From Candidatus Bathyarchaeota archaeon (GTDB taxonomy: Archaea > Thermoproteota > Bathyarchaeia > Bathyarchaeales > Bathycorpusculaceae), in NCBI GenBank assembly GCA_963828195.1, contig CAWHDT010000001.1, positions 160,001 through 224,000 of the forward strand: a stretch of DNA of 64,000 bases, read 5' to 3'. Every line of letters starts with the position of its first letter. The stretch's first letter is position 1. Shown piece by piece: positions 1 through 64,000 of the stretch. The translations under genes and the position numbers were made by a program. Below the pieces are notes generated by a model, which ran no database searches, was not told the DNA's origin, and saw nothing but the letters and a program-made list of their open reading frames with translations.

Positions 1-25
1 ATATCGTTCGTTATAGAATTTAGTC

Positions 26-50
26 GGTGAAGCCGCTGGGTCTAAGACCC
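26..50 (-). repeat. Degenerate tRNA 3'-end remnant, family B
   Basis: Plus strand GGTGAAGCCGCTGGGTCTAAGACCC resembles the reverse complement of a T-arm plus acceptor end (TGGTGGAGCCGCTGGGATTTGAACCC) and the copies at 135-158 and 12873-12897. Confidence 0.4.
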
Positions 51-78
51 AAAAAGGGTTCGGAACTTTTTATATTAC

Positions 79-120
79 TGGACGGGGGAAACTAGCACCA
101 ATTTACCAGTAAAACCACAG
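79..120 (-). repeat. Inverted, partly deleted copy of the palindrome + tRNA-end repeat (family A)
   Basis: Reverse complement CTGTGGTTTTACTGGTAAATTGGTGCTAG matches 6930-6958 at 23 of 29 positions and is followed by TTTCCCCCG. Confidence 0.6.
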
Positions 121-134
121 AGCTATGTTCCAAT

Positions 135-158
135 TAGTGGAACCGTTGGGATTTGAAC
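135..158 (-). repeat. Degenerate tRNA 3'-end remnant, family B
   Basis: Reverse complement GTTCAAATCCCAACGGTTCCACTA has a T-loop, T-stem 3' side and acceptor-like end; no D or anticodon arm. Confidence 0.55.
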
Positions 159-323
159 GTGCACTCTTGTTGAGTTCACCAAAGGGTTTCTCTTTTCTAA
201 TTAAAAATTCAAGGCAAGAATCTCATTTTCTAATATTTTGTTTTGAGTTCTAAAAAGACTTTGGAACTCTAAGTGTAATAACTGCGCCAGCCCGTTGCTA
301 ATTTGATTGGTTTGTAATTAGTT

Positions 324-1145
324 TCAGTTCTTGCTGTTAGTTTTCTTTTGGGTCTTGGTTGGAGTTGCTGTCGCCCATTTCATTTTGAAATAATCATGCA
401 AAAGTTCAACAACGTCGCAATTGTTTGACCATATGTCTGGAGCCCCGGCGTATGCTGATTTTGCCGATGTGCTTAGTCTTATTTCTTTTCCGTCGTAAAT
501 CCCAAAATTACCTGGAAGAGGGAGCGGGAGAGTTCTAACTTCAAAACAATCAGATTTGTCTAAACCCTCTAATATTTTCTTCAGCTCGATTTCATTTTCA
601 CTTTGCTCAGTGATAATTTGGAAGCTGACTTTTCTCTCAATTGCTTTGTTAAATGCTTTAAAAGAATTTGTCAGTACTGGTCCAAGCTTTTTTAAAGGAA
701 TCATTAAGAGCATTTCTTCTTTCGCGCTATCCAATGCTTTGGCTCTTTCGCGGATAAGCATCTCTTTTTCAGGAATCAAAATGAATTGATTAAGTTTTTC
801 TTTAGAGACATTCTTTTCGAAAGTGTTGTACTTTTCAATCAAAATATCTGCTTTTTCAGATAGTTCTGACTGGTCTTTTCTCTTCCTCTGGAGCAGCATC
901 GATAGGGCGTCAAAAATTGGTATAGCGGTAAACTCATTTGGCGAGGCGACAATTTTTTTAGCTAAACCTAAATCTTGGAGTTTGGAAATCGTTCGATACA
1001 CATCGGGTCGTGAAACACCGGAAACTTTGGCAATTTCAGGCGCCCTTGATGAACCATTCATGACAAGCGCTAGGTAAACTCTTGCCTCTGTGATCGTTAA
1101 TCCTAATCTAGAAATTGTCTGGGCATCTTCGTTTCCGTTAAGCAG
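324..1145 (-). CDS. TrmB-family transcriptional regulator
   Basis: Frame stays open upstream of the listed ATG (1061), giving LGLTITEARVYLAL, then HTH EIAKVSGVSRPDVYRTISKLQDLGL and a C-terminal effector domain (IYDGKEI, WSNN); start probably CTG at 1145. Confidence 0.85.
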   Translation of the reverse strand: MLNGNEDAQTISRLGLTITEARVYLALVMNGSSRAPEIAKVSGVSRPDVYRTISKLQDLGLAKKIVASPNEFTAIPIFDALSMLLQRKRKDQSELSEKADILIEKYNTFEKNVSKEKLNQFILIPEKEMLIRERAKALDSAKEEMLLMIPLKKLGPVLTNSFKAFNKAIERKVSFQIITEQSENEIELKKILEGLDKSDCFEVRTLPLPLPGNFGIYDGKEIRLSTSAKSAYAGAPDIWSNNCDVVELLHDYFKMKWATATPTKTQKKTNSKN

Positions 1146-1377
1146 AATAAAGCCCCATTGTTCAAGTATTAATTAACAATTAACAATATACTTCTTGCAG
1201 GGATTTATCTTTTTTCTCATTATTCTATTTATAACCAATATTTTGCGTGATGGCTTTATAATCGTGTGATTTGACGGTGGGTCACCCACCAACAAATGCT
1301 TTATACTCCCCTAAAACTATGTTTTATTACTTATTTTTGAGCGTTTTTAAACAATAGACATGAAAGGATGAAAAAAC

Positions 1378-2439
1378 ATGAAGAAAATACAAATCCTAAC
1401 AATAGTATTTCTAATTTCGTTAGCAATCTCCGCATTCGCGGGCATACAAGTCAAAGCTCAACCAAATACGTATCCAGTGACTTTTTTTAGTACAGGTCTT
1501 GGCTCTGATGCTACTGGGAACTTGATGACTTTCATGGTTACTGGCGGTTCATATTCTGGTGCTTCTAGTCCGATTGCCGTGGCTGGCGGTCCTGGCCCGG
1601 TTGACGCCGGTTCCATCCTTGTTGACATTACCGCAATAGTTACAGTGACTTTCGTTGATCCTATTCCGAGTACTATCCCTGGTGAACAGTATCGACTTAG
1701 CAGCGTTGATGGCAATGTTACCGGCAATCCTTCCTCAATTCTTAACATAGCTGATGGTGCCCTTCAAATTGTTACTGCTAACTATGTGCTTCAGGACAAT
1801 GTGGTCTTTACTGCTTCAGCCAACGTCCTGGGCGATAGTTCCGCAACGATTGTCACATCTGACAGTTTCTCCTACACCTTGGGCGTAAACACCGCTGGAA
1901 CTACTATGGTTAGCAGTGCCTCCTATGCTGCATCTGCTTTGCCCTACAAAGTTTGGGTTGACGACAGCACTCCAATTGCCTACAGTTTTGCAAGTCCTGT
2001 GGCTTCTTCTACATCGCCATCTACTATTCAGTATGTTTGGAGCAGCACCAGTGGGCTTGATATGTCTCAGTCGGATTCTTTCACTGTTCTTAGCCCAGGC
2101 ACGGTTACCGGCAACTATGTGTCTCAGGCTCCCTATTCTGGTCTTTCACCTGGGTTTTGGAAGCACAACATTGGCGTTTACTGCGGGACAAGTCCGGGAA
2201 GTTACAGCTCTCCACAACCAGGTCTGCCACATGAAACAGCCGCATCAATGCTATCCCTTGCCACGACAATTCTATCCACACATCCCGCCGGCGTGCCTCC
2301 AACTGTAACAACTGCATCTGATTTCCTATTCTGGGCTGACACCCAAATGAACAATCCAGCACTGAAAAACGTGGCCCCAACTTGGCTCACTATTGCCAAC
2401 TGGTTCAACGCAGCAGCAGGTTATACTCCATACCCATAA
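1378..2439 (+). CDS. Secreted Ser/Thr-rich beta-sheet surface protein
   Basis: Signal peptide MKKIQILTIVFLISLAISAFAG; repeated beta modules ending VTANY/VTGNY; C-terminal SPGFWKHN motif. Confidence 0.8.
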   Translation: MKKIQILTIVFLISLAISAFAGIQVKAQPNTYPVTFFSTGLGSDATGNLMTFMVTGGSYSGASSPIAVAGGPGPVDAGSILVDITAIVTVTFVDPIPSTIPGEQYRLSSVDGNVTGNPSSILNIADGALQIVTANYVLQDNVVFTASANVLGDSSATIVTSDSFSYTLGVNTAGTTMVSSASYAASALPYKVWVDDSTPIAYSFASPVASSTSPSTIQYVWSSTSGLDMSQSDSFTVLSPGTVTGNYVSQAPYSGLSPGFWKHNIGVYCGTSPGSYSSPQPGLPHETAASMLSLATTILSTHPAGVPPTVTTASDFLFWADTQMNNPALKNVAPTWLTIANWFNAAAGYTPYP

Positions 2440-3191
2440 GTAGCTGACTAAAAATAGCTCTCCTTTTTTCTTTTTGTTAAAAATCTATCTTTTTCCTGAT
2501 AACTTCCGCGCGTGGTTCTTCAGACCCTTTTCCTCCAATTGCCGCCTATTTATTTTTGCCCTTCAGCCACTGAAGCGTACAAGCCTTGAATGGCCTAACT
2601 CTATCGGCCATCTGTTTCTTAGAGTTTGAACCATAAGCAAAATACCAAACCGTGTTCGTCTGAGACTCGATTTTTGTCGGATACGAAACATCATGCCTGC
2701 ACTTGTCCATTTTCAGTATTTCCGTATACCAAGTTTATGTATGTGAACAGTTGCGCAAACGAGATATCTAACATTTGCTGTAAATTGGCTGCTTTTATGC
2801 CCCAAAATCGCTTGCTTCTTTCCATCAAAGAGTTTTCACCTCTCGCGAATGTTTTTTTGTTAGTTTAATGTTCGGTGCGATAAAAATTACAGTACAATCT
2901 ATAAAGTCATAATAAGCTATAGACATAACATTTATGTTCTCTAGATACTATCATAAAATAAGCAAAATATTCTCCGAATCTTGTTGTAAGAGGCTGAAAT
3001 TCTGTGAAAAAAATTTCTTTAATTAAGGTATTTAAATCGAGCCGAGCTCATAGAAGGCGCGCTTGGTTGCTTACAAAAGCTGTCGTATTATCGAAAGTTA
3101 CAATTAACAAGTCTCTGATCTGGACTATAAGTTTGAAGAAACATGGCGGAATTGAATCAAGGTTTGTCTCGTTAAGGAGGTCAACTCCGTC

Positions 3192-6100
3192 ATGACCCGT
3201 GTGGTTGTAGCAGGATCACAGTTAAGCTCAAAATTCGCAGTAATAGACTTCACGAACCCTAACAATCCAACCGTTGTGAAAACTGACGCTGGATGGCAGG
3301 GGGGTGCTCAAGTCACCTTAGATGGCAGCAACTTGTTTGTGGGCAACCTCCTCACCGGCGAGGTCCAGCTGTATGATGTTTCGAACCCAGCGACGCCGAC
3401 GCCGATGGGAAGCATAACGACAACTCTGAACGGCATAGGAGCAATCGCAGCAAAAGGAAACTTGGTGACGGTTGGAGAGTGGCAGAGCCTATCTGGGGCG
3501 CTGGTTGACTTGATAGACTTCTCGACCCCGAGCAACCCAAACATTATCGGTCAAGCCATAACACCAATTACCACAACCCCTACGACTAGCGGGACTAACC
3601 CTAATCCAGGTGCGATAACTTCAATTGCGTTCTTGAGCAATAATGTCGTAGTAGCCGCTGGGAATGGTCACTACAACGTCGTAGTCGTCGATTTTACGAA
3701 TCCGAACAGCCCAGCCGTCAATGAATTCAATCCATACCTGCAGGGAGCAGGCCCTCAAATCGATGCAGATTCCAAGGCAAATCAGATAGTCGCGGGTGAC
3801 TCTGGTCAAAGTGGAATAATCGAGCTCTTTGACGGAACCTCCCCATATAACAAAATAGGAACAGCGAATACGTCATTAACGGCTATAACGTCAATAGCGC
3901 TATCCCAAGGACTAACAATAGCCGGGAGCTCGTTTGATTTAGGACAGGCAGTACTAGTTGACTTTACCCAGAATCCTGCGACCAAAACGCCGATCACCAC
4001 GATATTCGGCGGCGCGAGCACTGTTGCAATCGACGGGACTACGGGAGCTTGTGGAGATGTCAATGGCAGCACTGTTCAGCTTTTCGACCTCACGCAATCC
4101 CCGCCTGCGCCTTTGGGCAGCATAGATTCCCAGGTCCAATCCATTGGAACCCTTTATACAAAATCGTTCACCGCCCCCGTTCCACAGACTCCCAAAATTT
4201 CCGTTAGCCCGACAGCTCTTGCCTTCGGCAACGTCAGAGTGGGAAGCCCTTCGCAGCTTGTGCTGAAGATCCAAAATACAGGGAACGCGCAACTCAAAGT
4301 AACAGCAATAAAGTCCTCGGACCCTCATTTCGTCCCATCACAGACGGGGCCAGTCAATATTGCAGCAGGACAATCCTCTTCACTTAATATCACTTATACA
4401 CCGACCTTGCAAACGGTCAATAACGCAAATCTGACCATCAATTCGAACGCCGCCAACGGAACGCTAAACGTTCCTCTCTCGGGAACCGGAGGTCTTCCTC
4501 AGATCTCCATATCCCCTACGAGCTTGAATCTGGGGAACGTTCCGGTCTGCGAGTCCGGAACTTCAACGATGATGATTACCAACAGTGGCGGCATCCCTTT
4601 GAACGTGACCTCGATTATCTCCAACAACGGCGCATTTAGCCCGAGTGTCCCGAGTCATACTAGCGCGATTGTTCAGCCTAATGGCTCATTGATAGTTACT
4701 GTAACGTTCAAACCTCAAGCTATAGGAGCGGCGAATGGTGCGCTCACCGTAGCCTCAAACGACCCTACCACGCCTTCGGCAAACGTCACATTGACAGGCA
4801 ACGGATTGCCAACCCCTCCCCCAAGCGTCACGGTAAACCCAACCTCAGAAAACTTCGGCCCCATCCCAGTGAATTATGGTGTCGGAAAAAGAATCACGGT
4901 TGCAAACTCTGGACCCTGTCAGGCGCTTCAAGTGACACTGACATCAAGTGGCCCCCCATTCTACATAACGATAGCTGCCCCGATATCTCTTCCGCCAATG
5001 AACCCCCCCCGTCGTCGATACCATAGGCCCCAACAGCTCTACCCAGTATGTCGTGACCTACTGGCCGACGAAGGTAGCAAACGATTTCGGCACTCTGACA
5101 ATTGCCAGCAACGATCCTGCAAATCCGAGCATCCAGGTTAACCTCTCAGGAAATGGCATCACACTATCACCCATCACCGCTGAGCTAGTACTTGACAAGT
5201 CGGGAAGCATGCAAGGAGCTGCAGCGGGAGGCGTGACCAAAATGACCGCGCTTCAGTCCGCCGTTGACCTCTTTGCCGATCTCGTCCAGACCGGCCAGAG
5301 CAACTCCGTCGGAGCCGTCGAGTTCGACAGCACCTCCTCGGTACTTACTCCCCTTGCATTATATACAGCAACTCAGCAGAGTGGGTTGGAAACCGCCGTT
5401 GGAACCCTCACTCCAGGTCAAACCACCTCTATAGGCGGGGGACTGCAGCTAGGTCAGAATCAACTCCCCACTGGTCAAGCCCCTCGAAACGTGTTAATCG
5501 TCTTCACCGATGGAATGGAGAATACCCCTCCCATGATCGCTACAGTCGAACCGGGCGTCCTTGCAACGGGCAGTCAGATTTTTGCCGTGGGATTGGGTCA
5601 ACCTCAAAACATCTCAAGTCAAGCACTCGCCGAACTCGCAGCCAGCAGTGGTGGTAAGTACTTCCAGACCGATGACACTCTTGTACTCAAAAAAGATTTC
5701 GTTGAGGTGCTCGCAGACGCATTCGCCAACAATCTAGCCGCAGACCCAATCATCACGCTCACCCCAGGACAAGTTTCAGACACCCCCGTTTCGATAACCA
5801 CATGTGAGCAGAGACTCACATTTACTCTGAACTGGGATAACCCATTGTTAACCCTGGCCTTGAGCATAATTGCGCCGGACGGCACGACCTATTCATCCAC
5901 ATCTCCTGGGAACAACCTCTTGGTCAGGTATGGCAGTTGACCCGGATACATCTATTATCAGATCGCCCTCCCCCCAATCGACCCCGGCTCCGGACTCGTA
6001 ATAGGGCCAAGAATCGTTGGCAACTGGATCATGCGAATAAACGCAGTTGGCTTGGCCAGCTCCTCCGAACGGTGTGCGACCACAGTCATGGTAGAAAGCA

Positions 6101-6576
6101 TCCTGAAAATGAGCTCTCAAGTCAATCTAGTTGACGCCGACACTCCAATGCAAATCTCCGCCCAACTCCTTAAAGACGGGGCCAAAATCACAAACGCACA
6201 AATACTCTTGTCAGTGATGGCACCTCTAAAGTCACTCGCAGCCACCATGACACCCGCGGTGGTTTTGCGAGCCAGGCAGGCCGACCAGCATCCTATAAAC
6301 GCTGGACAACCTCCGATGATTCCGACTGTAACCCATAAATACCGCCTCAAACCGAATCAAGATGGCATATTCCAGATAGAATTACCACCGCAAATCATCG
6401 ACGGTATCTATAAATTAACATTAGAAGCCACTGGCAGCGCCTGCGGCGGGCAGTTCCAGCGTCACGCAACTCAAAGCGTGTACTTGGGGAGTCGTAAGGC
6501 GCTTTATACCCGTCCCGAAGTGGCGATACCAGCTACACCAATCCTCACGAAAACCACAAATACTGTGCCCCTATAA
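3192..6576 (+). pseudogene. Disrupted ~1127-aa protein: beta-propeller repeats + three ASH/choice-of-anchor-D-like Ig domains + vWA + C-terminal domain
   Basis: SD GGAGG before ATG 3192; extra C in the C8 run at 5003-5010 shifts the frame (removal gives NPPVVDTIGPNSSTQYVVTYWPT); vWA MIDAS DKSGSM and FTDGMEN; in-frame TGA at 5938-5940, after which the same frame continues into ORF 6031-6576. Confidence 0.85.
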
Positions 6577-6610
6577 CGCTCAAATGGGCTCTCTCAATAG
6601 TCAGTCTAAA

Positions 6611-6657
6611 TTTGATCGATAAATCGACGATTTGGAAACCCCCAGTCGCCCTCTTGA
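6611..6657 (+). repeat. Highly degenerate family A repeat copy
   Basis: TTTGATCGATAAA palindrome-like start; ends in CGCCCTCTTGA, identical to 6973-6983. Confidence 0.35.
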
Positions 6658-6929
6658 ATCTAAATTTGAGTATGCTTTTTAGGGTGAAGGATTTCGACTC
6701 AAACGATGCTGTTCAGGGTAATTCATTAAACCATAAAACCGTAACTGACGCCTCACATAGGGATTGGAACCAAAAGAAGTTCTGAAACCCGAATTCTTGA
6801 ATGGACAACTGTGGAACCACTTATGGCTCTTCTACATAAAGAATTAGTCCCTTGACTTAAGAGATTAGAACATTGAAAACGGTAAGTCTCTAATTGGACT
6901 TGCCCCCAAACAAAGTATAAGTCAATAGA

Positions 6930-6976
6930 TTGTGGGTTTACTAGTAAACTGGGGCTCGAATCCCTTCCCCGGCGCC
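6930..6976 (+). repeat. att-like repeat A1: 14-bp palindrome + tRNA(Ser)-like 3' end
   Basis: GTTTACTAGTAAAC (6936-6949) followed by GGGGCTCGAATCCCTTCCCCGGCGCC. Confidence 0.8.
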
Positions 6977-7294
6977 CTCTTGAGGCTTGATTTTGTTACT
7001 TGAAGGATAAGCGAGTAGAAAAGAGTAAAGAGGTTTGATTATCATCGTGCATTAAGGGTTCGCTATCGTTATGGAACAGGCTATTGGTCAGAAGAATGCA
7101 AACGCTTTGGTATGGCGACACTGAAGCTGAATCTGATTTAACCAGAATCTTTTCCAACTCATACCTTTTCTGAGGTCTCAGAATAAAAGTTCGAACCTAA
7201 CAATTGGAAGATTTGTCAACAACCTACACATTTTATATTTATAGATTAAATAGGTTTTAGATAGCACTGCTGTATTTTTTGCCAATGCATTGGT

Positions 7295-7753
7295 TTATGG
7301 AATTTCGTAGAAACCACACAGTACATAAGTATTTTCTAAAGTTTTCATTATCTCTTTTGAATAGTAAATAGGGACAAGGGATTGGCAGCTATTTACTATG
7401 CTTAACTCATCTGACTCCAGCGTGTTACCGTTAATCCTCATGTTAGTGCATATCGCCGTAATCGAGTTATGAAAAAAGAAGTTCAGCCTGTCATTGCCAT
7501 TAATCATTTTTTTCAGTTTTTCGTTAACTTCATTGTCAACTGCAGGGGATTGTCTTGCGTTTTCCTTGAAGAGCGTTCGGTCTTTTATTCCAGTAATTGA
7601 AACACAGTCCTTAGGCAGCAGTGCAGCTAAAATAATATTTGCCTCGCCAACTTTCATGCGTAGATGCATATTAGGAACTAGATTGAAGTAACACCTAACT
7701 ATATTTTCAACGGCATTTTGAGCATTCATGAAAATCACAAATCTTGAGGTCAC
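7295..7753 (-). CDS. Hypothetical protein
   Basis: 152-aa ORF divergent from the Lrp gene; no recognisable motif. Confidence 0.5.
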   Translation of the reverse strand: MTSRFVIFMNAQNAVENIVRCYFNLVPNMHLRMKVGEANIILAALLPKDCVSITGIKDRTLFKENARQSPAVDNEVNEKLKKMINGNDRLNFFFHNSITAICTNMRINGNTLESDELSIVNSCQSLVPIYYSKEIMKTLENTYVLCGFYEIP

Positions 7754-7945
7754 TAAGGCTCCGAAGCACTAAGCAAGTTATCAAGATATATGTATAAGCT
7801 TTTCGTGCTATTGTAAAAAAAACCAAAATAAGTGGAATATATGCTCAATAAAAGTTTACTAAATTGGTTTTTCTGTAGAACATTGAAGCAATAATTCGTT
7901 CTTAAATGAATACATTAATTAGCTACTTCAAAAAATGAAGTTTTG

Positions 7946-8929
7946 ATGACAAAAGGAATTGATGTAATAAACGCTAAAATTCTAAAAGAACTGCTCAAAG
8001 ACGGACGAAAAAGCTTTGTAGAAATTGCGAAAGAGTGCAGCACATCAAAATACGTCATCGCAAAGCGCTACAAACAAATGAAGAGCAGGGGCATTATAGT
8101 CGGAGCACCAATCCAAAATAGCCCTGCTTGTTATGGTTGCAACCTGACTGCAGACATCCACATCTACACTCACCCTGATAAAGCGGACTCTCTACCTGAA
8201 CTGATTTCTAAAATTCCGCAAGTCTTTGCCGTTTATCACATTGGAATAAACCCAAGTTTAGCGACCATAGTGATAATGAAAAACATAAAGGAATTGGATC
8301 AAGTCAAACAATCAATAAAGAAACTGCCGTTCATTTTGGGAGTCGACACAAAGGTTTGGACGGGTATAAGAAACATTCCAGATAATTTATCGGTACTAAC
8401 GCTTCAAGAAGCAACTGGCAAAGCTGAGAATGAAAATGTAAATGCAAAAAACTCAATCGAAAAATTAGCGATTAAAATTGATGAAATAGATAGTCGGATA
8501 ATTGAAAAACTAGCAATAAATGCGCGCATGCCCTTTAAGACAATCGCTACGGAACTGGGAGTATCAACTGACACTGTGGTAAGAAGATATGAAAGACTGA
8601 AGAAAAACGGCGACCTTAAGGTGGTAGTACAAATCAACCCAACAAAAATAGGGTATTATGCTTATGCCACTTTCAAAATAGCTGTTATGTCTCAAGATAA
8701 TTTGCCTGATAAGTTAGAGAGCCTCGCCAAGATTCCAGATGTCAATAACATACTTAGAACAAGCGGCAATTTTGATTATATGATAAGTTTGATGGTAAGG
8801 GATATAAAACAGCTGACAGCCATTAAAGAAGAAATCGCCAGTATGCCTGGTGTTACAACTATGGAAACAAACGTAGAAAAACTGTTCAGCGTTTGGCCCC
8901 TTCCCAGAGAGTTCATATCAACAGTCTAG
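7946..8929 (+). CDS. Tandem-duplicated Lrp/AsnC-family regulator (two HTH + RAM units)
   Basis: Two AsnC HTHs (ILKELLKDGRKSFVEIAK; IDSRIIEKLAINARMPFKTIATELGVSTDTV), each followed by a ligand-binding domain (RTSGNFDYMI). Confidence 0.9.
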   Translation: MTKGIDVINAKILKELLKDGRKSFVEIAKECSTSKYVIAKRYKQMKSRGIIVGAPIQNSPACYGCNLTADIHIYTHPDKADSLPELISKIPQVFAVYHIGINPSLATIVIMKNIKELDQVKQSIKKLPFILGVDTKVWTGIRNIPDNLSVLTLQEATGKAENENVNAKNSIEKLAIKIDEIDSRIIEKLAINARMPFKTIATELGVSTDTVVRRYERLKKNGDLKVVVQINPTKIGYYAYATFKIAVMSQDNLPDKLESLAKIPDVNNILRTSGNFDYMISLMVRDIKQLTAIKEEIASMPGVTTMETNVEKLFSVWPLPREFISTV

Positions 8930-8951
8930 TTTTATTTCAATGATTTAAGCA

Positions 8952-8998
8952 CAATAGATTAATTTACCACTAAATTAGGTTCGAATCCCTTCTCCGAC
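8952..8998 (+). repeat. att-like repeat A2
   Basis: CAATAGATT (shared with 6923-6931), inverted arms TAATTTA-CCAC-TAAATTA, then GGTTCGAATCCCTTCTCCGAC. Confidence 0.75.
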
Positions 8999-9061
8999 TT
9001 CAACAGCAGCTAAGCAACCTTATAGGCTACGTTTGATATCTATTGTGTTAAAGGAATCTTC

Positions 9062-9355
9062 ATGTCTGAAACAATCACTCTAAGATTGCCGCCTCAAACA
9101 GCCAAGAAACTCCAAGAAATTGCCAGAAAAGAAGGCAAAGACCGCTCAAAGCTCATTCGGGAAATCCTCGAGAAGGGCGTCAAACAGAAAAGTATAGAGC
9201 AAGCCGTTGAACTTTACCGAACCGGTCAGGTTACAGCGTGGAAGGCTGCTCAGTTATCGGAGGTTTCGTTGTGGGCATTCTACAAAATATTAGAAGATGA
9301 AGGGGTCACTTTTCAGTATTCTGAACATGATTTAGAGGAAGACTTGAAAACATAA
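9062..9355 (+). CDS. UPF0175-family antitoxin with N-terminal ribbon-helix-helix
   Basis: TITLRLP...RSKLIREIL; AVELYRTGQVTAWKAAQLSEVSL; C-terminal DLEEDL. Confidence 0.85.
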   Translation: MSETITLRLPPQTAKKLQEIARKEGKDRSKLIREILEKGVKQKSIEQAVELYRTGQVTAWKAAQLSEVSLWAFYKILEDEGVTFQYSEHDLEEDLKT

Positions 9356-9372
9356 GAGGCTGAAAAACACAG

Positions 9373-9906
9373 TTGCAGACTGTCTCAAACACTAGCCCAC
9401 TTATCTGGCTCGCAAAGATTGGCAAACTCAGCATACTAAAAGAGTTGTTTGGTGAAGTCCTCATTTCAGAACAAAGTTATAAAGAAGCAGTCGAAAAAGG
9501 TTTAGAAGAGGGATTTAGCGATGCGTTGGTAATCAAAGACGCATGCGACCTAGGCTGGATCAAGGTCAAGCATCTTAGTGAGCGCCAAGTTGAACTTTGC
9601 CAGAAAATAACGCGGCACAGTTTTGAACTGCATCTAGGTGAAGCCCAAGCTATAGTTTTGGCACGTGAGATCGGTAAGGATGCGCTTTTGTTGATGGATG
9701 ACTCCAGTGGCCGAGCCTTCGCTGAAACGTGGGGTCTAAAAGTCAAAGGGACACTATATGTTATAATGACCGCGCTGCGAAGTGAATTATTAGATAATGC
9801 GGAGGCAAATGAGACAGTGCTAACTTTAGTGCGGAAAGGGTTCAGAATTGAATCAAAGTTACTGGCAAGAACTATACAAGAAATCGAAAAGTGCACGGAA
9901 CAATAA
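9373..9906 (+). CDS. PIN-domain toxin, DUF3368-like
   Basis: VSNTSPLIWL, LHLGEAQAIVLA, LLMDD, GLKVKGTL motifs; follows UPF0175 gene. Confidence 0.88.
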   Translation: MQTVSNTSPLIWLAKIGKLSILKELFGEVLISEQSYKEAVEKGLEEGFSDALVIKDACDLGWIKVKHLSERQVELCQKITRHSFELHLGEAQAIVLAREIGKDALLLMDDSSGRAFAETWGLKVKGTLYVIMTALRSELLDNAEANETVLTLVRKGFRIESKLLARTIQEIEKCTEQ

Positions 9907-9932
9907 GCCTATCGGTTTTAATTGATCTTGTC

Positions 9933-9971
9933 TTTTCTGGTCACAGGGACTCGAATCCACTCCCCGGTGCC
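9933..9971 (+). repeat. att-like repeat A3
   Basis: TTTTCTGGTCACAGGGACTCGAATCCACTCCCCGGTGCC aligns with A1. Confidence 0.7.
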
Positions 9972-10003
9972 CCACTTCGAATTAATCGGTTCGCTTAAGA
10001 GAG

Positions 10004-10321
10004 CTATTGAGTTCTGAGCCCGCTGAGTCTCTTGCCGAGTTCGTCGAAGATAATTTGCTTTTTCTCTTTGGTTAAGTTGAAGAGAACTTTGTTAGCCATT
10101 TCATTTGAGATAGTGAAGATATAGTTTAGTTTTATAACGCTGTCTTTTATGGCTCCTTCACTTTTGGTTAGGGGTATTCCTTTCATTTTGAGATTGCTTG
10201 TTATGCCTGCGATCACAACATTGCCAAGCTCTTCAAAAAGAACCACCGCTGGCCGAACTTTTACCTCATCTGTGTCCGTGAACTGCACGCTTGCCAGAAT
10301 AACGTCACCAGGCTTAAGCAT
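10004..10321 (-). CDS. PemK/MazF-family toxin
   Basis: PGDVILASVQFTD..KVRPAVVL...VVIAGITSN; ATG at 10321 overlaps the upstream stop codon. Confidence 0.88.
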   Translation of the reverse strand: MLKPGDVILASVQFTDTDEVKVRPAVVLFEELGNVVIAGITSNLKMKGIPLTKSEGAIKDSVIKLNYIFTISNEMANKVLFNLTKEKKQIIFDELGKRLSGLRTQ

Positions 10322-10547
10322 CTTCCCAAGCCTCATCCTCCTCGTTACCCCATAATTCTTTCATCTTCGCCTGCTGAATCCTGTGGAGAAACTCGTCGTA
10401 TTGCCTACTCTTTCCAGATTCTTTCGCAGTTTTTATTAAAGTCAAGATTGTTTCGTTGTAGGTTTCTCGCGGGTATTTCCTGATGTTTTTTAGTTCTTTA
10501 ACTACTGATTTCTTAAGTTGAATGGTGGTAACATCTTTGTCTGTCAT
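10314..10547 (-). CDS. Antitoxin partner of the PemK/MazF toxin
   Basis: RHH-like TTIQLKKSVVKEL...ETYNETI; acidic tail KELWGNEEDEAW; translationally coupled to the toxin. Confidence 0.8.
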   Translation of the reverse strand: MTDKDVTTIQLKKSVVKELKNIRKYPRETYNETILTLIKTAKESGKSRQYDEFLHRIQQAKMKELWGNEEDEAWEDA

Positions 10548-10620
10548 TATAGGCTCGCTATAAGTATCTATGACGCATTATAATATATCTGTATCGCCAA
10601 GCTGCCTTAATTAAAAAATA

Positions 10621-10664
10621 GGGACTTCGGGTTCGCAGAGATTCGAATTTCTTCTCCGGCACCA
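10621..10664 (+). repeat. att-like repeat A4 (possible variable-arm remnant, ends in CCA)
   Basis: GGGACTTCGGGTTCGCAGAGATTCGAATTTCTTCTCCGGCACCA. Confidence 0.7.
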
Positions 10665-10840
10665 ATTTTTAAGTGTTTTCTGGGACGTTTCGGCTAAATA
10701 GTGACAATTTCTGGTTATGTAGAAACACCTCCGAAACAATCGAAATCTGGAGCAAAATTTTGCAAATGAAAAATATGAAAAGTGCGCGCCAAGAAAAGGC
10801 GACGCGGCATTGAACGATTTTTGTGAGTACAGAGATTGTT

Positions 10841-12550
10841 TTATTGGCTTCTGGAGTTTGCTCTGTTCGCTGCCATTTGCTTTCTCATTTGTTCGAGGGC
10901 TTTTTGGTCAAGGTAGTATTTTCCGTTGACTTCTTGGAAAACTTTTGTTTGTCCTGCACGTCTCTCCATGAAATCTTCAAATCGCGGCGGCAAGCCAAGT
11001 TGTTCGGCGGTCATGGCTTTTTCTGGGATAGTGGCTCCTTTCTGCTGGAAAGTGCTGACCAGTCGGCGGAATCGCTCTATACGCTCTTGTTGGCTTAGTA
11101 GTCTCTGCTGTGTTTGCTGAGTGGGTTGGGCGGCTTGGGTTGGGGTTTGTTGCGTCTGGATAGTTGGTGGTGGAGGTGCAACGTTAGGTTGGTTTGAAGT
11201 CACCTCGCTTTCTTCTGCTGCGCCGCTTCCATCATCGTTGTTTTTTGGATTTGAGGTGCTGACGCTTGATGAGCTAGCTGATCCTGCTGAGCTTCCAACT
11301 GCTCCACCTGATCCTTTTCCTCGTGTAAACTTGAAACCTACAATAGCAACGACAACTACGACTGCAACGACTCCGATGATTATGAACAGAAGACTGTTGG
11401 AGCTTGATGAGGGTGCGGTGGATGATGCGGGGGTGCTTGTTGGAGCTGAGGAGATAGCGGGGGTTGAAGTTGCAGTGGTTGAGGTTCCAGTGGCCGAATC
11501 CGACAGATATGAGACTGCGTTGGAGCCACCGTCAACTATGAATATCTCGCTTTTTGCAGAATCGTAAGCTACACCTAGTGCAAGGGGTCCATTGGAATCC
11601 GCACTTATTGGTAACTGAACAAGAGGAGCATACGCCACAACGTTGTTGCTTGAATCGGATATTGCAACGATGTAGGTGCCAGTTTCTTCGAATATTTCGG
11701 CCTTGCTAGTATCATAGGTTAAATCTGTAGGATTTCCTGAGTAGGTTGCAGATGCCAAGGTGTTAGTTGCGACAACGGAGTTGGAGCTATCAGATATTAC
11801 TTCGAACCCGCCGTCAACCTCGTCGGCTACGTATATTTCTCCTTTAGTTGAATCGTAAGCTAGCCCTTCTGGACCGTTTCCCGCGTTCACGGTTTTAACC
11901 ACCTGATTGTTGCTGTCTGTTATTACGGAAACGGTGGATGACAATTCGTTGGAGACAAATATTTCGTTTTTACCTTGATCATAAGCGACGCCGATTGGGC
12001 CGACTCCTACGGTTATGGTTGCTATCTCGGTGTTTGAGCTATCTGAGATGACTGAAACTGTGGATGGCGGAGGATTGGATTCTTGACTAGCCGCGTTATA
12101 ATTGGAATTTGCTACGAACAACTCGCCTTTTCCAGAATCATAAGCGATACCTTCGGGGCCTATTCCCACTGTAATGGTTTGAACTACAGAGTCAGAGCTG
12201 TCTGATATGACAGCTACCGAGCCATTGGTTGAGCCGTCGCCCTCATCAGTTACAAACAACTCTCCCTTCTGAGAATCATAAGCGATACCAGTGGGATATT
12301 GCCCTACTCCGCTTATAGTTTGAACCACTGAATTAGAGCTATCAGATATGACCGAGACTGTGCCGCCGCCCTGATTAGTTACAAATATTTCTCCTTTTAC
12401 AGAATCATAGGCAGCGTATTCTGGACTGCTCCCAACTGTTATTGTTGGTGGAACAGAAAGCTGCGTGACAGCGTGAACCATATTGGCCGCTGACAGGGCA
12501 AAAACCACAATTAATAAGGCACATAATAGTTTCCAAACTTTGACTTTCAT
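10841..12550 (-). CDS. Single-pass surface protein: YncE/YVTN beta-propeller, Ser/Thr linker, TM helix, cytoplasmic tail
   Basis: Signal peptide; repeats of GIAYDS.KGE.FV.N...TVSVISDS; TM LLFIIIGVVAVVVVVAIVG; Q-rich linker and small C-terminal domain. Confidence 0.9.
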   Translation of the reverse strand: MKVKVWKLLCALLIVVFALSAANMVHAVTQLSVPPTITVGSSPEYAAYDSVKGEIFVTNQGGGTVSVISDSSNSVVQTISGVGQYPTGIAYDSQKGELFVTDEGDGSTNGSVAVISDSSDSVVQTITVGIGPEGIAYDSGKGELFVANSNYNAASQESNPPPSTVSVISDSSNTEIATITVGVGPIGVAYDQGKNEIFVSNELSSTVSVITDSNNQVVKTVNAGNGPEGLAYDSTKGEIYVADEVDGGFEVISDSSNSVVATNTLASATYSGNPTDLTYDTSKAEIFEETGTYIVAISDSSNNVVAYAPLVQLPISADSNGPLALGVAYDSAKSEIFIVDGGSNAVSYLSDSATGTSTTATSTPAISSAPTSTPASSTAPSSSSNSLLFIIIGVVAVVVVVAIVGFKFTRGKGSGGAVGSSAGSASSSSVSTSNPKNNDDGSGAAEESEVTSNQPNVAPPPPTIQTQQTPTQAAQPTQQTQQRLLSQQERIERFRRLVSTFQQKGATIPEKAMTAEQLGLPPRFEDFMERRAGQTKVFQEVNGKYYLDQKALEQMRKQMAANRANSRSQ

Positions 12551-12872
12551 AAACATTCCTCAACATATTTTTCTGAAACAAACTAGATGTACTGAATTGT
12601 TTATTCATGCGTAACCTTCCCCACAAGCGGGTATATTTTTTGGAATTTAAAGCTTGCGCTAGCCTGATTCCATTAGGTTCAAGTAATTCACCGTCCGCTT
12701 AATATGTAAAATTTTTATAAAGTATAGATTAGTAAAAAGCAAAAAAAATCAAATTTTAATAAATTCTGATACCCTCCCAAAAAATGGCAAGTAATCAATT
12801 GCAGGTAATCTTCTATATGTTGGTTGAAATAATAGTCTTAAGTGATGAGATCGTGAAGCGTCTCTACCATCT

Positions 12873-12897
12873 TGGTGGCTCTGCTAGGTTTGAACCC
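12873..12897 (-). repeat. Degenerate tRNA 3'-end remnant, family B, with CCA
   Basis: Reverse complement GGGTTCAAACCTAGCAGAGCCACCA. Confidence 0.55.
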
Positions 12898-12912
12898 AAT
12901 TTTTAGGCTCTT

Positions 12913-12953
12913 GTTATCGGTAAATTGGGGTTCTAATCCCTTCCTCGGCGCCA
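12913..12953 (+). repeat. att-like repeat A5 at the accessory/core boundary
   Basis: GTTATCGGTAAATTGGGGTTCTAATCCCTTCCTCGGCGCCA. Confidence 0.8.
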
Positions 12954-13101
12954 AACTCGCATGCACCGCATCTCCAAAGACTCGATTTTTCGGCAACCAT
13001 TATGCTCAAAATCAATACTCAATGAATCACAGCAGATTTCCATAATGTTTTTCTTCTCACAAGACGAAGGCTTGTAGTTGCATATCCTGAAGTGGAATTA
13101 A

Positions 13102-13642
13102 ATGGTGGAAAATACGGTGAAGGACCCTGGCCCAATCTGGATAAGCCGAGAATTCGCAAAATGCAGCGGCTGCCGCAAATGCGAGATCGCGTGCTCTCTG
13201 CATCATGAAAATAAAATCTGGCCTGAAGCCTCAAGAGTTCGCGTGTTCATGCCTAGTTCCAGGCACAGAATTCCCTCATTTATGCACTCAATGCGAAGAT
13301 TACCCGTGTGTTAGAGCTTGCCCCTTTAAAGCTCTGGATATAAACAAGGAAACCAGCGCAGTAACCGTTAACGTGGACAAGTGCAAGGGCTGTGGCAAAT
13401 GCGTGGATGCTTGCCCGGGGAAAGTTCCGCATGTTCACCCAGAGAGTAAGAAGATTTTGATCTGTGACTTGTGTGGCGGAGATCCGAAGTGCGCCAAAGT
13501 ATGCCAAGAAGGCGGCTGGAACTGCTTAAAAGCGGTTGACCGTGGAGATCACGAGTTCAAACTTTATGCGCGTATCCCCGAGGAGACTGCAAGAAACCTC
13601 GCCACTAAGTTGTATGGCGAGAAAGCGGAGGAGTTTTTCTGA
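13102..13642 (+). pseudogene. 4Fe-4S dicluster electron-transfer subunit, frameshifted (or sequence error)
   Basis: CSGCRKCEIAC in one frame; CTQCEDYPC, CKGCGKCVDAC, CDLCGGDPKC in the next; one extra C at 13252-13253 (ATG-C-CTA-GTT). Confidence 0.85.
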
Positions 13643-15510
13643 TGCTTGGCTACGCTGGAAAATTCTTGGAAGTGGACCTGTCAACTTCAACCGTTAAAAA
13701 CACGACGGTTCCTGACGAGTGGCTAAAAGACTTCATGGGGGGCAGGGCGTTAGCCGTTAAAATCCTAAGCGAAAGATTAATCGATAAATGGGAGAAGGTT
13801 GACCCTCTTGGACCCGAAAACCTGCTGTTGTTAATGACTGGGCCTTTCACAGGGTATTTTCCAGGTGGTAGAACATGCGTCACAGGCAAATCGCCCCAAA
13901 GCAACGGCGTAGTTGGCTCTACGGTCGGCGGCGAATTCGGAGTTGAGCTTAGATGCGCAGGTTACGACGGCGTAATAGTGTCGGGAAAAGCTGAGAAACC
14001 AGTTTACCTGTTCATAAAGGATTCTGATGTGGAACTCAGGGACGCCGGCGACATCTGGGGCAAAGATGGCAAACAAACCGATGCCTTGTTGAACCGCGAA
14101 TGCCGACGCTTGCTGTCTGAGCGCTACCCGCACGTGGGTGTTTGGAAGGAGCCGGCTAAACTTTACATTGGACCTGCTGGTGAACGGAAAGTTCGACCCT
14201 CGGTTGTTGTGGCTAAATGGACTCACGCTGCAGGTTACGGCGGATACGGCGCAGTTATGGGGTCAAAAAACCTTAAAGCCGTCGCTGTTAAAGGCACGGG
14301 ACCGCTTCCTGAAGTTGCGGATTTGGAGAAAGTCAAGCAAATGATTGATGAAGTCTGCAAAGGCGCCTATAGGAACGTGTTGTGGCGCAGGTGGGGAACT
14401 GGGGGAGGAGGCTACAGTTTCGGAGCCGAAACCAGTTCTGAACCTATTCGCAATTGGCAGGAAGAATGGCATGACCAGAGAAGCTACGGTGTAGACCAGT
14501 TTGAGAGCAAAGTTTGGGTTAAACCTGCATGGAGCGATTTCGGCTGCCCCACAAACTGCTTGAAAATCAGCTGCATCCGCGCGGGAAAATACAAGGGTGC
14601 TATAACAGATAATCCTGATTATGAGCTGCAGGCTTTTCTGGGTCCAAATTTGGGTTTGTTTACACCTGAAGAAAACGTGCATTTGTCCTCGCTTATTGAA
14701 GATTTAGGTATGTGTGGCATCCAAGCTGGCAGCGTAATGGGTTTTGCAGCTGAGCTTTTTCAACGCAGCATCTTAACCAAGGCTGATCTGGAGGGGTTGG
14801 AGTTGAAATGGGGCGACATCGACGCTTTCGCAGCTTTGGCAAAGAAAATCGCTTATCGAGAAGGCATAGGCGACTTACTGGCTGAAGGGACATACCGAGC
14901 TGCACTCAAAATTGGGAAGATGAAAAACAAAAACCTCTTACCCTACACTGTAACAAGCAAAGGCATCAGTATCGGTGCCCACGGCATCAGAAGCGGAAGA
15001 GACTTCTCAAGAGAAATAGGCTACGCCTGCAGCGTTCAGGGCGGCGACCATTCATCCATGACGGATTTGCCCATTGACGGATGGGGCAGTGAGATTTGGC
15101 AAATATTTAACGATTCAGCAGTAATGTGCATTTTCACTTCTTTCAGCATATCACCGAGCTTTAGATATGAATTCTACAATGCCGTGACAGGTCAAAGTTT
15201 AAGTCGCAATGGATGGCTAAACGGCGGAGGAATGAAAACGCTGCAGATACAGAGGGCTCTTCTGCTTTTTGGTGGACCCGATTTAAAGTGGAACCCGAAA
15301 GTTGACGATGATAACCCAGAGAGGTTCTATGAGCCGCTGCCTTCGGGACCATGCAAGGGGCAAGCCGCTGACAGGGCAAGTGTAAAGCAGAAAGTGCGTC
15401 AATATTACGAGCAAGCAGGGTGGGACCAAAGCGGCACACCTACATCTGAGACACTACGCAAACTGAATTTAGAATATGTAGATAAAAACTTAAACAGGGT
15501 AAGAAGTTAA
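13642..15510 (+). CDS. aor: Aldehyde:ferredoxin oxidoreductase family (tungsten) enzyme
   Basis: GYAGKFLEVDLS, KSPQSNG, GAVMGSKNLKAVAV, REGIGDLLAEG, YYEQAGWD motifs. Confidence 0.92.
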   Translation: MLGYAGKFLEVDLSTSTVKNTTVPDEWLKDFMGGRALAVKILSERLIDKWEKVDPLGPENLLLLMTGPFTGYFPGGRTCVTGKSPQSNGVVGSTVGGEFGVELRCAGYDGVIVSGKAEKPVYLFIKDSDVELRDAGDIWGKDGKQTDALLNRECRRLLSERYPHVGVWKEPAKLYIGPAGERKVRPSVVVAKWTHAAGYGGYGAVMGSKNLKAVAVKGTGPLPEVADLEKVKQMIDEVCKGAYRNVLWRRWGTGGGGYSFGAETSSEPIRNWQEEWHDQRSYGVDQFESKVWVKPAWSDFGCPTNCLKISCIRAGKYKGAITDNPDYELQAFLGPNLGLFTPEENVHLSSLIEDLGMCGIQAGSVMGFAAELFQRSILTKADLEGLELKWGDIDAFAALAKKIAYREGIGDLLAEGTYRAALKIGKMKNKNLLPYTVTSKGISIGAHGIRSGRDFSREIGYACSVQGGDHSSMTDLPIDGWGSEIWQIFNDSAVMCIFTSFSISPSFRYEFYNAVTGQSLSRNGWLNGGGMKTLQIQRALLLFGGPDLKWNPKVDDDNPERFYEPLPSGPCKGQAADRASVKQKVRQYYEQAGWDQSGTPTSETLRKLNLEYVDKNLNRVRS

Positions 15511-15550
15511 ATCTACCAAAAAATAGGCAGAGAATTTTGGGGAAAAAGTC

Positions 15551-15838
15551 TTAGCCCATGAATGTTGGGTGTGCGTCTTCCTCGTTAATGTGGTGCATAA
15601 CATGAATAGCTAGTCCAGTGGCGGCGCCTGCGGAAAGCCCCAAAAGCAAATCGGTGACAGCTGCAATTTGTCCGACTAACCCTAAAACTACAAGCGCATC
15701 GAAAACTAAAGCAACGCCCAAATAACCTGCACACCACATTTTGACGCTCATTCCCCGCGGCTTGTTTATGCCTATGCCGCCTAAGAAACCGAACATAATC
15801 AGGAAGCCGATTAAAGCGAATATCCAATCGTAACTCAA
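15551..15838 (-). CDS. Small integral membrane protein (three TM helices)
   Basis: Three hydrophobic segments; His-rich C-terminus. Confidence 0.7.
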   Translation of the reverse strand: MSYDWIFALIGFLIMFGFLGGIGINKPRGMSVKMWCAGYLGVALVFDALVVLGLVGQIAAVTDLLLGLSAGAATGLAIHVMHHINEEDAHPTFMG

Positions 15839-15988
15839 ATTTTTTCACCTGTCAGTCTGGCTATGTTCATTTAGAGCTTTATTAGCTTATCGAATTCAAG
15901 TCTGATAAAGGAAGCATGATTTGAAATTTGAGGATACATACCGCTAGGTTTTATTACCTTCATCGAAGAATCTTAACTACCTTAGGAT

Positions 15989-18100
15989 GTGGATGACTTA
16001 ACAAAATTCGATGCGGAGCAATGCCATAAGTGGGCTCAACTTTTACTTGCAAGGCAACAAAAACTCAACAATGCCCTAACCGCAATAACGGCAGAAGACT
16101 TTGATTTAGCAAAGAAGTTGTTTTCTCAAATTTTTATGGGAGTAAACGGCGGCGGCAAACAGGCTGACCCAGGCATGGCTGGCGCGCTCTTGTACCATAT
16201 GGCTATGGTTACAAAGATGGAGTCGGAAACACAGGTGCTTATTGACGAGTTGCACATAGACTTACCCGATGTATCTAATGAACTGGGCAAGATTTACAGT
16301 GATTTTGAATCTGACGCGGAAGAACTCACCAAAAAAATTGTCCCTTTCACTTTAGACCTTCACCGAATAGCATCAACGCCACATCTTGAAACCGTGGAAA
16401 AAATCAATCTTTTTACAAGTTTAACTAAGGAAAACAAATCAGTCGAAAACCTACTAAACAACAAAAAACCTGAGGCGGCTACTGAACTAAAAAAATTGTT
16501 CGGTCTGTGGGCGCATCAGATCATACGAATGCGTTTGATTCAAGAATACGAAACAATAAGGGGTTTACTGGTTACAGCTGAACTGGCAAAAAACATCGGT
16601 GTGCCAGCGCTTGAAAATACAATGCAGAGGATACAGGACAAGTTTGGTCAAGAAACTGTCAACATAGCTCTGGACGTAACGCTTAAAGTTGGAATGAAGC
16701 GGGAGAAACTGCAGTCAGTCATGTTGAGCGACCACTTCATAAATTACACGATGTCCGCGGACACTTTGGATGGGAAAATGGAGTTTTTGAATTGCCCGAT
16801 TTTTGGAAGCCACAAATATGCTGAGGAGAAATATGGTGTAAGCTCTGGAGCAGCGTCTCTTTTCTGTACCCATTTCTGTTTTGCTCACGCCAAAGCAATG
16901 CTGGATACAGTTCTTCCTTTTCCATTTACGCTTTGGCAGCTTAAACGGATGGCGACTCATGGCAACTGCGTGTATTACCTGAAACTTGCTCATTCCCCGC
17001 TGGCGGAGGCGGCTGAACGGTTTGTTCCGCTGGTTATGTCGTGGAACGTCACGCGCGAATGCAACATGAAATGTTCCCATTGCTACATTAACGCAACGGA
17101 CAAAAAACTTGAGAACGAATTAACCACTCAAGAAGCCAAAAATCTTATGGACCAAATCTACCAAGTTAGCGCACCACTGTTAATATTGAGCGGCGGTGAG
17201 CCTCTTTTGCGCCGAGACATTTTTGAACTCATAAGCTATGGCTCAAAGAAGGGTTTGAAGATGGGGCTAGGAAGCAACGGAAGCCTCATTGATGCGACAG
17301 TGGCGAAAAAACTTAAGGATGCTGGAATAGCAACTGTTTCAATTAGCTTGGATTCCAATATTCCTGCGCAGCATGACGAGTTTAGGGGAGTGGCTGGCGC
17401 ATGGGAAAAAGCAGTTGAAGCCTGTAAGGCTTTGAGAAAAAACAATGTGCTTGTTCAAGTAAACGCAACCTTAACACAGCAAAACTACAATCAGATAGAT
17501 GACATAATGTCATTGGCTGAGAGCATAGGTGTTGAAAATTTCCACTTGTTTTTCCTTGTTCCAACGGGCAGAGGCACAAAATTAACCGATATTTCCCCAG
17601 AAAAATATGAAGAAATGATAACAAAAACTTTCGCGAAAACTGCGAATCACAAGCTAAATGTGAGGCCTTCCTGTGCGCCCCAGTTTATGCGGATATCCAA
17701 AGACATGGGTTTGGACATGCGACAGTGGATTCGGGGTTGCATGGCAGGACTATACTATTGCCGCATTTACGCAAACGGAGATGTTACACCCTGTCCTTAC
17801 CTGCCAGTTAAACTGGGGAATGTACGGGAGAAGAGTTTTAAAGACATATGGTTTAACTCAAAAGTCTTCCAAACGCTAAGAGATCCCAATCAGTTGAAGG
17901 GCAAATGCGGAATCTGCGAATACCGGTCCTTATGTGGGGGCTGCCGAGCACGCGCCTATGGTCTCTCAAACGACTTCATAGATTTCTGCGGAGATCTCCA
18001 TGAACCCGCAGAGTTAAAAAGTGATTATCTCGCTGAGGATCCATGGTGCGTCTATCAGCCAAAAACGAAGCAAAAAGCAACAGATAACCAAAGCAAGTAA
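15989..18100 (+). CDS. Radical SAM/SPASM protein (AhbC/AhbD/NirJ-like) with ~345-aa N-terminal extension
   Basis: WNVTRECNMKCSHC, SGGEPLLR, SPASM GCMAG...VTPC...KCGICEYRSLCGGCRARA...EDPWC. Confidence 0.9.
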   Translation: MDDLTKFDAEQCHKWAQLLLARQQKLNNALTAITAEDFDLAKKLFSQIFMGVNGGGKQADPGMAGALLYHMAMVTKMESETQVLIDELHIDLPDVSNELGKIYSDFESDAEELTKKIVPFTLDLHRIASTPHLETVEKINLFTSLTKENKSVENLLNNKKPEAATELKKLFGLWAHQIIRMRLIQEYETIRGLLVTAELAKNIGVPALENTMQRIQDKFGQETVNIALDVTLKVGMKREKLQSVMLSDHFINYTMSADTLDGKMEFLNCPIFGSHKYAEEKYGVSSGAASLFCTHFCFAHAKAMLDTVLPFPFTLWQLKRMATHGNCVYYLKLAHSPLAEAAERFVPLVMSWNVTRECNMKCSHCYINATDKKLENELTTQEAKNLMDQIYQVSAPLLILSGGEPLLRRDIFELISYGSKKGLKMGLGSNGSLIDATVAKKLKDAGIATVSISLDSNIPAQHDEFRGVAGAWEKAVEACKALRKNNVLVQVNATLTQQNYNQIDDIMSLAESIGVENFHLFFLVPTGRGTKLTDISPEKYEEMITKTFAKTANHKLNVRPSCAPQFMRISKDMGLDMRQWIRGCMAGLYYCRIYANGDVTPCPYLPVKLGNVREKSFKDIWFNSKVFQTLRDPNQLKGKCGICEYRSLCGGCRARAYGLSNDFIDFCGDLHEPAELKSDYLAEDPWCVYQPKTKQKATDNQSK

Positions 18101-18255
18101 GAGAAAACGGTTTAGCTGAAAACTCTCGCGGCAGAAACTATTTAAACCATCATTGTCTTTCAAAAACTTTAATCGGCAGTTAAAATGGCTTTGGCAGCCC
18201 GCAAACACAGAAATAGGTAAACTGTGGACCGCCAACTGAACGTGAGGGTGACTAA

Positions 18256-18411
18256 ATGGTTAGAGTCCACAAATCAACAAATACCAAAGAGGGTACTTTA
18301 GGAACAGCTTCGATAATTAAGGTAAGAAGGCACTTTGATTTTCTTCAAGGGGCATTCAATAATTTTCCGAATTTAATTAGAAAAAACATTTTCCGCTCCT
18401 TTGAAACTTAA
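18256..18411 (+). CDS. Putative 51-aa upstream ORF before the MgtE-type gene
   Basis: SD-like GAGGGTGA 4 nt before ATG; open to TAA at 18409-18411 (MVRVHKSTNTKEG...FRSFET). Confidence 0.35.
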   Translation: MVRVHKSTNTKEGTLGTASIIKVRRHFDFLQGAFNNFPNLIRKNIFRSFET

Positions 18412-18461
18412 CGGAGGCAACCGGGATTTCAAATGGCAGCCTTTCCAAAAGTTTCAGAGGA

Positions 18462-19625
18462 ATGTTCAAAGAGACCGCCTTAGCTTACTCGTTTGACATA
18501 GCGGGTTTGCTTGCTGGTTTTCTTATTGCTTATCAACTCAACGTTTTCAGGCTTTCACCTTGGGCGTTGGCCCTTTATCCAGCGCTAATAAGCATAAGAG
18601 TAATTAACGGGTTGCTTAGTGGACGCTTAAGCACTGCACTGCATCTTGGAACGATTTATCCGCGGTTTTCTGGAAACACGAAAAGCTTCAACAAATTAAT
18701 CCATGCCGTAATCGTTTTGACTTTGGTAACAAGCTTAACGGTGAGTGTAGTTTCGCTGCTTTTCGGTTACTTGCTTTGGGGAATAACTTTGGCCGATTTC
18801 CCTGCGATAGTGGCAGTGATGGTTTCAACTTTGGCTATCGGTTTGGTTTTTTCTGTCGTGACGATTAAACTTGCTTTTATCTCGTTTCAACGAGGATTAG
18901 ACCCAGACATCATCGTTTACCCAATAATATCAACTGCATCCAGCATTTTCATTACATTCTGCTACATTGGGGTTTTAAACTTGTTTTTCTTTTTGCCACT
19001 TGTTGGCCGTGTAGCAATCGTCGCTTTCGGCTTAACGCATGTGCTTCTTGTTTTGTATTTAGTGGCGAAGGACGGTCATGAACCCGAATTTGTAAAAACT
19101 ATACGTGAATCCTTGATTATGTTAATGTTTGTAGCGCTAATTTTAACTCTAACTGGAACGATTTTCAAGGGGATAGATCGCGTGGCTGAAAACAGAAAAG
19201 AAATTTACACGATTTACCCAGCTTTAATTAATATGGTTAGTAATGTAGGTTCAGTTGTAGGCTCCACAGCTAACACCAAGCTTTCTTTAGGATTACTTAA
19301 GCCCTCTTTCTCCTCGATAAAAAATCACGCCAGAAACATCGGCAGCGCGTGGGTAGCTTCACTTTTAATTTTCACCGTTTTAGCCTTAATATCGTTAGCT
19401 ATTAACCGTGTGTTTCTACCAGCCAGCGTACTTGATTTTTTGGCCATAATTGTGGTATCTAACATTATAGCTGTTACTGCAATAGTTATTTTATCCTACT
19501 GGATTTCGATAGAAACGTTCAGAAGGGGCTTAAACCCTGAGAATTTTGTTATACCGATTGAAACGTCAGTTGCGACCATTATTACTTCAACCGCCTTGCT
19601 AATCGCAATTGTTTTAATACTGTAG
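18462..19625 (+). CDS. MgtE-type divalent cation transporter (duplicated membrane domain)
   Basis: Many TM helices; RLSTALHLG, RGLDPDIIVYP and RGLNPENFVIP repeats. Confidence 0.88.
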   Translation: MFKETALAYSFDIAGLLAGFLIAYQLNVFRLSPWALALYPALISIRVINGLLSGRLSTALHLGTIYPRFSGNTKSFNKLIHAVIVLTLVTSLTVSVVSLLFGYLLWGITLADFPAIVAVMVSTLAIGLVFSVVTIKLAFISFQRGLDPDIIVYPIISTASSIFITFCYIGVLNLFFFLPLVGRVAIVAFGLTHVLLVLYLVAKDGHEPEFVKTIRESLIMLMFVALILTLTGTIFKGIDRVAENRKEIYTIYPALINMVSNVGSVVGSTANTKLSLGLLKPSFSSIKNHARNIGSAWVASLLIFTVLALISLAINRVFLPASVLDFLAIIVVSNIIAVTAIVILSYWISIETFRRGLNPENFVIPIETSVATIITSTALLIAIVLIL

Positions 19626-19679
19626 GTTGGAGCATGATTAAAATATTTCAGAACACATTTTATTTTGGAGAACGAATAC

Positions 19680-20882
19680 ATGGCTACACCCAGATTTGAA
19701 AAAATCGAGTATAAACCTATTCCAGTCAGAGAGCTTTTGCTTGAAATGAAAAATCTGTCGGAGCTAATGATTGATTTAGCGTATTCCGCGGCGTTGTACA
19801 ATGATAAAGATCTTGCTGAAGACGTACTTCAGCTTGAAAGCCGAGTAGATACGTTGGCGTACCTTTTAGAAATGGAAATAATGGTTGCTTCAAGAGACCC
19901 AAAAGACGCAGAAGCAATGGTTGGCATCTCCAGAGTTGCTTCCGCCACAAATAAAATTTCGGATGCAGCCGCCGATATTGCAGCCATAGTTACGCGGAAT
20001 ATTGGCATTCACCCTATCGTTGGTGAAATCTTTGAGAAAGTGGAAGAGCGGTTAATGAAAGTTACTGTTAAAGCTGATTCGGCGATTGTTAAGAAAAGTA
20101 TAGAAGAACTCCATTTGGCTGCAACTATGGGTGTTGACATTATCGCTATCCGACGAAATAGTGATTGGATACTTAATCCCAAGAAAACGGAGAGAGTGTT
20201 CCAAGGCGATATTCTGATTACTCGTGGAGCCCAATTAGGCATTGAAGAGTTTAAAGATTTAGCCGAGGGGAAACTCGCAAAATTAAACGTTGAAGAACGC
20301 GCCAAGTTCGAGGAAATCGTAACAAGATTTGTGGAGCTTAAAGACACCTCGGAGTTAATGTTGGATTTAGCGTATTCTTCCCTTATACTGAACAGTAAGG
20401 AACTATCTGAAGAAGTCGAACGGCTCGAAGAGCGCATGGATCAATTGCACACTGATTTTGAATTGCTTGCTTTAACCAGTGACTTCAAAAAAGAGGAAGC
20501 TTCAGGTTTTCTGGGTTTAATTCGGCTTGGTGTGGCAACAGAAAAAATCGCGGATGCCGCAGCTGATATCGCCGAAGTCGTTTTAAGAGGTATCGAACCG
20601 CACCCTATTTTGAAGCTGACAATTACGGAGGCTGAGGAAACAGTTGCCCAGGCATGTGTGACCGCGGATTCTCCACTTGTAAACAAGACACTAAAAGAAG
20701 CGCGTGTGCATGAGGATACAGGCATGTGGGTTTTAGTGATTAAAAGAGGAGAGAAATGTCTGCGTCCTAGGGCAGACTCAAAAATCGAAGTTAGCGACGT
20801 ATTAGTTGCTTCTGGATACGCTGAAGGTGCTGATAGCTTAAGGAAGCTGGCTTCCCCAGCCCAAAAATGCTCTATTGAATAG
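19680..20882 (+). CDS. PhoU + TrkA-C (RCK_C) duplicated-domain protein
   Basis: Two MK[ND].SELM.DLAYS PhoU units, each followed by TrkA-C (GVDIIAIRR; GMWVLVIKR). Confidence 0.88.
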   Translation: MATPRFEKIEYKPIPVRELLLEMKNLSELMIDLAYSAALYNDKDLAEDVLQLESRVDTLAYLLEMEIMVASRDPKDAEAMVGISRVASATNKISDAAADIAAIVTRNIGIHPIVGEIFEKVEERLMKVTVKADSAIVKKSIEELHLAATMGVDIIAIRRNSDWILNPKKTERVFQGDILITRGAQLGIEEFKDLAEGKLAKLNVEERAKFEEIVTRFVELKDTSELMLDLAYSSLILNSKELSEEVERLEERMDQLHTDFELLALTSDFKKEEASGFLGLIRLGVATEKIADAAADIAEVVLRGIEPHPILKLTITEAEETVAQACVTADSPLVNKTLKEARVHEDTGMWVLVIKRGEKCLRPRADSKIEVSDVLVASGYAEGADSLRKLASPAQKCSIE

Positions 20883-20957
20883 TTAGCCTCGTTATTTCAG
20901 ATTCATTAACACTATAAGCCAGTAAGCACTATTCAGAATGAAGATTAGACGTCATGA

Positions 20958-21317
20958 CTAAATGGAAAACGAGGGAAAACAACGTTTAGCTGCCAAAATC
21001 CTGCATGTAAGAAAGAGTTCAATACGCCACTTAAAACATTAAATATACAGCAGGATCCAGAGGAGACATACCCCGCGTGCCCATTCTGTTTAACAAAAAT
21101 AACTGAAACACAAATTGACGATAGTGATAAACCAGAAAAAACGGAAATTGAACCAGTTCTCTCCAAGGAGAAGCCAATTAAAACCAAAGAAAAACCACTC
21201 TCATGCCAATATCACCTGGGTTATTTGAGTGAACGAGAAAAAAATCAGCAAATCTCTGACGAATGCATAATGTGCAAAGATATCGTCGAATGCATGCTTA
21301 GGAAAATGAGAAGCTAA
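20958..21317 (+). CDS. Cys-rich zinc-binding protein absent from the ORF track
   Basis: Open frame with CQNPAC, CPFC, CQYHLGYL, ECIMCKDIVEC; no in-frame ATG/GTG/TTG near the start, ACG at 20982 follows GAGGG. Confidence 0.8.
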   Translation, partial: LNGKRGKTTFSCQNPACKKEFNTPLKTLNIQQDPEETYPACPFCLTKITETQIDDSDKPEKTEIEPVLSKEKPIKTKEKPLSCQYHLGYLSEREKNQQISDECIMCKDIVECMLRKMRS

Positions 21318-21399
21318 TTAAAAGTAAAGTTTCATTTTTCGATGGCGAAACGTTAAAATTAAAAAAATTAAAGAATAAAGATAGGAAAAATTTTTCAGT

Positions 21400-21738
21400 T
21401 TATTTCTTTTTCTTAGTTGTTGTGTCGGTGGTTGATGCGTCGTCAGTTTTGGCTTCGTCTGCTTTTGGTTCTTCTTTTTTCTCTTCAATTTCAGTTGTTA
21501 TTTCTTCGATTGGCTTTGGGGGCGGTGTTGTTGCCATTGTCCAACCTATCCATGCACCGATTGCAAGAATAGCTATAAATGCTATTGTAACCAGAACCAC
21601 TACTGCATACAGCCTGACGTCATTTCCAGAATGAGAAGTAATTAAGCCAGGATCAATCACTAAAACGAGGAAAGCTACAGCGACTATAACGCACACTGCA
21701 AGTATTGCTCCACCTATACCTTGATCTTTGCTAACCAT
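21400..21738 (-). CDS. Small two-TM membrane protein with charged tail
   Basis: SD GGTGA; two hydrophobic helices; WIGWTMATTPPPKPIEE. Confidence 0.85.
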   Translation of the reverse strand: MVSKDQGIGGAILAVCVIVAVAFLVLVIDPGLITSHSGNDVRLYAVVVLVTIAFIAILAIGAWIGWTMATTPPPKPIEEITTEIEEKKEEPKADEAKTDDASTTDTTTKKKK

Positions 21739-21812
21739 TTAAGTCACCACTTTATAGCCATGTATTATGTCAAGCAATTTAAAGTTTGTCATGGTTTTAA
21801 GCATGCCCTTGT

Positions 21813-23066
21813 TTACGTAGTTCCCATTTCCCAGGTCGAAAGGTACTTTTTCTGTTCAGCCGTAAGCTCATCGATGTTTATGCCCATCGTTTTCAGTTTT
21901 AGCTCTGCAACTTTTTCGTCAATTTCTTTGGGAACAGTGAACACTTTTGGCGTTAACTTTGCTGTTTTCGCTATGTATTCTGAGCACAAAGCCTGATTAG
22001 CGAATGACATATCCATAACTTCGGATGGGTGCCCTTCTGCCGCTGCCAAGTTTACTAGTCTGCCTTCGGCTAAGAGGTATAGTTTTCTGCCGTCCTTGAG
22101 GGTATACTCTTCCAGGTTGGGGCGCATTGTTCTATGAGCGGTTGACAGCGATTCCAAATCTTTTATGTTTACTTCCACGTTGAAGTGACCGCTGTTAGCC
22201 ATTATGGCTCCATCCTTCATTTTTTGCATATGCTCTTTACGTACAACACTGATGTCTCCCGTGGCAGTTACAAATATGTCGCCAATAGCGGCTGCTTCAG
22301 CCATTGGCATGACCCGCAACCCATTCATGACTGCTTCTAGCGCCCGAGTAGGTTGGACTTCTGTTACTATGACGTTGGCGCCGAACCCTTGAGCGCGCAT
22401 GGCTATACCTCTTGAGCACCAACCGTAACCTCCAACTACAAAGTTTTTGCCCGCTATCAACGTGTTTGTGGCCCTCAAGATGCCATCCATGGTGCTTTGC
22501 CCTGTTCCATATCTATTGTCGAAGAGGTATTTTGTGTAGGCATCATTTACGGCGACGATTGGGTACTTGAGGCTGCCGTCTTTTTCCATCGCTCTTAAAC
22601 GAATAACGCCCGTCGTTGTTTCTTCCGTTCCACCCTTAACGTTTTTTAATTCAGCCGGGCGTTTGCTGTGAAGGGTGCCGACTAAATCTGCTCCGTCATC
22701 AAGAGTTATGGATGGCTTGTAATCTAACGCGTTGTTTAGGCACTTGTAGTATTCTTCGGTGTTTTGTCCTCTCCAAGCGAAAACATGAACTCCATCAACA
22801 GCTAACGCGGCAGCAACATCATCCTGAGTGGAAAGAGGGTTAGAACCGCATAGCGCCACCTTGGCGCCTCCGGCAATTAACGCATGAACTAGAACTGCCG
22901 TTTCTTTTGTTACGTGAAGGCAGGCGCCTAAAGTTAAACCTTTTAAGGGTTTTTCTTTTTCGAACCTATTTTTAATCAGGTTTAACACGGGCATATGGCG
23001 TGATGCCCATTCGATCTGTAAGTGACCTTGGGGCGCTAAACTTTTATCTTTAACTTGGAAGTCCAT
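21813..23066 (-). CDS. ahcY: Adenosylhomocysteinase
   Basis: [44 protein letters not shown] motifs. Confidence 0.98.
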
Positions 23067-23224
23067 GAATATTCCTTCTTTTCAGAAAGAATGTGTCTTC
23101 TCCCTATTTAGAATTTACTTCGAAGTAAAAACCAGTTGAAAATAATTTAGCCCATACCGCGATTTATGAGCTGGAAAAAGTTTAATTATACCCGTCAAAA
23201 GCTAACAGTAAGAGGGTTGTATAA

Positions 23225-23830
23225 TTGAAGGAATCTTTTGCCAAATTTATTAACAAAAATTTGGGTCAAAAAACATTGCTAATTACAACTGGATTGCCTG
23301 GAACTTGGAAAACAGAAACTTCAGAGGAAATCTCCAAAATCAAAGGCTACCCAATTCTTCGAAGCGACATAATCCGCTTAGAAGTTCTCAAAAACGAGGA
23401 TGTTTTTGATGCAAAAGTAGCGGGAAACATGACTAAACGCCTATCTGTTTATGACGAAGTTTTTCGGAGAGCAGACGATTTAGCTAAAAAGGAAGAAGCT
23501 GGCATAATTTTGGATGCAACATTTGTCACTCAAGATTTGAGGCGGCGTGCAGCTGAAATTGCAGCCAAGCACGACTGGACTTTTGTAATTTTACAGACAA
23601 GCTGCCCTGAAGAAGTGTCAGTTGCTAGAATTGAAAGGCGGACTAGAGATAAGTACGAATCAAATGCTTTGACGGTGGATGCGTATCTCGCCAACAAGAA
23701 AAAGTTTGAACCTGTAAACATTGAGGATATAAAGAAAATGTATCCTGCGTTAAAGATAATTCATCTAACTGTTGACACCTGCCATGATAACGCTGAGGAT
23801 TGGTACGTCATAGGGATGGAGAAAAAGTAA
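23225..23830 (+). CDS. P-loop kinase-like protein (AAA_33/COG0645 type)
   Basis: GLPGTWKT variant Walker A, RSDIIR, IILDATF. Confidence 0.82.
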   Translation: MKESFAKFINKNLGQKTLLITTGLPGTWKTETSEEISKIKGYPILRSDIIRLEVLKNEDVFDAKVAGNMTKRLSVYDEVFRRADDLAKKEEAGIILDATFVTQDLRRRAAEIAAKHDWTFVILQTSCPEEVSVARIERRTRDKYESNALTVDAYLANKKKFEPVNIEDIKKMYPALKIIHLTVDTCHDNAEDWYVIGMEKK

Positions 23831-23847
23831 AGGGACAAAGCTCGACA

Positions 23848-24714
23848 ATGATAATTGACCTGCATATTCACTCGAACGCCTCCGACGGCAAACTAACTAT
23901 TCAAGAAATTTTTAAGGAAGCGAAAAACCGAAACATCGGTCTTATGGCGATTACAGATCATGACTCGATCAGCTGCCAAACTCAAGCCATCGCCACCGCA
24001 AAAAAAGAAGACATCAGATACATTACAGGCGTTGAACTTAACGTAACCTTCAGTCACCCAAATTATCATGAAGGCAAAGCAGTTTCACTAGATTTTCTTG
24101 GCTACCAATTTAACGCCAACGATAAAGCATTTGAAAGCAAGCTTGAAATAATGGCAAAATACAGGGAAGAAAGAGCCTCCAAAATCCTAAACAACCTTAA
24201 CATTGAATTTAAAAAAGAAGGTATTCCTGAGTTAACAAAGGACGATTTAAGACGGATCGAAGAATCTGTTGACGGAGTGCTTGGCCGACCTCACATTGCA
24301 GATTATTTGGTGAAAAAGGGTATCGTTAAAACACGGCAAGAAGCCTTCGACAAATACCTTGTAAAATGTGACGTGCCTAAGTACCCGCTTTACCTTGAAG
24401 AAGCATCAAAGCTAGTGCGGGGCGCGGGCGGAAAACTTGTTTTGGCTCACCCTAATGACCCTCATGGAACGTCGCTTGCTGCATTAACTAAATCCTTAGT
24501 TGAGCAAACAGAGATTATCCGAGAAAAAATGTTGCCCTGCATTGACGGCGTTGAATGCTGGCACTCAAGAAACACTCCCGAAACAACAAAATACTACGTG
24601 GCATTCGCAAGGAAGCAGGGGTTAATTATGACGGGCGGAAGCGATTGCCACCAAAAACCAATCATTATTGGCTCAGTTCAGGTACCCGATTGGGTAGCTA
24701 ACCAATTTACATAA
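23848..24714 (+). CDS. PHP-domain phosphoesterase
   Basis: DLHIHSNASDG, AITDHD, GRPHIA, LAHP, TGGSDCH. Confidence 0.93.
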   Translation: MIIDLHIHSNASDGKLTIQEIFKEAKNRNIGLMAITDHDSISCQTQAIATAKKEDIRYITGVELNVTFSHPNYHEGKAVSLDFLGYQFNANDKAFESKLEIMAKYREERASKILNNLNIEFKKEGIPELTKDDLRRIEESVDGVLGRPHIADYLVKKGIVKTRQEAFDKYLVKCDVPKYPLYLEEASKLVRGAGGKLVLAHPNDPHGTSLAALTKSLVEQTEIIREKMLPCIDGVECWHSRNTPETTKYYVAFARKQGLIMTGGSDCHQKPIIIGSVQVPDWVANQFT

Positions 24715-24718
24715 AGGC

Positions 24719-25729
24719 TTACATTTTTTCGGCGTAGTCGGCAGCCAGTTTGAAGTAAGCTTGTGCTTCTTTGGTTGCCACTGTTTTTTCTGCGCCGCCA
24801 ACATTGGGGTCGTCTAGTTTGAAGCTGATTACTTTGCCACGGACATATGCTCGATAGCACTTATAGAAGGCAAGCACTTGCGTTAATTGCTGGTCTTTGG
24901 AATAAGCTATGTACCTTTCTATTAGGCAGTCTGATAGGTCCGATCTCTTTTGAAAGCCCAGGTCCATAGCTAAAAACGCGATGTCTGAAGCCACATCAGA
25001 GTATCTGAAGCGGTCGTTGAATTCTATAGCGTCAAAAATGCAGATTTTATCAGTTATAAAGATGTTTCCTGAATGCAAGTCACCATGGCAGTCTCTAATT
25101 TTGCCATTGTTTATCCTGCTTTCAAAAAGCACCTTACTGTTTTCCATGAAGTTGTTGACTTTATTTTGAATAAATTCGTAGTCAGCGTCTGGTACTGTTT
25201 GGTTGAGGTATTTTTGGGTTTGAGCAAAGTTTTCGTCCCAGTTAAGCTTTATGATTTTGAGGGAACCATACTGGTTTATTTCACTGCCCGTTTGCGCGTT
25301 GGAATGGAATTGAGCGATTATTTTTGATAATTCATCAATTGTCTCATTGTCTACTTTGTTTTCTTTAAGAAGCACGGTCATGATTTTTTCTTGAGGAAGA
25401 CGCTTCATCTTTAACGCGTACTCAACTGCTTCTCCAGCCCCGTCTATTTTGATAATGTTTGATTTGTTAATTGATATGACTTCAAGGTAAATATCTGGGC
25501 AAAGTCGTCGATTGAGCTCTAACTCTTTTTCGCAGAAGAACCGCCGTTTTTCAAGAGTAGAAAAATCTAGAAAGCCGAAGTTCACGGGTTTTTTTACTTT
25601 GTAAACGAAATTGTTAGTTAAGAAGACAAAGGATATGTGGGTTTGAATTAACTCGATTTTGCCTGGATTTTCCGGGTAGGCTTCTGGAGTCAGAAGGGCT
25701 TCAACCACTTGTTTTTGGGCTTGCATCAT
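24719..25729 (-). CDS. Aminoglycoside phosphotransferase-like kinase (COG2187)
   Basis: QTHISFVFL, YKVKKPVNFGFLDFST, RDCHGDLH, FDAIEFNDRFR, YRAYVRGKV. Confidence 0.92.
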   Translation of the reverse strand: MMQAQKQVVEALLTPEAYPENPGKIELIQTHISFVFLTNNFVYKVKKPVNFGFLDFSTLEKRRFFCEKELELNRRLCPDIYLEVISINKSNIIKIDGAGEAVEYALKMKRLPQEKIMTVLLKENKVDNETIDELSKIIAQFHSNAQTGSEINQYGSLKIIKLNWDENFAQTQKYLNQTVPDADYEFIQNKVNNFMENSKVLFESRINNGKIRDCHGDLHSGNIFITDKICIFDAIEFNDRFRYSDVASDIAFLAMDLGFQKRSDLSDCLIERYIAYSKDQQLTQVLAFYKCYRAYVRGKVISFKLDDPNVGGAEKTVATKEAQAYFKLAADYAEKM

Positions 25730-25831
25730 TTGTTCTTCCTTAAACCTATAAGCTTCTAAGCGGCACCCAATAAATGTGGGTATATCTATTTTAAGCGGTC
25801 GCTTAATTGAGATATTAACAGGGGATAGAAA

Positions 25832-25927
25832 GTGGAGAAGGGCAAACTAAAGAGCCTCAAGAAGACGCTTTTACAGAGCGGTTATTCCAAGGGAACTGCA
25901 GAGAAAATAGTTAAGTGGTATTCTTAG
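25832..25927 (+). CDS. Putative 31-aa small protein
   Basis: AGGGGA SD before GTG; MEKGKLKSLKKTLLQSGYSKGTAEKIVKWYS, amphipathic two-helix pattern. Confidence 0.55.
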   Translation: MEKGKLKSLKKTLLQSGYSKGTAEKIVKWYS

Positions 25928-26546
25928 CCTCTTGAAAGCTTTTCACGTAACCCAAAACGTCAGTTGCTTGCTTTTTTGAAATGTATCCATTCTGAGACAG
26001 CGAATTAACGATATCCGAGATTTTTGCTAAAGCATGAACTTTGAAGCCAAGCTTCTCCAAGTTCTCTTTGCCGCCCTGCTCCCGGTTTACAACAACCAAC
26101 AGGTGCTTAACTTTTCCGCCTAGCTCTTGCAGTGGCTTGATGCCTTCTATCTTGGACAGCCCCTCGCTTATGACATCATCAAAAAACAAGATGCTGTCGC
26201 CATCCACCACGTCGGCCCCTGCAATTCTACCTGTAACGCCGTAGGCTTTTTCCTCTTTCCGCACAATTATGCAGGGCAAGTTGACTTTGCAGGCGATGCT
26301 GGGAACTATCAGCGCGCCTTTGAGTTCAATAGAAGCCAATTTGTCTATTCTGACAGAAGTCGTTATCTGGTTAATCTGTTCTGCGGCCAAATCGGCTATA
26401 ATGCATAACTGTTTGGGTGAAGAAAGCAAGCGGGCAAGGTCGATGTAATATGGGCTGGTTGCTCCAGACTTTATTTTGAAGCTTCCAAACTTTAAGCATC
26501 CAGAAGTGTATAGAGCGTTAGCGACTTTATCGGTAATACTTGACAT
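25911..26546 (-). CDS. pyrE: Orotate phosphoribosyltransferase
   Basis: FGSFKIKSGATSPYYID, RKEEKAYG, PRPP site FFDDVISEG. Confidence 0.92.
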   Translation of the reverse strand: MSSITDKVANALYTSGCLKFGSFKIKSGATSPYYIDLARLLSSPKQLCIIADLAAEQINQITTSVRIDKLASIELKGALIVPSIACKVNLPCIIVRKEEKAYGVTGRIAGADVVDGDSILFFDDVISEGLSKIEGIKPLQELGGKVKHLLVVVNREQGGKENLEKLGFKVHALAKISDIVNSLSQNGYISKKQATDVLGYVKSFQEAKNTT

Positions 26547-26616
26547 ATGAGTTATCCCTAATGTGGATGTTAACTATAAAATTTAACCCTTTACCAACCC
26601 AAAAAAGGTGAAAGAA

Positions 26617-27591
26617 TTAAACGACCAGATCTGCTAGGTCCACGCTGTGCTCATAAATCTGCCTGAGTAAGGAAACGGTTGCTAAAATTTGAGGCATCAA
26701 ATCTACAGAAGCCTCCTTTGCTACTGTTTCAATAATTGTGGAGGTTTCATCGATTTTTCCTCGGAGATTACGCACGTTTTCAGCCAAAGCTATGTCCTTA
26801 TTTACGAAGGATTTCAACGCTTGCTCATGAGCTTCGTAACAAATCGTTTGTAAATCAATCAGCAACTTCTGTTGGTCTCCGGGCAGCTTCAATCCATTGA
26901 GCGCTATGGTTTTTGCAGCAACCTGGACGCATGCGTCGCCTATACCTTCAATTAAACTTGCTGCCAAACGATAATCCAAACATTCTATTGAAGTAATTCG
27001 AAGCTTTTCACTTAAACGAGGGTTTTGAATTATTGTCCTCAAAATCCTAACCAACAAAAAATACAGCTTATTACTCTCAGCATCTCTCTCGATTACGTTC
27101 TTAGCCAACTCTACGTCGCCGTAAATAAAGGAGTTAGCGGCATCACGAATCATCCCAGCTACAATGGCATAATTGCGCTGTAAAATCTTCTCAGGAATAA
27201 ATCCAGAGGGCTGCTGCATTAGAGTTTGTAAGGAAATTTTTGAAATCGTTTCTTCAACTATCTCTAAACCAGCCAGAGAACTCGCAGTCAACTTCACTAC
27301 TTTTCTAATAGAAGAGTCAATGCGGTCTTTTGCCAGAATATCAATACAATCATACCCCAGGAGATAACGACCGATAATCTCTCGTCCAAGATAAGGACCG
27401 ACGTTTAAAGAAGTAACCTTAGGTGTCGGCTCTACGGCGGCTTGTGTATCAACAAGGAGTTTGCCGTCGCTAGTAACGTCCAGACTGACTGAAGCGCCCT
27501 TTTTTAAACCATTTTTTATAGCCCAGTCTTTGGGTAAACAAACAAAAAAGGTTCCAGTTGGTGTTTGTTGAATCTTACGCGATTCACCCAT
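26617..27591 (-). CDS. phoU: Phosphate uptake regulator (AbrB-like N-terminus + PhoU domains)
   Basis: RKIQQTPTGTFFVCLPKDWA; YLLGYD; GLEIVEE; IEGIGD. Confidence 0.88.
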   Translation of the reverse strand: MGESRKIQQTPTGTFFVCLPKDWAIKNGLKKGASVSLDVTSDGKLLVDTQAAVEPTPKVTSLNVGPYLGREIIGRYLLGYDCIDILAKDRIDSSIRKVVKLTASSLAGLEIVEETISKISLQTLMQQPSGFIPEKILQRNYAIVAGMIRDAANSFIYGDVELAKNVIERDAESNKLYFLLVRILRTIIQNPRLSEKLRITSIECLDYRLAASLIEGIGDACVQVAAKTIALNGLKLPGDQQKLLIDLQTICYEAHEQALKSFVNKDIALAENVRNLRGKIDETSTIIETVAKEASVDLMPQILATVSLLRQIYEHSVDLADLVV

Positions 27592-27836
27592 AATCGACAC
27601 TCTCAAGAGATATAATTAATCTAAACTACACAGCAATTATATAAACTAAGTTCATTTTGTCCAATGAACACTTAATGCCAGAGCTGAAAAACGATATGCA
27701 AAACTTGTCTAATCAGTCACTGAAAATCTTACCCAAACCTTTCCTGCAAAAAGAAAAACAGTAAATAACTCAAGAGCGTAAGAGCCTAACCATAAAAACA
27801 TTCTATAAAATGTACAGGGAAGCAAGAACTCGGTCA

Positions 27837-29396
27837 ATGAGCGAAAAAGGAAAATTACAACAAGCACTTGAAGCAACAATGGCAGCTGGATATCAATTAA
27901 ACAGTGACGCTTTTGAATTTTTAAGGCAAAACTCAGAAACCACCGACCCAGTCGGCATCATGGATTTAGCGCTTCAAATAATAGAAGAATTGCCGGAGAA
28001 ACCGATGTTCATAGGCAGAGTTTTCTTAGAGGCAATATTGGAACAGCTTAAATCGCCAACTCCAAAGGTTAACCCCCCGCTACCGCCAGTAGTCTTGGAG
28101 CAACCAATAACGCAGCAAGCAAATTCAGTCGAAACCATTTTTTATCCCTACGCAAAGGACATGAAATCCGACTTCAGTATTCTTGAAGACGCAACTGGAA
28201 AACTCAGTTCTAACGGCACTCTTGAAGAATACCTGGAATATTTTCAGGACAGGTTTAAACGGATTGAACGTCTGTTTAGGCAAAGAATCGACGTTAAAGC
28301 TGCAACACCAATACTTGAAGCACTCAAATCACCTGCTAAAACAAAACTCAAAATAATCTGTATGGTAACCGAAAAAAGAGAATCGAAAAACCAAATGATA
28401 CTCTCGGTTGAAGATTTGTTGGGGAGCGCAACCGTTTTAGTGCCTCAAAAAGCGCCTGAAGAAGTCCGCAAAAAAGCGCTGCTTCTTTTGCCTGACCAAG
28501 TGGTGTGTTTAGCTGTGATAAAGACAAGAACTAATCTTTTTTTGGCTGAGGACATTATTTTTCCAGAAATAGGTAGAAAAACTCAGCAACGAGCTCAAGA
28601 ACAGGTTTACGCCGTTTTAACATCGGATCTGCACATCGGAAGCACTAAATTCCAAAAAGAAGCATTCAAACGGTTCATTCTCTGGCTGAAAGGCAAATAC
28701 GGGGACGAACAAATGAGGGAAATAGCAGGCAAAGTAAAGTATCTCCTGATCGCAGGTGACATTGTTGACGGTGTTGGAGTGTACCCCAACCAAGCCAAAG
28801 AACTCTCCATACGAGACGTTCATAAACAATACAATTTTGCGGCGAAATATCTGGAAAAAATCCCTGAGTACATCGAAATATTCATTTCTCCAGGTAATCA
28901 CGACGCATCACGCAAAGCCCTGCCTCAACCTGCTATACCGGAGGGTTACTTGACGGGGATGCAGGGTAAAAAGAACATTCACTCTGTTGGTAGCCCCTGC
29001 CTGTTAAGTCTTCACGGTGTTGAAGTTTTAATGTATCATGGACGCAGTTTAGATGATATTATCTCGGTTTTGCCCGGCATGGATCATGATCACCCGGAAA
29101 AAGCAATGCGGCTGCTTATGCAAAGCCGACATTTAGCTCCGGTCTACGGTGGAAAAACCATGTTGTCTCCAGAAAACCGTGATTATTTGGTTATCGAGAG
29201 GGTTCCAGACATCTTTCACGCGGGGCACATCCACGTCTTGGGTTACTGCAATTATCGCGGAGTGTTAGTGGTTAATTCAGGCGGGTGGCAGGAACAGACT
29301 GATTACATGGAGAAATTAGGGTTGGTTCCAACGCCTGGCAAAGTTCCAGTTGTAAATTTACAAACGTTGGAAACAACTATTCTCTCTTTTAACTAA
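27837..29396 (+). CDS. polB: DNA polymerase D small (proofreading) subunit DP1
   Basis: SDLHIGS, AGDIVDG, PGNHD, YHGRS, HLAP, HAGHIH calcineurin-like motifs. Confidence 0.96.
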   Translation: MSEKGKLQQALEATMAAGYQLNSDAFEFLRQNSETTDPVGIMDLALQIIEELPEKPMFIGRVFLEAILEQLKSPTPKVNPPLPPVVLEQPITQQANSVETIFYPYAKDMKSDFSILEDATGKLSSNGTLEEYLEYFQDRFKRIERLFRQRIDVKAATPILEALKSPAKTKLKIICMVTEKRESKNQMILSVEDLLGSATVLVPQKAPEEVRKKALLLLPDQVVCLAVIKTRTNLFLAEDIIFPEIGRKTQQRAQEQVYAVLTSDLHIGSTKFQKEAFKRFILWLKGKYGDEQMREIAGKVKYLLIAGDIVDGVGVYPNQAKELSIRDVHKQYNFAAKYLEKIPEYIEIFISPGNHDASRKALPQPAIPEGYLTGMQGKKNIHSVGSPCLLSLHGVEVLMYHGRSLDDIISVLPGMDHDHPEKAMRLLMQSRHLAPVYGGKTMLSPENRDYLVIERVPDIFHAGHIHVLGYCNYRGVLVVNSGGWQEQTDYMEKLGLVPTPGKVPVVNLQTLETTILSFN

Positions 29397-29412
29397 TCGG
29401 GCAGGCGGCTAG

Positions 29413-30651
29413 CTAAGTATCATTTGCGCCTTTACGTGAGGATTGTAGAGAATAATTAAGCAGGCTGCAAAACCGGTTATCGCTGCCAAACACATCCCTT
29501 ATGAGACTTCGTGCAATTTCAAGCCTGATTTTTTTGGTTCTGCCATATCGCCCCATACTTACAACCTTCGCGTTCACAAGCCCCATGGAGTCAAGTTCGT
29601 TAATCAATGTGCCTAACCGACGTTGGGTCAGAAGACCAGAACCCATTTCACCGCACAATTCATTGTAGACATCGTATATTTCGCCTGTAGTCGCACTTGA
29701 CTTATTCAAGTGGTAAACGCTAAGGAGCACCAACTTTGAGTGCAAAGTCAAGTTTTTGAGCGCTTCAACCACTCGGTTGTGTTCAATATGTTTTTCTGCT
29801 TGACGCACATGCTCTTCAGTAATCAAAGTGGCTCCTTGTCGCTCAGCAACTTCTCCAGCAACACGTAGCAAGTCCAAGGCTCGTCTCGCATCTCCATGCT
29901 CTGCAGCAGCCAAAGCTGAGCAAATACTCAACGCCGGGTCAGACAAAACGCCATCTTGAAAAGAGAGTTTTGATCGTTCAAGGAGAATGTTCCGAAGCTC
30001 AGCTGCGTCATATGGTCTGAAAACTAGTTCTTCCTCGCTAAGAGAACTGAAAACTCTGGGGTCCAAAAATTCCTTCAGTCGGAGATCATTGGATATGCCG
30101 ATTATCGAAACTTTGCTCTTGCTTAAAGTCTCATTTATCCTTGTTAGCTCATACATGAAAGCGTCTCCGCGGTCTTTAATCAGGGCATCAATTTCATCGA
30201 GAATAATTATGAAAAGTATTCTCGAAGAGTCCAAACCAGCTCTGAATCTATCAAAAACTTCACCGACAGATAAGCCTGTAAAAGGGATAGTCATACCAAG
30301 GTTTTGGCTTAAACTTGCAAAAACGCGGTATTCTGAACCAGTCATGCGGCAATTTATATAACAAAACTTTACGGGCGCTCCATATTCCTTGGCCTTAGAT
30401 TCCAGGTGACTTAATACATATTTTGTTACTGCCGTTTTTCCTGTTCCAGTTTTTCCATAAATAAAAATGTTAGAGCATCTTTCATTCTTTAGGACAGGTG
30501 CGACGGTTTGCCCTAATAACCTTATTTGGTCTTCTCTATGCGGTAATTTTTCAGGAAGGTAATCGTGCCTGAGAACTTCTCTATCTTTAAACAGCCGAAC
30601 CCCATTAACGAAGCTTTCGAATACATCATCTAATACGCTTGGATTTCCCAT
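29413..30651 (-). CDS. cdc6: Cdc6/Orc1 replication initiator
   Basis: GKTGTGKT, ILDEID, GDARRALDLL, C-terminal wHTH GRYGRT. Confidence 0.97.
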   Translation of the reverse strand: MGNPSVLDDVFESFVNGVRLFKDREVLRHDYLPEKLPHREDQIRLLGQTVAPVLKNERCSNIFIYGKTGTGKTAVTKYVLSHLESKAKEYGAPVKFCYINCRMTGSEYRVFASLSQNLGMTIPFTGLSVGEVFDRFRAGLDSSRILFIIILDEIDALIKDRGDAFMYELTRINETLSKSKVSIIGISNDLRLKEFLDPRVFSSLSEEELVFRPYDAAELRNILLERSKLSFQDGVLSDPALSICSALAAAEHGDARRALDLLRVAGEVAERQGATLITEEHVRQAEKHIEHNRVVEALKNLTLHSKLVLLSVYHLNKSSATTGEIYDVYNELCGEMGSGLLTQRRLGTLINELDSMGLVNAKVVSMGRYGRTKKIRLEIARSLIRDVFGSDNRFCSLLNYSLQSSRKGANDT

Positions 30652-30659
30652 TACCCCAT

Positions 30660-31280
30660 CCCCTCGATTTCAGAGGCTCAACCCTTATTTCGTGTGGAAC
30701 AGATAAAGGATGTAGTACAAAAAACTGGTCTTAAAGCACAATAATCCTAAAAAACAATGGGAACCTTAGATAACAAATGGGCAAATTAAGAGCAAGACAC
30801 ACCCCAAAGTTTCTACTGGAAAAAATTCTTGCATTAACGTAAAAAACATCTATTTATAATAATTAGATAATATACTCTGATAGGTAAGTAACAATTTTAT
30901 ATATTAACAGTTGCTATCCAAGTTTTTAGATAAGTTTGCTGCAAATATTTTTTCGACTTTTCTTCACTTTGTTTTTCCCTGAAAACTTCGAGAGGAAACG
31001 TAGGGGTGTGGGTAAAAGGATTTTTAGCGTCATAAATGGGCTTAATTTAAGTGAAAACTTGAAGTTATTCAAAGCAGCCCCAACCTATTCAAGGCTAAAA
31101 AATTTTTGGGAATTTTTTCTTTAACCATCCCTATTTTTCGTTCACAAAACTGTGAATGCATGTTAAACTGCATTAAATCTGCCGCTTAAACAGTTTGCTT
31201 TTACAGCATAATACGTTTTTCTTGTCTATTTACTGTGAACAAGCCACCCCTATGCTTCTACTGGAAACACAGAATCAAAC
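30660..31280. promoter_or_regulatory. Probable replication origin (oriC) with ORB elements and AT-rich unwinding region
   Basis: ORB-like boxes: 30680-30700(-) GTTCCACACGAAATAAGGGT; 30797-30823(-) TTTCCAGTAGAAACTTTGGGGT; 30987-31010(+) TTCGAGAGGAAACGTAGGGGT; 31244-31268(-) GTTTCCAGTAGAAGCATAGGGGT; AT-rich tract ~30830-30960; directly upstream of cdc6. Confidence 0.88.
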
Positions 31281-31440
31281 GGTAACGTTAGCTTTCCAGT
31301 TATTCCGATTCACAGTGAAGCTCGTTATGTTGGACGGATTGCAAATCATAGCTGGTTAGCTATAATAAGCTCGTAATTGCCTTTTCACTTATTCAGCTTT
31401 CACCATAACAGCTATAAGCAGTGAAGTGTAAAGTTGTGAA
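31141..31440. repeat. Cluster of GTGAA/TTCAC pentamers
   Basis: Copies at 31141, 31152, 31235, 31309, 31315, 31384, 31399, 31421, 31436. Confidence 0.65.
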
Positions 31441-31462
31441 CAACACTTGCGGTGTACACCAA

Positions 31463-31894
31463 ATGCCAGCTCGTAAAATGCGTGTTGAGCTGTTCGATAG
31501 CGACGGTAATCGATACACTATTGCTTTCGAGGGTCAAGTAACACGCGATAAAGCTCTGCGCCTCTTGGATCTTGTTGAATTGCTAGGTGGCGCACCGAGT
31601 GAGGGCACAACTGTCGGTGCAGGGGCTTCATTACCAAATCGCGTGCCTTCACGGTTTGAAAAAGTTCAGCTGGTAATTCAGAAAAGTTTTCCGCTGATTT
31701 GGTTTTCCTCAAAGGATATTCAGTCAGTTTATGAGCAGGAGCTTAAGGAGCCAGTCAGCCTAAGTACCGTTTCAACCTACCTTTCCAGGATGACAAGCAA
31801 AGGTTTGCTATTGAGGACCGGCGGATCAAATAATTTGAAGTATAAAGCTGTCTTAAATATTCCTCAAGCTACAATAAAACAACGCATAAAGTAA
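31463..31894 (+). CDS. Origin-adjacent protein with C-terminal winged helix
   Basis: N-terminal beta module KMRVELFDSDGNRYTIAFEG; wHTH FSSKDIQ...LSTVSTYLSRMTSKGLL. Confidence 0.85.
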   Translation: MPARKMRVELFDSDGNRYTIAFEGQVTRDKALRLLDLVELLGGAPSEGTTVGAGASLPNRVPSRFEKVQLVIQKSFPLIWFSSKDIQSVYEQELKEPVSLSTVSTYLSRMTSKGLLLRTGGSNNLKYKAVLNIPQATIKQRIK

Positions 31895-31953
31895 CCTGCC
31901 TAATCCGCGCCAGATAATACCGCTCAAATTACCTAAGAGTTAAATGCGGAAAG

Positions 31954-32679
31954 CTATGTTGGCTGAGTGTTTTCCGGTTTCTTTAGCAGTTTTTCCATCT
32001 CTTTTTTGATACTGTACCTGAAGGGTATTTTGCCTACTTCCCTTTCCAAGTAACCTTCTTCATAGAGTTTCTTCATCAGTCTAGCTGTGTGTTCTCTGCT
32101 AAGCTTAACTCTGTCTTTAATCTCTGGGGCTGTTTTTGAACCTTCGGAAGACAGCATTTCCAATACGGCGATTTCAGTATCTGTTAAGGTGGCCATCGCT
32201 TTGTCACGTTTAATCGGTATGACGGGTTCAATGGTTTCTGGAGTAACATAGAACTTTTGCATTTGGTCCTCAAAACCGGCTATTTTTATCTTAATTGTCT
32301 CTTGTGATGCTTCAATGTCTTTAATCTTCACTTCTAAACCTGTTAATCCCGAAAGAATGCTGGTGCTGCTCTGTGAAACTGTCTTTGAGATGGTGACGAA
32401 CTCATTTTCAATGGGTGCAACTTTTCTTTCTAATGTTTCTACTTTCCTTAGGCTTGTATCTGTTTTTGCCAAGTTTCCTTCTATCTTGAACGCGACGGCA
32501 TCTAATTTATCAGCTTCGCGCTTCAGCTCTCGGTTAAAGCTAACAACAATATCTTCTACAATGCCCTTGGCTTTCTCATATTCTTTCTGCGCCTTATGTA
32601 TTTGCCTATAATATTCAAATGACGCTGCTACCGTGGCTGTTAGCAAAACTCCTAAAAGTATTGTTACAAAGTCAACCGT
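31954..32679 (-). CDS. Membrane-anchored coiled-coil protein with C-terminal winged helix
   Basis: Frame is open upstream of TTG 32646 to 32685, giving TM FVTILLGVLLTATVAASFEYY; heptad-rich middle; wHTH LTDTEIAVLEML...SREHTARLMKKLYEEGYLER; start uncertain (ACG at 32679). Confidence 0.85.
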   Translation of the reverse strand, partial: TVDFVTILLGVLLTATVAASFEYYRQIHKAQKEYEKAKGIVEDIVVSFNRELKREADKLDAVAFKIEGNLAKTDTSLRKVETLERKVAPIENEFVTISKTVSQSSTSILSGLTGLEVKIKDIEASQETIKIKIAGFEDQMQKFYVTPETIEPVIPIKRDKAMATLTDTEIAVLEMLSSEGSKTAPEIKDRVKLSREHTARLMKKLYEEGYLEREVGKIPFRYSIKKEMEKLLKKPENTQPT

Positions 32680-32967
32680 GATCTTTCATCTCTGTGATTC
32701 ATACGTGATTTCCTTTGTTGCATCACATATCACAGTTATCCATGGACTTTTTAAGTTTTGTGGTTATGTAAAAACATGTATGCCATGATATCACATATCA
32801 CAGTACTCTTCACTGCCTTAGGCTTTGTTGAATAGCCAGCAAATAAACTATGATTCGAGCTTATTTTAATATTTAAGCCTCAATAGTGACCATTATTTTT
32901 GACATTATTCTCTACTTCCTAAACGTTAAAATTTGTATTTACTTTCTGTGATTTGTGACGTCACAAA
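32678..32967. repeat. Cluster of GTGA(T/C) pentamers, 15-bp direct repeat and 16-bp palindrome
   Basis: 11 copies; ATCACATATCACAGT at 32722 and 32790; TTTGTGACGTCACAAA at 32952-32967. Confidence 0.8.
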
Positions 32968-32969
32968 CG

Positions 32970-33440
32970 CTATTCTGATGGACTTGACAGCCGTTTCAGG
33001 CTTGTTTCAAGCTCTTCCCGTATGATTTCCAGCACTTTTAGATGGTCTTTTAGCTCTTCTGCTTTGTCTGGAGTCGTCTGATGTGCCTCCACATATTCGT
33101 GCAGTTTATTGGCTATTTCGAGATAAGGGTCGAGAGTTGTGCTGTCAAACACACCCAAATACCCTAAAAGTAACACCGTGTAGATTGATTTTATTACGTT
33201 TTCTTTAGACTGTTTTAATGTCCTGTTGAAGGAGCCTCGGCTTATTTTAGCCTTAGTTAGCCTTAAATTGGCTTTTTCATCGTATTTTAGCTGTTTGCCT
33301 GAAATATTCTCTGCCAAAACGTCTATTAGGAATGTTTCAAGCTGGGTTTTAGTTAATTGGCTGTTCTTAGCCAGTATTTGAACAACGGGGTCGTTTAACG
33401 CCCCGCTCAACCATGCTTGAACACCGTCTTTTAACTTCAA
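32970..33440 (-). CDS. Helical protein with putative HTH
   Basis: SQLTKTQLE...KISRGSFNRTLKQSKENVIKSIYT. Confidence 0.8.
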   Translation of the reverse strand: MKLKDGVQAWLSGALNDPVVQILAKNSQLTKTQLETFLIDVLAENISGKQLKYDEKANLRLTKAKISRGSFNRTLKQSKENVIKSIYTVLLLGYLGVFDSTTLDPYLEIANKLHEYVEAHQTTPDKAEELKDHLKVLEIIREELETSLKRLSSPSE

Positions 33441-33768
33441 ACTCTCTGTTACCTCAACAATCTGAATGGATACGCTTTTGTATACTGCCCCTGCCTTTTA
33501 AGTCTTAGCTGCTTAAATTTTGCTATTTTGTAAAGAAATAAGCCTCAATAAATAGTTCAATCGGTAAAATAACTCAGGTGATGGAGTGTTTATCCTATTA
33601 AAGCGATATTACATTCAATTAACAAATAAACGGCAAAATTATTGGGTATTTGCTGGGCGCTTTGTACGGGATTTTACACAAAAAATGTAGTTTTGTAGTG
33701 TTCTCTGATTGATGCTTATCTTTTAATTAACGGTTTTTTGTTCTATAGCTGTCGTTACGATCTTCTTT

Positions 33769-33919
33769 GTGACCTTTGACACTTCATTTTCTATGTTATG
33801 ACTACCCATGTGATGCAAAACGACAGCGTGACATCAACCATCACGTCAAAATCACCGTGATTAATCAACAAATCACTTGACATCACGCAAGTGCCATGGA
33901 CTTGTGATGTCAGTGTGAT
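33769..33919. repeat. Second cluster of GTGA(T/C) pentamers
   Basis: 10 copies in ~150 bp (33769, 33810, 33828, 33840, 33851, 33857, 33872, 33882, 33904, 33915); CCATGGACTT shared with 32740. Confidence 0.8.
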
Positions 33920-33961
33920 TTACTCTCCTCAGTCTCCCGAATGGACAATTTGCGCGTTAAC

Positions 33962-34795
33962 TCAAAGAAGTTCAGAGTACTCTTTTAATTTATCAAAAAG
34001 TTCGGGTCGCAGGTCCCTTAAGGTGGGGATGAACGTCTCCGCCGTTTTTAAGTCATTATAGTCTACTTCGCACATTACAAAGTCTTCCTCATCATACTTT
34101 GCTTTTGCAACTAGATCTCCGTTTGGGCTAACCAGTCTGCTTCCTCCCCAGAATTGTAGACCGTCTTGAACGCCTGCGAGGTTAACGTAAGCAAGGTAAG
34201 CGGTGTTTTCTATTGCTCTTGCGCAAGTTAGAGTTTCAAAGTAACTCCTGCGCACTGCTGGAGATGCAGATATGCATACGATTAATTGTGCCCCCTTCAA
34301 ACGTGTAAGCCTCAGCACTTCGGGGAAGAAAATGTCATAGCAAATGCATAAGCCAATGTTGCCCAAATCTGATTGGAACGCGGCTGCTTGGTAACCTGGG
34401 CGGAAATACCTCTTCTCTTCAAACACGCTGTGAGTGGGCAAATACATTTTACGGTATTTCCCGATTAAACCCTTGGGACCAACAAATACGGCTGTGTTAA
34501 ATACTGTTGCTTTGGTTTTTTCGCTTAACTCAGGCATACCGAAAATAATGTGCATGCCTGTCTTTTTTGTCAGCGCTTCCACCTTCTCAACTGTTGGACC
34601 TGGAATTGTTTCAGCCAACTCGTAGATTTGGTCTCTAACTACGTAGCCAGTTAATGAAAGCTCTGGAAAAATAGCTAGATCTGCCCCTTGCTCTTTGGCT
34701 TTGAAGGTTAATGATTCTATTTTCTGGAGGTTAGCTTCTTTGTTTTCTCGTCTGCTGCTTATTTGGGCAAGGGCAAGTTTTATCTTGTCTTTCAT
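33962..34795 (-). CDS. Carbon-nitrogen hydrolase (nitrilase family)
   Basis: Catalytic triad motifs FPEL, YRK, ICYD. Confidence 0.93.
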   Translation of the reverse strand: MKDKIKLALAQISSRRENKEANLQKIESLTFKAKEQGADLAIFPELSLTGYVVRDQIYELAETIPGPTVEKVEALTKKTGMHIIFGMPELSEKTKATVFNTAVFVGPKGLIGKYRKMYLPTHSVFEEKRYFRPGYQAAAFQSDLGNIGLCICYDIFFPEVLRLTRLKGAQLIVCISASPAVRRSYFETLTCARAIENTAYLAYVNLAGVQDGLQFWGGSRLVSPNGDLVAKAKYDEEDFVMCEVDYNDLKTAETFIPTLRDLRPELFDKLKEYSELL

Positions 34796-34806
34796 TTCAG
34801 TTTCCT

Positions 34807-35649
34807 TCAATATGTATGTCTGGGAAGCCTAAAATCGTTTCCCACTGTTCTATACCCCATTTTCGGGGCTATTGGCATTCTCCTTTTATGCTCATTTGCG
34901 AGCCATCTAGCCTTGACTTTGTCCACGAGTGATTTCTCTATTGTTAGCTGATTGGCAATCTCTTCAGTGGCCATAAACCGCTCTAACCCATAAAGAATCA
35001 GATCCAGCGTTTCATACTTGATTCCAAGTTCATTTTCCGCGGTTTGGTTTGGCCAAAGCGCCGGTGTGGACGGTTTTAAGGCGAGCTCCTCGGGGATTCC
35101 TAAATGAATTGCGAGTTTGCGGACTTGAGTTTTGTACAAATCCATAATTGGGGTTATGTCAGCTGCGGCGTCTCCCCATTTAGTGAAGTAACCCATCATT
35201 GTTTCTGATTTGTCGGAGCTTCCGCAGACGATTTTGTTAAGTTTGTTACCGTAATAGTAGAGGTAAACCATTCTAGTTCGCGCTTTAATGTTTCCTTTAC
35301 AAAGCCTGTCTTTTGCTTCAAAAACTGGAATACCCTTATAGAAACATTCTAAGACACTTGATATGTCACAGATTTGTGTTTGCAATTTAAATTTGTCTGC
35401 AACGATTTTTGCATCGTCAATGTCTTTTTGGTTAAAGTTTTCTTTTTCTGGCAGCATGAGAGCCAACACGCTGTCTCCGCCTATAGCAAGACTTGAAAGT
35501 GCAGCTATTGTTGCGCTGTCGATTCCTCCTGATAGGCCAAGCACTATGCCTTTTGCTCCGGCGTTTTCAACGTAATCTTTGATAAAACGGCAAATTCTAG
35601 TTTGCGTTTCTGATGAGTCTATTTCTAAGACAGAAAGGGTTAATTTCAT
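34807..35649 (-). CDS. nadE: NAD+ synthetase
   Basis: GLSGGIDS, GNIKARTRM, GYFTKWGD, LYKTQV, HKR. Confidence 0.96.
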   Translation of the reverse strand: MKLTLSVLEIDSSETQTRICRFIKDYVENAGAKGIVLGLSGGIDSATIAALSSLAIGGDSVLALMLPEKENFNQKDIDDAKIVADKFKLQTQICDISSVLECFYKGIPVFEAKDRLCKGNIKARTRMVYLYYYGNKLNKIVCGSSDKSETMMGYFTKWGDAAADITPIMDLYKTQVRKLAIHLGIPEELALKPSTPALWPNQTAENELGIKYETLDLILYGLERFMATEEIANQLTIEKSLVDKVKARWLANEHKRRMPIAPKMGYRTVGNDFRLPRHTY

Positions 35650-35750
35650 TTGGCTTCACGCAGCCCCATATATTCTTGGTTTCTAGGCAAGTATTTAAGC
35701 ACAAGCATAAATATTACTCAACATTATCATCGATTTGGAAGGCTGTTATA

Positions 35751-36020
35751 TTGGGTCGAAGAAGGAAAAAAGTAGTTCATATTCCTAAGAAACGGTTACC
35801 TAAATTCTTCTCTTGCCCAAAATGTGGAAAAGAGACAGTGAAAGTCGAAATATCCAGAGAAGACGGTGGCCACTCTGTTGCACAATGCAGTAGTTGCGGT
35901 CTTAAAGAAGAGTTCCCAGTTAAACCCGCTCAAGGTGAAGTTGACGTTTACTGTATGCTTACAGACCGTGTTTATGGTTCCACAAAAAGAACCCCTGTAG
36001 CAAACATAAAAAAAGAGTAA
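35751..36020 (+). CDS. elf1: Transcription elongation factor Elf1-like zinc ribbon
   Basis: TTG start, GRRRKK, FSCPKC...CSSCG, VDVY. Confidence 0.88.
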   Translation: MGRRRKKVVHIPKKRLPKFFSCPKCGKETVKVEISREDGGHSVAQCSSCGLKEEFPVKPAQGEVDVYCMLTDRVYGSTKRTPVANIKKE

Positions 36021-36036
36021 TCGAAGGATTATCGCT

Positions 36037-36783
36037 TTGCTTGGGACTACTGAAAAGTACCTACTTGAAAAAATAAAGACCGACGGGTCAATCCACATAA
36101 CTCTTATTGACCCAGAAAAAGTGTCAGCCCTACAAGCTTCACGCATCGCTGCAAACTCTGAAAACAGCGGCACCGCCGCCGTAATGATAGGCGGCTCAAC
36201 ATTTGCGTCTCAAAGCCATCTTGACGACGTCGTGAAAGCCATAAAGTGCTCTGTAAAAATTCCTACAATACTTTTCCCAAATAACATAACTGGAATCAGC
36301 AGTTATGCAGACGCCATTTGGTTTATGTCGCTTTTAAATTCGGTTGACCCCTACTTTCTTATGGGCGCCCAGATTCTTGGAGCCCCACTTGTCAAAAAAT
36401 ACGGTTTAGAACCTATTTCTATGGGTTACATAATTGTTGGGGACGGCGGCACTGCCGGCATAGTGGGAAAAGCTATCTCCGTACCATACACGAAACCTGA
36501 ACTTGCAGCTGCCCATGCCCTTGCAGGTCAATACCTAGGCATGCGCTTCATTTACTTGGAAGGCGGGTCTGGAGCAGCAAATCCTGTACCTCCAGAGATG
36601 ATTCACGCCGTTAAGCACTTGATTGAAATTCCCCTTATAGTTGGCGGCGGAATACGAACTAAAGAGCAAGCTGTTGCGGCTGTTTCTTCAGGGGCAGACA
36701 TAATCGTTACCGGCAATGTTACAGAGACCAGTGATGCCCAGCAAAAGATTTCTGAAATAATCAAGGCGATTAAAGGCATTTAA
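36037..36783 (+). CDS. Geranylgeranylglyceryl phosphate synthase
   Basis: HITLIDP, MIGGST, YLEGGSGA, VGGGIR, ADIIVTG. Confidence 0.95.
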   Translation: MLGTTEKYLLEKIKTDGSIHITLIDPEKVSALQASRIAANSENSGTAAVMIGGSTFASQSHLDDVVKAIKCSVKIPTILFPNNITGISSYADAIWFMSLLNSVDPYFLMGAQILGAPLVKKYGLEPISMGYIIVGDGGTAGIVGKAISVPYTKPELAAAHALAGQYLGMRFIYLEGGSGAANPVPPEMIHAVKHLIEIPLIVGGGIRTKEQAVAAVSSGADIIVTGNVTETSDAQQKISEIIKAIKGI

Positions 36784-36865
36784 TTTAGCCTCAAAGTTTC
36801 TTTTGCCTTTTGTGCTTAGTTTTTAGAAAGCCAAAATAAGCCATTGTTCTATATGTTGCCAAGGG

Positions 36866-39800
36866 ATGCCACGCGCGTTGAATATCAGCAAGGGCTATCA
36901 GAACTACGTTGAATCGATGGAAAATGAGCTGAAGCGATTGTATGCTTTAAGCGACAGCGCTCGGTCAGAAGGCTTTGATCCCTCGTTGAAAACAGAATGC
37001 ATCGTCGCCCAAGATATCGCTGACTTAGTAGAAGGGCTAGTAGGACCCAAAGAAGTGGCGTTAAGCATCAGAGAATTAAGCACTAAAATGCAAAGGGAAG
37101 AAATTGCGTTCAAAGTTGCTGAAGAAATCGTACTGGGCAAATTCGGCCACATGGAACCTGAAAAAGCCGCTGAGCAAGCGATCCGAACTGCCTTAGCAGT
37201 TTTCACCGAGGGCTTAACTGCAGCGCCAATACAGGGTATAGCCCAAGTCAAAATAAAAACTAACGCTGACCGGACACGCTATTTAGCCGTTTACTTTGCG
37301 GGTCCAATACGGTCGGCAGGCGGAACGGACCAAGCGTTAACTTTGGTTGTAGGCGACTTCGTGCGCAGCCGATTAGGCTTGGACAAATACAAGCCCACAG
37401 AGGAAGAAGTCTCCCGTTTTATAGAGGAGCTAAGATTGTACGAGCGTTCAGTAGGCCGTTTCCAATACCACATTCCCGATGACGAATTAAAGAAGGCGCT
37501 TAACCTCATCCCAGTCGAATGCACCGGCACCGAATCAGACCCAGTAGAAGTTTCATCATATCGTAACCTTCCACGGGTAGAAACCAACCGAGTGCGAGGT
37601 GGAGCCCTAAGGGTCGTAAACGACGGCATCGTTGGACGTGCCCAAAAAGTCTTCGTAATTATCGATAAAATAGGTTTCCAAGGTTGGGACTGGCTCAGAG
37701 AATTCAAAAAGAAATCCGAAAAAAAGTCAGGCGGCTTTATGGATGATGTAATTGCCGGGCGACCGATTTTTGCTTTCCCTTCAAGACGCGGCGGCTTCAG
37801 GCTGCGTTATGGCAGGTCTCGGAACACCGGGCTTTCGGCAGTAGGCATTCACCCCGCCACTATGCTTGTTGTGGAGAACTTTCTTGCCGCAGGTACCCAG
37901 ATGCGTTTGGAGCTTCCAGGAAAAGGATGCGTAACGCTTCCTGTTGACACAATAGAGCCTCCTGTTGTTTTGCTCAAGGATAATTCTGTTGTCAGAGTAA
38001 CATTGGAAAATTTTGCTGATGTCAAGGGTAAAGTCCAGAAAATCTTGTTTTTAGGAGACATCCTGATCAGTTTTGGCGACTTTCTCTATACCAGCAAAGG
38101 GCTTCCTCCTTCAGGGTACGTTGAGGAATGGTGGGTCAAAGACCTGCAGCAATCCCTTAACGCAAAATTCGGTTCAGACTATAATAAAGCAGCAGAATCC
38201 ACCCACGTGCCTAAAGAAAGACTAAATTGGTTTATTGAAGATCCCTTTAGGAATAAACCCACCACTAAAGAGGCAATTCTTCTTAGTCAGCGGTTGGGCA
38301 TACCTTTGCATCCAGCTCAAACATTCTTTTGGTCAAGCCTATCTGGGGTTGAAGAAGTCGAATTGCTGAAAAAATGGTTGACTTCTTGCGAAGTTGCCTT
38401 GGAAGATGAAGTTGTATGCAAAATTTCCGGGGAAGCCAACGAAGATACAATAAAACTTCTCAGGCGAATCTTTGCACCGCACAAACTGATGGATAACAAG
38501 ATTTTGCTGGAAGGCGAAGATGCTGCCGCTTTCGCGTTCTGTCTTGGCTATGCTAAACCAAACGTTGTTAGCGTGGTCCAAGATGACGGCGTTTTCGGGG
38601 CGCTTAGCTTGCTTTCCGGAGTGCAAGTTAAGGATAAAGCACCTACCTATGTTGGTGGACGCATGGGAAGGCCCGAAAAGGCTAAAAGGCGAGAGATGAA
38701 ACCGCTTGTCCACGTTCTTTTCCCAGTTGGCTTAGCTGGCGGGACACACAGAGACCTTTTGGAAGCCGCAAAGCAAGGTCACGTGTTTGTTGAGATGGTT
38801 AAAAGAAAGTGTCCTAACTGTAAAAGCTACACTTTAAAGGTAAAATGCCCTAGTTGCGGAAGCGCCACTGTAACAGAGAAAAGTTGCCCTCGCTGCGGAA
38901 AAGCCTTGAAGGAAAGTAGTTGCCCCACATGTAAAAAAGAAGCGACGCAGTATCAGCGGCAACCAGTCAACTTTAAAGAAATGGTTGATGCAGCATGCAA
39001 GTCAATTAATTATCCAACTCCCAAAATGCTACGTGGCGTAAAAGGATTAATTAACAAAGATAAAACACCTGAAATTATCGAAAAAGGACTGCTAAGGGCA
39101 AGACACGAGTTATCAGTTTACAAAGATGGGACAATTCGCTTTGACGCCACAAATGCCCCTCTTACTCATTTTACCCCTATCGAAATTGGCGTGCCCCTTG
39201 AAAAAATCAGGAAGTTAGGGTACTGCAGCGATACGCATGGGGCACCATTGGTTGATCCCAATCAGGTTTGTGAGCTTAAAGTTCAAGACATTGTTATTCC
39301 CGTGCAGGCTGGCGAATACTTTCTTCAGATAGCAGCTTTCATCGATGATCTGTTGGTAAGGGTCTACAAGCTTCCAGCTTACTATAACGTTAAGAAACCT
39401 GAAGATCTTGTCGGCCACTTGATTTTTGGCTTAGCTCCCCATACGTGTGCTTGCATTTTGGGCCGCATAATAGGTTACACAAATCGTAACGTGATTTATG
39501 CTCATCCAATCTGGCACTCAGCCAAACGCCGTGACTGCGACGGCGATGAAGACGCAATCATGCTTGCATTGGATACGCTGCTGAATTTTTCACGTGTTTA
39601 TTTGCCCGATCAAATAGGCGGAATTATGGATGCTCCTATTCTTTTAATTCCGTTTGTTAACACAAAGGAAGTGCAGAGGCAGGCGCATGATTTTGACGTT
39701 GACGCTTCTTATCCGCTTGAATTCTACAAAAAAACTTTGGAGAAAGCCGAGGTAAGATCTGTTAGCTCGATTATGGATGTTATTAGTCACAGGCTTGGAA

Positions 39801-40288
39801 CTGAAGCGCAGTTTGAAGGCTTCCAGTATACCACACCAGTGACAAACATAAATCTAGGCAACGCTAACAGCTCCTATAAAGAGTTCAAATCAATGATTGA
39901 AAAACTCAACATGCAACTTGAGTTAGGCGAAAAAATCGATGCAGTAGATGTCGAACGTGTCGCACTAAAAGTTTTAACCACTCATTTCATCAGAGACATA
40001 GCTGGGAATCTAAGGGCTTTCTCAACGCAAGCATTCAGGTGCAAATCATGCAACAAAAAGTTCCGTCGACTGCCCCTGAAAGGCAAATGCCCCTTCTGCG
40101 GCGGAAAGCTAACTCTCACCGTTTACCGGGGCGGCATCGAGAAGTATCTGGTGGCGGCTCAGCAGCTTGTTGACACCTACGGTTTACCTAACTATTACAC
40201 TCAACGCATGGACCTCATAAAAGAAGAAATAGCTTCAATGTTCGATAACAAAAAGCCAAAGCAAGCAAAACTTTTCGATTTTAATTAA
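36866..40288 (+). CDS. polC: DNA polymerase D large subunit DP2
   Basis: AGPIRSAGGT, GGFRLRYGRSR, GRMGRPEK, KRRDCDGDED catalytic motif, zinc fingers; no intein. Confidence 0.98.
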   Translation: MPRALNISKGYQNYVESMENELKRLYALSDSARSEGFDPSLKTECIVAQDIADLVEGLVGPKEVALSIRELSTKMQREEIAFKVAEEIVLGKFGHMEPEKAAEQAIRTALAVFTEGLTAAPIQGIAQVKIKTNADRTRYLAVYFAGPIRSAGGTDQALTLVVGDFVRSRLGLDKYKPTEEEVSRFIEELRLYERSVGRFQYHIPDDELKKALNLIPVECTGTESDPVEVSSYRNLPRVETNRVRGGALRVVNDGIVGRAQKVFVIIDKIGFQGWDWLREFKKKSEKKSGGFMDDVIAGRPIFAFPSRRGGFRLRYGRSRNTGLSAVGIHPATMLVVENFLAAGTQMRLELPGKGCVTLPVDTIEPPVVLLKDNSVVRVTLENFADVKGKVQKILFLGDILISFGDFLYTSKGLPPSGYVEEWWVKDLQQSLNAKFGSDYNKAAESTHVPKERLNWFIEDPFRNKPTTKEAILLSQRLGIPLHPAQTFFWSSLSGVEEVELLKKWLTSCEVALEDEVVCKISGEANEDTIKLLRRIFAPHKLMDNKILLEGEDAAAFAFCLGYAKPNVVSVVQDDGVFGALSLLSGVQVKDKAPTYVGGRMGRPEKAKRREMKPLVHVLFPVGLAGGTHRDLLEAAKQGHVFVEMVKRKCPNCKSYTLKVKCPSCGSATVTEKSCPRCGKALKESSCPTCKKEATQYQRQPVNFKEMVDAACKSINYPTPKMLRGVKGLINKDKTPEIIEKGLLRARHELSVYKDGTIRFDATNAPLTHFTPIEIGVPLEKIRKLGYCSDTHGAPLVDPNQVCELKVQDIVIPVQAGEYFLQIAAFIDDLLVRVYKLPAYYNVKKPEDLVGHLIFGLAPHTCACILGRIIGYTNRNVIYAHPIWHSAKRRDCDGDEDAIMLALDTLLNFSRVYLPDQIGGIMDAPILLIPFVNTKEVQRQAHDFDVDASYPLEFYKKTLEKAEVRSVSSIMDVISHRLGTEAQFEGFQYTTPVTNINLGNANSSYKEFKSMIEKLNMQLELGEKIDAVDVERVALKVLTTHFIRDIAGNLRAFSTQAFRCKSCNKKFRRLPLKGKCPFCGGKLTLTVYRGGIEKYLVAAQQLVDTYGLPNYYTQRMDLIKEEIASMFDNKKPKQAKLFDFN

Positions 40289-40348
40289 CCTAAAGCTTTT
40301 CAGTATAAACTGCTTGATATCTATCGGTGAACCCGAATTAAGGAAGCT

Positions 40349-40600
40349 TTGCATCCGAACGCTTACTTGAAAAACATAAGAAACGTAAGTTGCGGTCTTA
40401 AAGCGAGAACCAAAATATTAGAGGCGCTTGAAAGCAACCCCCACGATGCTGTGAGGCTTGCAAAAGAAACTTCTTTATCTTATGGTGTTGTTAGGCATCA
40501 CCTTCGGCTCCTTGAAAACGAAGGGATAGTTCACCGCAGAGGACGAAGACCCAGCTTTTGGGGTTCCACAGGTTTAGGGCAGAAACGCTTAGTCAGTTAG
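40349..40600 (+). CDS. ArsR-like winged-helix protein
   Basis: RTKILEAL...LAKETSLSYGVVRHHLRLLENEGIV. Confidence 0.85.
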   Translation: MHPNAYLKNIRNVSCGLKARTKILEALESNPHDAVRLAKETSLSYGVVRHHLRLLENEGIVHRRGRRPSFWGSTGLGQKRLVS

Positions 40601-40887
40601 AACGTGCATTGACATGGTGATTGTTGGCATTTTGGGCATTTGTGGTTGTATTTGTTGATAGCTGCTTTTTCAAGGTCAATTCCCATTATGTTAGCAAGAG
40701 ACGCAAGCCAAGCGATCACATCTGCAAATTCTTTCTCAGTAGCCTCTTTATCTGTTCCCTTTTTCAATTCTTCACCTAATTCCTCAACCTCATCAACAAG
40801 CCAATTGTAGGTTCCACTTGCCCCTCGTTCGCTGTCTCTTTTGAAGTATAGTTGACTCATCATTTCTTGGAATTCGCGTATATGCAT
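40597..40887 (-). CDS. MazG-like nucleotide pyrophosphohydrolase
   Basis: WLVDEVEEL, EFADVIAWLASLAN, C-terminal CPKC..PCQC; ATG at 40887. Confidence 0.9.
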   Translation of the reverse strand: MHIREFQEMMSQLYFKRDSERGASGTYNWLVDEVEELGEELKKGTDKEATEKEFADVIAWLASLANIMGIDLEKAAINKYNHKCPKCQQSPCQCTF

Positions 40888-41014
40888 AGACCCACCAAAC
40901 TTAGTGGTACTCTTAACTATGCGGAAGTTAAATATTTTGTAACAACCAAAAAAATTCTGAATCTGCGTAACATTAATTAATACAAATAATGCATTGAGAG
41001 GGCAGGGATATTTA

Positions 41015-41185
41015 GTGAGCACGAGACGAAAAAAGAAGAAAGATACCGGTCCAATGCCCGCCGCAAGTGCAGGGTTACTGAGGTTCTTTGAGGAAGAAAC
41101 CGAAGGAATAAAAATCAGACCTGAACTGCTTGTCGTCTTTGCTATATCGTTGATTGTCTTATCTGTTTTAGTGAAAATATTCTAG
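41015..41185 (+). CDS. secG: Protein translocase subunit Sec61beta
   Basis: AGLLRFFEEE..GIKIRPE followed by one TM helix. Confidence 0.92.
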   Translation: MSTRRKKKKDTGPMPAASAGLLRFFEEETEGIKIRPELLVVFAISLIVLSVLVKIF

Positions 41186-41201
41186 CAGTTTACCGCTTAC
41201 T

Positions 41202-41492
41202 TTAGCGCCTCGGCGAAGTGGCGTGTAACACTTCTATTCTTTGAACGGAGTTTAAATGAAGAAACAACTCGCTTCTTTCTTCTCGACTTGTAACCTGCGG
41301 GATAGGCTGAGCAATAGTAGATCTTAAAACAATTGCTTCGGCGTCCGAAAGCCAGATTCCTGAAGGTTCATGCGTCACGGCGGCTAAGACGCCTTCAAAA
41401 CCGTAAGCTGGATCAATAATGACTCTGATTTTTTTGCCCACATTTTTCTCCAGCATGTGAAATATTGAGAGGGGCAAATCTTGATCTGCCAT
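41202..41492 (-). CDS. Divergent Sm/Lsm-fold protein
   Basis: VGKKIRVII..YGFEGVL...IWLSDA and LFLHLNSVQRIE fit the Sm1/Sm2 pattern. Confidence 0.6.
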   Translation of the reverse strand: MADQDLPLSIFHMLEKNVGKKIRVIIDPAYGFEGVLAAVTHEPSGIWLSDAEAIVLRSTIAQPIPQVTSREERSELFLHLNSVQRIEVLHATSPRR

Positions 41493-41751
41493 AGACTTCG
41501 CAAACTAATACAATTGTTCTTCTAAAGATAAAACAGTTCCCCTGTAAAAGCACGTTAACTTCCTTCCTAAAAAACTCAAAGTCGCGTTTTGACCCATAGA
41601 AATTTGACTTGTTTGTGTTAAATTACAAATCGACATTTTTTGGGTTACAAAAAAATTTGTACTTTCCTACACTGATCGAGACATGCCGCATTTGTGGGGA
41701 CTAAATTTTAATAAGCTCTCTAATCCCATAAGGAAGCTTAAGAGTGAAAAT

Positions 41752-43572
41752 ATGGAGAACAAAAGTCAACTTAACCGTTCAATAGACAGCGCATCAAAAC
41801 ATTACTCCTCCATGTTTTCTCTTCCATCATTCAAAAACGCCGTCTTGCTTCTCGCAGCAGTTTGCATAATAGCCGGCCTCTCCACATCTTTTGTCTCCTC
41901 AACTTATGGATTGATCGATGCCTTAGCCTTTGGCATTTCACTTTTCGCGTTAACCATAGCAGCCGACTTGATAATAACCCAGCTGCTTCTAAGACAAGAC
42001 GTGATTTATTCGTTGCGCCGCACTTTGACGCTCTCTCTTGTAGGTTGGCTCTTCTGGCTCATTTTCATGCTCATAGGACTCGCCTTAAGTTTCCCTTTTG
42101 GATTTTTAACTTGGGTTAAACTATGCCTCATGGGCTACGCAGCCGTCATCACCCTTAGAGCCGTCGTGTTTATCGCAACCTCATCTGATGCAACCTGGAG
42201 AAAACTGGCGTCAGTTCTGCTTAACCCAATCCTTTGCGTAGCAGCGTTTGTTGTTTTTTGGGCTGAGGTTCCAGCGGTAAACTTGATTCAGATTTCACCT
42301 CTCTTAGTTCTCTTTCCAGTAGTCGCCTGCACGGCAGTTTTCGTTTTTATGTCGTCTCTGGAGCGTCTTGGTCGAAAGTTCTCGGTAGATTCTTTTCCCC
42401 TGTTTAGAGCCTTCATGCTTAACTGGGTGGATTCACTAAACAAGCCGCTTGAGGACCAATTTGAAAAAACAGGCGAAAACGTTGACGTCGAAGTTAATTT
42501 TCTCAAGTTCGATGCATCCAAGCCTAAAGCCGCCATCATAGTTCCGCAGGTTCATCCTGGCCCATTCAAAAACATCGGCAGCAGCCTCTTGCCGTCGCTG
42601 ATGAAGCAGGAATTCGAGAAAGAGTTCGGCTGCCAAGCCTGCGTTCCCTTAGGTATTCTGGGGCACGAGCTTGACTTAGCTTCCCAAGCGCAAAACCACA
42701 AAATAATCTCGCAGGTTATTGCTTCAGCCAAGTTTGCGGCGACATCGGATTTAGCTTCGCCCTGCGTTAAAGCCACTGAGGACGTCGCAACTGCCTCCTG
42801 CCAAATTTTCGGTGACACAGCCTTTGTTTCTTTCTCGCTTGCCCCAGAGACCACTGAAGATTTGCCGCAGGAGTTAGGTCGCATGGTTACTGAGGAGGCA
42901 TCTAAATACGGATTAAAGTCGGCAGTAGTGACTAACACCCATAACAGCATCACAGATGTGGTTGAGGTTGAGAAGTACGTGGATGCCCTGCAAACAGCGG
43001 CTTCCAAGTGCCTGCAGAAAGCCGTTTCGTTGCAGACTGAACGGTTCATGGTGGGGGCAGCCACCGTTTACCCCAAAGAGTTCACCCTGAAAGAGGGGAT
43101 GGGCGCAGGCGGCATTACAGCGACGGTTGTTCAGGTTGGTGAACAGAAAACCGCATATGTAGTAATCGACGGCAACAACATGATTTCGGGTTTAAGGGAG
43201 AAAATCCTTGTCGCTTTAACTTCGTTAGGGTTCAATGAAGGCGAGGTGTTCACCACGGACACTCATGCAGTAAGCGCCTTATCTTCTGGGCGGAGTACAC
43301 GGCGCGGTTACCACCCTGTCGGCGAAGTAATGAACCACGAGGTCCTTATACGTTACATCATTGATGTCGCCAAAAAGGCAGAGTCCACCTTGGAGTCGTC
43401 CAAAGCAGGAGCCGTTCACCTTGTTGTTCCACAGGTCAGAGTTATCGGCGAAACCCATCTTCAGGCTATATCTACGCTGGTTGACAAGTCGATTCAAAAG
43501 GCAAAACAAATGTTGCTTCCCATCTTCGGTTTAGAAGGGCTCATTTTAATTTTGCTTCTGCTGCTCTTTTAG
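41752..43572 (+). CDS. DUF2070-family membrane protein
   Basis: N-terminal TM bundle; VHPGPFKNIGSS, HELD, NTHNS, DGNNM, TTDTH. Confidence 0.9.
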   Translation: MENKSQLNRSIDSASKHYSSMFSLPSFKNAVLLLAAVCIIAGLSTSFVSSTYGLIDALAFGISLFALTIAADLIITQLLLRQDVIYSLRRTLTLSLVGWLFWLIFMLIGLALSFPFGFLTWVKLCLMGYAAVITLRAVVFIATSSDATWRKLASVLLNPILCVAAFVVFWAEVPAVNLIQISPLLVLFPVVACTAVFVFMSSLERLGRKFSVDSFPLFRAFMLNWVDSLNKPLEDQFEKTGENVDVEVNFLKFDASKPKAAIIVPQVHPGPFKNIGSSLLPSLMKQEFEKEFGCQACVPLGILGHELDLASQAQNHKIISQVIASAKFAATSDLASPCVKATEDVATASCQIFGDTAFVSFSLAPETTEDLPQELGRMVTEEASKYGLKSAVVTNTHNSITDVVEVEKYVDALQTAASKCLQKAVSLQTERFMVGAATVYPKEFTLKEGMGAGGITATVVQVGEQKTAYVVIDGNNMISGLREKILVALTSLGFNEGEVFTTDTHAVSALSSGRSTRRGYHPVGEVMNHEVLIRYIIDVAKKAESTLESSKAGAVHLVVPQVRVIGETHLQAISTLVDKSIQKAKQMLLPIFGLEGLILILLLLLF

Positions 43573-43644
43573 CCCGCCGCCAATTGCCCGTGCGTAAAGG
43601 TTAATATTGCTTCTTTCCTAGACGCTTAACTGGAGTTGTGTCCA

Positions 43645-44982
43645 ATGGTTGTTTATCCAAAAATTGTTGTTTCTCCGCCCGGCCCAAAAGCTAGAGAACT
43701 TGTTCAGAAAGATGAGCAGTTTGTTTCTCCATCATACACTCGCTATTACCCTCTTGTTGTTGAGTCAGCAAATGATTGCACAGTTAAGGACGTTGATGGA
43801 AACGAGTACATTGACCTTAACGCTGGCATATGCTGCATGAACGTTGGTCATGGCCATCCGCGTGTGGTTGAGGCGATAAAAAACCAATGCGACCGTTTTC
43901 TACATTACTCCAACACCGACTTCTACTACAAAGAAGCAATTAACCTAGCAGAGAAGCTTGTGAAAATTGCCCCGGGTGAATTTGAGAAGAAGGTCTATTT
44001 TGGAAACAGCGGCACCGAGGCAGTTGAAGCAGCAATCAAGCTTGCCAGATGGCACACGCGTAAACCATTATTCATCGGGTTCATAAACGCTTTTCACGGA
44101 CGAACAATGGGGTCGTTAGCTTTTACCGCCAGCAAACCAGCGCAGAGAAGCCATTTTTCTCCCCTTATGCCCGGTGTCTCTCATGTTCCTTACCCCTACT
44201 GTTACCGTTGCCCATTCAAGTTGGAACAGCCTAGCTGTAATTATTGGTGTGCAGACTTCATCGAAGAGCAAGTGCTGCAAAAATTTATGCCTCCTGAAGA
44301 TGTGGCAGCGATTCTTTTTGAACCAATCCAGGGCGAAGGCGGCTATGTGGTTCCTCCGCCAGAGTTTTTCCCAAAACTAAAAAAAATCGCTGACAAAAAC
44401 AGTTTGCTGCTAATCGACGATGAAGTACAATCTGGCATGGGTAGGACGGGGAAATGGTTCGCCATTGAACACTGGGGCATTGAGCCCGATATAATCTGCA
44501 CTTCAAAGGCTTTAGCTTCAGGCTTACCCATCGGCGCCACAATTGCTAAAGCGAAAATTATGGATTGGACAAGCGGTTCGCACGCGAGCACTTTCGGCGG
44601 AAATCCGCTGTCATGCGCTGCCGCAAACGCGGTTATAGATGTCATTAAGGAGCAGCAGTTACTGGATAACGCCAACAAGCAAGGTGCTTACGCATTGAAA
44701 AGGCTGGAGGAGTTGAAAGAAAACTGCGGTATCGTGGGGGATGTACGCGGTAAAGGTCTGATGATCGGCATTGAACTTGTTGAGAACATTGAAACAAAGA
44801 AGCATGCGCCCGAGAAGGCTTTTCAGGTCATTTTGCGGTCTTGGAAACGAGGAGTAGCCGTTGTTACTTGCGGTTCCTCCACGCTCAGAATTGCTCCGCC
44901 GCTTACTATACAAACTGACCTGCTGGACGCCGCTTTGGATATAGTTGAAGACACGATTAACGAGGTTGCGAAAGAAAGCTAA
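43645..44982 (+). CDS. Class III PLP aminotransferase (acetylornithine/4-aminobutyrate type)
   Basis: NSGTEAVEAA, FHGRT, EPIQGEGGY, DEVQSGMGRTG, SKALASG, STFGGNP. Confidence 0.95.
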   Translation: MVVYPKIVVSPPGPKARELVQKDEQFVSPSYTRYYPLVVESANDCTVKDVDGNEYIDLNAGICCMNVGHGHPRVVEAIKNQCDRFLHYSNTDFYYKEAINLAEKLVKIAPGEFEKKVYFGNSGTEAVEAAIKLARWHTRKPLFIGFINAFHGRTMGSLAFTASKPAQRSHFSPLMPGVSHVPYPYCYRCPFKLEQPSCNYWCADFIEEQVLQKFMPPEDVAAILFEPIQGEGGYVVPPPEFFPKLKKIADKNSLLLIDDEVQSGMGRTGKWFAIEHWGIEPDIICTSKALASGLPIGATIAKAKIMDWTSGSHASTFGGNPLSCAAANAVIDVIKEQQLLDNANKQGAYALKRLEELKENCGIVGDVRGKGLMIGIELVENIETKKHAPEKAFQVILRSWKRGVAVVTCGSSTLRIAPPLTIQTDLLDAALDIVEDTINEVAKES

Positions 44983-44983
44983 G

Positions 44984-45538
44984 CTATCTTGGCTTCACAT
45001 TTTTCTTTGTTCTGCGAGGCTTTCGCTTGAGTTCTGTGCCGCAAACTTGGCATTCTTTCGTTGAGCAGTTGGCAGGGTATTCCCGGTAACACGCTGGACA
45101 ATACCTTATCCACTCTAAAAGCCGCTTGATACCGAAAGTTGCGAGCGCCGAAAAATCCATTCCAAGCTGCGTGGCAACGTTTTGAATCGAATAGTCATCA
45201 GTTACAACTTGAGGGGTGAAACCCTCTGCTTTCAACTCCAAAGCCAACGACAAAAGCTGAACGTCGGTTTCTGATAATTTGAAAGAGTCACCTACTTTAC
45301 TTGCGGAGGCTTTTACTTTCCTCAAAAACTCTTCCGAAGGAGCTTTAACCGTCAACTTTCCACTTTCCAAGGCTGTTTTGAACCTTACCAAAACCATCGA
45401 GTCTTTTCTTATTTCTTCTTCAACCTTAGGAACGGTTACCTGCTCTTCGCTCAAAGAGAACGGGTCGAAGCCGGCTAAAAACGCAGAAGTGTCTAGAACC
45501 ATGACTCGTTTACGCAGGTCGCCACTTTGGTTTTTCAT
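44984..45538 (-). CDS. nob1: Nob1-like rRNA-processing endonuclease (PIN + zinc ribbon)
   Basis: VLDTSAF, LSETD, TDDYSIQNVA, CPAC...CQVCG. Confidence 0.92.
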   Translation of the reverse strand: MKNQSGDLRKRVMVLDTSAFLAGFDPFSLSEEQVTVPKVEEEIRKDSMVLVRFKTALESGKLTVKAPSEEFLRKVKASASKVGDSFKLSETDVQLLSLALELKAEGFTPQVVTDDYSIQNVATQLGMDFSALATFGIKRLLEWIRYCPACYREYPANCSTKECQVCGTELKRKPRRTKKNVKPR

Positions 45539-46374
45539 TCTGTTCCCTTAAAAAGTAGCCGGCTTTTCAGTCGGTCGTAAAAGTCATTTTCGAAGCGGAT
45601 GAAGGAAGTGACGTTTTTGGATGCTTTGACTTCTAAGGTTGGCTCTTTGCAGTTTATCTGTTTACGGTATTTTCCATCAATGAGAACAAGGATTTTCTTC
45701 GCTCTTATCACATTGAAAACGAGGGTGGAGTCTGCGGGGAAAACAAGCGAATGGAAGACTGTTAACGGGCAAATGGGAGTTAAAACTAAAGCACCTATTG
45801 TAGGGTCTAAAACTGGTCCGCCTGCAGAAAAAGAGTAACCGGTGGAGCCTGTTTCGGTGGCTACAATCAAACCGTCCGATTGGCAATTCAGAATAGGTTT
45901 GCCATCTTTACATATCTGGGTATAAAGTATTTTTGAAGGTTCACCTGCAGAAATAACTACATCGTTTAAGGCATCAGGCAACGTGTCTTCGCCCGCAATG
46001 ACGGATAGTTTTGCTGATTTTTCTATTTTGTAGTCGCCTTCAAGGATTTTATTGACCGATTCAAAAGCGTTTTTCGGTTCCACTTCAGTTAAGAATCCTC
46101 GGAGTCCCATGTTTATTGCTAAAATTGGCGGTTCAGGCTTAGCAAGGCCGATGCACGTCCGCAGGATTGTTCCGTCGCCGCCGATTGTTATTACGAAGTC
46201 AGTTTTCATCTGTGAAAGGGGAACCATTTCTTCATGTGTGGTGACTTTTCCAGATAACGTGTCTTCTAAGAATACTTTCAAGTCTTTCTTTTTTAAGTAC
46301 TCAGCCAACTCGTCTGTTAGCTTTAAAGCCTGTTTTTTATCGTCACGAGCGATTAATCCCACACTTTTGAACAC
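45535..46374 (-). CDS. nadK: NAD kinase
   Basis: GGDGT, GFL, ALND, DGLIVATETGSTGYSFSAGGP. Confidence 0.95.
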   Translation of the reverse strand: MFKSVGLIARDDKKQALKLTDELAEYLKKKDLKVFLEDTLSGKVTTHEEMVPLSQMKTDFVITIGGDGTILRTCIGLAKPEPPILAINMGLRGFLTEVEPKNAFESVNKILEGDYKIEKSAKLSVIAGEDTLPDALNDVVISAGEPSKILYTQICKDGKPILNCQSDGLIVATETGSTGYSFSAGGPVLDPTIGALVLTPICPLTVFHSLVFPADSTLVFNVIRAKKILVLIDGKYRKQINCKEPTLEVKASKNVTSFIRFENDFYDRLKSRLLFKGTE

Positions 46375-46651
46375 AATTTCACGGCTCTGTAAAATAGCGT
46401 AACCTTAATCTATATTAGCTCTTTCGGTTGAGACGCCTCTATTTTCCACATTTTCCTTCTTTTTCTTTGTTTATTTGCAAGAAGAAAGTTGATTTTCAAA
46501 TGCGATTGAAGCAAAAAGAGAGTGTTGACTGCTTTTTTGCTGGTTTTTAAAATTAATTATTTTAAGTAAATACAGAATTCTCTTCAGCGCATAAATTGAC
46601 AACGTTTATATGCGAATAAGAAAAACAAATCTTTGCATAGGATGAGTTATT

Positions 46652-48583
46652 ATGGGCAAGTCCCTTACTCGAAAGATATTAGAAAAACATCTTGTAGTAG
46701 GAGAATACGTAGCCGGTACAGAAATCGGAATAAAAATTGATCAAACCCTGACCCAAGACGCCACGGGAACGATGGCTTACCTTCAGTTTGAGGCAATGGG
46801 TTTGAAACAGGTAAAGACCGAGCTTTCCGTGAGCTATGTGGATCATAATACCATCCAAGTGGGTTTTGAGAACGCTGACGACCACAAGTACCTCCAAACG
46901 GTGGCAGCCAAATATGGCGTTATTTACTCGAAGGCGGGAAACGGAATTTGCCATCAAGTTCATCTGGAAAGGTTCGGTATACCAGGCAAGACGCTTCTAG
47001 GTTCCGACAGCCATACTACGACGGGCGGCGGGATTGGCATGGTAGCAATTGGGGCTGGCGGGCTCGATGTTGCGGTAGCTATGGGCGGAGGAGAGTTCTA
47101 CTTAACTTGTCCAAAAGTATACAAAATAAACCTCAAAGGCAGTCTTCAGCCTTGGGTAAGCGCCAAAGACGTGGTTTTGAAGATTCTAGAGATGTTCACT
47201 ACAAAAGGCAATGTCGGCGTCATCATGGAGTATGATGGACCAGGAGTAAAAACTCTGTCTGTTCCTGAGAGAGCAACAATAACCAACATGGGCGCAGAGA
47301 TGGGTGTCACAACCTCTATATTCCCCTCAGACGAAGAGACCCGAAAGTTCCTCAAGGCGCAGGGCAGGGAGAAAGATTGGGTTGAACTAAAAGCTGACGC
47401 TGATGCTGAATACGATAAGGTCGTGGAGTTTGACCTTGGCGCGGTCGAGCCTCTTGCGGCGGCGCCGCATAGCCCAGGCAATATAGTGCGGGTCAGCGAC
47501 ATGAAAGATATGAACGTGGACCAAGTGATGCTTGGCTCCTGCACCAATTCATCCTACAAAGAAATAGCCACCGCCGCTAAAATCATGAAAGGCAAAAAAG
47601 TTCACCCCGACGTGTCATTCGGAGTGGCACCGGGTTCAAGACAAGTTCTCCAGATGGCGACACGAGACGGTTACATCGGTGACCTGCTGGATTCCGGCGC
47701 TAGAATGTTGGAGGCGACGTGCGGATTCTGCATAGGCAACAGTCAAAGCCCGAAATCAACCGGCGTTTCCCTTAGGACAAGCAACAGAAATTTCGAGGGA
47801 AGAAGCGGCACCCAAGACGCACTAGTCTACCTTGTAAGTCCTGAAGTCGCAGCTGTTTCAGCTATAACTGGAAAAATAACGGATCCACGAAAAGCCGGAA
47901 TAGAGTACCCGAAAGTTAGCATGCCAACAAAATTCCTAATAGACGATTCAATGTTCATTTTCCCTAAACCTCAAGACAAGGACATTGAAATTGTCAGAGG
48001 ACCCAACATAGGTTCACCGCCAGTTAACGACAAACTGCCCGATGACATAAAGGGTAACGTCGGGATAAAAGTGGGCGACAAAATCACAACAGACCACATA
48101 ATGCCCGCAGGCGCCAGACTCAAGTACAGATCCAACGTGCCAAAGTACTCAGAATTTGTCTTCGAACAGATTGACCCCATGTTCTCCAAGAGAGCTATGG
48201 ACGCCAAGAAAAAAGGATTACACACTATAATAGTCGCCGGCGAATCTTACGGTCAAGGAAGCTCCAGGGAGCACGCCGCACTATGCCCTATGTATCTAGG
48301 CGTAAAAGCAATTGTAGCCAAGTCAGTTGAGCGGATCCACGCAGCGAACCTTGTAAACTTCGGCATAATCTCGTTATCCTTCAAAAACATGGCGGACTAT
48401 GACAAGGTAGAGCAGGGCGACGAGATCGAAATACCCAACGTAAAAAAGAAATTGCAAAACAACGAGCCAGTCATCTTGGTTGACAAGACCAAGAACCTGA
48501 AAATCGAGCTTGGATACAGCCTTTCCCAGAGGCAAAAAGACATTCTTTACGAGGGCGGTTTGCTTTCGTACACGGTGAAGTAA
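46652..48583 (+). CDS. acnA: Aconitate hydratase
   Basis: QDATGT, DHN, GICHQ, DSHT, GSCTN, CGFCIG, NRNFEGR, TTDHI, GSSREHA; fused swivel domain. Confidence 0.95.
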   Translation: MGKSLTRKILEKHLVVGEYVAGTEIGIKIDQTLTQDATGTMAYLQFEAMGLKQVKTELSVSYVDHNTIQVGFENADDHKYLQTVAAKYGVIYSKAGNGICHQVHLERFGIPGKTLLGSDSHTTTGGGIGMVAIGAGGLDVAVAMGGGEFYLTCPKVYKINLKGSLQPWVSAKDVVLKILEMFTTKGNVGVIMEYDGPGVKTLSVPERATITNMGAEMGVTTSIFPSDEETRKFLKAQGREKDWVELKADADAEYDKVVEFDLGAVEPLAAAPHSPGNIVRVSDMKDMNVDQVMLGSCTNSSYKEIATAAKIMKGKKVHPDVSFGVAPGSRQVLQMATRDGYIGDLLDSGARMLEATCGFCIGNSQSPKSTGVSLRTSNRNFEGRSGTQDALVYLVSPEVAAVSAITGKITDPRKAGIEYPKVSMPTKFLIDDSMFIFPKPQDKDIEIVRGPNIGSPPVNDKLPDDIKGNVGIKVGDKITTDHIMPAGARLKYRSNVPKYSEFVFEQIDPMFSKRAMDAKKKGLHTIIVAGESYGQGSSREHAALCPMYLGVKAIVAKSVERIHAANLVNFGIISLSFKNMADYDKVEQGDEIEIPNVKKKLQNNEPVILVDKTKNLKIELGYSLSQRQKDILYEGGLLSYTVK

Positions 48584-48601
48584 CATTAGAGGGTGATTCA
48601 G

Positions 48602-49819
48602 ATGGACAAAATCAAGGTTAAGAACACAATTGTAGAGATAGACGGAGACGAAATGACCCGAGTAATGTGGCATATGGTCAAAGACGAGCTTCTTCTGCCC
48701 TACTTAGACATGAACATAGCTTACTATGACCTGCAACTGAAGAAAAGAGATGAAACTGACGACAAAATAACCCTCGAGGCGGCTGAGGCAATTAAAAAAT
48801 ACGGTGTTGGAGTAAAGTGCGCCACTATTACGCCGAACAAAGAGCGGGTTAAGGAATATCACCTTAAGCAGGAATGGCAAAGCCCCAACGGAACTATCAG
48901 GGCGGCGCTTGACGGCACAGTCTTCCGCGCTCCTATTCTAGTAAAAAACATTCCCCCTTCCGTCAGGTCTTGGACGAAACCCATCCACATCGGAAGACAT
49001 GCCTATGGCGACGTTTACAAGAACTGCGAGTTCAGGGTGCCTGAAGCTGGAAAAGCTGAGTTAACCTTCACGAACGCCGCCGGCAAGGAACTTTGGCGCG
49101 GCACTATTCAAGATTTCAAAGGTCCAGGCATCATCCAAGGAATCCACAACACCGACAAATCCATAACAAGCTTCGCAAAGGCATGCTTCACCTACGCTTA
49201 TGACCAAAAGCTTCACTTGTGGTTCGGCGCAAAAGACACGATTTCAAAAACTTATGACGCTCAATTCCGCAAGATATTCGAAGAGGAATACCAGAATAAT
49301 TGGAAGGCAAAATTCGAAGCGGCGGGTCTTGACTATTTCTTCACCCTCATCGACGATGCGGTCGCCAGAATAATGAAGGCAGAGGGCGGCATGCTTTGGG
49401 CTTGCAAAAACTACGATGGCGACGTCATGAGCGACATGCTCGGCTCAGCCTACGGCAGCCTAGCGATGATGACCTCAGTTCTTGTTAGCCCTCAAGGATA
49501 CTACGAGTTTGAAGCTTCTCACGGGACCGTTCAGAAGCACTATTACAAGTATATGAAGGGTGAAAAGACCTCAAGCAACTCTATGGCTCTAATATTTGCG
49601 TGGACAGGCTGCCTCAAAAAGAGAGGCGAATTAGACCAGACACCAGAAGTCATAAAGTTCGCAGAGAAGCTCGAAGAGGCGGCTCTTGAAACTGTCGAAA
49701 GCGGCATAATGACGGGCGATTTAATGGTTGTTGCCAAACCGGACCCGAAGAACAAGAAGGTCTATACAGAGGAATTCATTGCCGAAGTAGCAAAAAATCT
49801 CAAGAAAAAGCTTGAATAA
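48602..49819 (+). CDS. icd: NADP-dependent isocitrate dehydrogenase (type II)
   Basis: [45 protein letters not shown]. Confidence 0.96.
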
Positions 49820-49829
49820 GGGATAAGAC

Positions 49830-51143
49830 ATGGCGCATAAAGCGATTAGGGAAGCTGACGGCAAACGCATGCTCGCCCGTCTATTCAAAGACTACTCCGA
49901 CGGAAAATACGAAATATCGGATAAGATCGTCACTGTCGCGCCAGATACCGACATGGCAAAGCTGCCGCTTCAACACAAGTGGTTGACCACGGAAAAATTG
50001 GTTGTCAAACCCGACCAGCTGATAAAGCGCAGAGGAAAAAATAAACTCATCCTTGTAGACGCGAGCTACGACCAGGCTAAGAAGTGGATAGCGGAAAAGT
50101 CGAAGGCTCCGATAACCGTCTACGGCAAATTTGATGCGCACGGAAAACCCGTGGACAAAGGAACAGTGGGGCAACTCACGCACTTCATTATCGAGCCAAT
50201 GGTATCGCACAAGGATTCGGATGAATATTATCTTGCAATTACGTCAACCAAGGACGGCGACGCTATTTTGTTTTACCACGAAGGCGGAGTGAACGTCGGA
50301 GATGTAGATGCCAAGGCGGCACGATTAGAAGTACCCATCGGAAAATTCCCGACGCATGCGGAGATTGAGACCAAACTTATGGAAAAAGTCACCGCTGAAT
50401 GCAAGAAGCGCCTATCAGGTTTCATCGAAGCTTTGTTCAAATTCTACGCAGACCTTAACTTCACTTACCTTGAAATGAACCCCATTGTCGTGACAAAGGA
50501 ATCAGTTATCCCGCTTGACCTCGCAGCTAAACTGGACAGCACCGCCGAGTTCGAGAGCGGCAGCAAATGGGGCAACATAGAGTTTCCCGCACCCTTCGGT
50601 CGAAGTCCTTCTAAAGAAGAAGCTTTTGTTGAGGATTTGGATGCTCAGACGGGTGCTTCGCTGAAACTTACTATTCTCAACCCTGACGGAAGAGTTTGGA
50701 CTATGGTGGCAGGAGGCGGGGCATCAGTCATATACGCCGACACGATTACCGATCTTGGCTACATAAACGAGTTAGCCAACTACGGCGAATATTCGGGCGA
50801 CCCAACTGAGGAATTCACCTATCTCTACGCCAAAACAATACTTGACCTCATGACTCGAAATCCAAACCCAAAAGGCAAGTATCTGCTCATAGGCGGCGGC
50901 ATAGCAAACTTCACCGACGTAGCCAGCACATTCAAGGGCATAATTAAAGCGCTCAAAGAGTTCCAAAAGGAACTGCAGACGAACAAGGTCAAAATATACG
51001 TTCGTAGAGGTGGACCCAACTACCAAGAAGGCTTGTGCAAGATGAGAGCGCTCGGAGACATGCTCGGCGTGCCCATTGAAGTCTATGGACCGGAAACTCA
51101 CATGACCAAAATTGTTTCTTTAGCTCTGAAGGGAGGAAAATAA
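49830..51143 (+). CDS. aclB: ATP citrate lyase beta subunit
   Basis: [53 protein letters not shown]. Confidence 0.96.
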
Positions 51144-51144
51144 C

Positions 51145-52998
51145 GTGTCAAAGGCAACGCCAGCCAAGAAAACCAATCCTTATGAATTATTCGACCGTAA
51201 TACACAAGCTTTCATCTACAATAACCAGATCAATGCAACGCAGCGAATGTTGGATTTTGACTATGCCTCATGCCGCGAAACACCCTCAGTAGCAGCAATA
51301 ATCAACCCAACTGGCTCAGACAGTTACTCGAAGGTCTTCTTTGGTACACGCGAGATCCTAATACCTGTGTACAAGACCATTGAGAAAGCAGCTAAGATGC
51401 ATCCTAACGTTGACGTCATGATAAACTTTGCATCCTTCAGGTCCGCAGCACCCTCCACCGAGGAAGCACTAGACATACCGCAGATAAGGACTATTGTAAT
51501 AATCGCTGAAGGAGTGCCTGAGAGGCGAACAAAACTTCTCACCGCCAAATCCAAAGCCCTCGGAAAAATCATCATCGGTCCCGCAACTGTCGGAGGCGTA
51601 AAAGCCGGCTGCTTCAAAATCGGCAACGCTGGCGGCACAATCGAAAACATCATTGAATCCAAACTTCACAGACCCGGCTCCGTAGGCTTCGTATCTAAAT
51701 CCGGCGGTCTAAGCAACGAAGCCTACAACATAATCGCTCGAAACACCGACGGCTTGTACGAAGGCATAGCCATAGGCGGAGACACATACCCATGCTCCAC
51801 ACTGATAGAACATCTATTGCGGTTTGAGAATATACCCGAGATCAAGATGCTTGTGTGCCTGGGTGAAGTTGGCGGAAACGCAGAGTACGAGATTGCCGAG
51901 GCAATTAAGAATAAGAAAATAACAAAGCCGCTGGTAATTTGGGTCACTGGAACATGTTCCAAGGCATTCAAGACGGAAGTTCAGTTCGGGCACGCTGGCG
52001 CAAAAGCAGGCTGCGAAGTGGAAACCGCCGACGCAAAGAATACAGCTCTAAAGGCTGCCGGCGCCATAGTTCCCAACTCATACGACGACTACGACCAAGC
52101 AATAAAAGCCACATACGAAAGCTTAGTCAAAAAAGGCATAATAAAACCAAAGCCAGAACCCCCCGTGCCGAAAATCCCAATGGATTATGCTAAAGCGCTC
52201 AAAGAAGGGCTCATCAGGAAACCTTCCAACTTCATCTGCACAATCTCAGATGACCGAGGCGAAGAACTGCTTTATGGCAAGATGCCCATTTCCGAGGTCT
52301 TCAACAAAGACATTGGAATCGGCGGAGTACTCAGCATCCTCTGGTTCAAACAGCAGTTTCCCCCGTACGCAACCAAATTCATAGAGATGACGATCATGGT
52401 TACAGCAGACCATGGGCCCGCAGTTTCGGGTGCCCACAACACCATTGTCGCGGCAAGAGCAGGTAAAGACTTGATGTCTTCAGTTGCGAGCGGATTGTTG
52501 ACGATTGGTCCAAGGTTCGGAGGCGCCATCGACGGTGCAGCGGAGATGTTCTCCAGCGCTTATGATAGAGGATTAACTCCGATCCAGTTTGTCGAGGAAA
52601 TGAAAGCGAAAGGTGAGAACATCCAGGGCATCGGGCACTTGGTGAAGAGTATACACAACCCTGACAAGAGAGTCACGATTCTAAAAGAATACGCGAAGAA
52701 ACACTTCAAAAACACTCCGCTCTTGGACTTTGCCCTTGAGGTGGAGAAGATCACAACAGCAAAGAAAGACAACCTTATCTTAAATGTTGATGGCTGCATC
52801 GGCATTTGCTTTGTGGACATGCTGAGGAACGAGATGCCCAAGAATGAAGCCGACGAATACGTCAGGATGGGCGGTCTGAACGGCTTATTTGTTGTGGGTA
52901 GAACTATCGGTATGACTGCGCATTACCTAGACCAGAAGCGGCTCAAACAGGGTCTTTACAGACACCCATGGGACGATATTGCCTACATGACGAAATAG
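51145..52998 (+). CDS. aclA: ATP citrate lyase alpha subunit
   Basis: [22 protein letters not shown], catalytic [32 protein letters not shown]. Confidence 0.96.
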
Positions 52999-53016
52999 GT
53001 GCCTTCAAAGAGCAGA

Positions 53017-53052
53017 TAGCGGCTTTTTCTTGACCGCTAATTTTGTTTTTTC
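53017..53052 (+). terminator. Hairpin plus T-tract after the acl operon
   Basis: TAGCGG...CCGCTA stem followed by ATTTTGTTTTTT. Confidence 0.5.
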
Positions 53053-53082
53053 CAATTAAACGGTGAGACTTTTTTGCGCGTT

Positions 53083-53286
53083 TTACTCTTCGCTCTCAAC
53101 CAAACGTCTGAGCCATTCTAAATAATCATTTCCGGAAAGCCACTCAACGTAAGGTTTTTCTGAGTTCGTTAACGGTACAATCCGCACAAAATGACGACCA
53201 TCCGCAGTCTTAAACAAAACAGCCTTGAAGTCACCAAAGTCACTAACGCCTTCAGCAATCTTTTCCATTTTGTTAAACACACTCAT
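53083..53286 (-). CDS. Small hypothetical protein
   Basis: 67-aa ATG ORF with protein-like composition and AT-rich upstream promoter region. Confidence 0.6.
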   Translation of the reverse strand: MSVFNKMEKIAEGVSDFGDFKAVLFKTADGRHFVRIVPLTNSEKPYVEWLSGNDYLEWLRRLVESEE

Positions 53287-53610
53287 TAAACCAGTATTAT
53301 TTGAGTTTTAGATATAAAATTAACTCAACTCACGCTTAATTTTGTAGTTTTTTGTTTGGCGTTAATCATTTTGAGTAATTTCGTGGGAAGCCCCTTGAAA
53401 GGCAATGTACGTACAGAGGGAGTCAGCGTTTTAGGAGAACTTTCCCCTAACATTACCCACTCCTCAAAAAACCGGTGAACTTACGCCTTTTACTCTGTGG
53501 AATGATTATGGGAACTCTGGAATTTTGCTTAATTGTTAAAAACTAAATAAATATCTATATATGGTTGTTGTTCAGAATGTTTTGGGTAGAACAGTACTAT
53601 TGGTGAATGT

Positions 53611-54003
53611 ATGAGCAGACCAGTTGATGTCGGAGAACTGCGGGTTGGCGGCTATATGATGATTGAGGGCGAACCCTGCAAAATAGTAGACATCGCGAAA
53701 TCGAAGCCTGGAAAACACGGCTCAGCCAAAGCAAGGATAGTTGCCATCGGCGTGTTTGACGGCCAAAAAAGGCAATTCGTTAAACCTGTTGATTTAGGCG
53801 CTGAAATTCCCCTAATAGATAAACGCGCTGGGCAAGTTTTCGCCATTAACCCGACTGGAGTCCAAGTGATGGATCTGGAAACCTACGAATACTTAGATGC
53901 GCCTTTCCCTGATGAGCCTGAACTCAAAGCTAAACTAGCTGCCGGCGCAGAAATTGAGTACTGGAAGATACTTGGAAGAGTAAAAATCGTCAGGGTAAAA
54001 TAA
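53611..54003 (+). CDS. eif5a: Translation factor aIF5A
   Basis: Hypusine motif KSKPGKHGSAK. Confidence 0.97.
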   Translation: MSRPVDVGELRVGGYMMIEGEPCKIVDIAKSKPGKHGSAKARIVAIGVFDGQKRQFVKPVDLGAEIPLIDKRAGQVFAINPTGVQVMDLETYEYLDAPFPDEPELKAKLAAGAEIEYWKILGRVKIVRVK

Positions 54004-54193
54004 TCGGGGCACACTCCGCTACCGTGCATTTTCTATTATTTTCTTAAATTTTAGTTTTCAAAGTAACTTTTTTAAGCTTAAATTAAGCCCTCACCCAGAA
54101 AATCAATTAGAAACCAGCCCTGACTCTAAACAACCTCTCCTAAAGAAGGGTCTACTATTTGTGCCAAAAACCAGCCGCAAAAAGAAACAGGAC

Positions 54194-54290
54194 AAAGAAG
54201 AAGAAGAAAAACGATTTCACGGAGCTTCTTCTTCTTTTAAAATTTTGCCAAGAAGAACAACATTTGTTTTCCGGGTGTTGTTGTTCTTTT
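54194..54290. terminator. Two tandem inverted repeats between convergent genes
   Basis: AAAGAAGAAGAAG/CTTCTTCTTCTTT (54194-54237) and AAGAACAACA/TGTTGTTCTT (54253-54288). Confidence 0.45.
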
Positions 54291-54344
54291 AAATTTTAAA
54301 ATTTCTAACAAAACCCGCCACAAAAAGCCGCTTTTACAGGTTAT

Positions 54345-54545
54345 TTAGCTCCACCATTTCCAGCCTGCCCGTTTGAAGCCAAGGTACATTGCTAAGAGAA
54401 TTAAACCCCAGCCCAACGGAATACTTGCGATTACAAGTATGAGGTTGGCTTTGAGGTAAGTGTAGCTTGCCCAGGCGCTTAAAACCGTTAAGCCGACAAG
54501 TAATAAAACAAAAATGCCTGCGTGGATTGCTCTTTCTGCCTTCAA
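54345..54545 (-). CDS. Small two-TM membrane protein
   Basis: Two hydrophobic helices in 66 aa. Confidence 0.65.
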   Translation of the reverse strand: MKAERAIHAGIFVLLLVGLTVLSAWASYTYLKANLILVIASIPLGWGLILLAMYLGFKRAGWKWWS

Positions 54546-54633
54546 CTATTACACCAGTTGGTATTGTAGATTGTTTCGATGTTGTTAAAAGATTTTCCAT
54601 TAACATTTATGTTCTAGCTTGGAATCTTTGATG

Positions 54634-54703
54634 ATGAAGCCAATGATGCATGAAGAGCCGTCTGAATTGTGAAGATAGCTATAATGGGGAACTGAGGCTT
54701 CAT
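54634..54703 (+). ncRNA. Candidate box C/D guide sRNA
   Basis: Terminal stem ATGAAGCC/GGCTTCAT; box C ATGATGC (54643), D' CTGA (54662), C' GTGAAGA (54669), D CTGA (54692). Confidence 0.65.
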
Positions 54704-54835
54704 GTATAAGAACGATTGATCTTCAGGCAAAAATGGTCGTCTTAACGAATAATCGAATAAGTTAGGTGTTTCCTTTCGTTTTTGGCTGTAATCTTTATCT
54801 GAAAGGATTATAGATTGTTATGGCTGGAGACCCAG

Positions 54836-56185
54836 ATGGCACTCGACAAGCTCAGTTCTTCTCTGACAGATGCTATAAAAAAACTGTTTAAGGCTAGCGT
54901 AGTGGACGAAGCCGCAGTGAAGGAACTTGTCCGTGACATCCAAAGAGCCCTGCTTCAAGCCGACGTAAATGTTCAACTTGTCCTCGAAATATCCAAGCGC
55001 ATAGAAGAACGAGCTTTAAAAGAAAAAGTTCCCCCTGGCATTTCCAGACGTGAGCATGTAATCAAAGTTGTTTACGAAGAGTTAACGCGTTTTGTCGGCG
55101 ACAAGCCCGTTCCAATCAAAATGGAGCCTGGAAAAAGAAAACTCATAATGCTCGTGGGAATCCAAGGTTCAGGAAAAACAACTCACGCAGCAAAACTCGC
55201 GCGGTATTTCCAGAAAAGAGGCTTAAAGCCGGCGTTGATTTGCGCTGACACTTTTCGTCCGGGCGCGTTTGCTCAGCTTCAGCAGTTGGCTGCCCGAATA
55301 AATATTCCAATTTACGGCGACTTGAAAGCTAAAGACCCAATTAAAGTCGTTAAAGAAGGGTTAAAACAATTCAACGACAAGGACCTAGTAATCATTGATA
55401 CGTCAGGTAGGCACAAAGAAGAAAAAGATCTAATAAAAGAAATGAAGGATCTTGAAAAACACGTCAAACCTGACGAAGTCATAATGGTTATCGACGGCAC
55501 CATCGGTCAGCAAGCACTTATTCAAGCTAAAACGTTCCATGAAGCAACACCCATAGGCGCAATTATCGTAACTAAACTTGACGGCTCCTCACGTGGAGGA
55601 GGCGCGCTTTCAGCCGTAGCGGCAACAGGTGCTCCCATAAAGTTTATTGGTACAGGCGAAAAAATCGAAGACATCGAGCCGTTTATTCCATCGCGTTTCG
55701 TCGGTCGACTCCTCGGCATGGGCGATTTAGAAACGCTTTTGGAAAAAGTGCATGACGCTGAAATCAAGGTTCCACCAAAAAAGGCTAAGGAAATAATGAG
55801 CGGCAATTTCACCCTGACCGACATGTACGAGCAGTTTCAAGCTGTCAAAAAAATGGGGCCTTTCAGTAAAGTGCTAAAGATGTTGCCTGGCATGTCTTCT
55901 TCTGATATTCCGCAAGATATGCTCAATTCAGCTGAAGGCCGCTTGGATAAATGGGGCGTAATAATTCAATCCATGACCCCTAAAGAAAGGGATAACCCCA
56001 AAATATTGAATTCCAGTCGGGCAAGACGAGTGGCGCGCGGTTCAGGAGCAACGGAAAAAGAGGTTAAAGAACTCCTCAAGCAATACGTTATGATGCGTAA
56101 AATGCTAAAGACGTTTAAACGTAAAAAGAAACTGCCCTTCGGACTCGGCGGACAAGGAATGCCAGCTAACTTTCCAGTAGGCTAA
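54836..56185 (+). CDS. srp54: Signal recognition particle protein SRP54
   Basis: LLQADVN, GIQGSGKTT, DTSGRH, TKLDG, M domain IIQSMT. Confidence 0.97.
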   Translation: MALDKLSSSLTDAIKKLFKASVVDEAAVKELVRDIQRALLQADVNVQLVLEISKRIEERALKEKVPPGISRREHVIKVVYEELTRFVGDKPVPIKMEPGKRKLIMLVGIQGSGKTTHAAKLARYFQKRGLKPALICADTFRPGAFAQLQQLAARINIPIYGDLKAKDPIKVVKEGLKQFNDKDLVIIDTSGRHKEEKDLIKEMKDLEKHVKPDEVIMVIDGTIGQQALIQAKTFHEATPIGAIIVTKLDGSSRGGGALSAVAATGAPIKFIGTGEKIEDIEPFIPSRFVGRLLGMGDLETLLEKVHDAEIKVPPKKAKEIMSGNFTLTDMYEQFQAVKKMGPFSKVLKMLPGMSSSDIPQDMLNSAEGRLDKWGVIIQSMTPKERDNPKILNSSRARRVARGSGATEKEVKELLKQYVMMRKMLKTFKRKKKLPFGLGGQGMPANFPVG

Positions 56186-56191
56186 GCGCAC

Positions 56192-57526
56192 ATGGATGTT
56201 TTAGAAAAAGCAATGGAGCTTCTTGGCAAATACCCCCTCTGCGACCACTGCCTAGGCAGACAATTCGCTTCACTTGGTTACAGCATGGAAAATAACGTTC
56301 GAGGCTCCGCATTAAAGATCAGCTTAACCATGCAAGCCAACGAACTCGCTAAAGAAGAAAACAAAAACGGAATCGGGCAACTTAAAATTTTAGCAACCAA
56401 TGGTTTTTCAAAAGAAGCACAGCAAACCATAAAACACCTCAAAAAACGCCTTCCCAAAGAAGCCTCAGAAACAACATGTTTCCTCTGCGAAAACAAATTT
56501 GAGCTTCTTGACGATTTAACTGAAAAATCCTTAAGCGCCCTTGCTGGCTACGAGTTTACCACTTTTCTTGTGGGGATTGAGTTGCCAGTTAAGGTTGAGG
56601 AACGCGAAGACGAGTTCAAGGCTGCCCTGAACCTTAGCTATAGTGAAAGTATCAAGCATGAGTTTGGACGATTATTCGGCAAAGCCCTTGCCGTCCGCAC
56701 AGGCAAAGAAGTAGATTACTTAGTGCCCGATGTAGTCGTAGTGGTGAACCCCTTCCAACAGCAAGTGAGACTCCAAATTAACCCACTTTTCGTCGGCGGC
56801 AGATACCGCAAGCTTGTGCGCGATATTCCACAGTCCAAATGGTTCTGCTCCAACTGTCGCGGAAGAGGCTGTGAGAAATGCGGTGGAACCGGCAAGCTGT
56901 ATCCGGAGTCAGTTGAAGAGCTCTCTTCAAAGCCTCTATTGGAAGCAACGGAAGGTGAAAAAACATCTTTTCACGCCTCCGGACGCGAAGACATCGATGC
57001 GCGAATGCTGGGAACTGGGCGACCTTTTGTTATAGAGATTTCTAAGCCTAAGAAACGCTTCATCGATTTGAAACAGACTGAAGCCAAAATCAACGCTGAA
57101 GCCGTTGGGAAGGTTGAGGTTTCACGATTGCGTTTCACCACTAAAGATGTGGTTAGGCGCCTCAAGAAGGGGGAAGGTGCACAGAAAGAATATCGGTTGT
57201 TAGCAGAATTTGAGAATGAGGTTTCCGACGAAGGTTTGCGCATGTTGGAGGAAAAGCTTACTGGGGCTTCAATAAATCAGCAGACGCCTATTCGGGTCAT
57301 GCATAGGCGGGCGGATTTAATCCGAGAAAGGTACATATATAAGTTTAAAGTTAGGAAGGTGTCGCTTAAGAGGGCCTTGATGGAAATTCGTTGCCAAGGA
57401 GGCCTCTACGTCAAAGAATTGGTGTCTGGAGATGAAGGAAGAACACTTCCAAATGTTTCAGATTTGCTTGGAAACAGAGGGAAGACGCTTAAACTTGACG
57501 TTCTTAAAGTAATAATGGATGATTAA
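56192..57526 (+). CDS. pus10: tRNA pseudouridine(54/55) synthase Pus10
   Basis: LCDHCLGR, GRYRKLVRDIPQ, SGREDIDARMLG, QQTPIRV, GGLYVKEL. Confidence 0.96.
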   Translation: MDVLEKAMELLGKYPLCDHCLGRQFASLGYSMENNVRGSALKISLTMQANELAKEENKNGIGQLKILATNGFSKEAQQTIKHLKKRLPKEASETTCFLCENKFELLDDLTEKSLSALAGYEFTTFLVGIELPVKVEEREDEFKAALNLSYSESIKHEFGRLFGKALAVRTGKEVDYLVPDVVVVVNPFQQQVRLQINPLFVGGRYRKLVRDIPQSKWFCSNCRGRGCEKCGGTGKLYPESVEELSSKPLLEATEGEKTSFHASGREDIDARMLGTGRPFVIEISKPKKRFIDLKQTEAKINAEAVGKVEVSRLRFTTKDVVRRLKKGEGAQKEYRLLAEFENEVSDEGLRMLEEKLTGASINQQTPIRVMHRRADLIRERYIYKFKVRKVSLKRALMEIRCQGGLYVKELVSGDEGRTLPNVSDLLGNRGKTLKLDVLKVIMDD

Positions 57527-57538
57527 GGTGAAAATTAG

Positions 57539-57844
57539 ATGAGAGGTTCAAAAGGATTATACGCGGGCACCCGCAGTCTGCTTAGAAAGCCAACTCGAGA
57601 AAAAGGCAAGCCACACATTGGCAAAATACTTCAAGTGTATCAGCCCGGGGCTCAAGTGATAATTAGAATGGATTCTAGCGTACAGAAAAGTATGCCTCAT
57701 AAACGGTTCCATGGCAAAATAGGCACCGTAATCGAAAAGCGAGGCAGAGGATACGTGATAAGCGTGCCTCAAGGTAACAGCATTAAACAGATTATTGTCC
57801 GCTCTGAACATATCGAGTCGTATATGGGCAGTGGAGAAAAATGA
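57539..57844 (+). CDS. rpl21e: Ribosomal protein L21e
   Basis: GTRSLLRK, MPHKRFHGKIG, IIVRSEH. Confidence 0.95.
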   Translation: MRGSKGLYAGTRSLLRKPTREKGKPHIGKILQVYQPGAQVIIRMDSSVQKSMPHKRFHGKIGTVIEKRGRGYVISVPQGNSIKQIIVRSEHIESYMGSGEK

Positions 57845-58179
57845 GTAAACGAGAAGTAAGCGAAAGCCGCTTGACGTTGCCGCAGGTTAAAAAGATATTA
57901 GGCGACATTGGCGAGGAAAATCTAGACCAGTTCCAACGCCGAACACTTGACTATGTAAACAAGTTCTCCAAAGTCGATCCTGAAAAGGCGGAAGAGCTCT
58001 TACAAACTCTTGTAAAAGAATATGAAATTGACGAAGCTGAAGCGATACAGATTATAAATTCTATGCCCGAAAAAGTTGATGAGCTGAGGGTTTTCTTGGC
58101 TGGCGGTCGCAAGATTATTGAGACAGCGAAATTGCACTCTATAGTTGCGCTTTTGAATGAGAGTAGACTTTTGAAGTAG
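57841..58179 (+). CDS. rpoF: RNA polymerase subunit F (Rpo4)
   Basis: QRRTLDYVNKFSK, IINSMPE..DELR; conserved position after rpl21e. Confidence 0.92.
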   Translation: MSKREVSESRLTLPQVKKILGDIGEENLDQFQRRTLDYVNKFSKVDPEKAEELLQTLVKEYEIDEAEAIQIINSMPEKVDELRVFLAGGRKIIETAKLHSIVALLNESRLLK

Positions 58180-58241
58180 CGGGAAACGGCTAAGTATTTT
58201 TAAGCAATAAGCGCAATAGACTATAGGGCTTAGTGACTGTT

Positions 58242-58808
58242 ATGGAAAAGCGGTATGAAGAGTACGCTTACGTGTTAGATTTCCTGCCGCATGGCAAGCC
58301 AGGGTTCCGTCCTACCGGGCGCGCGGGTTACAGAGCGGGAGCTTTAATTCAATGTGTAGGCGAAGAGTTTTTCACGTTATTGGAGGCTTTGGTGAAAGAG
58401 GGTTTAATGCTTAAGCCAGGAGACCGCGTGTACGTAGGAAAAGACTCTCGCGAAGAAGTAACCTACATCATAGGCCGCGTCGGTTTTGAAGAGTTATCCG
58501 CATCCGCCAAAGCGGAGCTTCCGAGCGTGATAAGTCTCATAGTGAAGAACCGTGAAAAATGGTTTGTGAACTTTTTCAACACCGCCCGAGCAATTACCCC
58601 ACGCATGCACGCTTTAGAGCTTGTTCCAGGTATAGGGAAAAAATACATGTGGCAAGTAATCAACGAGAGAGACCGCAAGCCATTCGAGAGTTTTGAGGAT
58701 TTGCAGAAGCGTACTGAATTGCCTAATCCCGTAAAGCTGATTACTAAACGAGTTATGGAAGAACTTGATGGCGACAGCAAGTACCGATTGTTCACTAGGG
58801 CGCTGTAA
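58242..58808 (+). CDS. DUF655-family RNA-binding protein
   Basis: EEYAYVLDFLPHG, FTLLE, RMHALELVPGIGKK. Confidence 0.93.
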   Translation: MEKRYEEYAYVLDFLPHGKPGFRPTGRAGYRAGALIQCVGEEFFTLLEALVKEGLMLKPGDRVYVGKDSREEVTYIIGRVGFEELSASAKAELPSVISLIVKNREKWFVNFFNTARAITPRMHALELVPGIGKKYMWQVINERDRKPFESFEDLQKRTELPNPVKLITKRVMEELDGDSKYRLFTRAL

Positions 58809-58819
58809 GGTATAACGCG

Positions 58820-59638
58820 ATGAGTCTTGAGGAAACGAAGGAGCTGCTTCGAACTTATCGAATTACCCCGAATAAGCTTTCGGGGCAGAATTTCATGGTC
58901 GCCTCCTCACTTTACGAGAGGCTGTGCAACTATGCCGCTCTCAGTTCTTCGGATGTGGTTTTGGATGCTGGAGCGGGATTTGGGTTTCTGAGTCGTTTCT
59001 TGGCTGATAAGTGCAAGGCTGTACTCGCGGTAGAAAAGGATCCGCAAGTTGCAAAAGCTCTCAGTGAACAGGTCAGAGACTGTGGTAATGTGGTGGTCAT
59101 AGAGGGCGATGTTTTGAAGGAAGTTTTGCCTGAGTTTAACAAGGTCATAGCGATTCCCCCTTACTATTTGTCTTCGCATCTTGTTACATGGCTTCTTGAA
59201 CGCAGAATTGAATGTGCGGTGATGATTTTACAAAAAGAATTTGCCAATCGACTGACAGCGGTCGCAGGTAGCGAGGATTACGGGTGGTTAACGGTATTAA
59301 CTTTTTTGCATGCAGGAGTTGAGCTTTTCGATGCGGTTCCCAAAGATATGTTTTATCCGCAGCCAGAAGTAGATTCGGTAATCGTTCGGATAAAGCCTCG
59401 GATTAAAAGTTCGGTTGAAATAAAAGATGAAAAGTTTTTAACTCAGATGCTTAAGTGGCTTTTTACACAGCGGAACAAGAAAGTAGGCAAAGCGCTTGCA
59501 CCATTTATCAAGTGCACCTTGAAAGTAAGCAAACAAGACGCCGAAAAACTGGCTCTTGCCCTGCCGTTTCACGATAGGCGTGCCCGAGAGCTTTCTCCCA
59601 AAGACTTCGGAGTATTGTCAAATGCCATTTCCAGTTAA
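58820..59638 (+). CDS. rsmA: 16S rRNA adenine dimethyltransferase
   Basis: GQNF, GAGFG, QKEFA.RL, FYPQPEVDS, FTQRNK. Confidence 0.93.
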   Translation: MSLEETKELLRTYRITPNKLSGQNFMVASSLYERLCNYAALSSSDVVLDAGAGFGFLSRFLADKCKAVLAVEKDPQVAKALSEQVRDCGNVVVIEGDVLKEVLPEFNKVIAIPPYYLSSHLVTWLLERRIECAVMILQKEFANRLTAVAGSEDYGWLTVLTFLHAGVELFDAVPKDMFYPQPEVDSVIVRIKPRIKSSVEIKDEKFLTQMLKWLFTQRNKKVGKALAPFIKCTLKVSKQDAEKLALALPFHDRRARELSPKDFGVLSNAISS

Positions 59639-60263
59639 GAGAGCGCATTTTGGAGATTACGTGTTTAACGTTTTTGAGAATGTTTACGAGCCTGCAGAGG
59701 ATTCCTATCTTTTCGCTGAAAACATTGATGTTGAAAAAGGCGCAAAGGTACTGGATGTCGGTATAGGCTGTGGCATCCTTGGAATAACAGCTGCAAAAAA
59801 AGCTGACATTGTTGTCGCGGTTGACGTAAATCCCTATGCTGTTTGCTGCGCCAGAGAGAATGCGGCGCTAAATAATGTGCTTGCTAAAATGGCGTTCATT
59901 CGAACTGACTTATTAACCGCTTTAAAAGAGAACGCAAAATTTGATTTGATCGTGTTCAACGCCCCGTATCTTCCTGCTGACGAGTGTGAAGAGACATCTT
60001 GGATCGGACGCTCATGGGCAGGAGGCATCAATGGACGGAAAGTTATAGACCGCTTCATCCCTCAAGCTTCACTGCATTTGAAACCCAGCGGTCAAATTCT
60101 CTTAATGCAATCTACGCTTGCAAATGTTGAAGAAACAATTAGCAAATTTGCTGCGTGCGGTCTTAAAGCAAGCATTAAAGCGGAGTGTAAACTGCCTTTT
60201 TTTGAGATTTTAACTCTTATTGAAGCAAAAAATGACTCTCGTGAGAAAGGCTTTTTGGTTTAG
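59622..60263 (+). CDS. HemK2/PrmC-like SAM-dependent methyltransferase
   Basis: VYEPAEDSYL, DVGIGCG, FNAPYLP, WAGG. Confidence 0.92.
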   Translation: MPFPVKRAHFGDYVFNVFENVYEPAEDSYLFAENIDVEKGAKVLDVGIGCGILGITAAKKADIVVAVDVNPYAVCCARENAALNNVLAKMAFIRTDLLTALKENAKFDLIVFNAPYLPADECEETSWIGRSWAGGINGRKVIDRFIPQASLHLKPSGQILLMQSTLANVEETISKFAACGLKASIKAECKLPFFEILTLIEAKNDSREKGFLV

Positions 60264-60314
60264 CTGAAAAGCAAATAAAGGTATAGTGTATTGAGTATTG
60301 TCGGTGATTGCAAA

Positions 60315-60644
60315 ATGACGATTTGGTTTTACGTTAAAACATCCGATGATTCAAAGGTTGTTGGGGATATTGTTTGCAGTTTTAACTTTACTCAGGGCAA
60401 GCATCCTGAAGATCAGTACTCTTGGATTATGCAGGTTGGGCGAGATGAGCCTGGCTATTGGGAAATCAGAGGCAAATACGCCGCCTTAAAGGACTTGACG
60501 GAAATAGGTATCGTTTACCGAATAGGCGACACTGTCGTTTTGGCAGAAATAGATGATGATTTAGCCCCGGACTTCCTTGACCCGTTAATTACGAAGTACG
60601 GGTTTGATAACGTCAAGTGGATTGTAGTTCCCAAAGTAAAATAG
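60315..60644 (+). CDS. Hypothetical protein
   Basis: SD GGTGA before ATG 60315; clean 109-aa ORF. Confidence 0.75.
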   Translation: MTIWFYVKTSDDSKVVGDIVCSFNFTQGKHPEDQYSWIMQVGRDEPGYWEIRGKYAALKDLTEIGIVYRIGDTVVLAEIDDDLAPDFLDPLITKYGFDNVKWIVVPKVK

Positions 60645-60887
60645 TATTAAGGCTCCTACTTTTCTGTAAATGAAATTTTCCTCTTTTACTGCGAAATGTG
60701 GTAAATAGCTCGGGGGGTCGGTTTTGTGCAGGCTTGTTTTTGGATTGCTTTTTTTGGTTTAGGGTTTGAATCTTTTGCAGGTTAGGGTGCTAAAAGATAT
60801 GAAAAGGTCCGCTTCATGCAGATTTGCCATTAGACATTTCTTGGCGCTCACATTTCTAAGTTTTAAAACATAAGATGGAGGCATCGT

Positions 60888-61382
60888 TTATTGCTTGTCG
60901 TATTTCTCGAATTCATCATTCATGATTACTAGCCCGATGCCTGCTTGCTTGAACATCTCAATGCTGTCAGCATCTGCATGATAACGTTTTTCGCAGACAA
61001 CCTTTTTGATGCCCGCGTTAATTATCATCATCGCGCAGGTTCGACAGGGCGTCATTTTGCAGAAAAGCGTGGCTCCCTCAAGAGGTATCCCAAACCTCGC
61101 GGCTTGAATAATGGCGTTTTGTTCAGCATGAAGAGTGCGTACGCAATGCTGGGTTACGTTGCCGTTGCTGTCAAACACTTTGCGGAAGTCGTGCCCAACC
61201 TCATCGCAGTGGGACAAACCCGCAGGAGCGCCGACATACCCAGTGGTCATAATCCTTTTGTCCTTAACGATTACGCAACCGCTTCTGCCACGGTCACAGG
61301 TAGCACGCTTAGCCACAGCTTCGCACAAATCCAAGAAGTATCTATCCCAATCAGGCCTCGAATAATCAACCAACAGCTTCAT
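60888..61382 (-). CDS. dCMP deaminase (ComEB family)
   Basis: RPDWDRYF, RATC, HAEQNA, PCRTC. Confidence 0.94.
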   Translation of the reverse strand: MKLLVDYSRPDWDRYFLDLCEAVAKRATCDRGRSGCVIVKDKRIMTTGYVGAPAGLSHCDEVGHDFRKVFDSNGNVTQHCVRTLHAEQNAIIQAARFGIPLEGATLFCKMTPCRTCAMMIINAGIKKVVCEKRYHADADSIEMFKQAGIGLVIMNDEFEKYDKQ

Positions 61383-61441
61383 GCCTCAACCCGATTAGTT
61401 CCTTAAAACAAATTAATAATCGTATCTGAAAATTAAACGGC

Positions 61442-62740
61442 TTATTTTTGGTAAATGTGAATTTCCCTACAAATCTTATGCCGCTCATCAACCTCAACTA
61501 GAGACGGTGCCTCGATCAGCTCTTCAAGACGTCCAGCATCTTCAGAAAACATGTCTTTGGTGAAAGGCTGAATTCTTCTAAAGCCTAAATCTTCAAGTTT
61601 CTCACCGATAGGCATAGTTACTGATTGTCCCGAACGCGTTATGATGTAAGGTGTCACAAGGACCAACCGTCCGCCTTTTTGCAGCACTCTGTATGCTTCT
61701 TGAACGAAAGTAAAGTAGAGGGGCTCAAGCTTCTGGATAATCTTTAGTGCGTATGGTCCCGTAGGCACTTGACGTAAAGCTGGACCCAAATCAGGCTCAG
61801 TGACGATGCAATCTACTGTTTCTTGCCCAATTTTCTCAGTCAACCTTTCGATATTTCCCTGAACAACCCTGAACTCCGCATCCTCAAGACTATATTCTCT
61901 TCTGATCCACTCAAGATTTTCATGGGCAGCTTTAACACACCAAGGATTAACATCTAACCCAACAACCTTTGCCCTCTCAAGGAGTGCTTCCTGAAGAATT
62001 GTGCCAACGCCGCAGAACGGGTCAAGCAGAACTTTTCTCGGCTTACAAGCGCATAAGTTAACCATTATTCTGGCTAACCTTGGCGGTATGGCAAAAATTT
62101 TGCGTTGATTAGGCTTGTAGATGTCTCTTTTTTGAAATTCAAACGGATTGTGCACGGCAACAGTGGTTGCAACCCAAGTCTCTTCCCTGCCAATGCACAA
62201 CAACACTTCCGATTTATTTTCTACCAAATTCTTCTTTAAAACTTCAACATGGCTAAGCTGAGCGAATCTTCTATCTTTTGAAAAACCCATAAACTTGGAT
62301 TTTTTGCCATACCCAGCTAACTCATCTTTCACTGAGCTTCCGACGAACCGCTGAACTGCCCCAGATAATGGACGTAACGTTTTTTCGGTGCAGTAGACGC
62401 TTACCCCGAAAAGCACTTTTTCGGCAGACTTTGCCATCTCGTCAACTATACCGCTTGATGATAACGATGCAGCTATTTGCGATTGGGCTTTCTTGTTTCT
62501 TTCAAGAAACGCTTCTTTAACTGTTAGAGTGGGAAACTTTGCTTTGGCTTCGCCTATTTTTATAGTTCCTCCTAAGTCCTCGATGGCAAAAGTGCCCACG
62601 CTTTCTTCAACGTTGACTGCAAAGAATTCTTTGGAAAAAAATTGTACTTCAAATTTGATTTCTCTATCTTTCAAGTAGGAGGTAATCTCCGCTAACGAAA
62701 GCCTCCAGTTTTTCCCTGAAATAAACAGCTGTATTGTCAT
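61442..62740 (-). CDS. Trm11/Trm14-like RNA methyltransferase
   Basis: LGGTIKI, IPPRLARIMVNL, LDPFCGVGTI, VTEPDLG. Confidence 0.88.
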   Translation of the reverse strand: MTIQLFISGKNWRLSLAEITSYLKDREIKFEVQFFSKEFFAVNVEESVGTFAIEDLGGTIKIGEAKAKFPTLTVKEAFLERNKKAQSQIAASLSSSGIVDEMAKSAEKVLFGVSVYCTEKTLRPLSGAVQRFVGSSVKDELAGYGKKSKFMGFSKDRRFAQLSHVEVLKKNLVENKSEVLLCIGREETWVATTVAVHNPFEFQKRDIYKPNQRKIFAIPPRLARIMVNLCACKPRKVLLDPFCGVGTILQEALLERAKVVGLDVNPWCVKAAHENLEWIRREYSLEDAEFRVVQGNIERLTEKIGQETVDCIVTEPDLGPALRQVPTGPYALKIIQKLEPLYFTFVQEAYRVLQKGGRLVLVTPYIITRSGQSVTMPIGEKLEDLGFRRIQPFTKDMFSEDAGRLEELIEAPSLVEVDERHKICREIHIYQK

Positions 62741-62907
62741 CTGGAAAAGAAAAGATAACCTGAGTATATAAGAAATAACGCCGCTGTTCAATTGAACAAA
62801 TGGTTAAAGTGGATAATTAGGAATTAAAAAATTGACGCGAAGGTTTACCGTGAAGTTGCAAATCGTTTAAATACCGCTGAATGAGTATGCTAAAAAGGGA
62901 CGTTTGT

Positions 62908-63471
62908 ATGCACGCACGAAATTATAGGCACGTTAAAAATCGGGCCTACACAAGAAAAGAGTACGCTAGAGGTTTTCCGCCCCCAAAAATAGTGAAGTTC
63001 ACTATGGGCGATACGAAAGGCACTTTTGATTGGGAAGCAAAATTAATAGCTTTGGAACGGGCTCAAATACGTCACAGCGCCTTAGAAGCAGCACGTGTAG
63101 CTACAAACCGCGTCTTGATTGATAAACTCATCAATGATTATCTTATGGTTGTTCATCCGTATCCTCACATTATCCTGAGAGAAAACAAGATGATTTTCGG
63201 TGCACACGCCGACCGACTTCAACAGGGAATGAGACGCTCCTTCGGAACAGCTATAGGCACTGCCGCAAAGGTAGAAGTGGGACAACCCATAATAACAGTC
63301 AAAGTAAAAGCTTCGGCTGCTGAAACGGCTAAAGAATCGCTCAAACGGGGAAGCGCAAAGCTTCCTATACCTTGCAGAATAGTAATCTCCAAAATCGAAG
63401 CTCCTCAAGAAGTAGAATTGCCTGATGAAGCTGAGGCGGCCGAACCGGAGACGGAGTCCCTTGAGAGTTAA
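62908..63471 (+). CDS. rpl10e: Ribosomal protein L10e (uL16)
   Basis: QIRHSALEAARV, PHIILRENK, ADRLQQGMRRSFG. Confidence 0.96.
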   Translation: MHARNYRHVKNRAYTRKEYARGFPPPKIVKFTMGDTKGTFDWEAKLIALERAQIRHSALEAARVATNRVLIDKLINDYLMVVHPYPHIILRENKMIFGAHADRLQQGMRRSFGTAIGTAAKVEVGQPIITVKVKASAAETAKESLKRGSAKLPIPCRIVISKIEAPQEVELPDEAEAAEPETESLES

Positions 63472-64000
63472 AGAGCAAGAACTGGTTTTATGGTTTGATG
63501 ATGTAAGAAAAGAAGATATTCCTGTTGTTGGCGGCAAAAACTCCAGCCTAGGCGAAATGATTAATGCCGGTTTGCCTGTTCCTCCAGGTTTTGCGGTAAC
63601 TGCGTATTCTTATGAAAGATATATTCAAGAAAAGCGAATAGCTGAGCAAATTTACAAAATTATAAAGGATACCGTTACCGACCTCAACGATCCAAAACAG
63701 TACGATGTTGCATCCAAGCTAATACGTGAACTTATGGAAAAGACACCGATGCCTAAAGACATTGAAACCGCCATAAGAACAGCCTACAAAGAGCTGAACC
63801 AACGGTTGGAGTTAAAGGATGTTTTCGTTGCGGTACGATCAAGCGCCACTGCCGAAGACTTGCCCGATGCATCCTTTGCGGGGCAACAGGAAACCTACCT
63901 AAACGTGAGAGGTCCTGATGATCTTATCCTTAAAGTGATAAAATGCTGGTCAAGCCTCTTTACACCCAGGGCAATCTTTTACCGAAACGAAAAAGGTTTT
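63461..64000 (+). CDS. ppsA: Phosphoenolpyruvate synthase, 5' part (runs off the window)
   Basis: VGGKNSSLGEM, PVPPGFAVT, VAVRSSATAEDLPDASFAGQQETYLN. Confidence 0.95.
   Translation, partial: MRVKEQELVLWFDDVRKEDIPVVGGKNSSLGEMINAGLPVPPGFAVTAYSYERYIQEKRIAEQIYKIIKDTVTDLNDPKQYDVASKLIRELMEKTPMPKDIETAIRTAYKELNQRLELKDVFVAVRSSATAEDLPDASFAGQQETYLNVRGPDDLILKVIKCWSSLFTPRAIFYRNEKGF

Follow-up and report, generated by a model that had tools for sequence, protein, structure and literature searches.

Eroded tandem insertions probably account for a repeat array beside tRNA-Ser(CGA) in a soil bathyarchaeon

Introduction

Integrons combine the integrase IntI, an attI site and arrays of attC cassettes, and chromosomal integrons are rich in toxin-antitoxin (TA) cassettes. 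'Gene capture' by SSV-type integrases was reportedly described for the Sulfolobales by She et al. (2001), and CIMEs and site-specific accretion in streptococcal ICE/IME islands are said to have been described by Pavlovic (2004) and Bellanger (2011). As to the fate of inserted elements, passages of three papers describe, respectively, integrase loss after integration (PMC8371274), the re-use of one att site to form arrays (PMC6563490), and the origin of integrase-less elements by decay, with attL and attR retained (PMC5704250). Arrays like the one analyzed here were not found described for Bathyarchaeia in the literature covered; Text S6 of PMC11697101 (Bathy-6 genomic regions) lay outside it and may bear on the matter.

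The locus lies in a stretch of 64,000 bp (the window) on contig C1 of a Candidatus Bathyarchaeota genome (G000). In the original prediction, five repeats resembling tRNA-Ser 3' ends delimited an array of small units. It might be integron-like and served by a recombinase acting in trans, or else consist of eroded remnants of serial island insertions.

Results

The repeats are fragments of the tRNA-Ser(CGA) 3' end

An intact tRNA-Ser(CGA) gene with a 47-nt intron is located about 150 bp left of the window (C1:159724-159853; ARAGORN; Rfam 50.4 bits), and its last 26 nt are the consensus of the repeats. Copies were scored against these 26 nt. All five were confirmed at the predicted positions on the + strand, and all keep the orientation of the tRNA irrespective of the strand of neighboring genes. 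The first copy, c1 (6937-6977), is composed of a palindrome, TTTACTAGTAAA, at 6937-6948 and a core at 6952-6977 with 24 of 26 positions matching, and shows 97.8% identity over 45 bp to G016. Copies c2 (8977-9002, 21/26), c3 (9947-9972, 20/26) and c4 (10639-10664, 20/26) are decayed, having lost 5-6 of the 26 core positions; the deviations of c2 are common to one copy in G016. The final copy ahead of the conserved flank, c5 (12928-12953), has a core of 24/26 and a left arm similar to the class A arms described below. When the 27-mer of the original prediction was searched with up to 3 mismatches, only c1 (6951) and c5 (12927) matched, as against no match in each of 100 shuffles.

The copies lie outside every Pfam-supported gene, as expected from their predicted intergenic position; c5 is overlapped only by short ORFs (52-57 aa), which are probably spurious. 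No tRNA gene was called within the array by ARAGORN or by Rfam, the latter even at E up to 10, and the copies are therefore fragments. Taken together, c1-c5 are fragments of the tRNA-Ser(CGA) 3' end, as the prediction had proposed for tRNA-Ser in general.

The whole genome (2.83 Mb, both strands) contains 19 places that match the tRNA-Ser(CGA) end at 20 or more of 26 positions. They are the tRNA itself, c1-c5, two further copies in inverted orientation on C1, and additional tRNA genes or the fragments next to them; judged from the list, unrelated intergenic DNA accounts for none of the 19, and the motif is thus not scattered through core intergenic regions. Gene order in G004 (an assembly 71% complete, in 60 contigs, with two tRNA-Ser(CGA) copies) was compared by way of the two inverted copies (C1:237-242 kb), and no single inversion between att copies interconverts the orders. 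Similar geometry recurs among the tRNA genes of G000: 10 of the 46 predicted have downstream direct copies of their 3' ends, 0.65-5.2 kb away, and several of the units at these ten contain TA-type genes (PIN, UPF0175, DUF433, MNT).

Small units without an integrase lie between the copies

Gene content in each interval is as predicted, and the units hold 1-5 genes each, on both strands. Unit U0 (1-6936, +) begins at the tRNA 3' end (C1:159854), which is 147 bp away from the left edge of the window. It carries the non-coding class A arm right of the core, with a TTTACCAGTAAA site at 102-113, a TrmB-like regulator (324-1061, -), a 353-aa unknown protein (1378-2439), a 649-aa Ig-like/choice-of-anchor-D protein (3192-5141), a VWA protein (5053-5940) and a 181-aa unknown protein (6031-6576). 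Copy c1, with its class A left arm, is the attR-type end of this unit. The 353-aa protein was compared with a 350-aa unknown protein beside a c1-like copy in G016, and the two are not similar.

In U1 (6978-8976), the gene first noted as hypothetical turned out to be a truncated AIPR/Abi-like piece (7295-7753, -) whose profile match covers positions 240-334 of 567; it is followed by a tandem double Lrp/AsnC regulator (7943-8929, +). U2 (9003-9946, +) is composed of an RHH/UPF0175 antitoxin (9062-9355) and a DUF3368 (PIN-like) toxin (9373-9906). U3 (9973-10638, -), of 666 bp, carries a PemK/MazF-like toxin (10004-10336, -) with its antitoxin (10314-10547, -), and U4 (10665-12927, -) a 571-aa NHL/YVTN beta-propeller protein (10841-12556, -). 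Beyond c5, the conserved right flank (13205-15510, +) encodes a ferredoxin (13205-13642) and an aldehyde:ferredoxin oxidoreductase (AFOR, 13642-15510).

No integrase was found on the array ORFs with Pfam, NCBIfam or PHROGs, and a PF00589 search of contig C1 gave no match, in agreement with the predicted absence of an integrase from the units. Nor were recombinase genes found among the genes left of the tRNA or in U0. Of the two things to be looked for on the left, the intact tRNA is present; a tyrosine recombinase is not among the genes there.

Relatives differ at the repeats

Across the genus, the DNA between tRNA-Ser(CGA) and ferredoxin/AFOR is hypervariable; in G019, G003 and G134, the two flanking genes keep their synteny with the tRNA. 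Differences between relatives begin and end no more than about 60 bp from repeats, so that gene content is bounded by them as anticipated. G019 has a near-empty site, at which the tRNA is followed by what is left of the U2 toxin gene (a 170-bp stump), a single relic copy (18/26) and then ferredoxin/AFOR. G004 and G134 have one copy, U2 and then the flank, without U3 or U4; G003 carries 5.2 kb of different genes; and G078 has U3 (665 bp) with the tRNA on one side and a 25/26 copy on the other. In metagenome contig X1 (depth 21), position 6976 is followed directly by 9020, and 9050 by 13034, which indicates a relative lacking U1 and U3-U4. These are the sole joints in the public-run contigs and come from this one contig of a relative: the four public runs compared with window 1-16000 consist of Logan contigs of low depth, each piece 190-1270 bp long, and none spans a whole unit of this strain. 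No circular form or within-strain polymorphism was seen in them, although at this depth circular junctions and rare deletions would escape notice. In the genus survey, the core was found in 75 of 81 genomes, and at least two direct copies within 30 kb in 16, G000 included.

The divergence of the units was also compared. U3 and its counterpart in G078 are 80.7% identical, about as diverged as the flanks (82.3%), which fits vertical descent. U2 shares 70.6-71.4% identity with its counterparts in G004 and G134, far below the 84.6-91% of the flanks. Between the copies of relatives, the cargo is sometimes core metabolism, for example glycolysis genes or an ATP-citrate lyase/IDH/aconitase cluster.

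A tyrosine-integrase clade dedicated to tRNA-Ser(CGA)

A clade of tyrosine integrases dedicated to tRNA-Ser(CGA) exists in the genus. In G043, a 424-aa PF00589 protein begins 35 bp past the tRNA, and another is present in G013. Among the closest relatives of this integrase, the tRNA-Ser core is found 38-66 bp past the integrase stop in 12 of 13 loci, the 13th being cut by the contig end. Related loci come from Candidatus Bathyarchaeia or Bathyarchaeota MAGs, and other clades of the family adjoin tRNA-Cys, Leu, Pro, Ala and Arg. At the site itself a decay series is seen, from intact (G043, G013) through frameshifted (G011) and partial (G045, G066) to a stump (G059). G000 contains no intact member of the clade; its best match is 28% identical, and a 79-aa stump is located on C9.

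Old, eroded insertions as the best explanation

Truncated genes, decayed cores and units at least as diverged as the flanks point to old, eroded tandem insertions. We therefore consider it probable, at roughly 0.7, that the array was formed by such insertions at a tRNA-Ser(CGA) integration hotspot of a soil archaeon. The alternative offered in the original prediction is thus the one that fits best, with the tRNA-Ser-specific integrase and its decay series visible in relatives. The hotspot is of a known kind, and not a new gene-cassette machinery. Circular elements whose attP copied the T-arm and acceptor end of the tRNA would have recombined with the tRNA via a tyrosine integrase. Each integration would have rebuilt the tRNA and left a displaced copy of the 3' end at the far end of the insert, and serial events would have stacked the inserts (tandem accretion). 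Integrases and most of the cargo would then have been deleted, leaving small integrase-less units with two TA pairs, regulators and surface proteins; the TA pairs were likely kept because their loss is counter-selected (addiction). Recombination between direct repeats, site-specific or homologous, would remove or keep whole units, which would explain why relatives differ exactly at the repeats. The order of these events, and the integrase behind each unit, we infer.

Within the array, erosion is supported by the AIPR gene piece and by the cores of c2-c4. Several observations count against decay. Firstly, c5 ought to be the oldest copy, yet it is less eroded than c2-c4 and than the corresponding copies in G019 and G004. 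Secondly, U2 has diverged from G004 and G134 far beyond the flanks. Thirdly, core-metabolism cargo lies between copies in relatives. Finally, class A units show no trace of an integrase, yet their arms are conserved and their cores often perfect; a pure decay model must assume that integrases were always lost first, and tracelessly.

Class A arms and movement in trans

A class A site has three parts: a left arm bearing a palindrome, the 26-bp core from tRNA-Ser, and a right arm that is conserved, non-coding and about 200 bp long. Besides the TTTACnnGTAAA palindrome, the left arm shows similarity over as much as another 115-180 bp; across some 200 bp of the right arm, G000, G062, G074 and G045 share 78-95% identity. 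Across the genome TTTACnnGTAAA occurs at 13 sites, which is no enrichment over six control words (3-14 each), and it is notable only by its placement at tRNA-Ser att sites. A search for free or viral copies of the site with exact IUPAC patterns, too strict to demonstrate absence, gave 0 matches in viral contigs and 0 in metagenome contigs.

It is possible, but in our judgement rather unlikely, that recombinase-free units, at least those of class A, were moved in trans, in a CIME-like or integron-like manner, at tRNA-derived att sites. The recombinase would then be supplied either by an integrase-bearing element arriving at the same tRNA or by an integrase encoded in the chromosome. In favor of this, the arms are conserved in about ten genomes although the cargo between them is unrelated, many class A cores are perfect (26/26), and the arms also flank a unit at tRNA-Ser(GGA). 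Junctions resembling attP (left arm, core, right arm) are found between units in G045, G099, G124 and G042, but ordinary tandem integration of related elements produces them too. No integrase or remnant was detected in any of the class A units searched (PF00589, six frames, E up to 0.1 or 0.01), which comprised the G000 array and units of G045, G062, G042, G099, G134, G016:C8, G124, G121, G053 and G074. Likewise, no protein family common to the units was fit to be a new recombinase acting in cis; only TrmB-like regulators, PQQ/Ig surface proteins and ABC ATPases recur. The genus does have a tRNA-Ser(CGA)-specific integrase clade with the same core, but G000 retains no intact member. Furthermore, c2-c4 are decayed, U3 looks vertically inherited, and the units are multi-gene, with genes on both strands. 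Therefore, the integron-like part of the original prediction was not borne out, there being no recombinase at the platform, while action in trans still could apply to class A units. The more specific proposal is quite improbable, namely that class A sites are recombination sites of a trans-acting cassette system at tRNA-Ser genes in soil Bathyarchaeia, by which recombinase-free segments of 0.7-22 kb, metabolic operons and TA pairs among them, could be inserted and removed.

We consider it very improbable that the repeats spread or persisted without integration, for example because a tRNA-like module was duplicated and subject to gene conversion, or because the copies act between transcription units as signals for RNA processing or termination. 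The unexpectedly good state of c5 could reflect conversion by the tRNA gene, and the T-arm plus acceptor is a tRNA-like end able to form a hairpin. However, the copies hold the tRNA's orientation whichever strand the neighboring genes are on, ten tRNA genes show this geometry, the copies in each case matching that gene's own 3' end, and Rfam detects nothing tRNA-like in the copies; the integrase at the same site in relatives also makes this reading unlikely. Hardly credible, finally, is construction of the array by SSV-type (class I) archaeal integrases leaving int(N) and int(C) pieces at unit ends: gene capture of this mode is known at archaeal tRNA genes, but in a simulated junction of the right end of U0 with the post-tRNA DNA the longest cross-junction frame was 83 codons, by which a split integrase was rejected for U0, and the profile searches of the array ORFs and of C1 were negative.

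Discussion

Eroded serial insertion at tRNA-Ser(CGA) would make this locus a precisely mapped, genus-wide case of an uncultured soil archaeal lineage gaining and fixing genes at tRNA genes, with an integrase clade matched to the site, integrase decay visible in stages, and TA pairs as the smallest surviving units. If class A units do move in trans, tRNA genes would be cassette platforms in archaea, and a true cassette system would be functionally the archaeal counterpart of integrons or of CIME mobilization.

The array resembles integrons in its small units between repeated sequences that look like recombination sites, in its TA pairs, and in the lack of a recombinase inside the units. It differs in that no IntI-type gene lies at an attI-like end, and in that its sites are decaying and directly repeat a tRNA 3' end instead of being attC hairpins. 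Its units are multi-gene and in both orientations, whereas most integron cassettes consist of one promoterless ORF with attC at its end and share a common orientation. With SSV-type gene capture it has in common that foreign genes are fixed beside archaeal tRNA genes after integrase loss, but there is no split integrase here, and the integrase of relatives is whole and lies beside the tRNA.

Likeness is closer in kind to the tandem arrays that integrative elements with tyrosine integrases form at tRNA genes of archaea and bacteria: the 3' part of the tRNA forms direct repeats, the intact tRNA stands at one end, and relatives show an empty site and a same-family integrase adjoining the same tRNA. 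The differences are that five or more very small units (0.67-7 kb) are present here, none with an integrase, and that the pattern recurs at about ten tRNAs in one genome. CIMEs and accretion in streptococcal ICE/IME islands, as described in the portion of PMC5704250 consulted, share the loss of integration genes, the retention of attL and attR, and composite tandem structures; here the host is archaeal, conjugation genes are lacking, and the inner att copies have decayed. The feature that marks a CIME, attL and attR kept while the integration and transfer genes are lost, is found in the units of the array.

Array at tRNA-Ser(CGA)

The original prediction had described five direct repeats resembling the 3' end of a tRNA-Ser, and had suggested looking left of the window for the intact gene. 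All five were found on the + strand, at window positions 6952, 8977, 9947, 10639 and 12928 (copies c1 to c5). When the consensus proposed for them was searched with up to three mismatches, it matched c1 and c5 only (2 matches vs 0 in 100 shuffles), c2, c3 and c4 being more decayed relative to it. ARAGORN predicted no tRNA gene within the window. With introns allowed and the whole genome as target (2.83 Mb, 9 contigs, G+C about 44%), it placed an intron-bearing tRNA-Ser(CGA) at C1:159724-159853 (+), on the contig that carries the window and 148-277 bp left of its start. Rfam recognized a full-length tRNA there (50.4 bits; gathering score 29), its anticodon loop carrying a 47-nt insertion. The last 26 nt of the tRNA (hereafter the core) are the repeat consensus, so both the tRNA-Ser origin and the intact neighbouring gene were borne out. 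Identity to this core is 24/26 for c1, 21/26 for c2, 20/26 for c3, 20/26 for c4 and 24/26 for c5. The copies are fragments rather than tRNA genes, because Rfam detected nothing tRNA-like at window 6800-13100 with E up to 10. Rather than being common in core-genome intergenic DNA, the motif has 19 sites of at least 20/26 on both strands of the whole genome, and these are tRNA-Ser(CGA), c1-c5, two inverted copies on C1, and other tRNA genes or fragments beside them.

The region reads tRNA-Ser(CGA), U0, c1, U1, c2, U2, c3, U3, c4, U4, c5, then ferredoxin and aldehyde:ferredoxin oxidoreductase (AFOR) genes. U0 (about 7.1 kb) encodes a TrmB-like regulator, a 353-aa unknown, an Ig-like 649-aa protein, a VWA protein and a 181-aa unknown; U1, an AIPR/Abi-like gene piece and a double Lrp; U2, RHH/UPF0175 and DUF3368/PIN-like proteins; U3, PemK and its antitoxin; and U4, an NHL/YVTN propeller. 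The 152-aa ORF of U1 aligns only to positions 1-91 of the 308-position AIPR model and to positions 240-334 of a 567-position Abi-like PHROG, and since only part of each profile is covered we regard it as a gene fragment. Searches against Pfam, NCBIfam and PHROGs revealed no integrase or other recombinase among the array ORFs, and a split SSV-type integrase was excluded for U0. The tyrosine recombinase family PF00589 has no match on C1, all five matches of the genome lying on other contigs; of the tRNA and tyrosine recombinase sought to the left, the tRNA is present, and the PF00589 search gave no recombinase on the contig.

Some further features of C1 were observed. The two inverted 3'-end copies, at C1:237391-237416(-) (22/26) and C1:241578-241603(-) (23/26) (positions 9391-9416 and 13578-13603 of extracted locus L002), enclose a TrmB-like regulator and an 884-aa PQQ/Ig protein, with L44e, PAC2, MCM, GINS and glutamate dehydrogenase as neighbours. 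In the related genome G004 the GDH-GINS-MCM block directly follows the tRNA-Ser array. Together with the inverted pairs in G016, G080 and G081, this suggests rearrangements at att copies; a single inversion was rejected as the cause, since none accounts for the difference in order. Just upstream of tRNA-Ser, at about C1:159324-159439 (L001 14324-14439), lies a short intergenic repeat of about 40-115 bp with dozens of copies in G013, G016, G004 and G019 (80-100% identity), which looks like a MITE or other dispersed repeat.

The same site in related genomes

Of the first 24 genomes of the genus to be sampled, 6 have close AFOR orthologues (86-93% amino-acid identity). In G019, only a 170-bp stump of the U2 toxin gene and a single relic copy (18/26), in that order, separate the tRNA from ferredoxin/AFOR. 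G004 and G134 have an att copy, U2 and then the flank, without U3 and U4. Alignment of these junctions shows a single truncated relic where the source genome, G000, has c3-U3-c4-U4-c5. In G003, whose genome is complete, tRNA and ferredoxin are separated by 5.2 kb of unrelated genes, and G078 has U3 alone (665 bp), bounded by the tRNA and a 25/26 copy. This U3 is 80.7% identical to that of G000, and the upstream flank 82.3%; G078 is farther from G000 than are G004, G019 and G134 (flanks 88-91% identical). The most economical account makes U3 an old resident of the locus, lost together with U4 by copy-copy recombination in the other lineage; its absence from those relatives may instead reflect insertion at an internal copy in G000. 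Against the corresponding pairs of G004 and G134, the U2 pair (window 9020-9887) shows 70.6-71.4% identity vs 84.6-91% for both flanks, which reflects either fast evolution or independent gain of a related pair at the same place. In addition, metagenome contig X1 (depth 21) jumps from 6976 to 9020 and again from 9050 to 13034; it stems from a relative lacking U1 and U3-U4. Differences in gene content therefore start and end no more than about 60 bp from the repeats, as predicted.

Core copies and their arms across the genus

A 24-nt core with up to two mismatches was found in 75 of 81 genus genomes searched. At least two direct copies within 30 kb occur in 16 of the 81, G000 included: G045 has four within 9.7 kb, G042 has three, and elsewhere there are pairs 0.7 to 30 kb apart. 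In four genomes (G000, G016, G080, G081) an inverted copy also lies at a distance of 39-89 kb.

The sequences left of the core sort into families. Class A carries the palindrome TTTACnnGTAAA 4-5 bp before the core, and comprises c1, c2, c5 and copies in G016, G074, G062, G045, G042, G059, G082, G095, G099, G124, G134, G004 and G019. Class B (G011, G066, G076, G059, G043) has ...CCCCTCTTTCTCTGG before the core, and in a third type at least 45 nt of the tRNA are repeated. To the right, class B continues into the 3' end of an integrase gene, and class A into a conserved non-coding stretch of about 200-250 bp (G000 vs G062, 94.8% identity; G074 and G045, 78-82%). Class A left arm, core and class A right arm stand together at G045 copies 2 and 3 and at copies in G099, G124 and G042; such attP-like junctions are what tandem insertion of elements from a single family would give. 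Within the right arm (L001 14854-15110, with homologues in L025, L023 and L033) are also a palindrome, TTTACTAGTAAA, about 98 bp past the tRNA, and a tRNA-like stretch, GCTGGGTCTCAGACCC...GGGTTCGGAAC, that is perhaps the relic of an older att site.

An integrase at tRNA-Ser and its decay

In G043 a 424-aa PF00589 protein begins 35 bp after the tRNA and is convergent with it; the integrase of G013, cut by a contig end, is 95% identical. In a public genome collection, 282 stretches encode relatives of this protein; among the matches listed, the titles are those of Candidatus Bathyarchaeia or Bathyarchaeota MAGs. At 12 of 13 loci checked (57-100% identity) the integrase stop is followed by the tRNA-Ser core 38-66 bp further on, the 13th locus being cut at a contig end. 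More distant members adjoin tRNA-Cys, Leu, Pro, Ala or Arg; such a tRNA stood beside the integrase at about 40 of 60 loci in a scan blind to intron-bearing tRNAs. The family is an ordinary one that targets tRNA genes, each clade having its own.

At the tRNA-Ser site the gene is intact in G043 and G013, frameshifted in G011, partial in G045 (after copy 4) and G066, and a stump in G059. G000 shows no more than a paralogue on C3 (28% identity) and, on C9, a 79-aa piece (C9:64800-65036(-)) that is 68% identical to residues 290-368 of the tRNA-Ser-specific integrase and is the sole trace of that clade in the genome. A second set of ORFs (468-508 aa) with weaker PF00589 matches was noted at C5:949941-950474(-), C7:19940-20320(+) and C6:5712-6233(+) of G000, and at G016:C5:3748, G016:C6:3746, G124:C1:2818 and G124:C8:86292. 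Most of those in G000 and G016 lie within a few kb of a contig end, which points to a repeated element at which assemblies break.

Cargo of the units

About 230 ORFs from units of some 20 genomes were compared with Pfam, and the only recombinases among them were the class B integrase and two IS transposases. A six-frame search of ten genomes found no PF00589 inside class A units, while matching class B remnants, and an all-against-all comparison gave no recurrent unknown family among unit ORFs. Among the cargo genes are those for glycolysis and glycogen in G074, for Cdc48/TBP and a contractile injection system in G062, for a Zn transporter, PAS kinase and hybrid-cluster protein in G045, for CobN and ABC transporters in G076 and for PQQ propellers in G051, and an ATP-citrate lyase/IDH/aconitase cluster in G134. 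The injection system genes (sheath, tube, baseplate J/gp25, spike, PA14 protein) lie in a unit of some 20 kb bounded on either side by a tRNA-Ser copy (L025 9750-14333, L026 2188-14363). Aconitase, IDH and ATP-citrate lyase are whole in G134 (L046 7774-14123) and split into many short frames in G016:C8 (L018 7157-13522), through either real pseudogenization or assembly frameshift errors.

Other tRNA genes

Direct 3'-end copies lie 0.65-5.2 kb downstream of 10 of the 46 predicted tRNA genes of G000. Besides Ser(CGA), these are Asn, Ala, Cys, Met, Thr, Leu-TAG, Ser-GCT, Ser-GGA and Arg-CCG; the nine loci are C5:222582-224062, C5:248138-249019, C5:397519-399022, C7:160371-161248, C9:109414-110412, C9:111374-113807, C3:37576-42022, C1:413793-419134 and C1:6759-10979. 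No integrase was found in these nine units, which hold a PIN pair, UPF0175, DUF433, a nucleotidyltransferase, an archaeal ATPase, PAS kinase/response regulators and small redox proteins. The TA-type genes are PIN at tRNA-Ala, UPF0175 at tRNA-Cys, DUF433 at tRNA-Met and the nucleotidyltransferase at tRNA-Thr. This pattern fits the idea, drawn from what is established about addiction modules, that TA modules may outlast the elements that brought them. Separately, tRNA-Leu(GAG) at C1:277135-277220(+) has a perfect (26/26) inverted 3'-end copy 13 kb away at C1:290226(-), with essential-looking genes (arginyl-tRNA synthetase, deoxyhypusine synthase) between; an inversion at an att copy may be responsible.

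Discussion

The best-supported reading is that the array arose by tandem accretion at a tRNA-Ser(CGA) hotspot and then decayed, which the original prediction had offered as its alternative, eroded serial insertions. It is preferred because relatives show the integrase at successive stages of decay, genes are truncated, the inner cores have decayed, and the units have diverged as much as the flanks (U3) or more (U2). These indicate long residence, not active shuffling.

What survives of the idea of a recombinase acting in trans is that class A units might be CIME-like and putatively mobilised from elsewhere. All of them lack a recombinase, yet the arms are conserved and the core is in many cases perfect, which is how CIME-like units moved in trans would appear. 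Tandem inserts after integrase loss give the same picture, and we consider mobilisation in trans unlikely. For the integron-like array first proposed, the predictions were partly borne out and the mechanism is unsupported.

On this reading the feature is a further case of a known kind, in which integrative elements stacked in tandem at a tRNA gene have decayed, here in soil Bathyarchaeia. Among the titles listed on Bathyarchaeia integrases and tRNA integration, none concerned such arrays; large genomic islands and a provirus are described for Bathy-6 genomes (PMC11697101). The pieces of the picture are each on record: integrase loss after integration in archaea (PMC8371274), repeated use of a single site to build arrays (PMC6563490), and elements that decay to CIMEs and accrete (PMC5704250).
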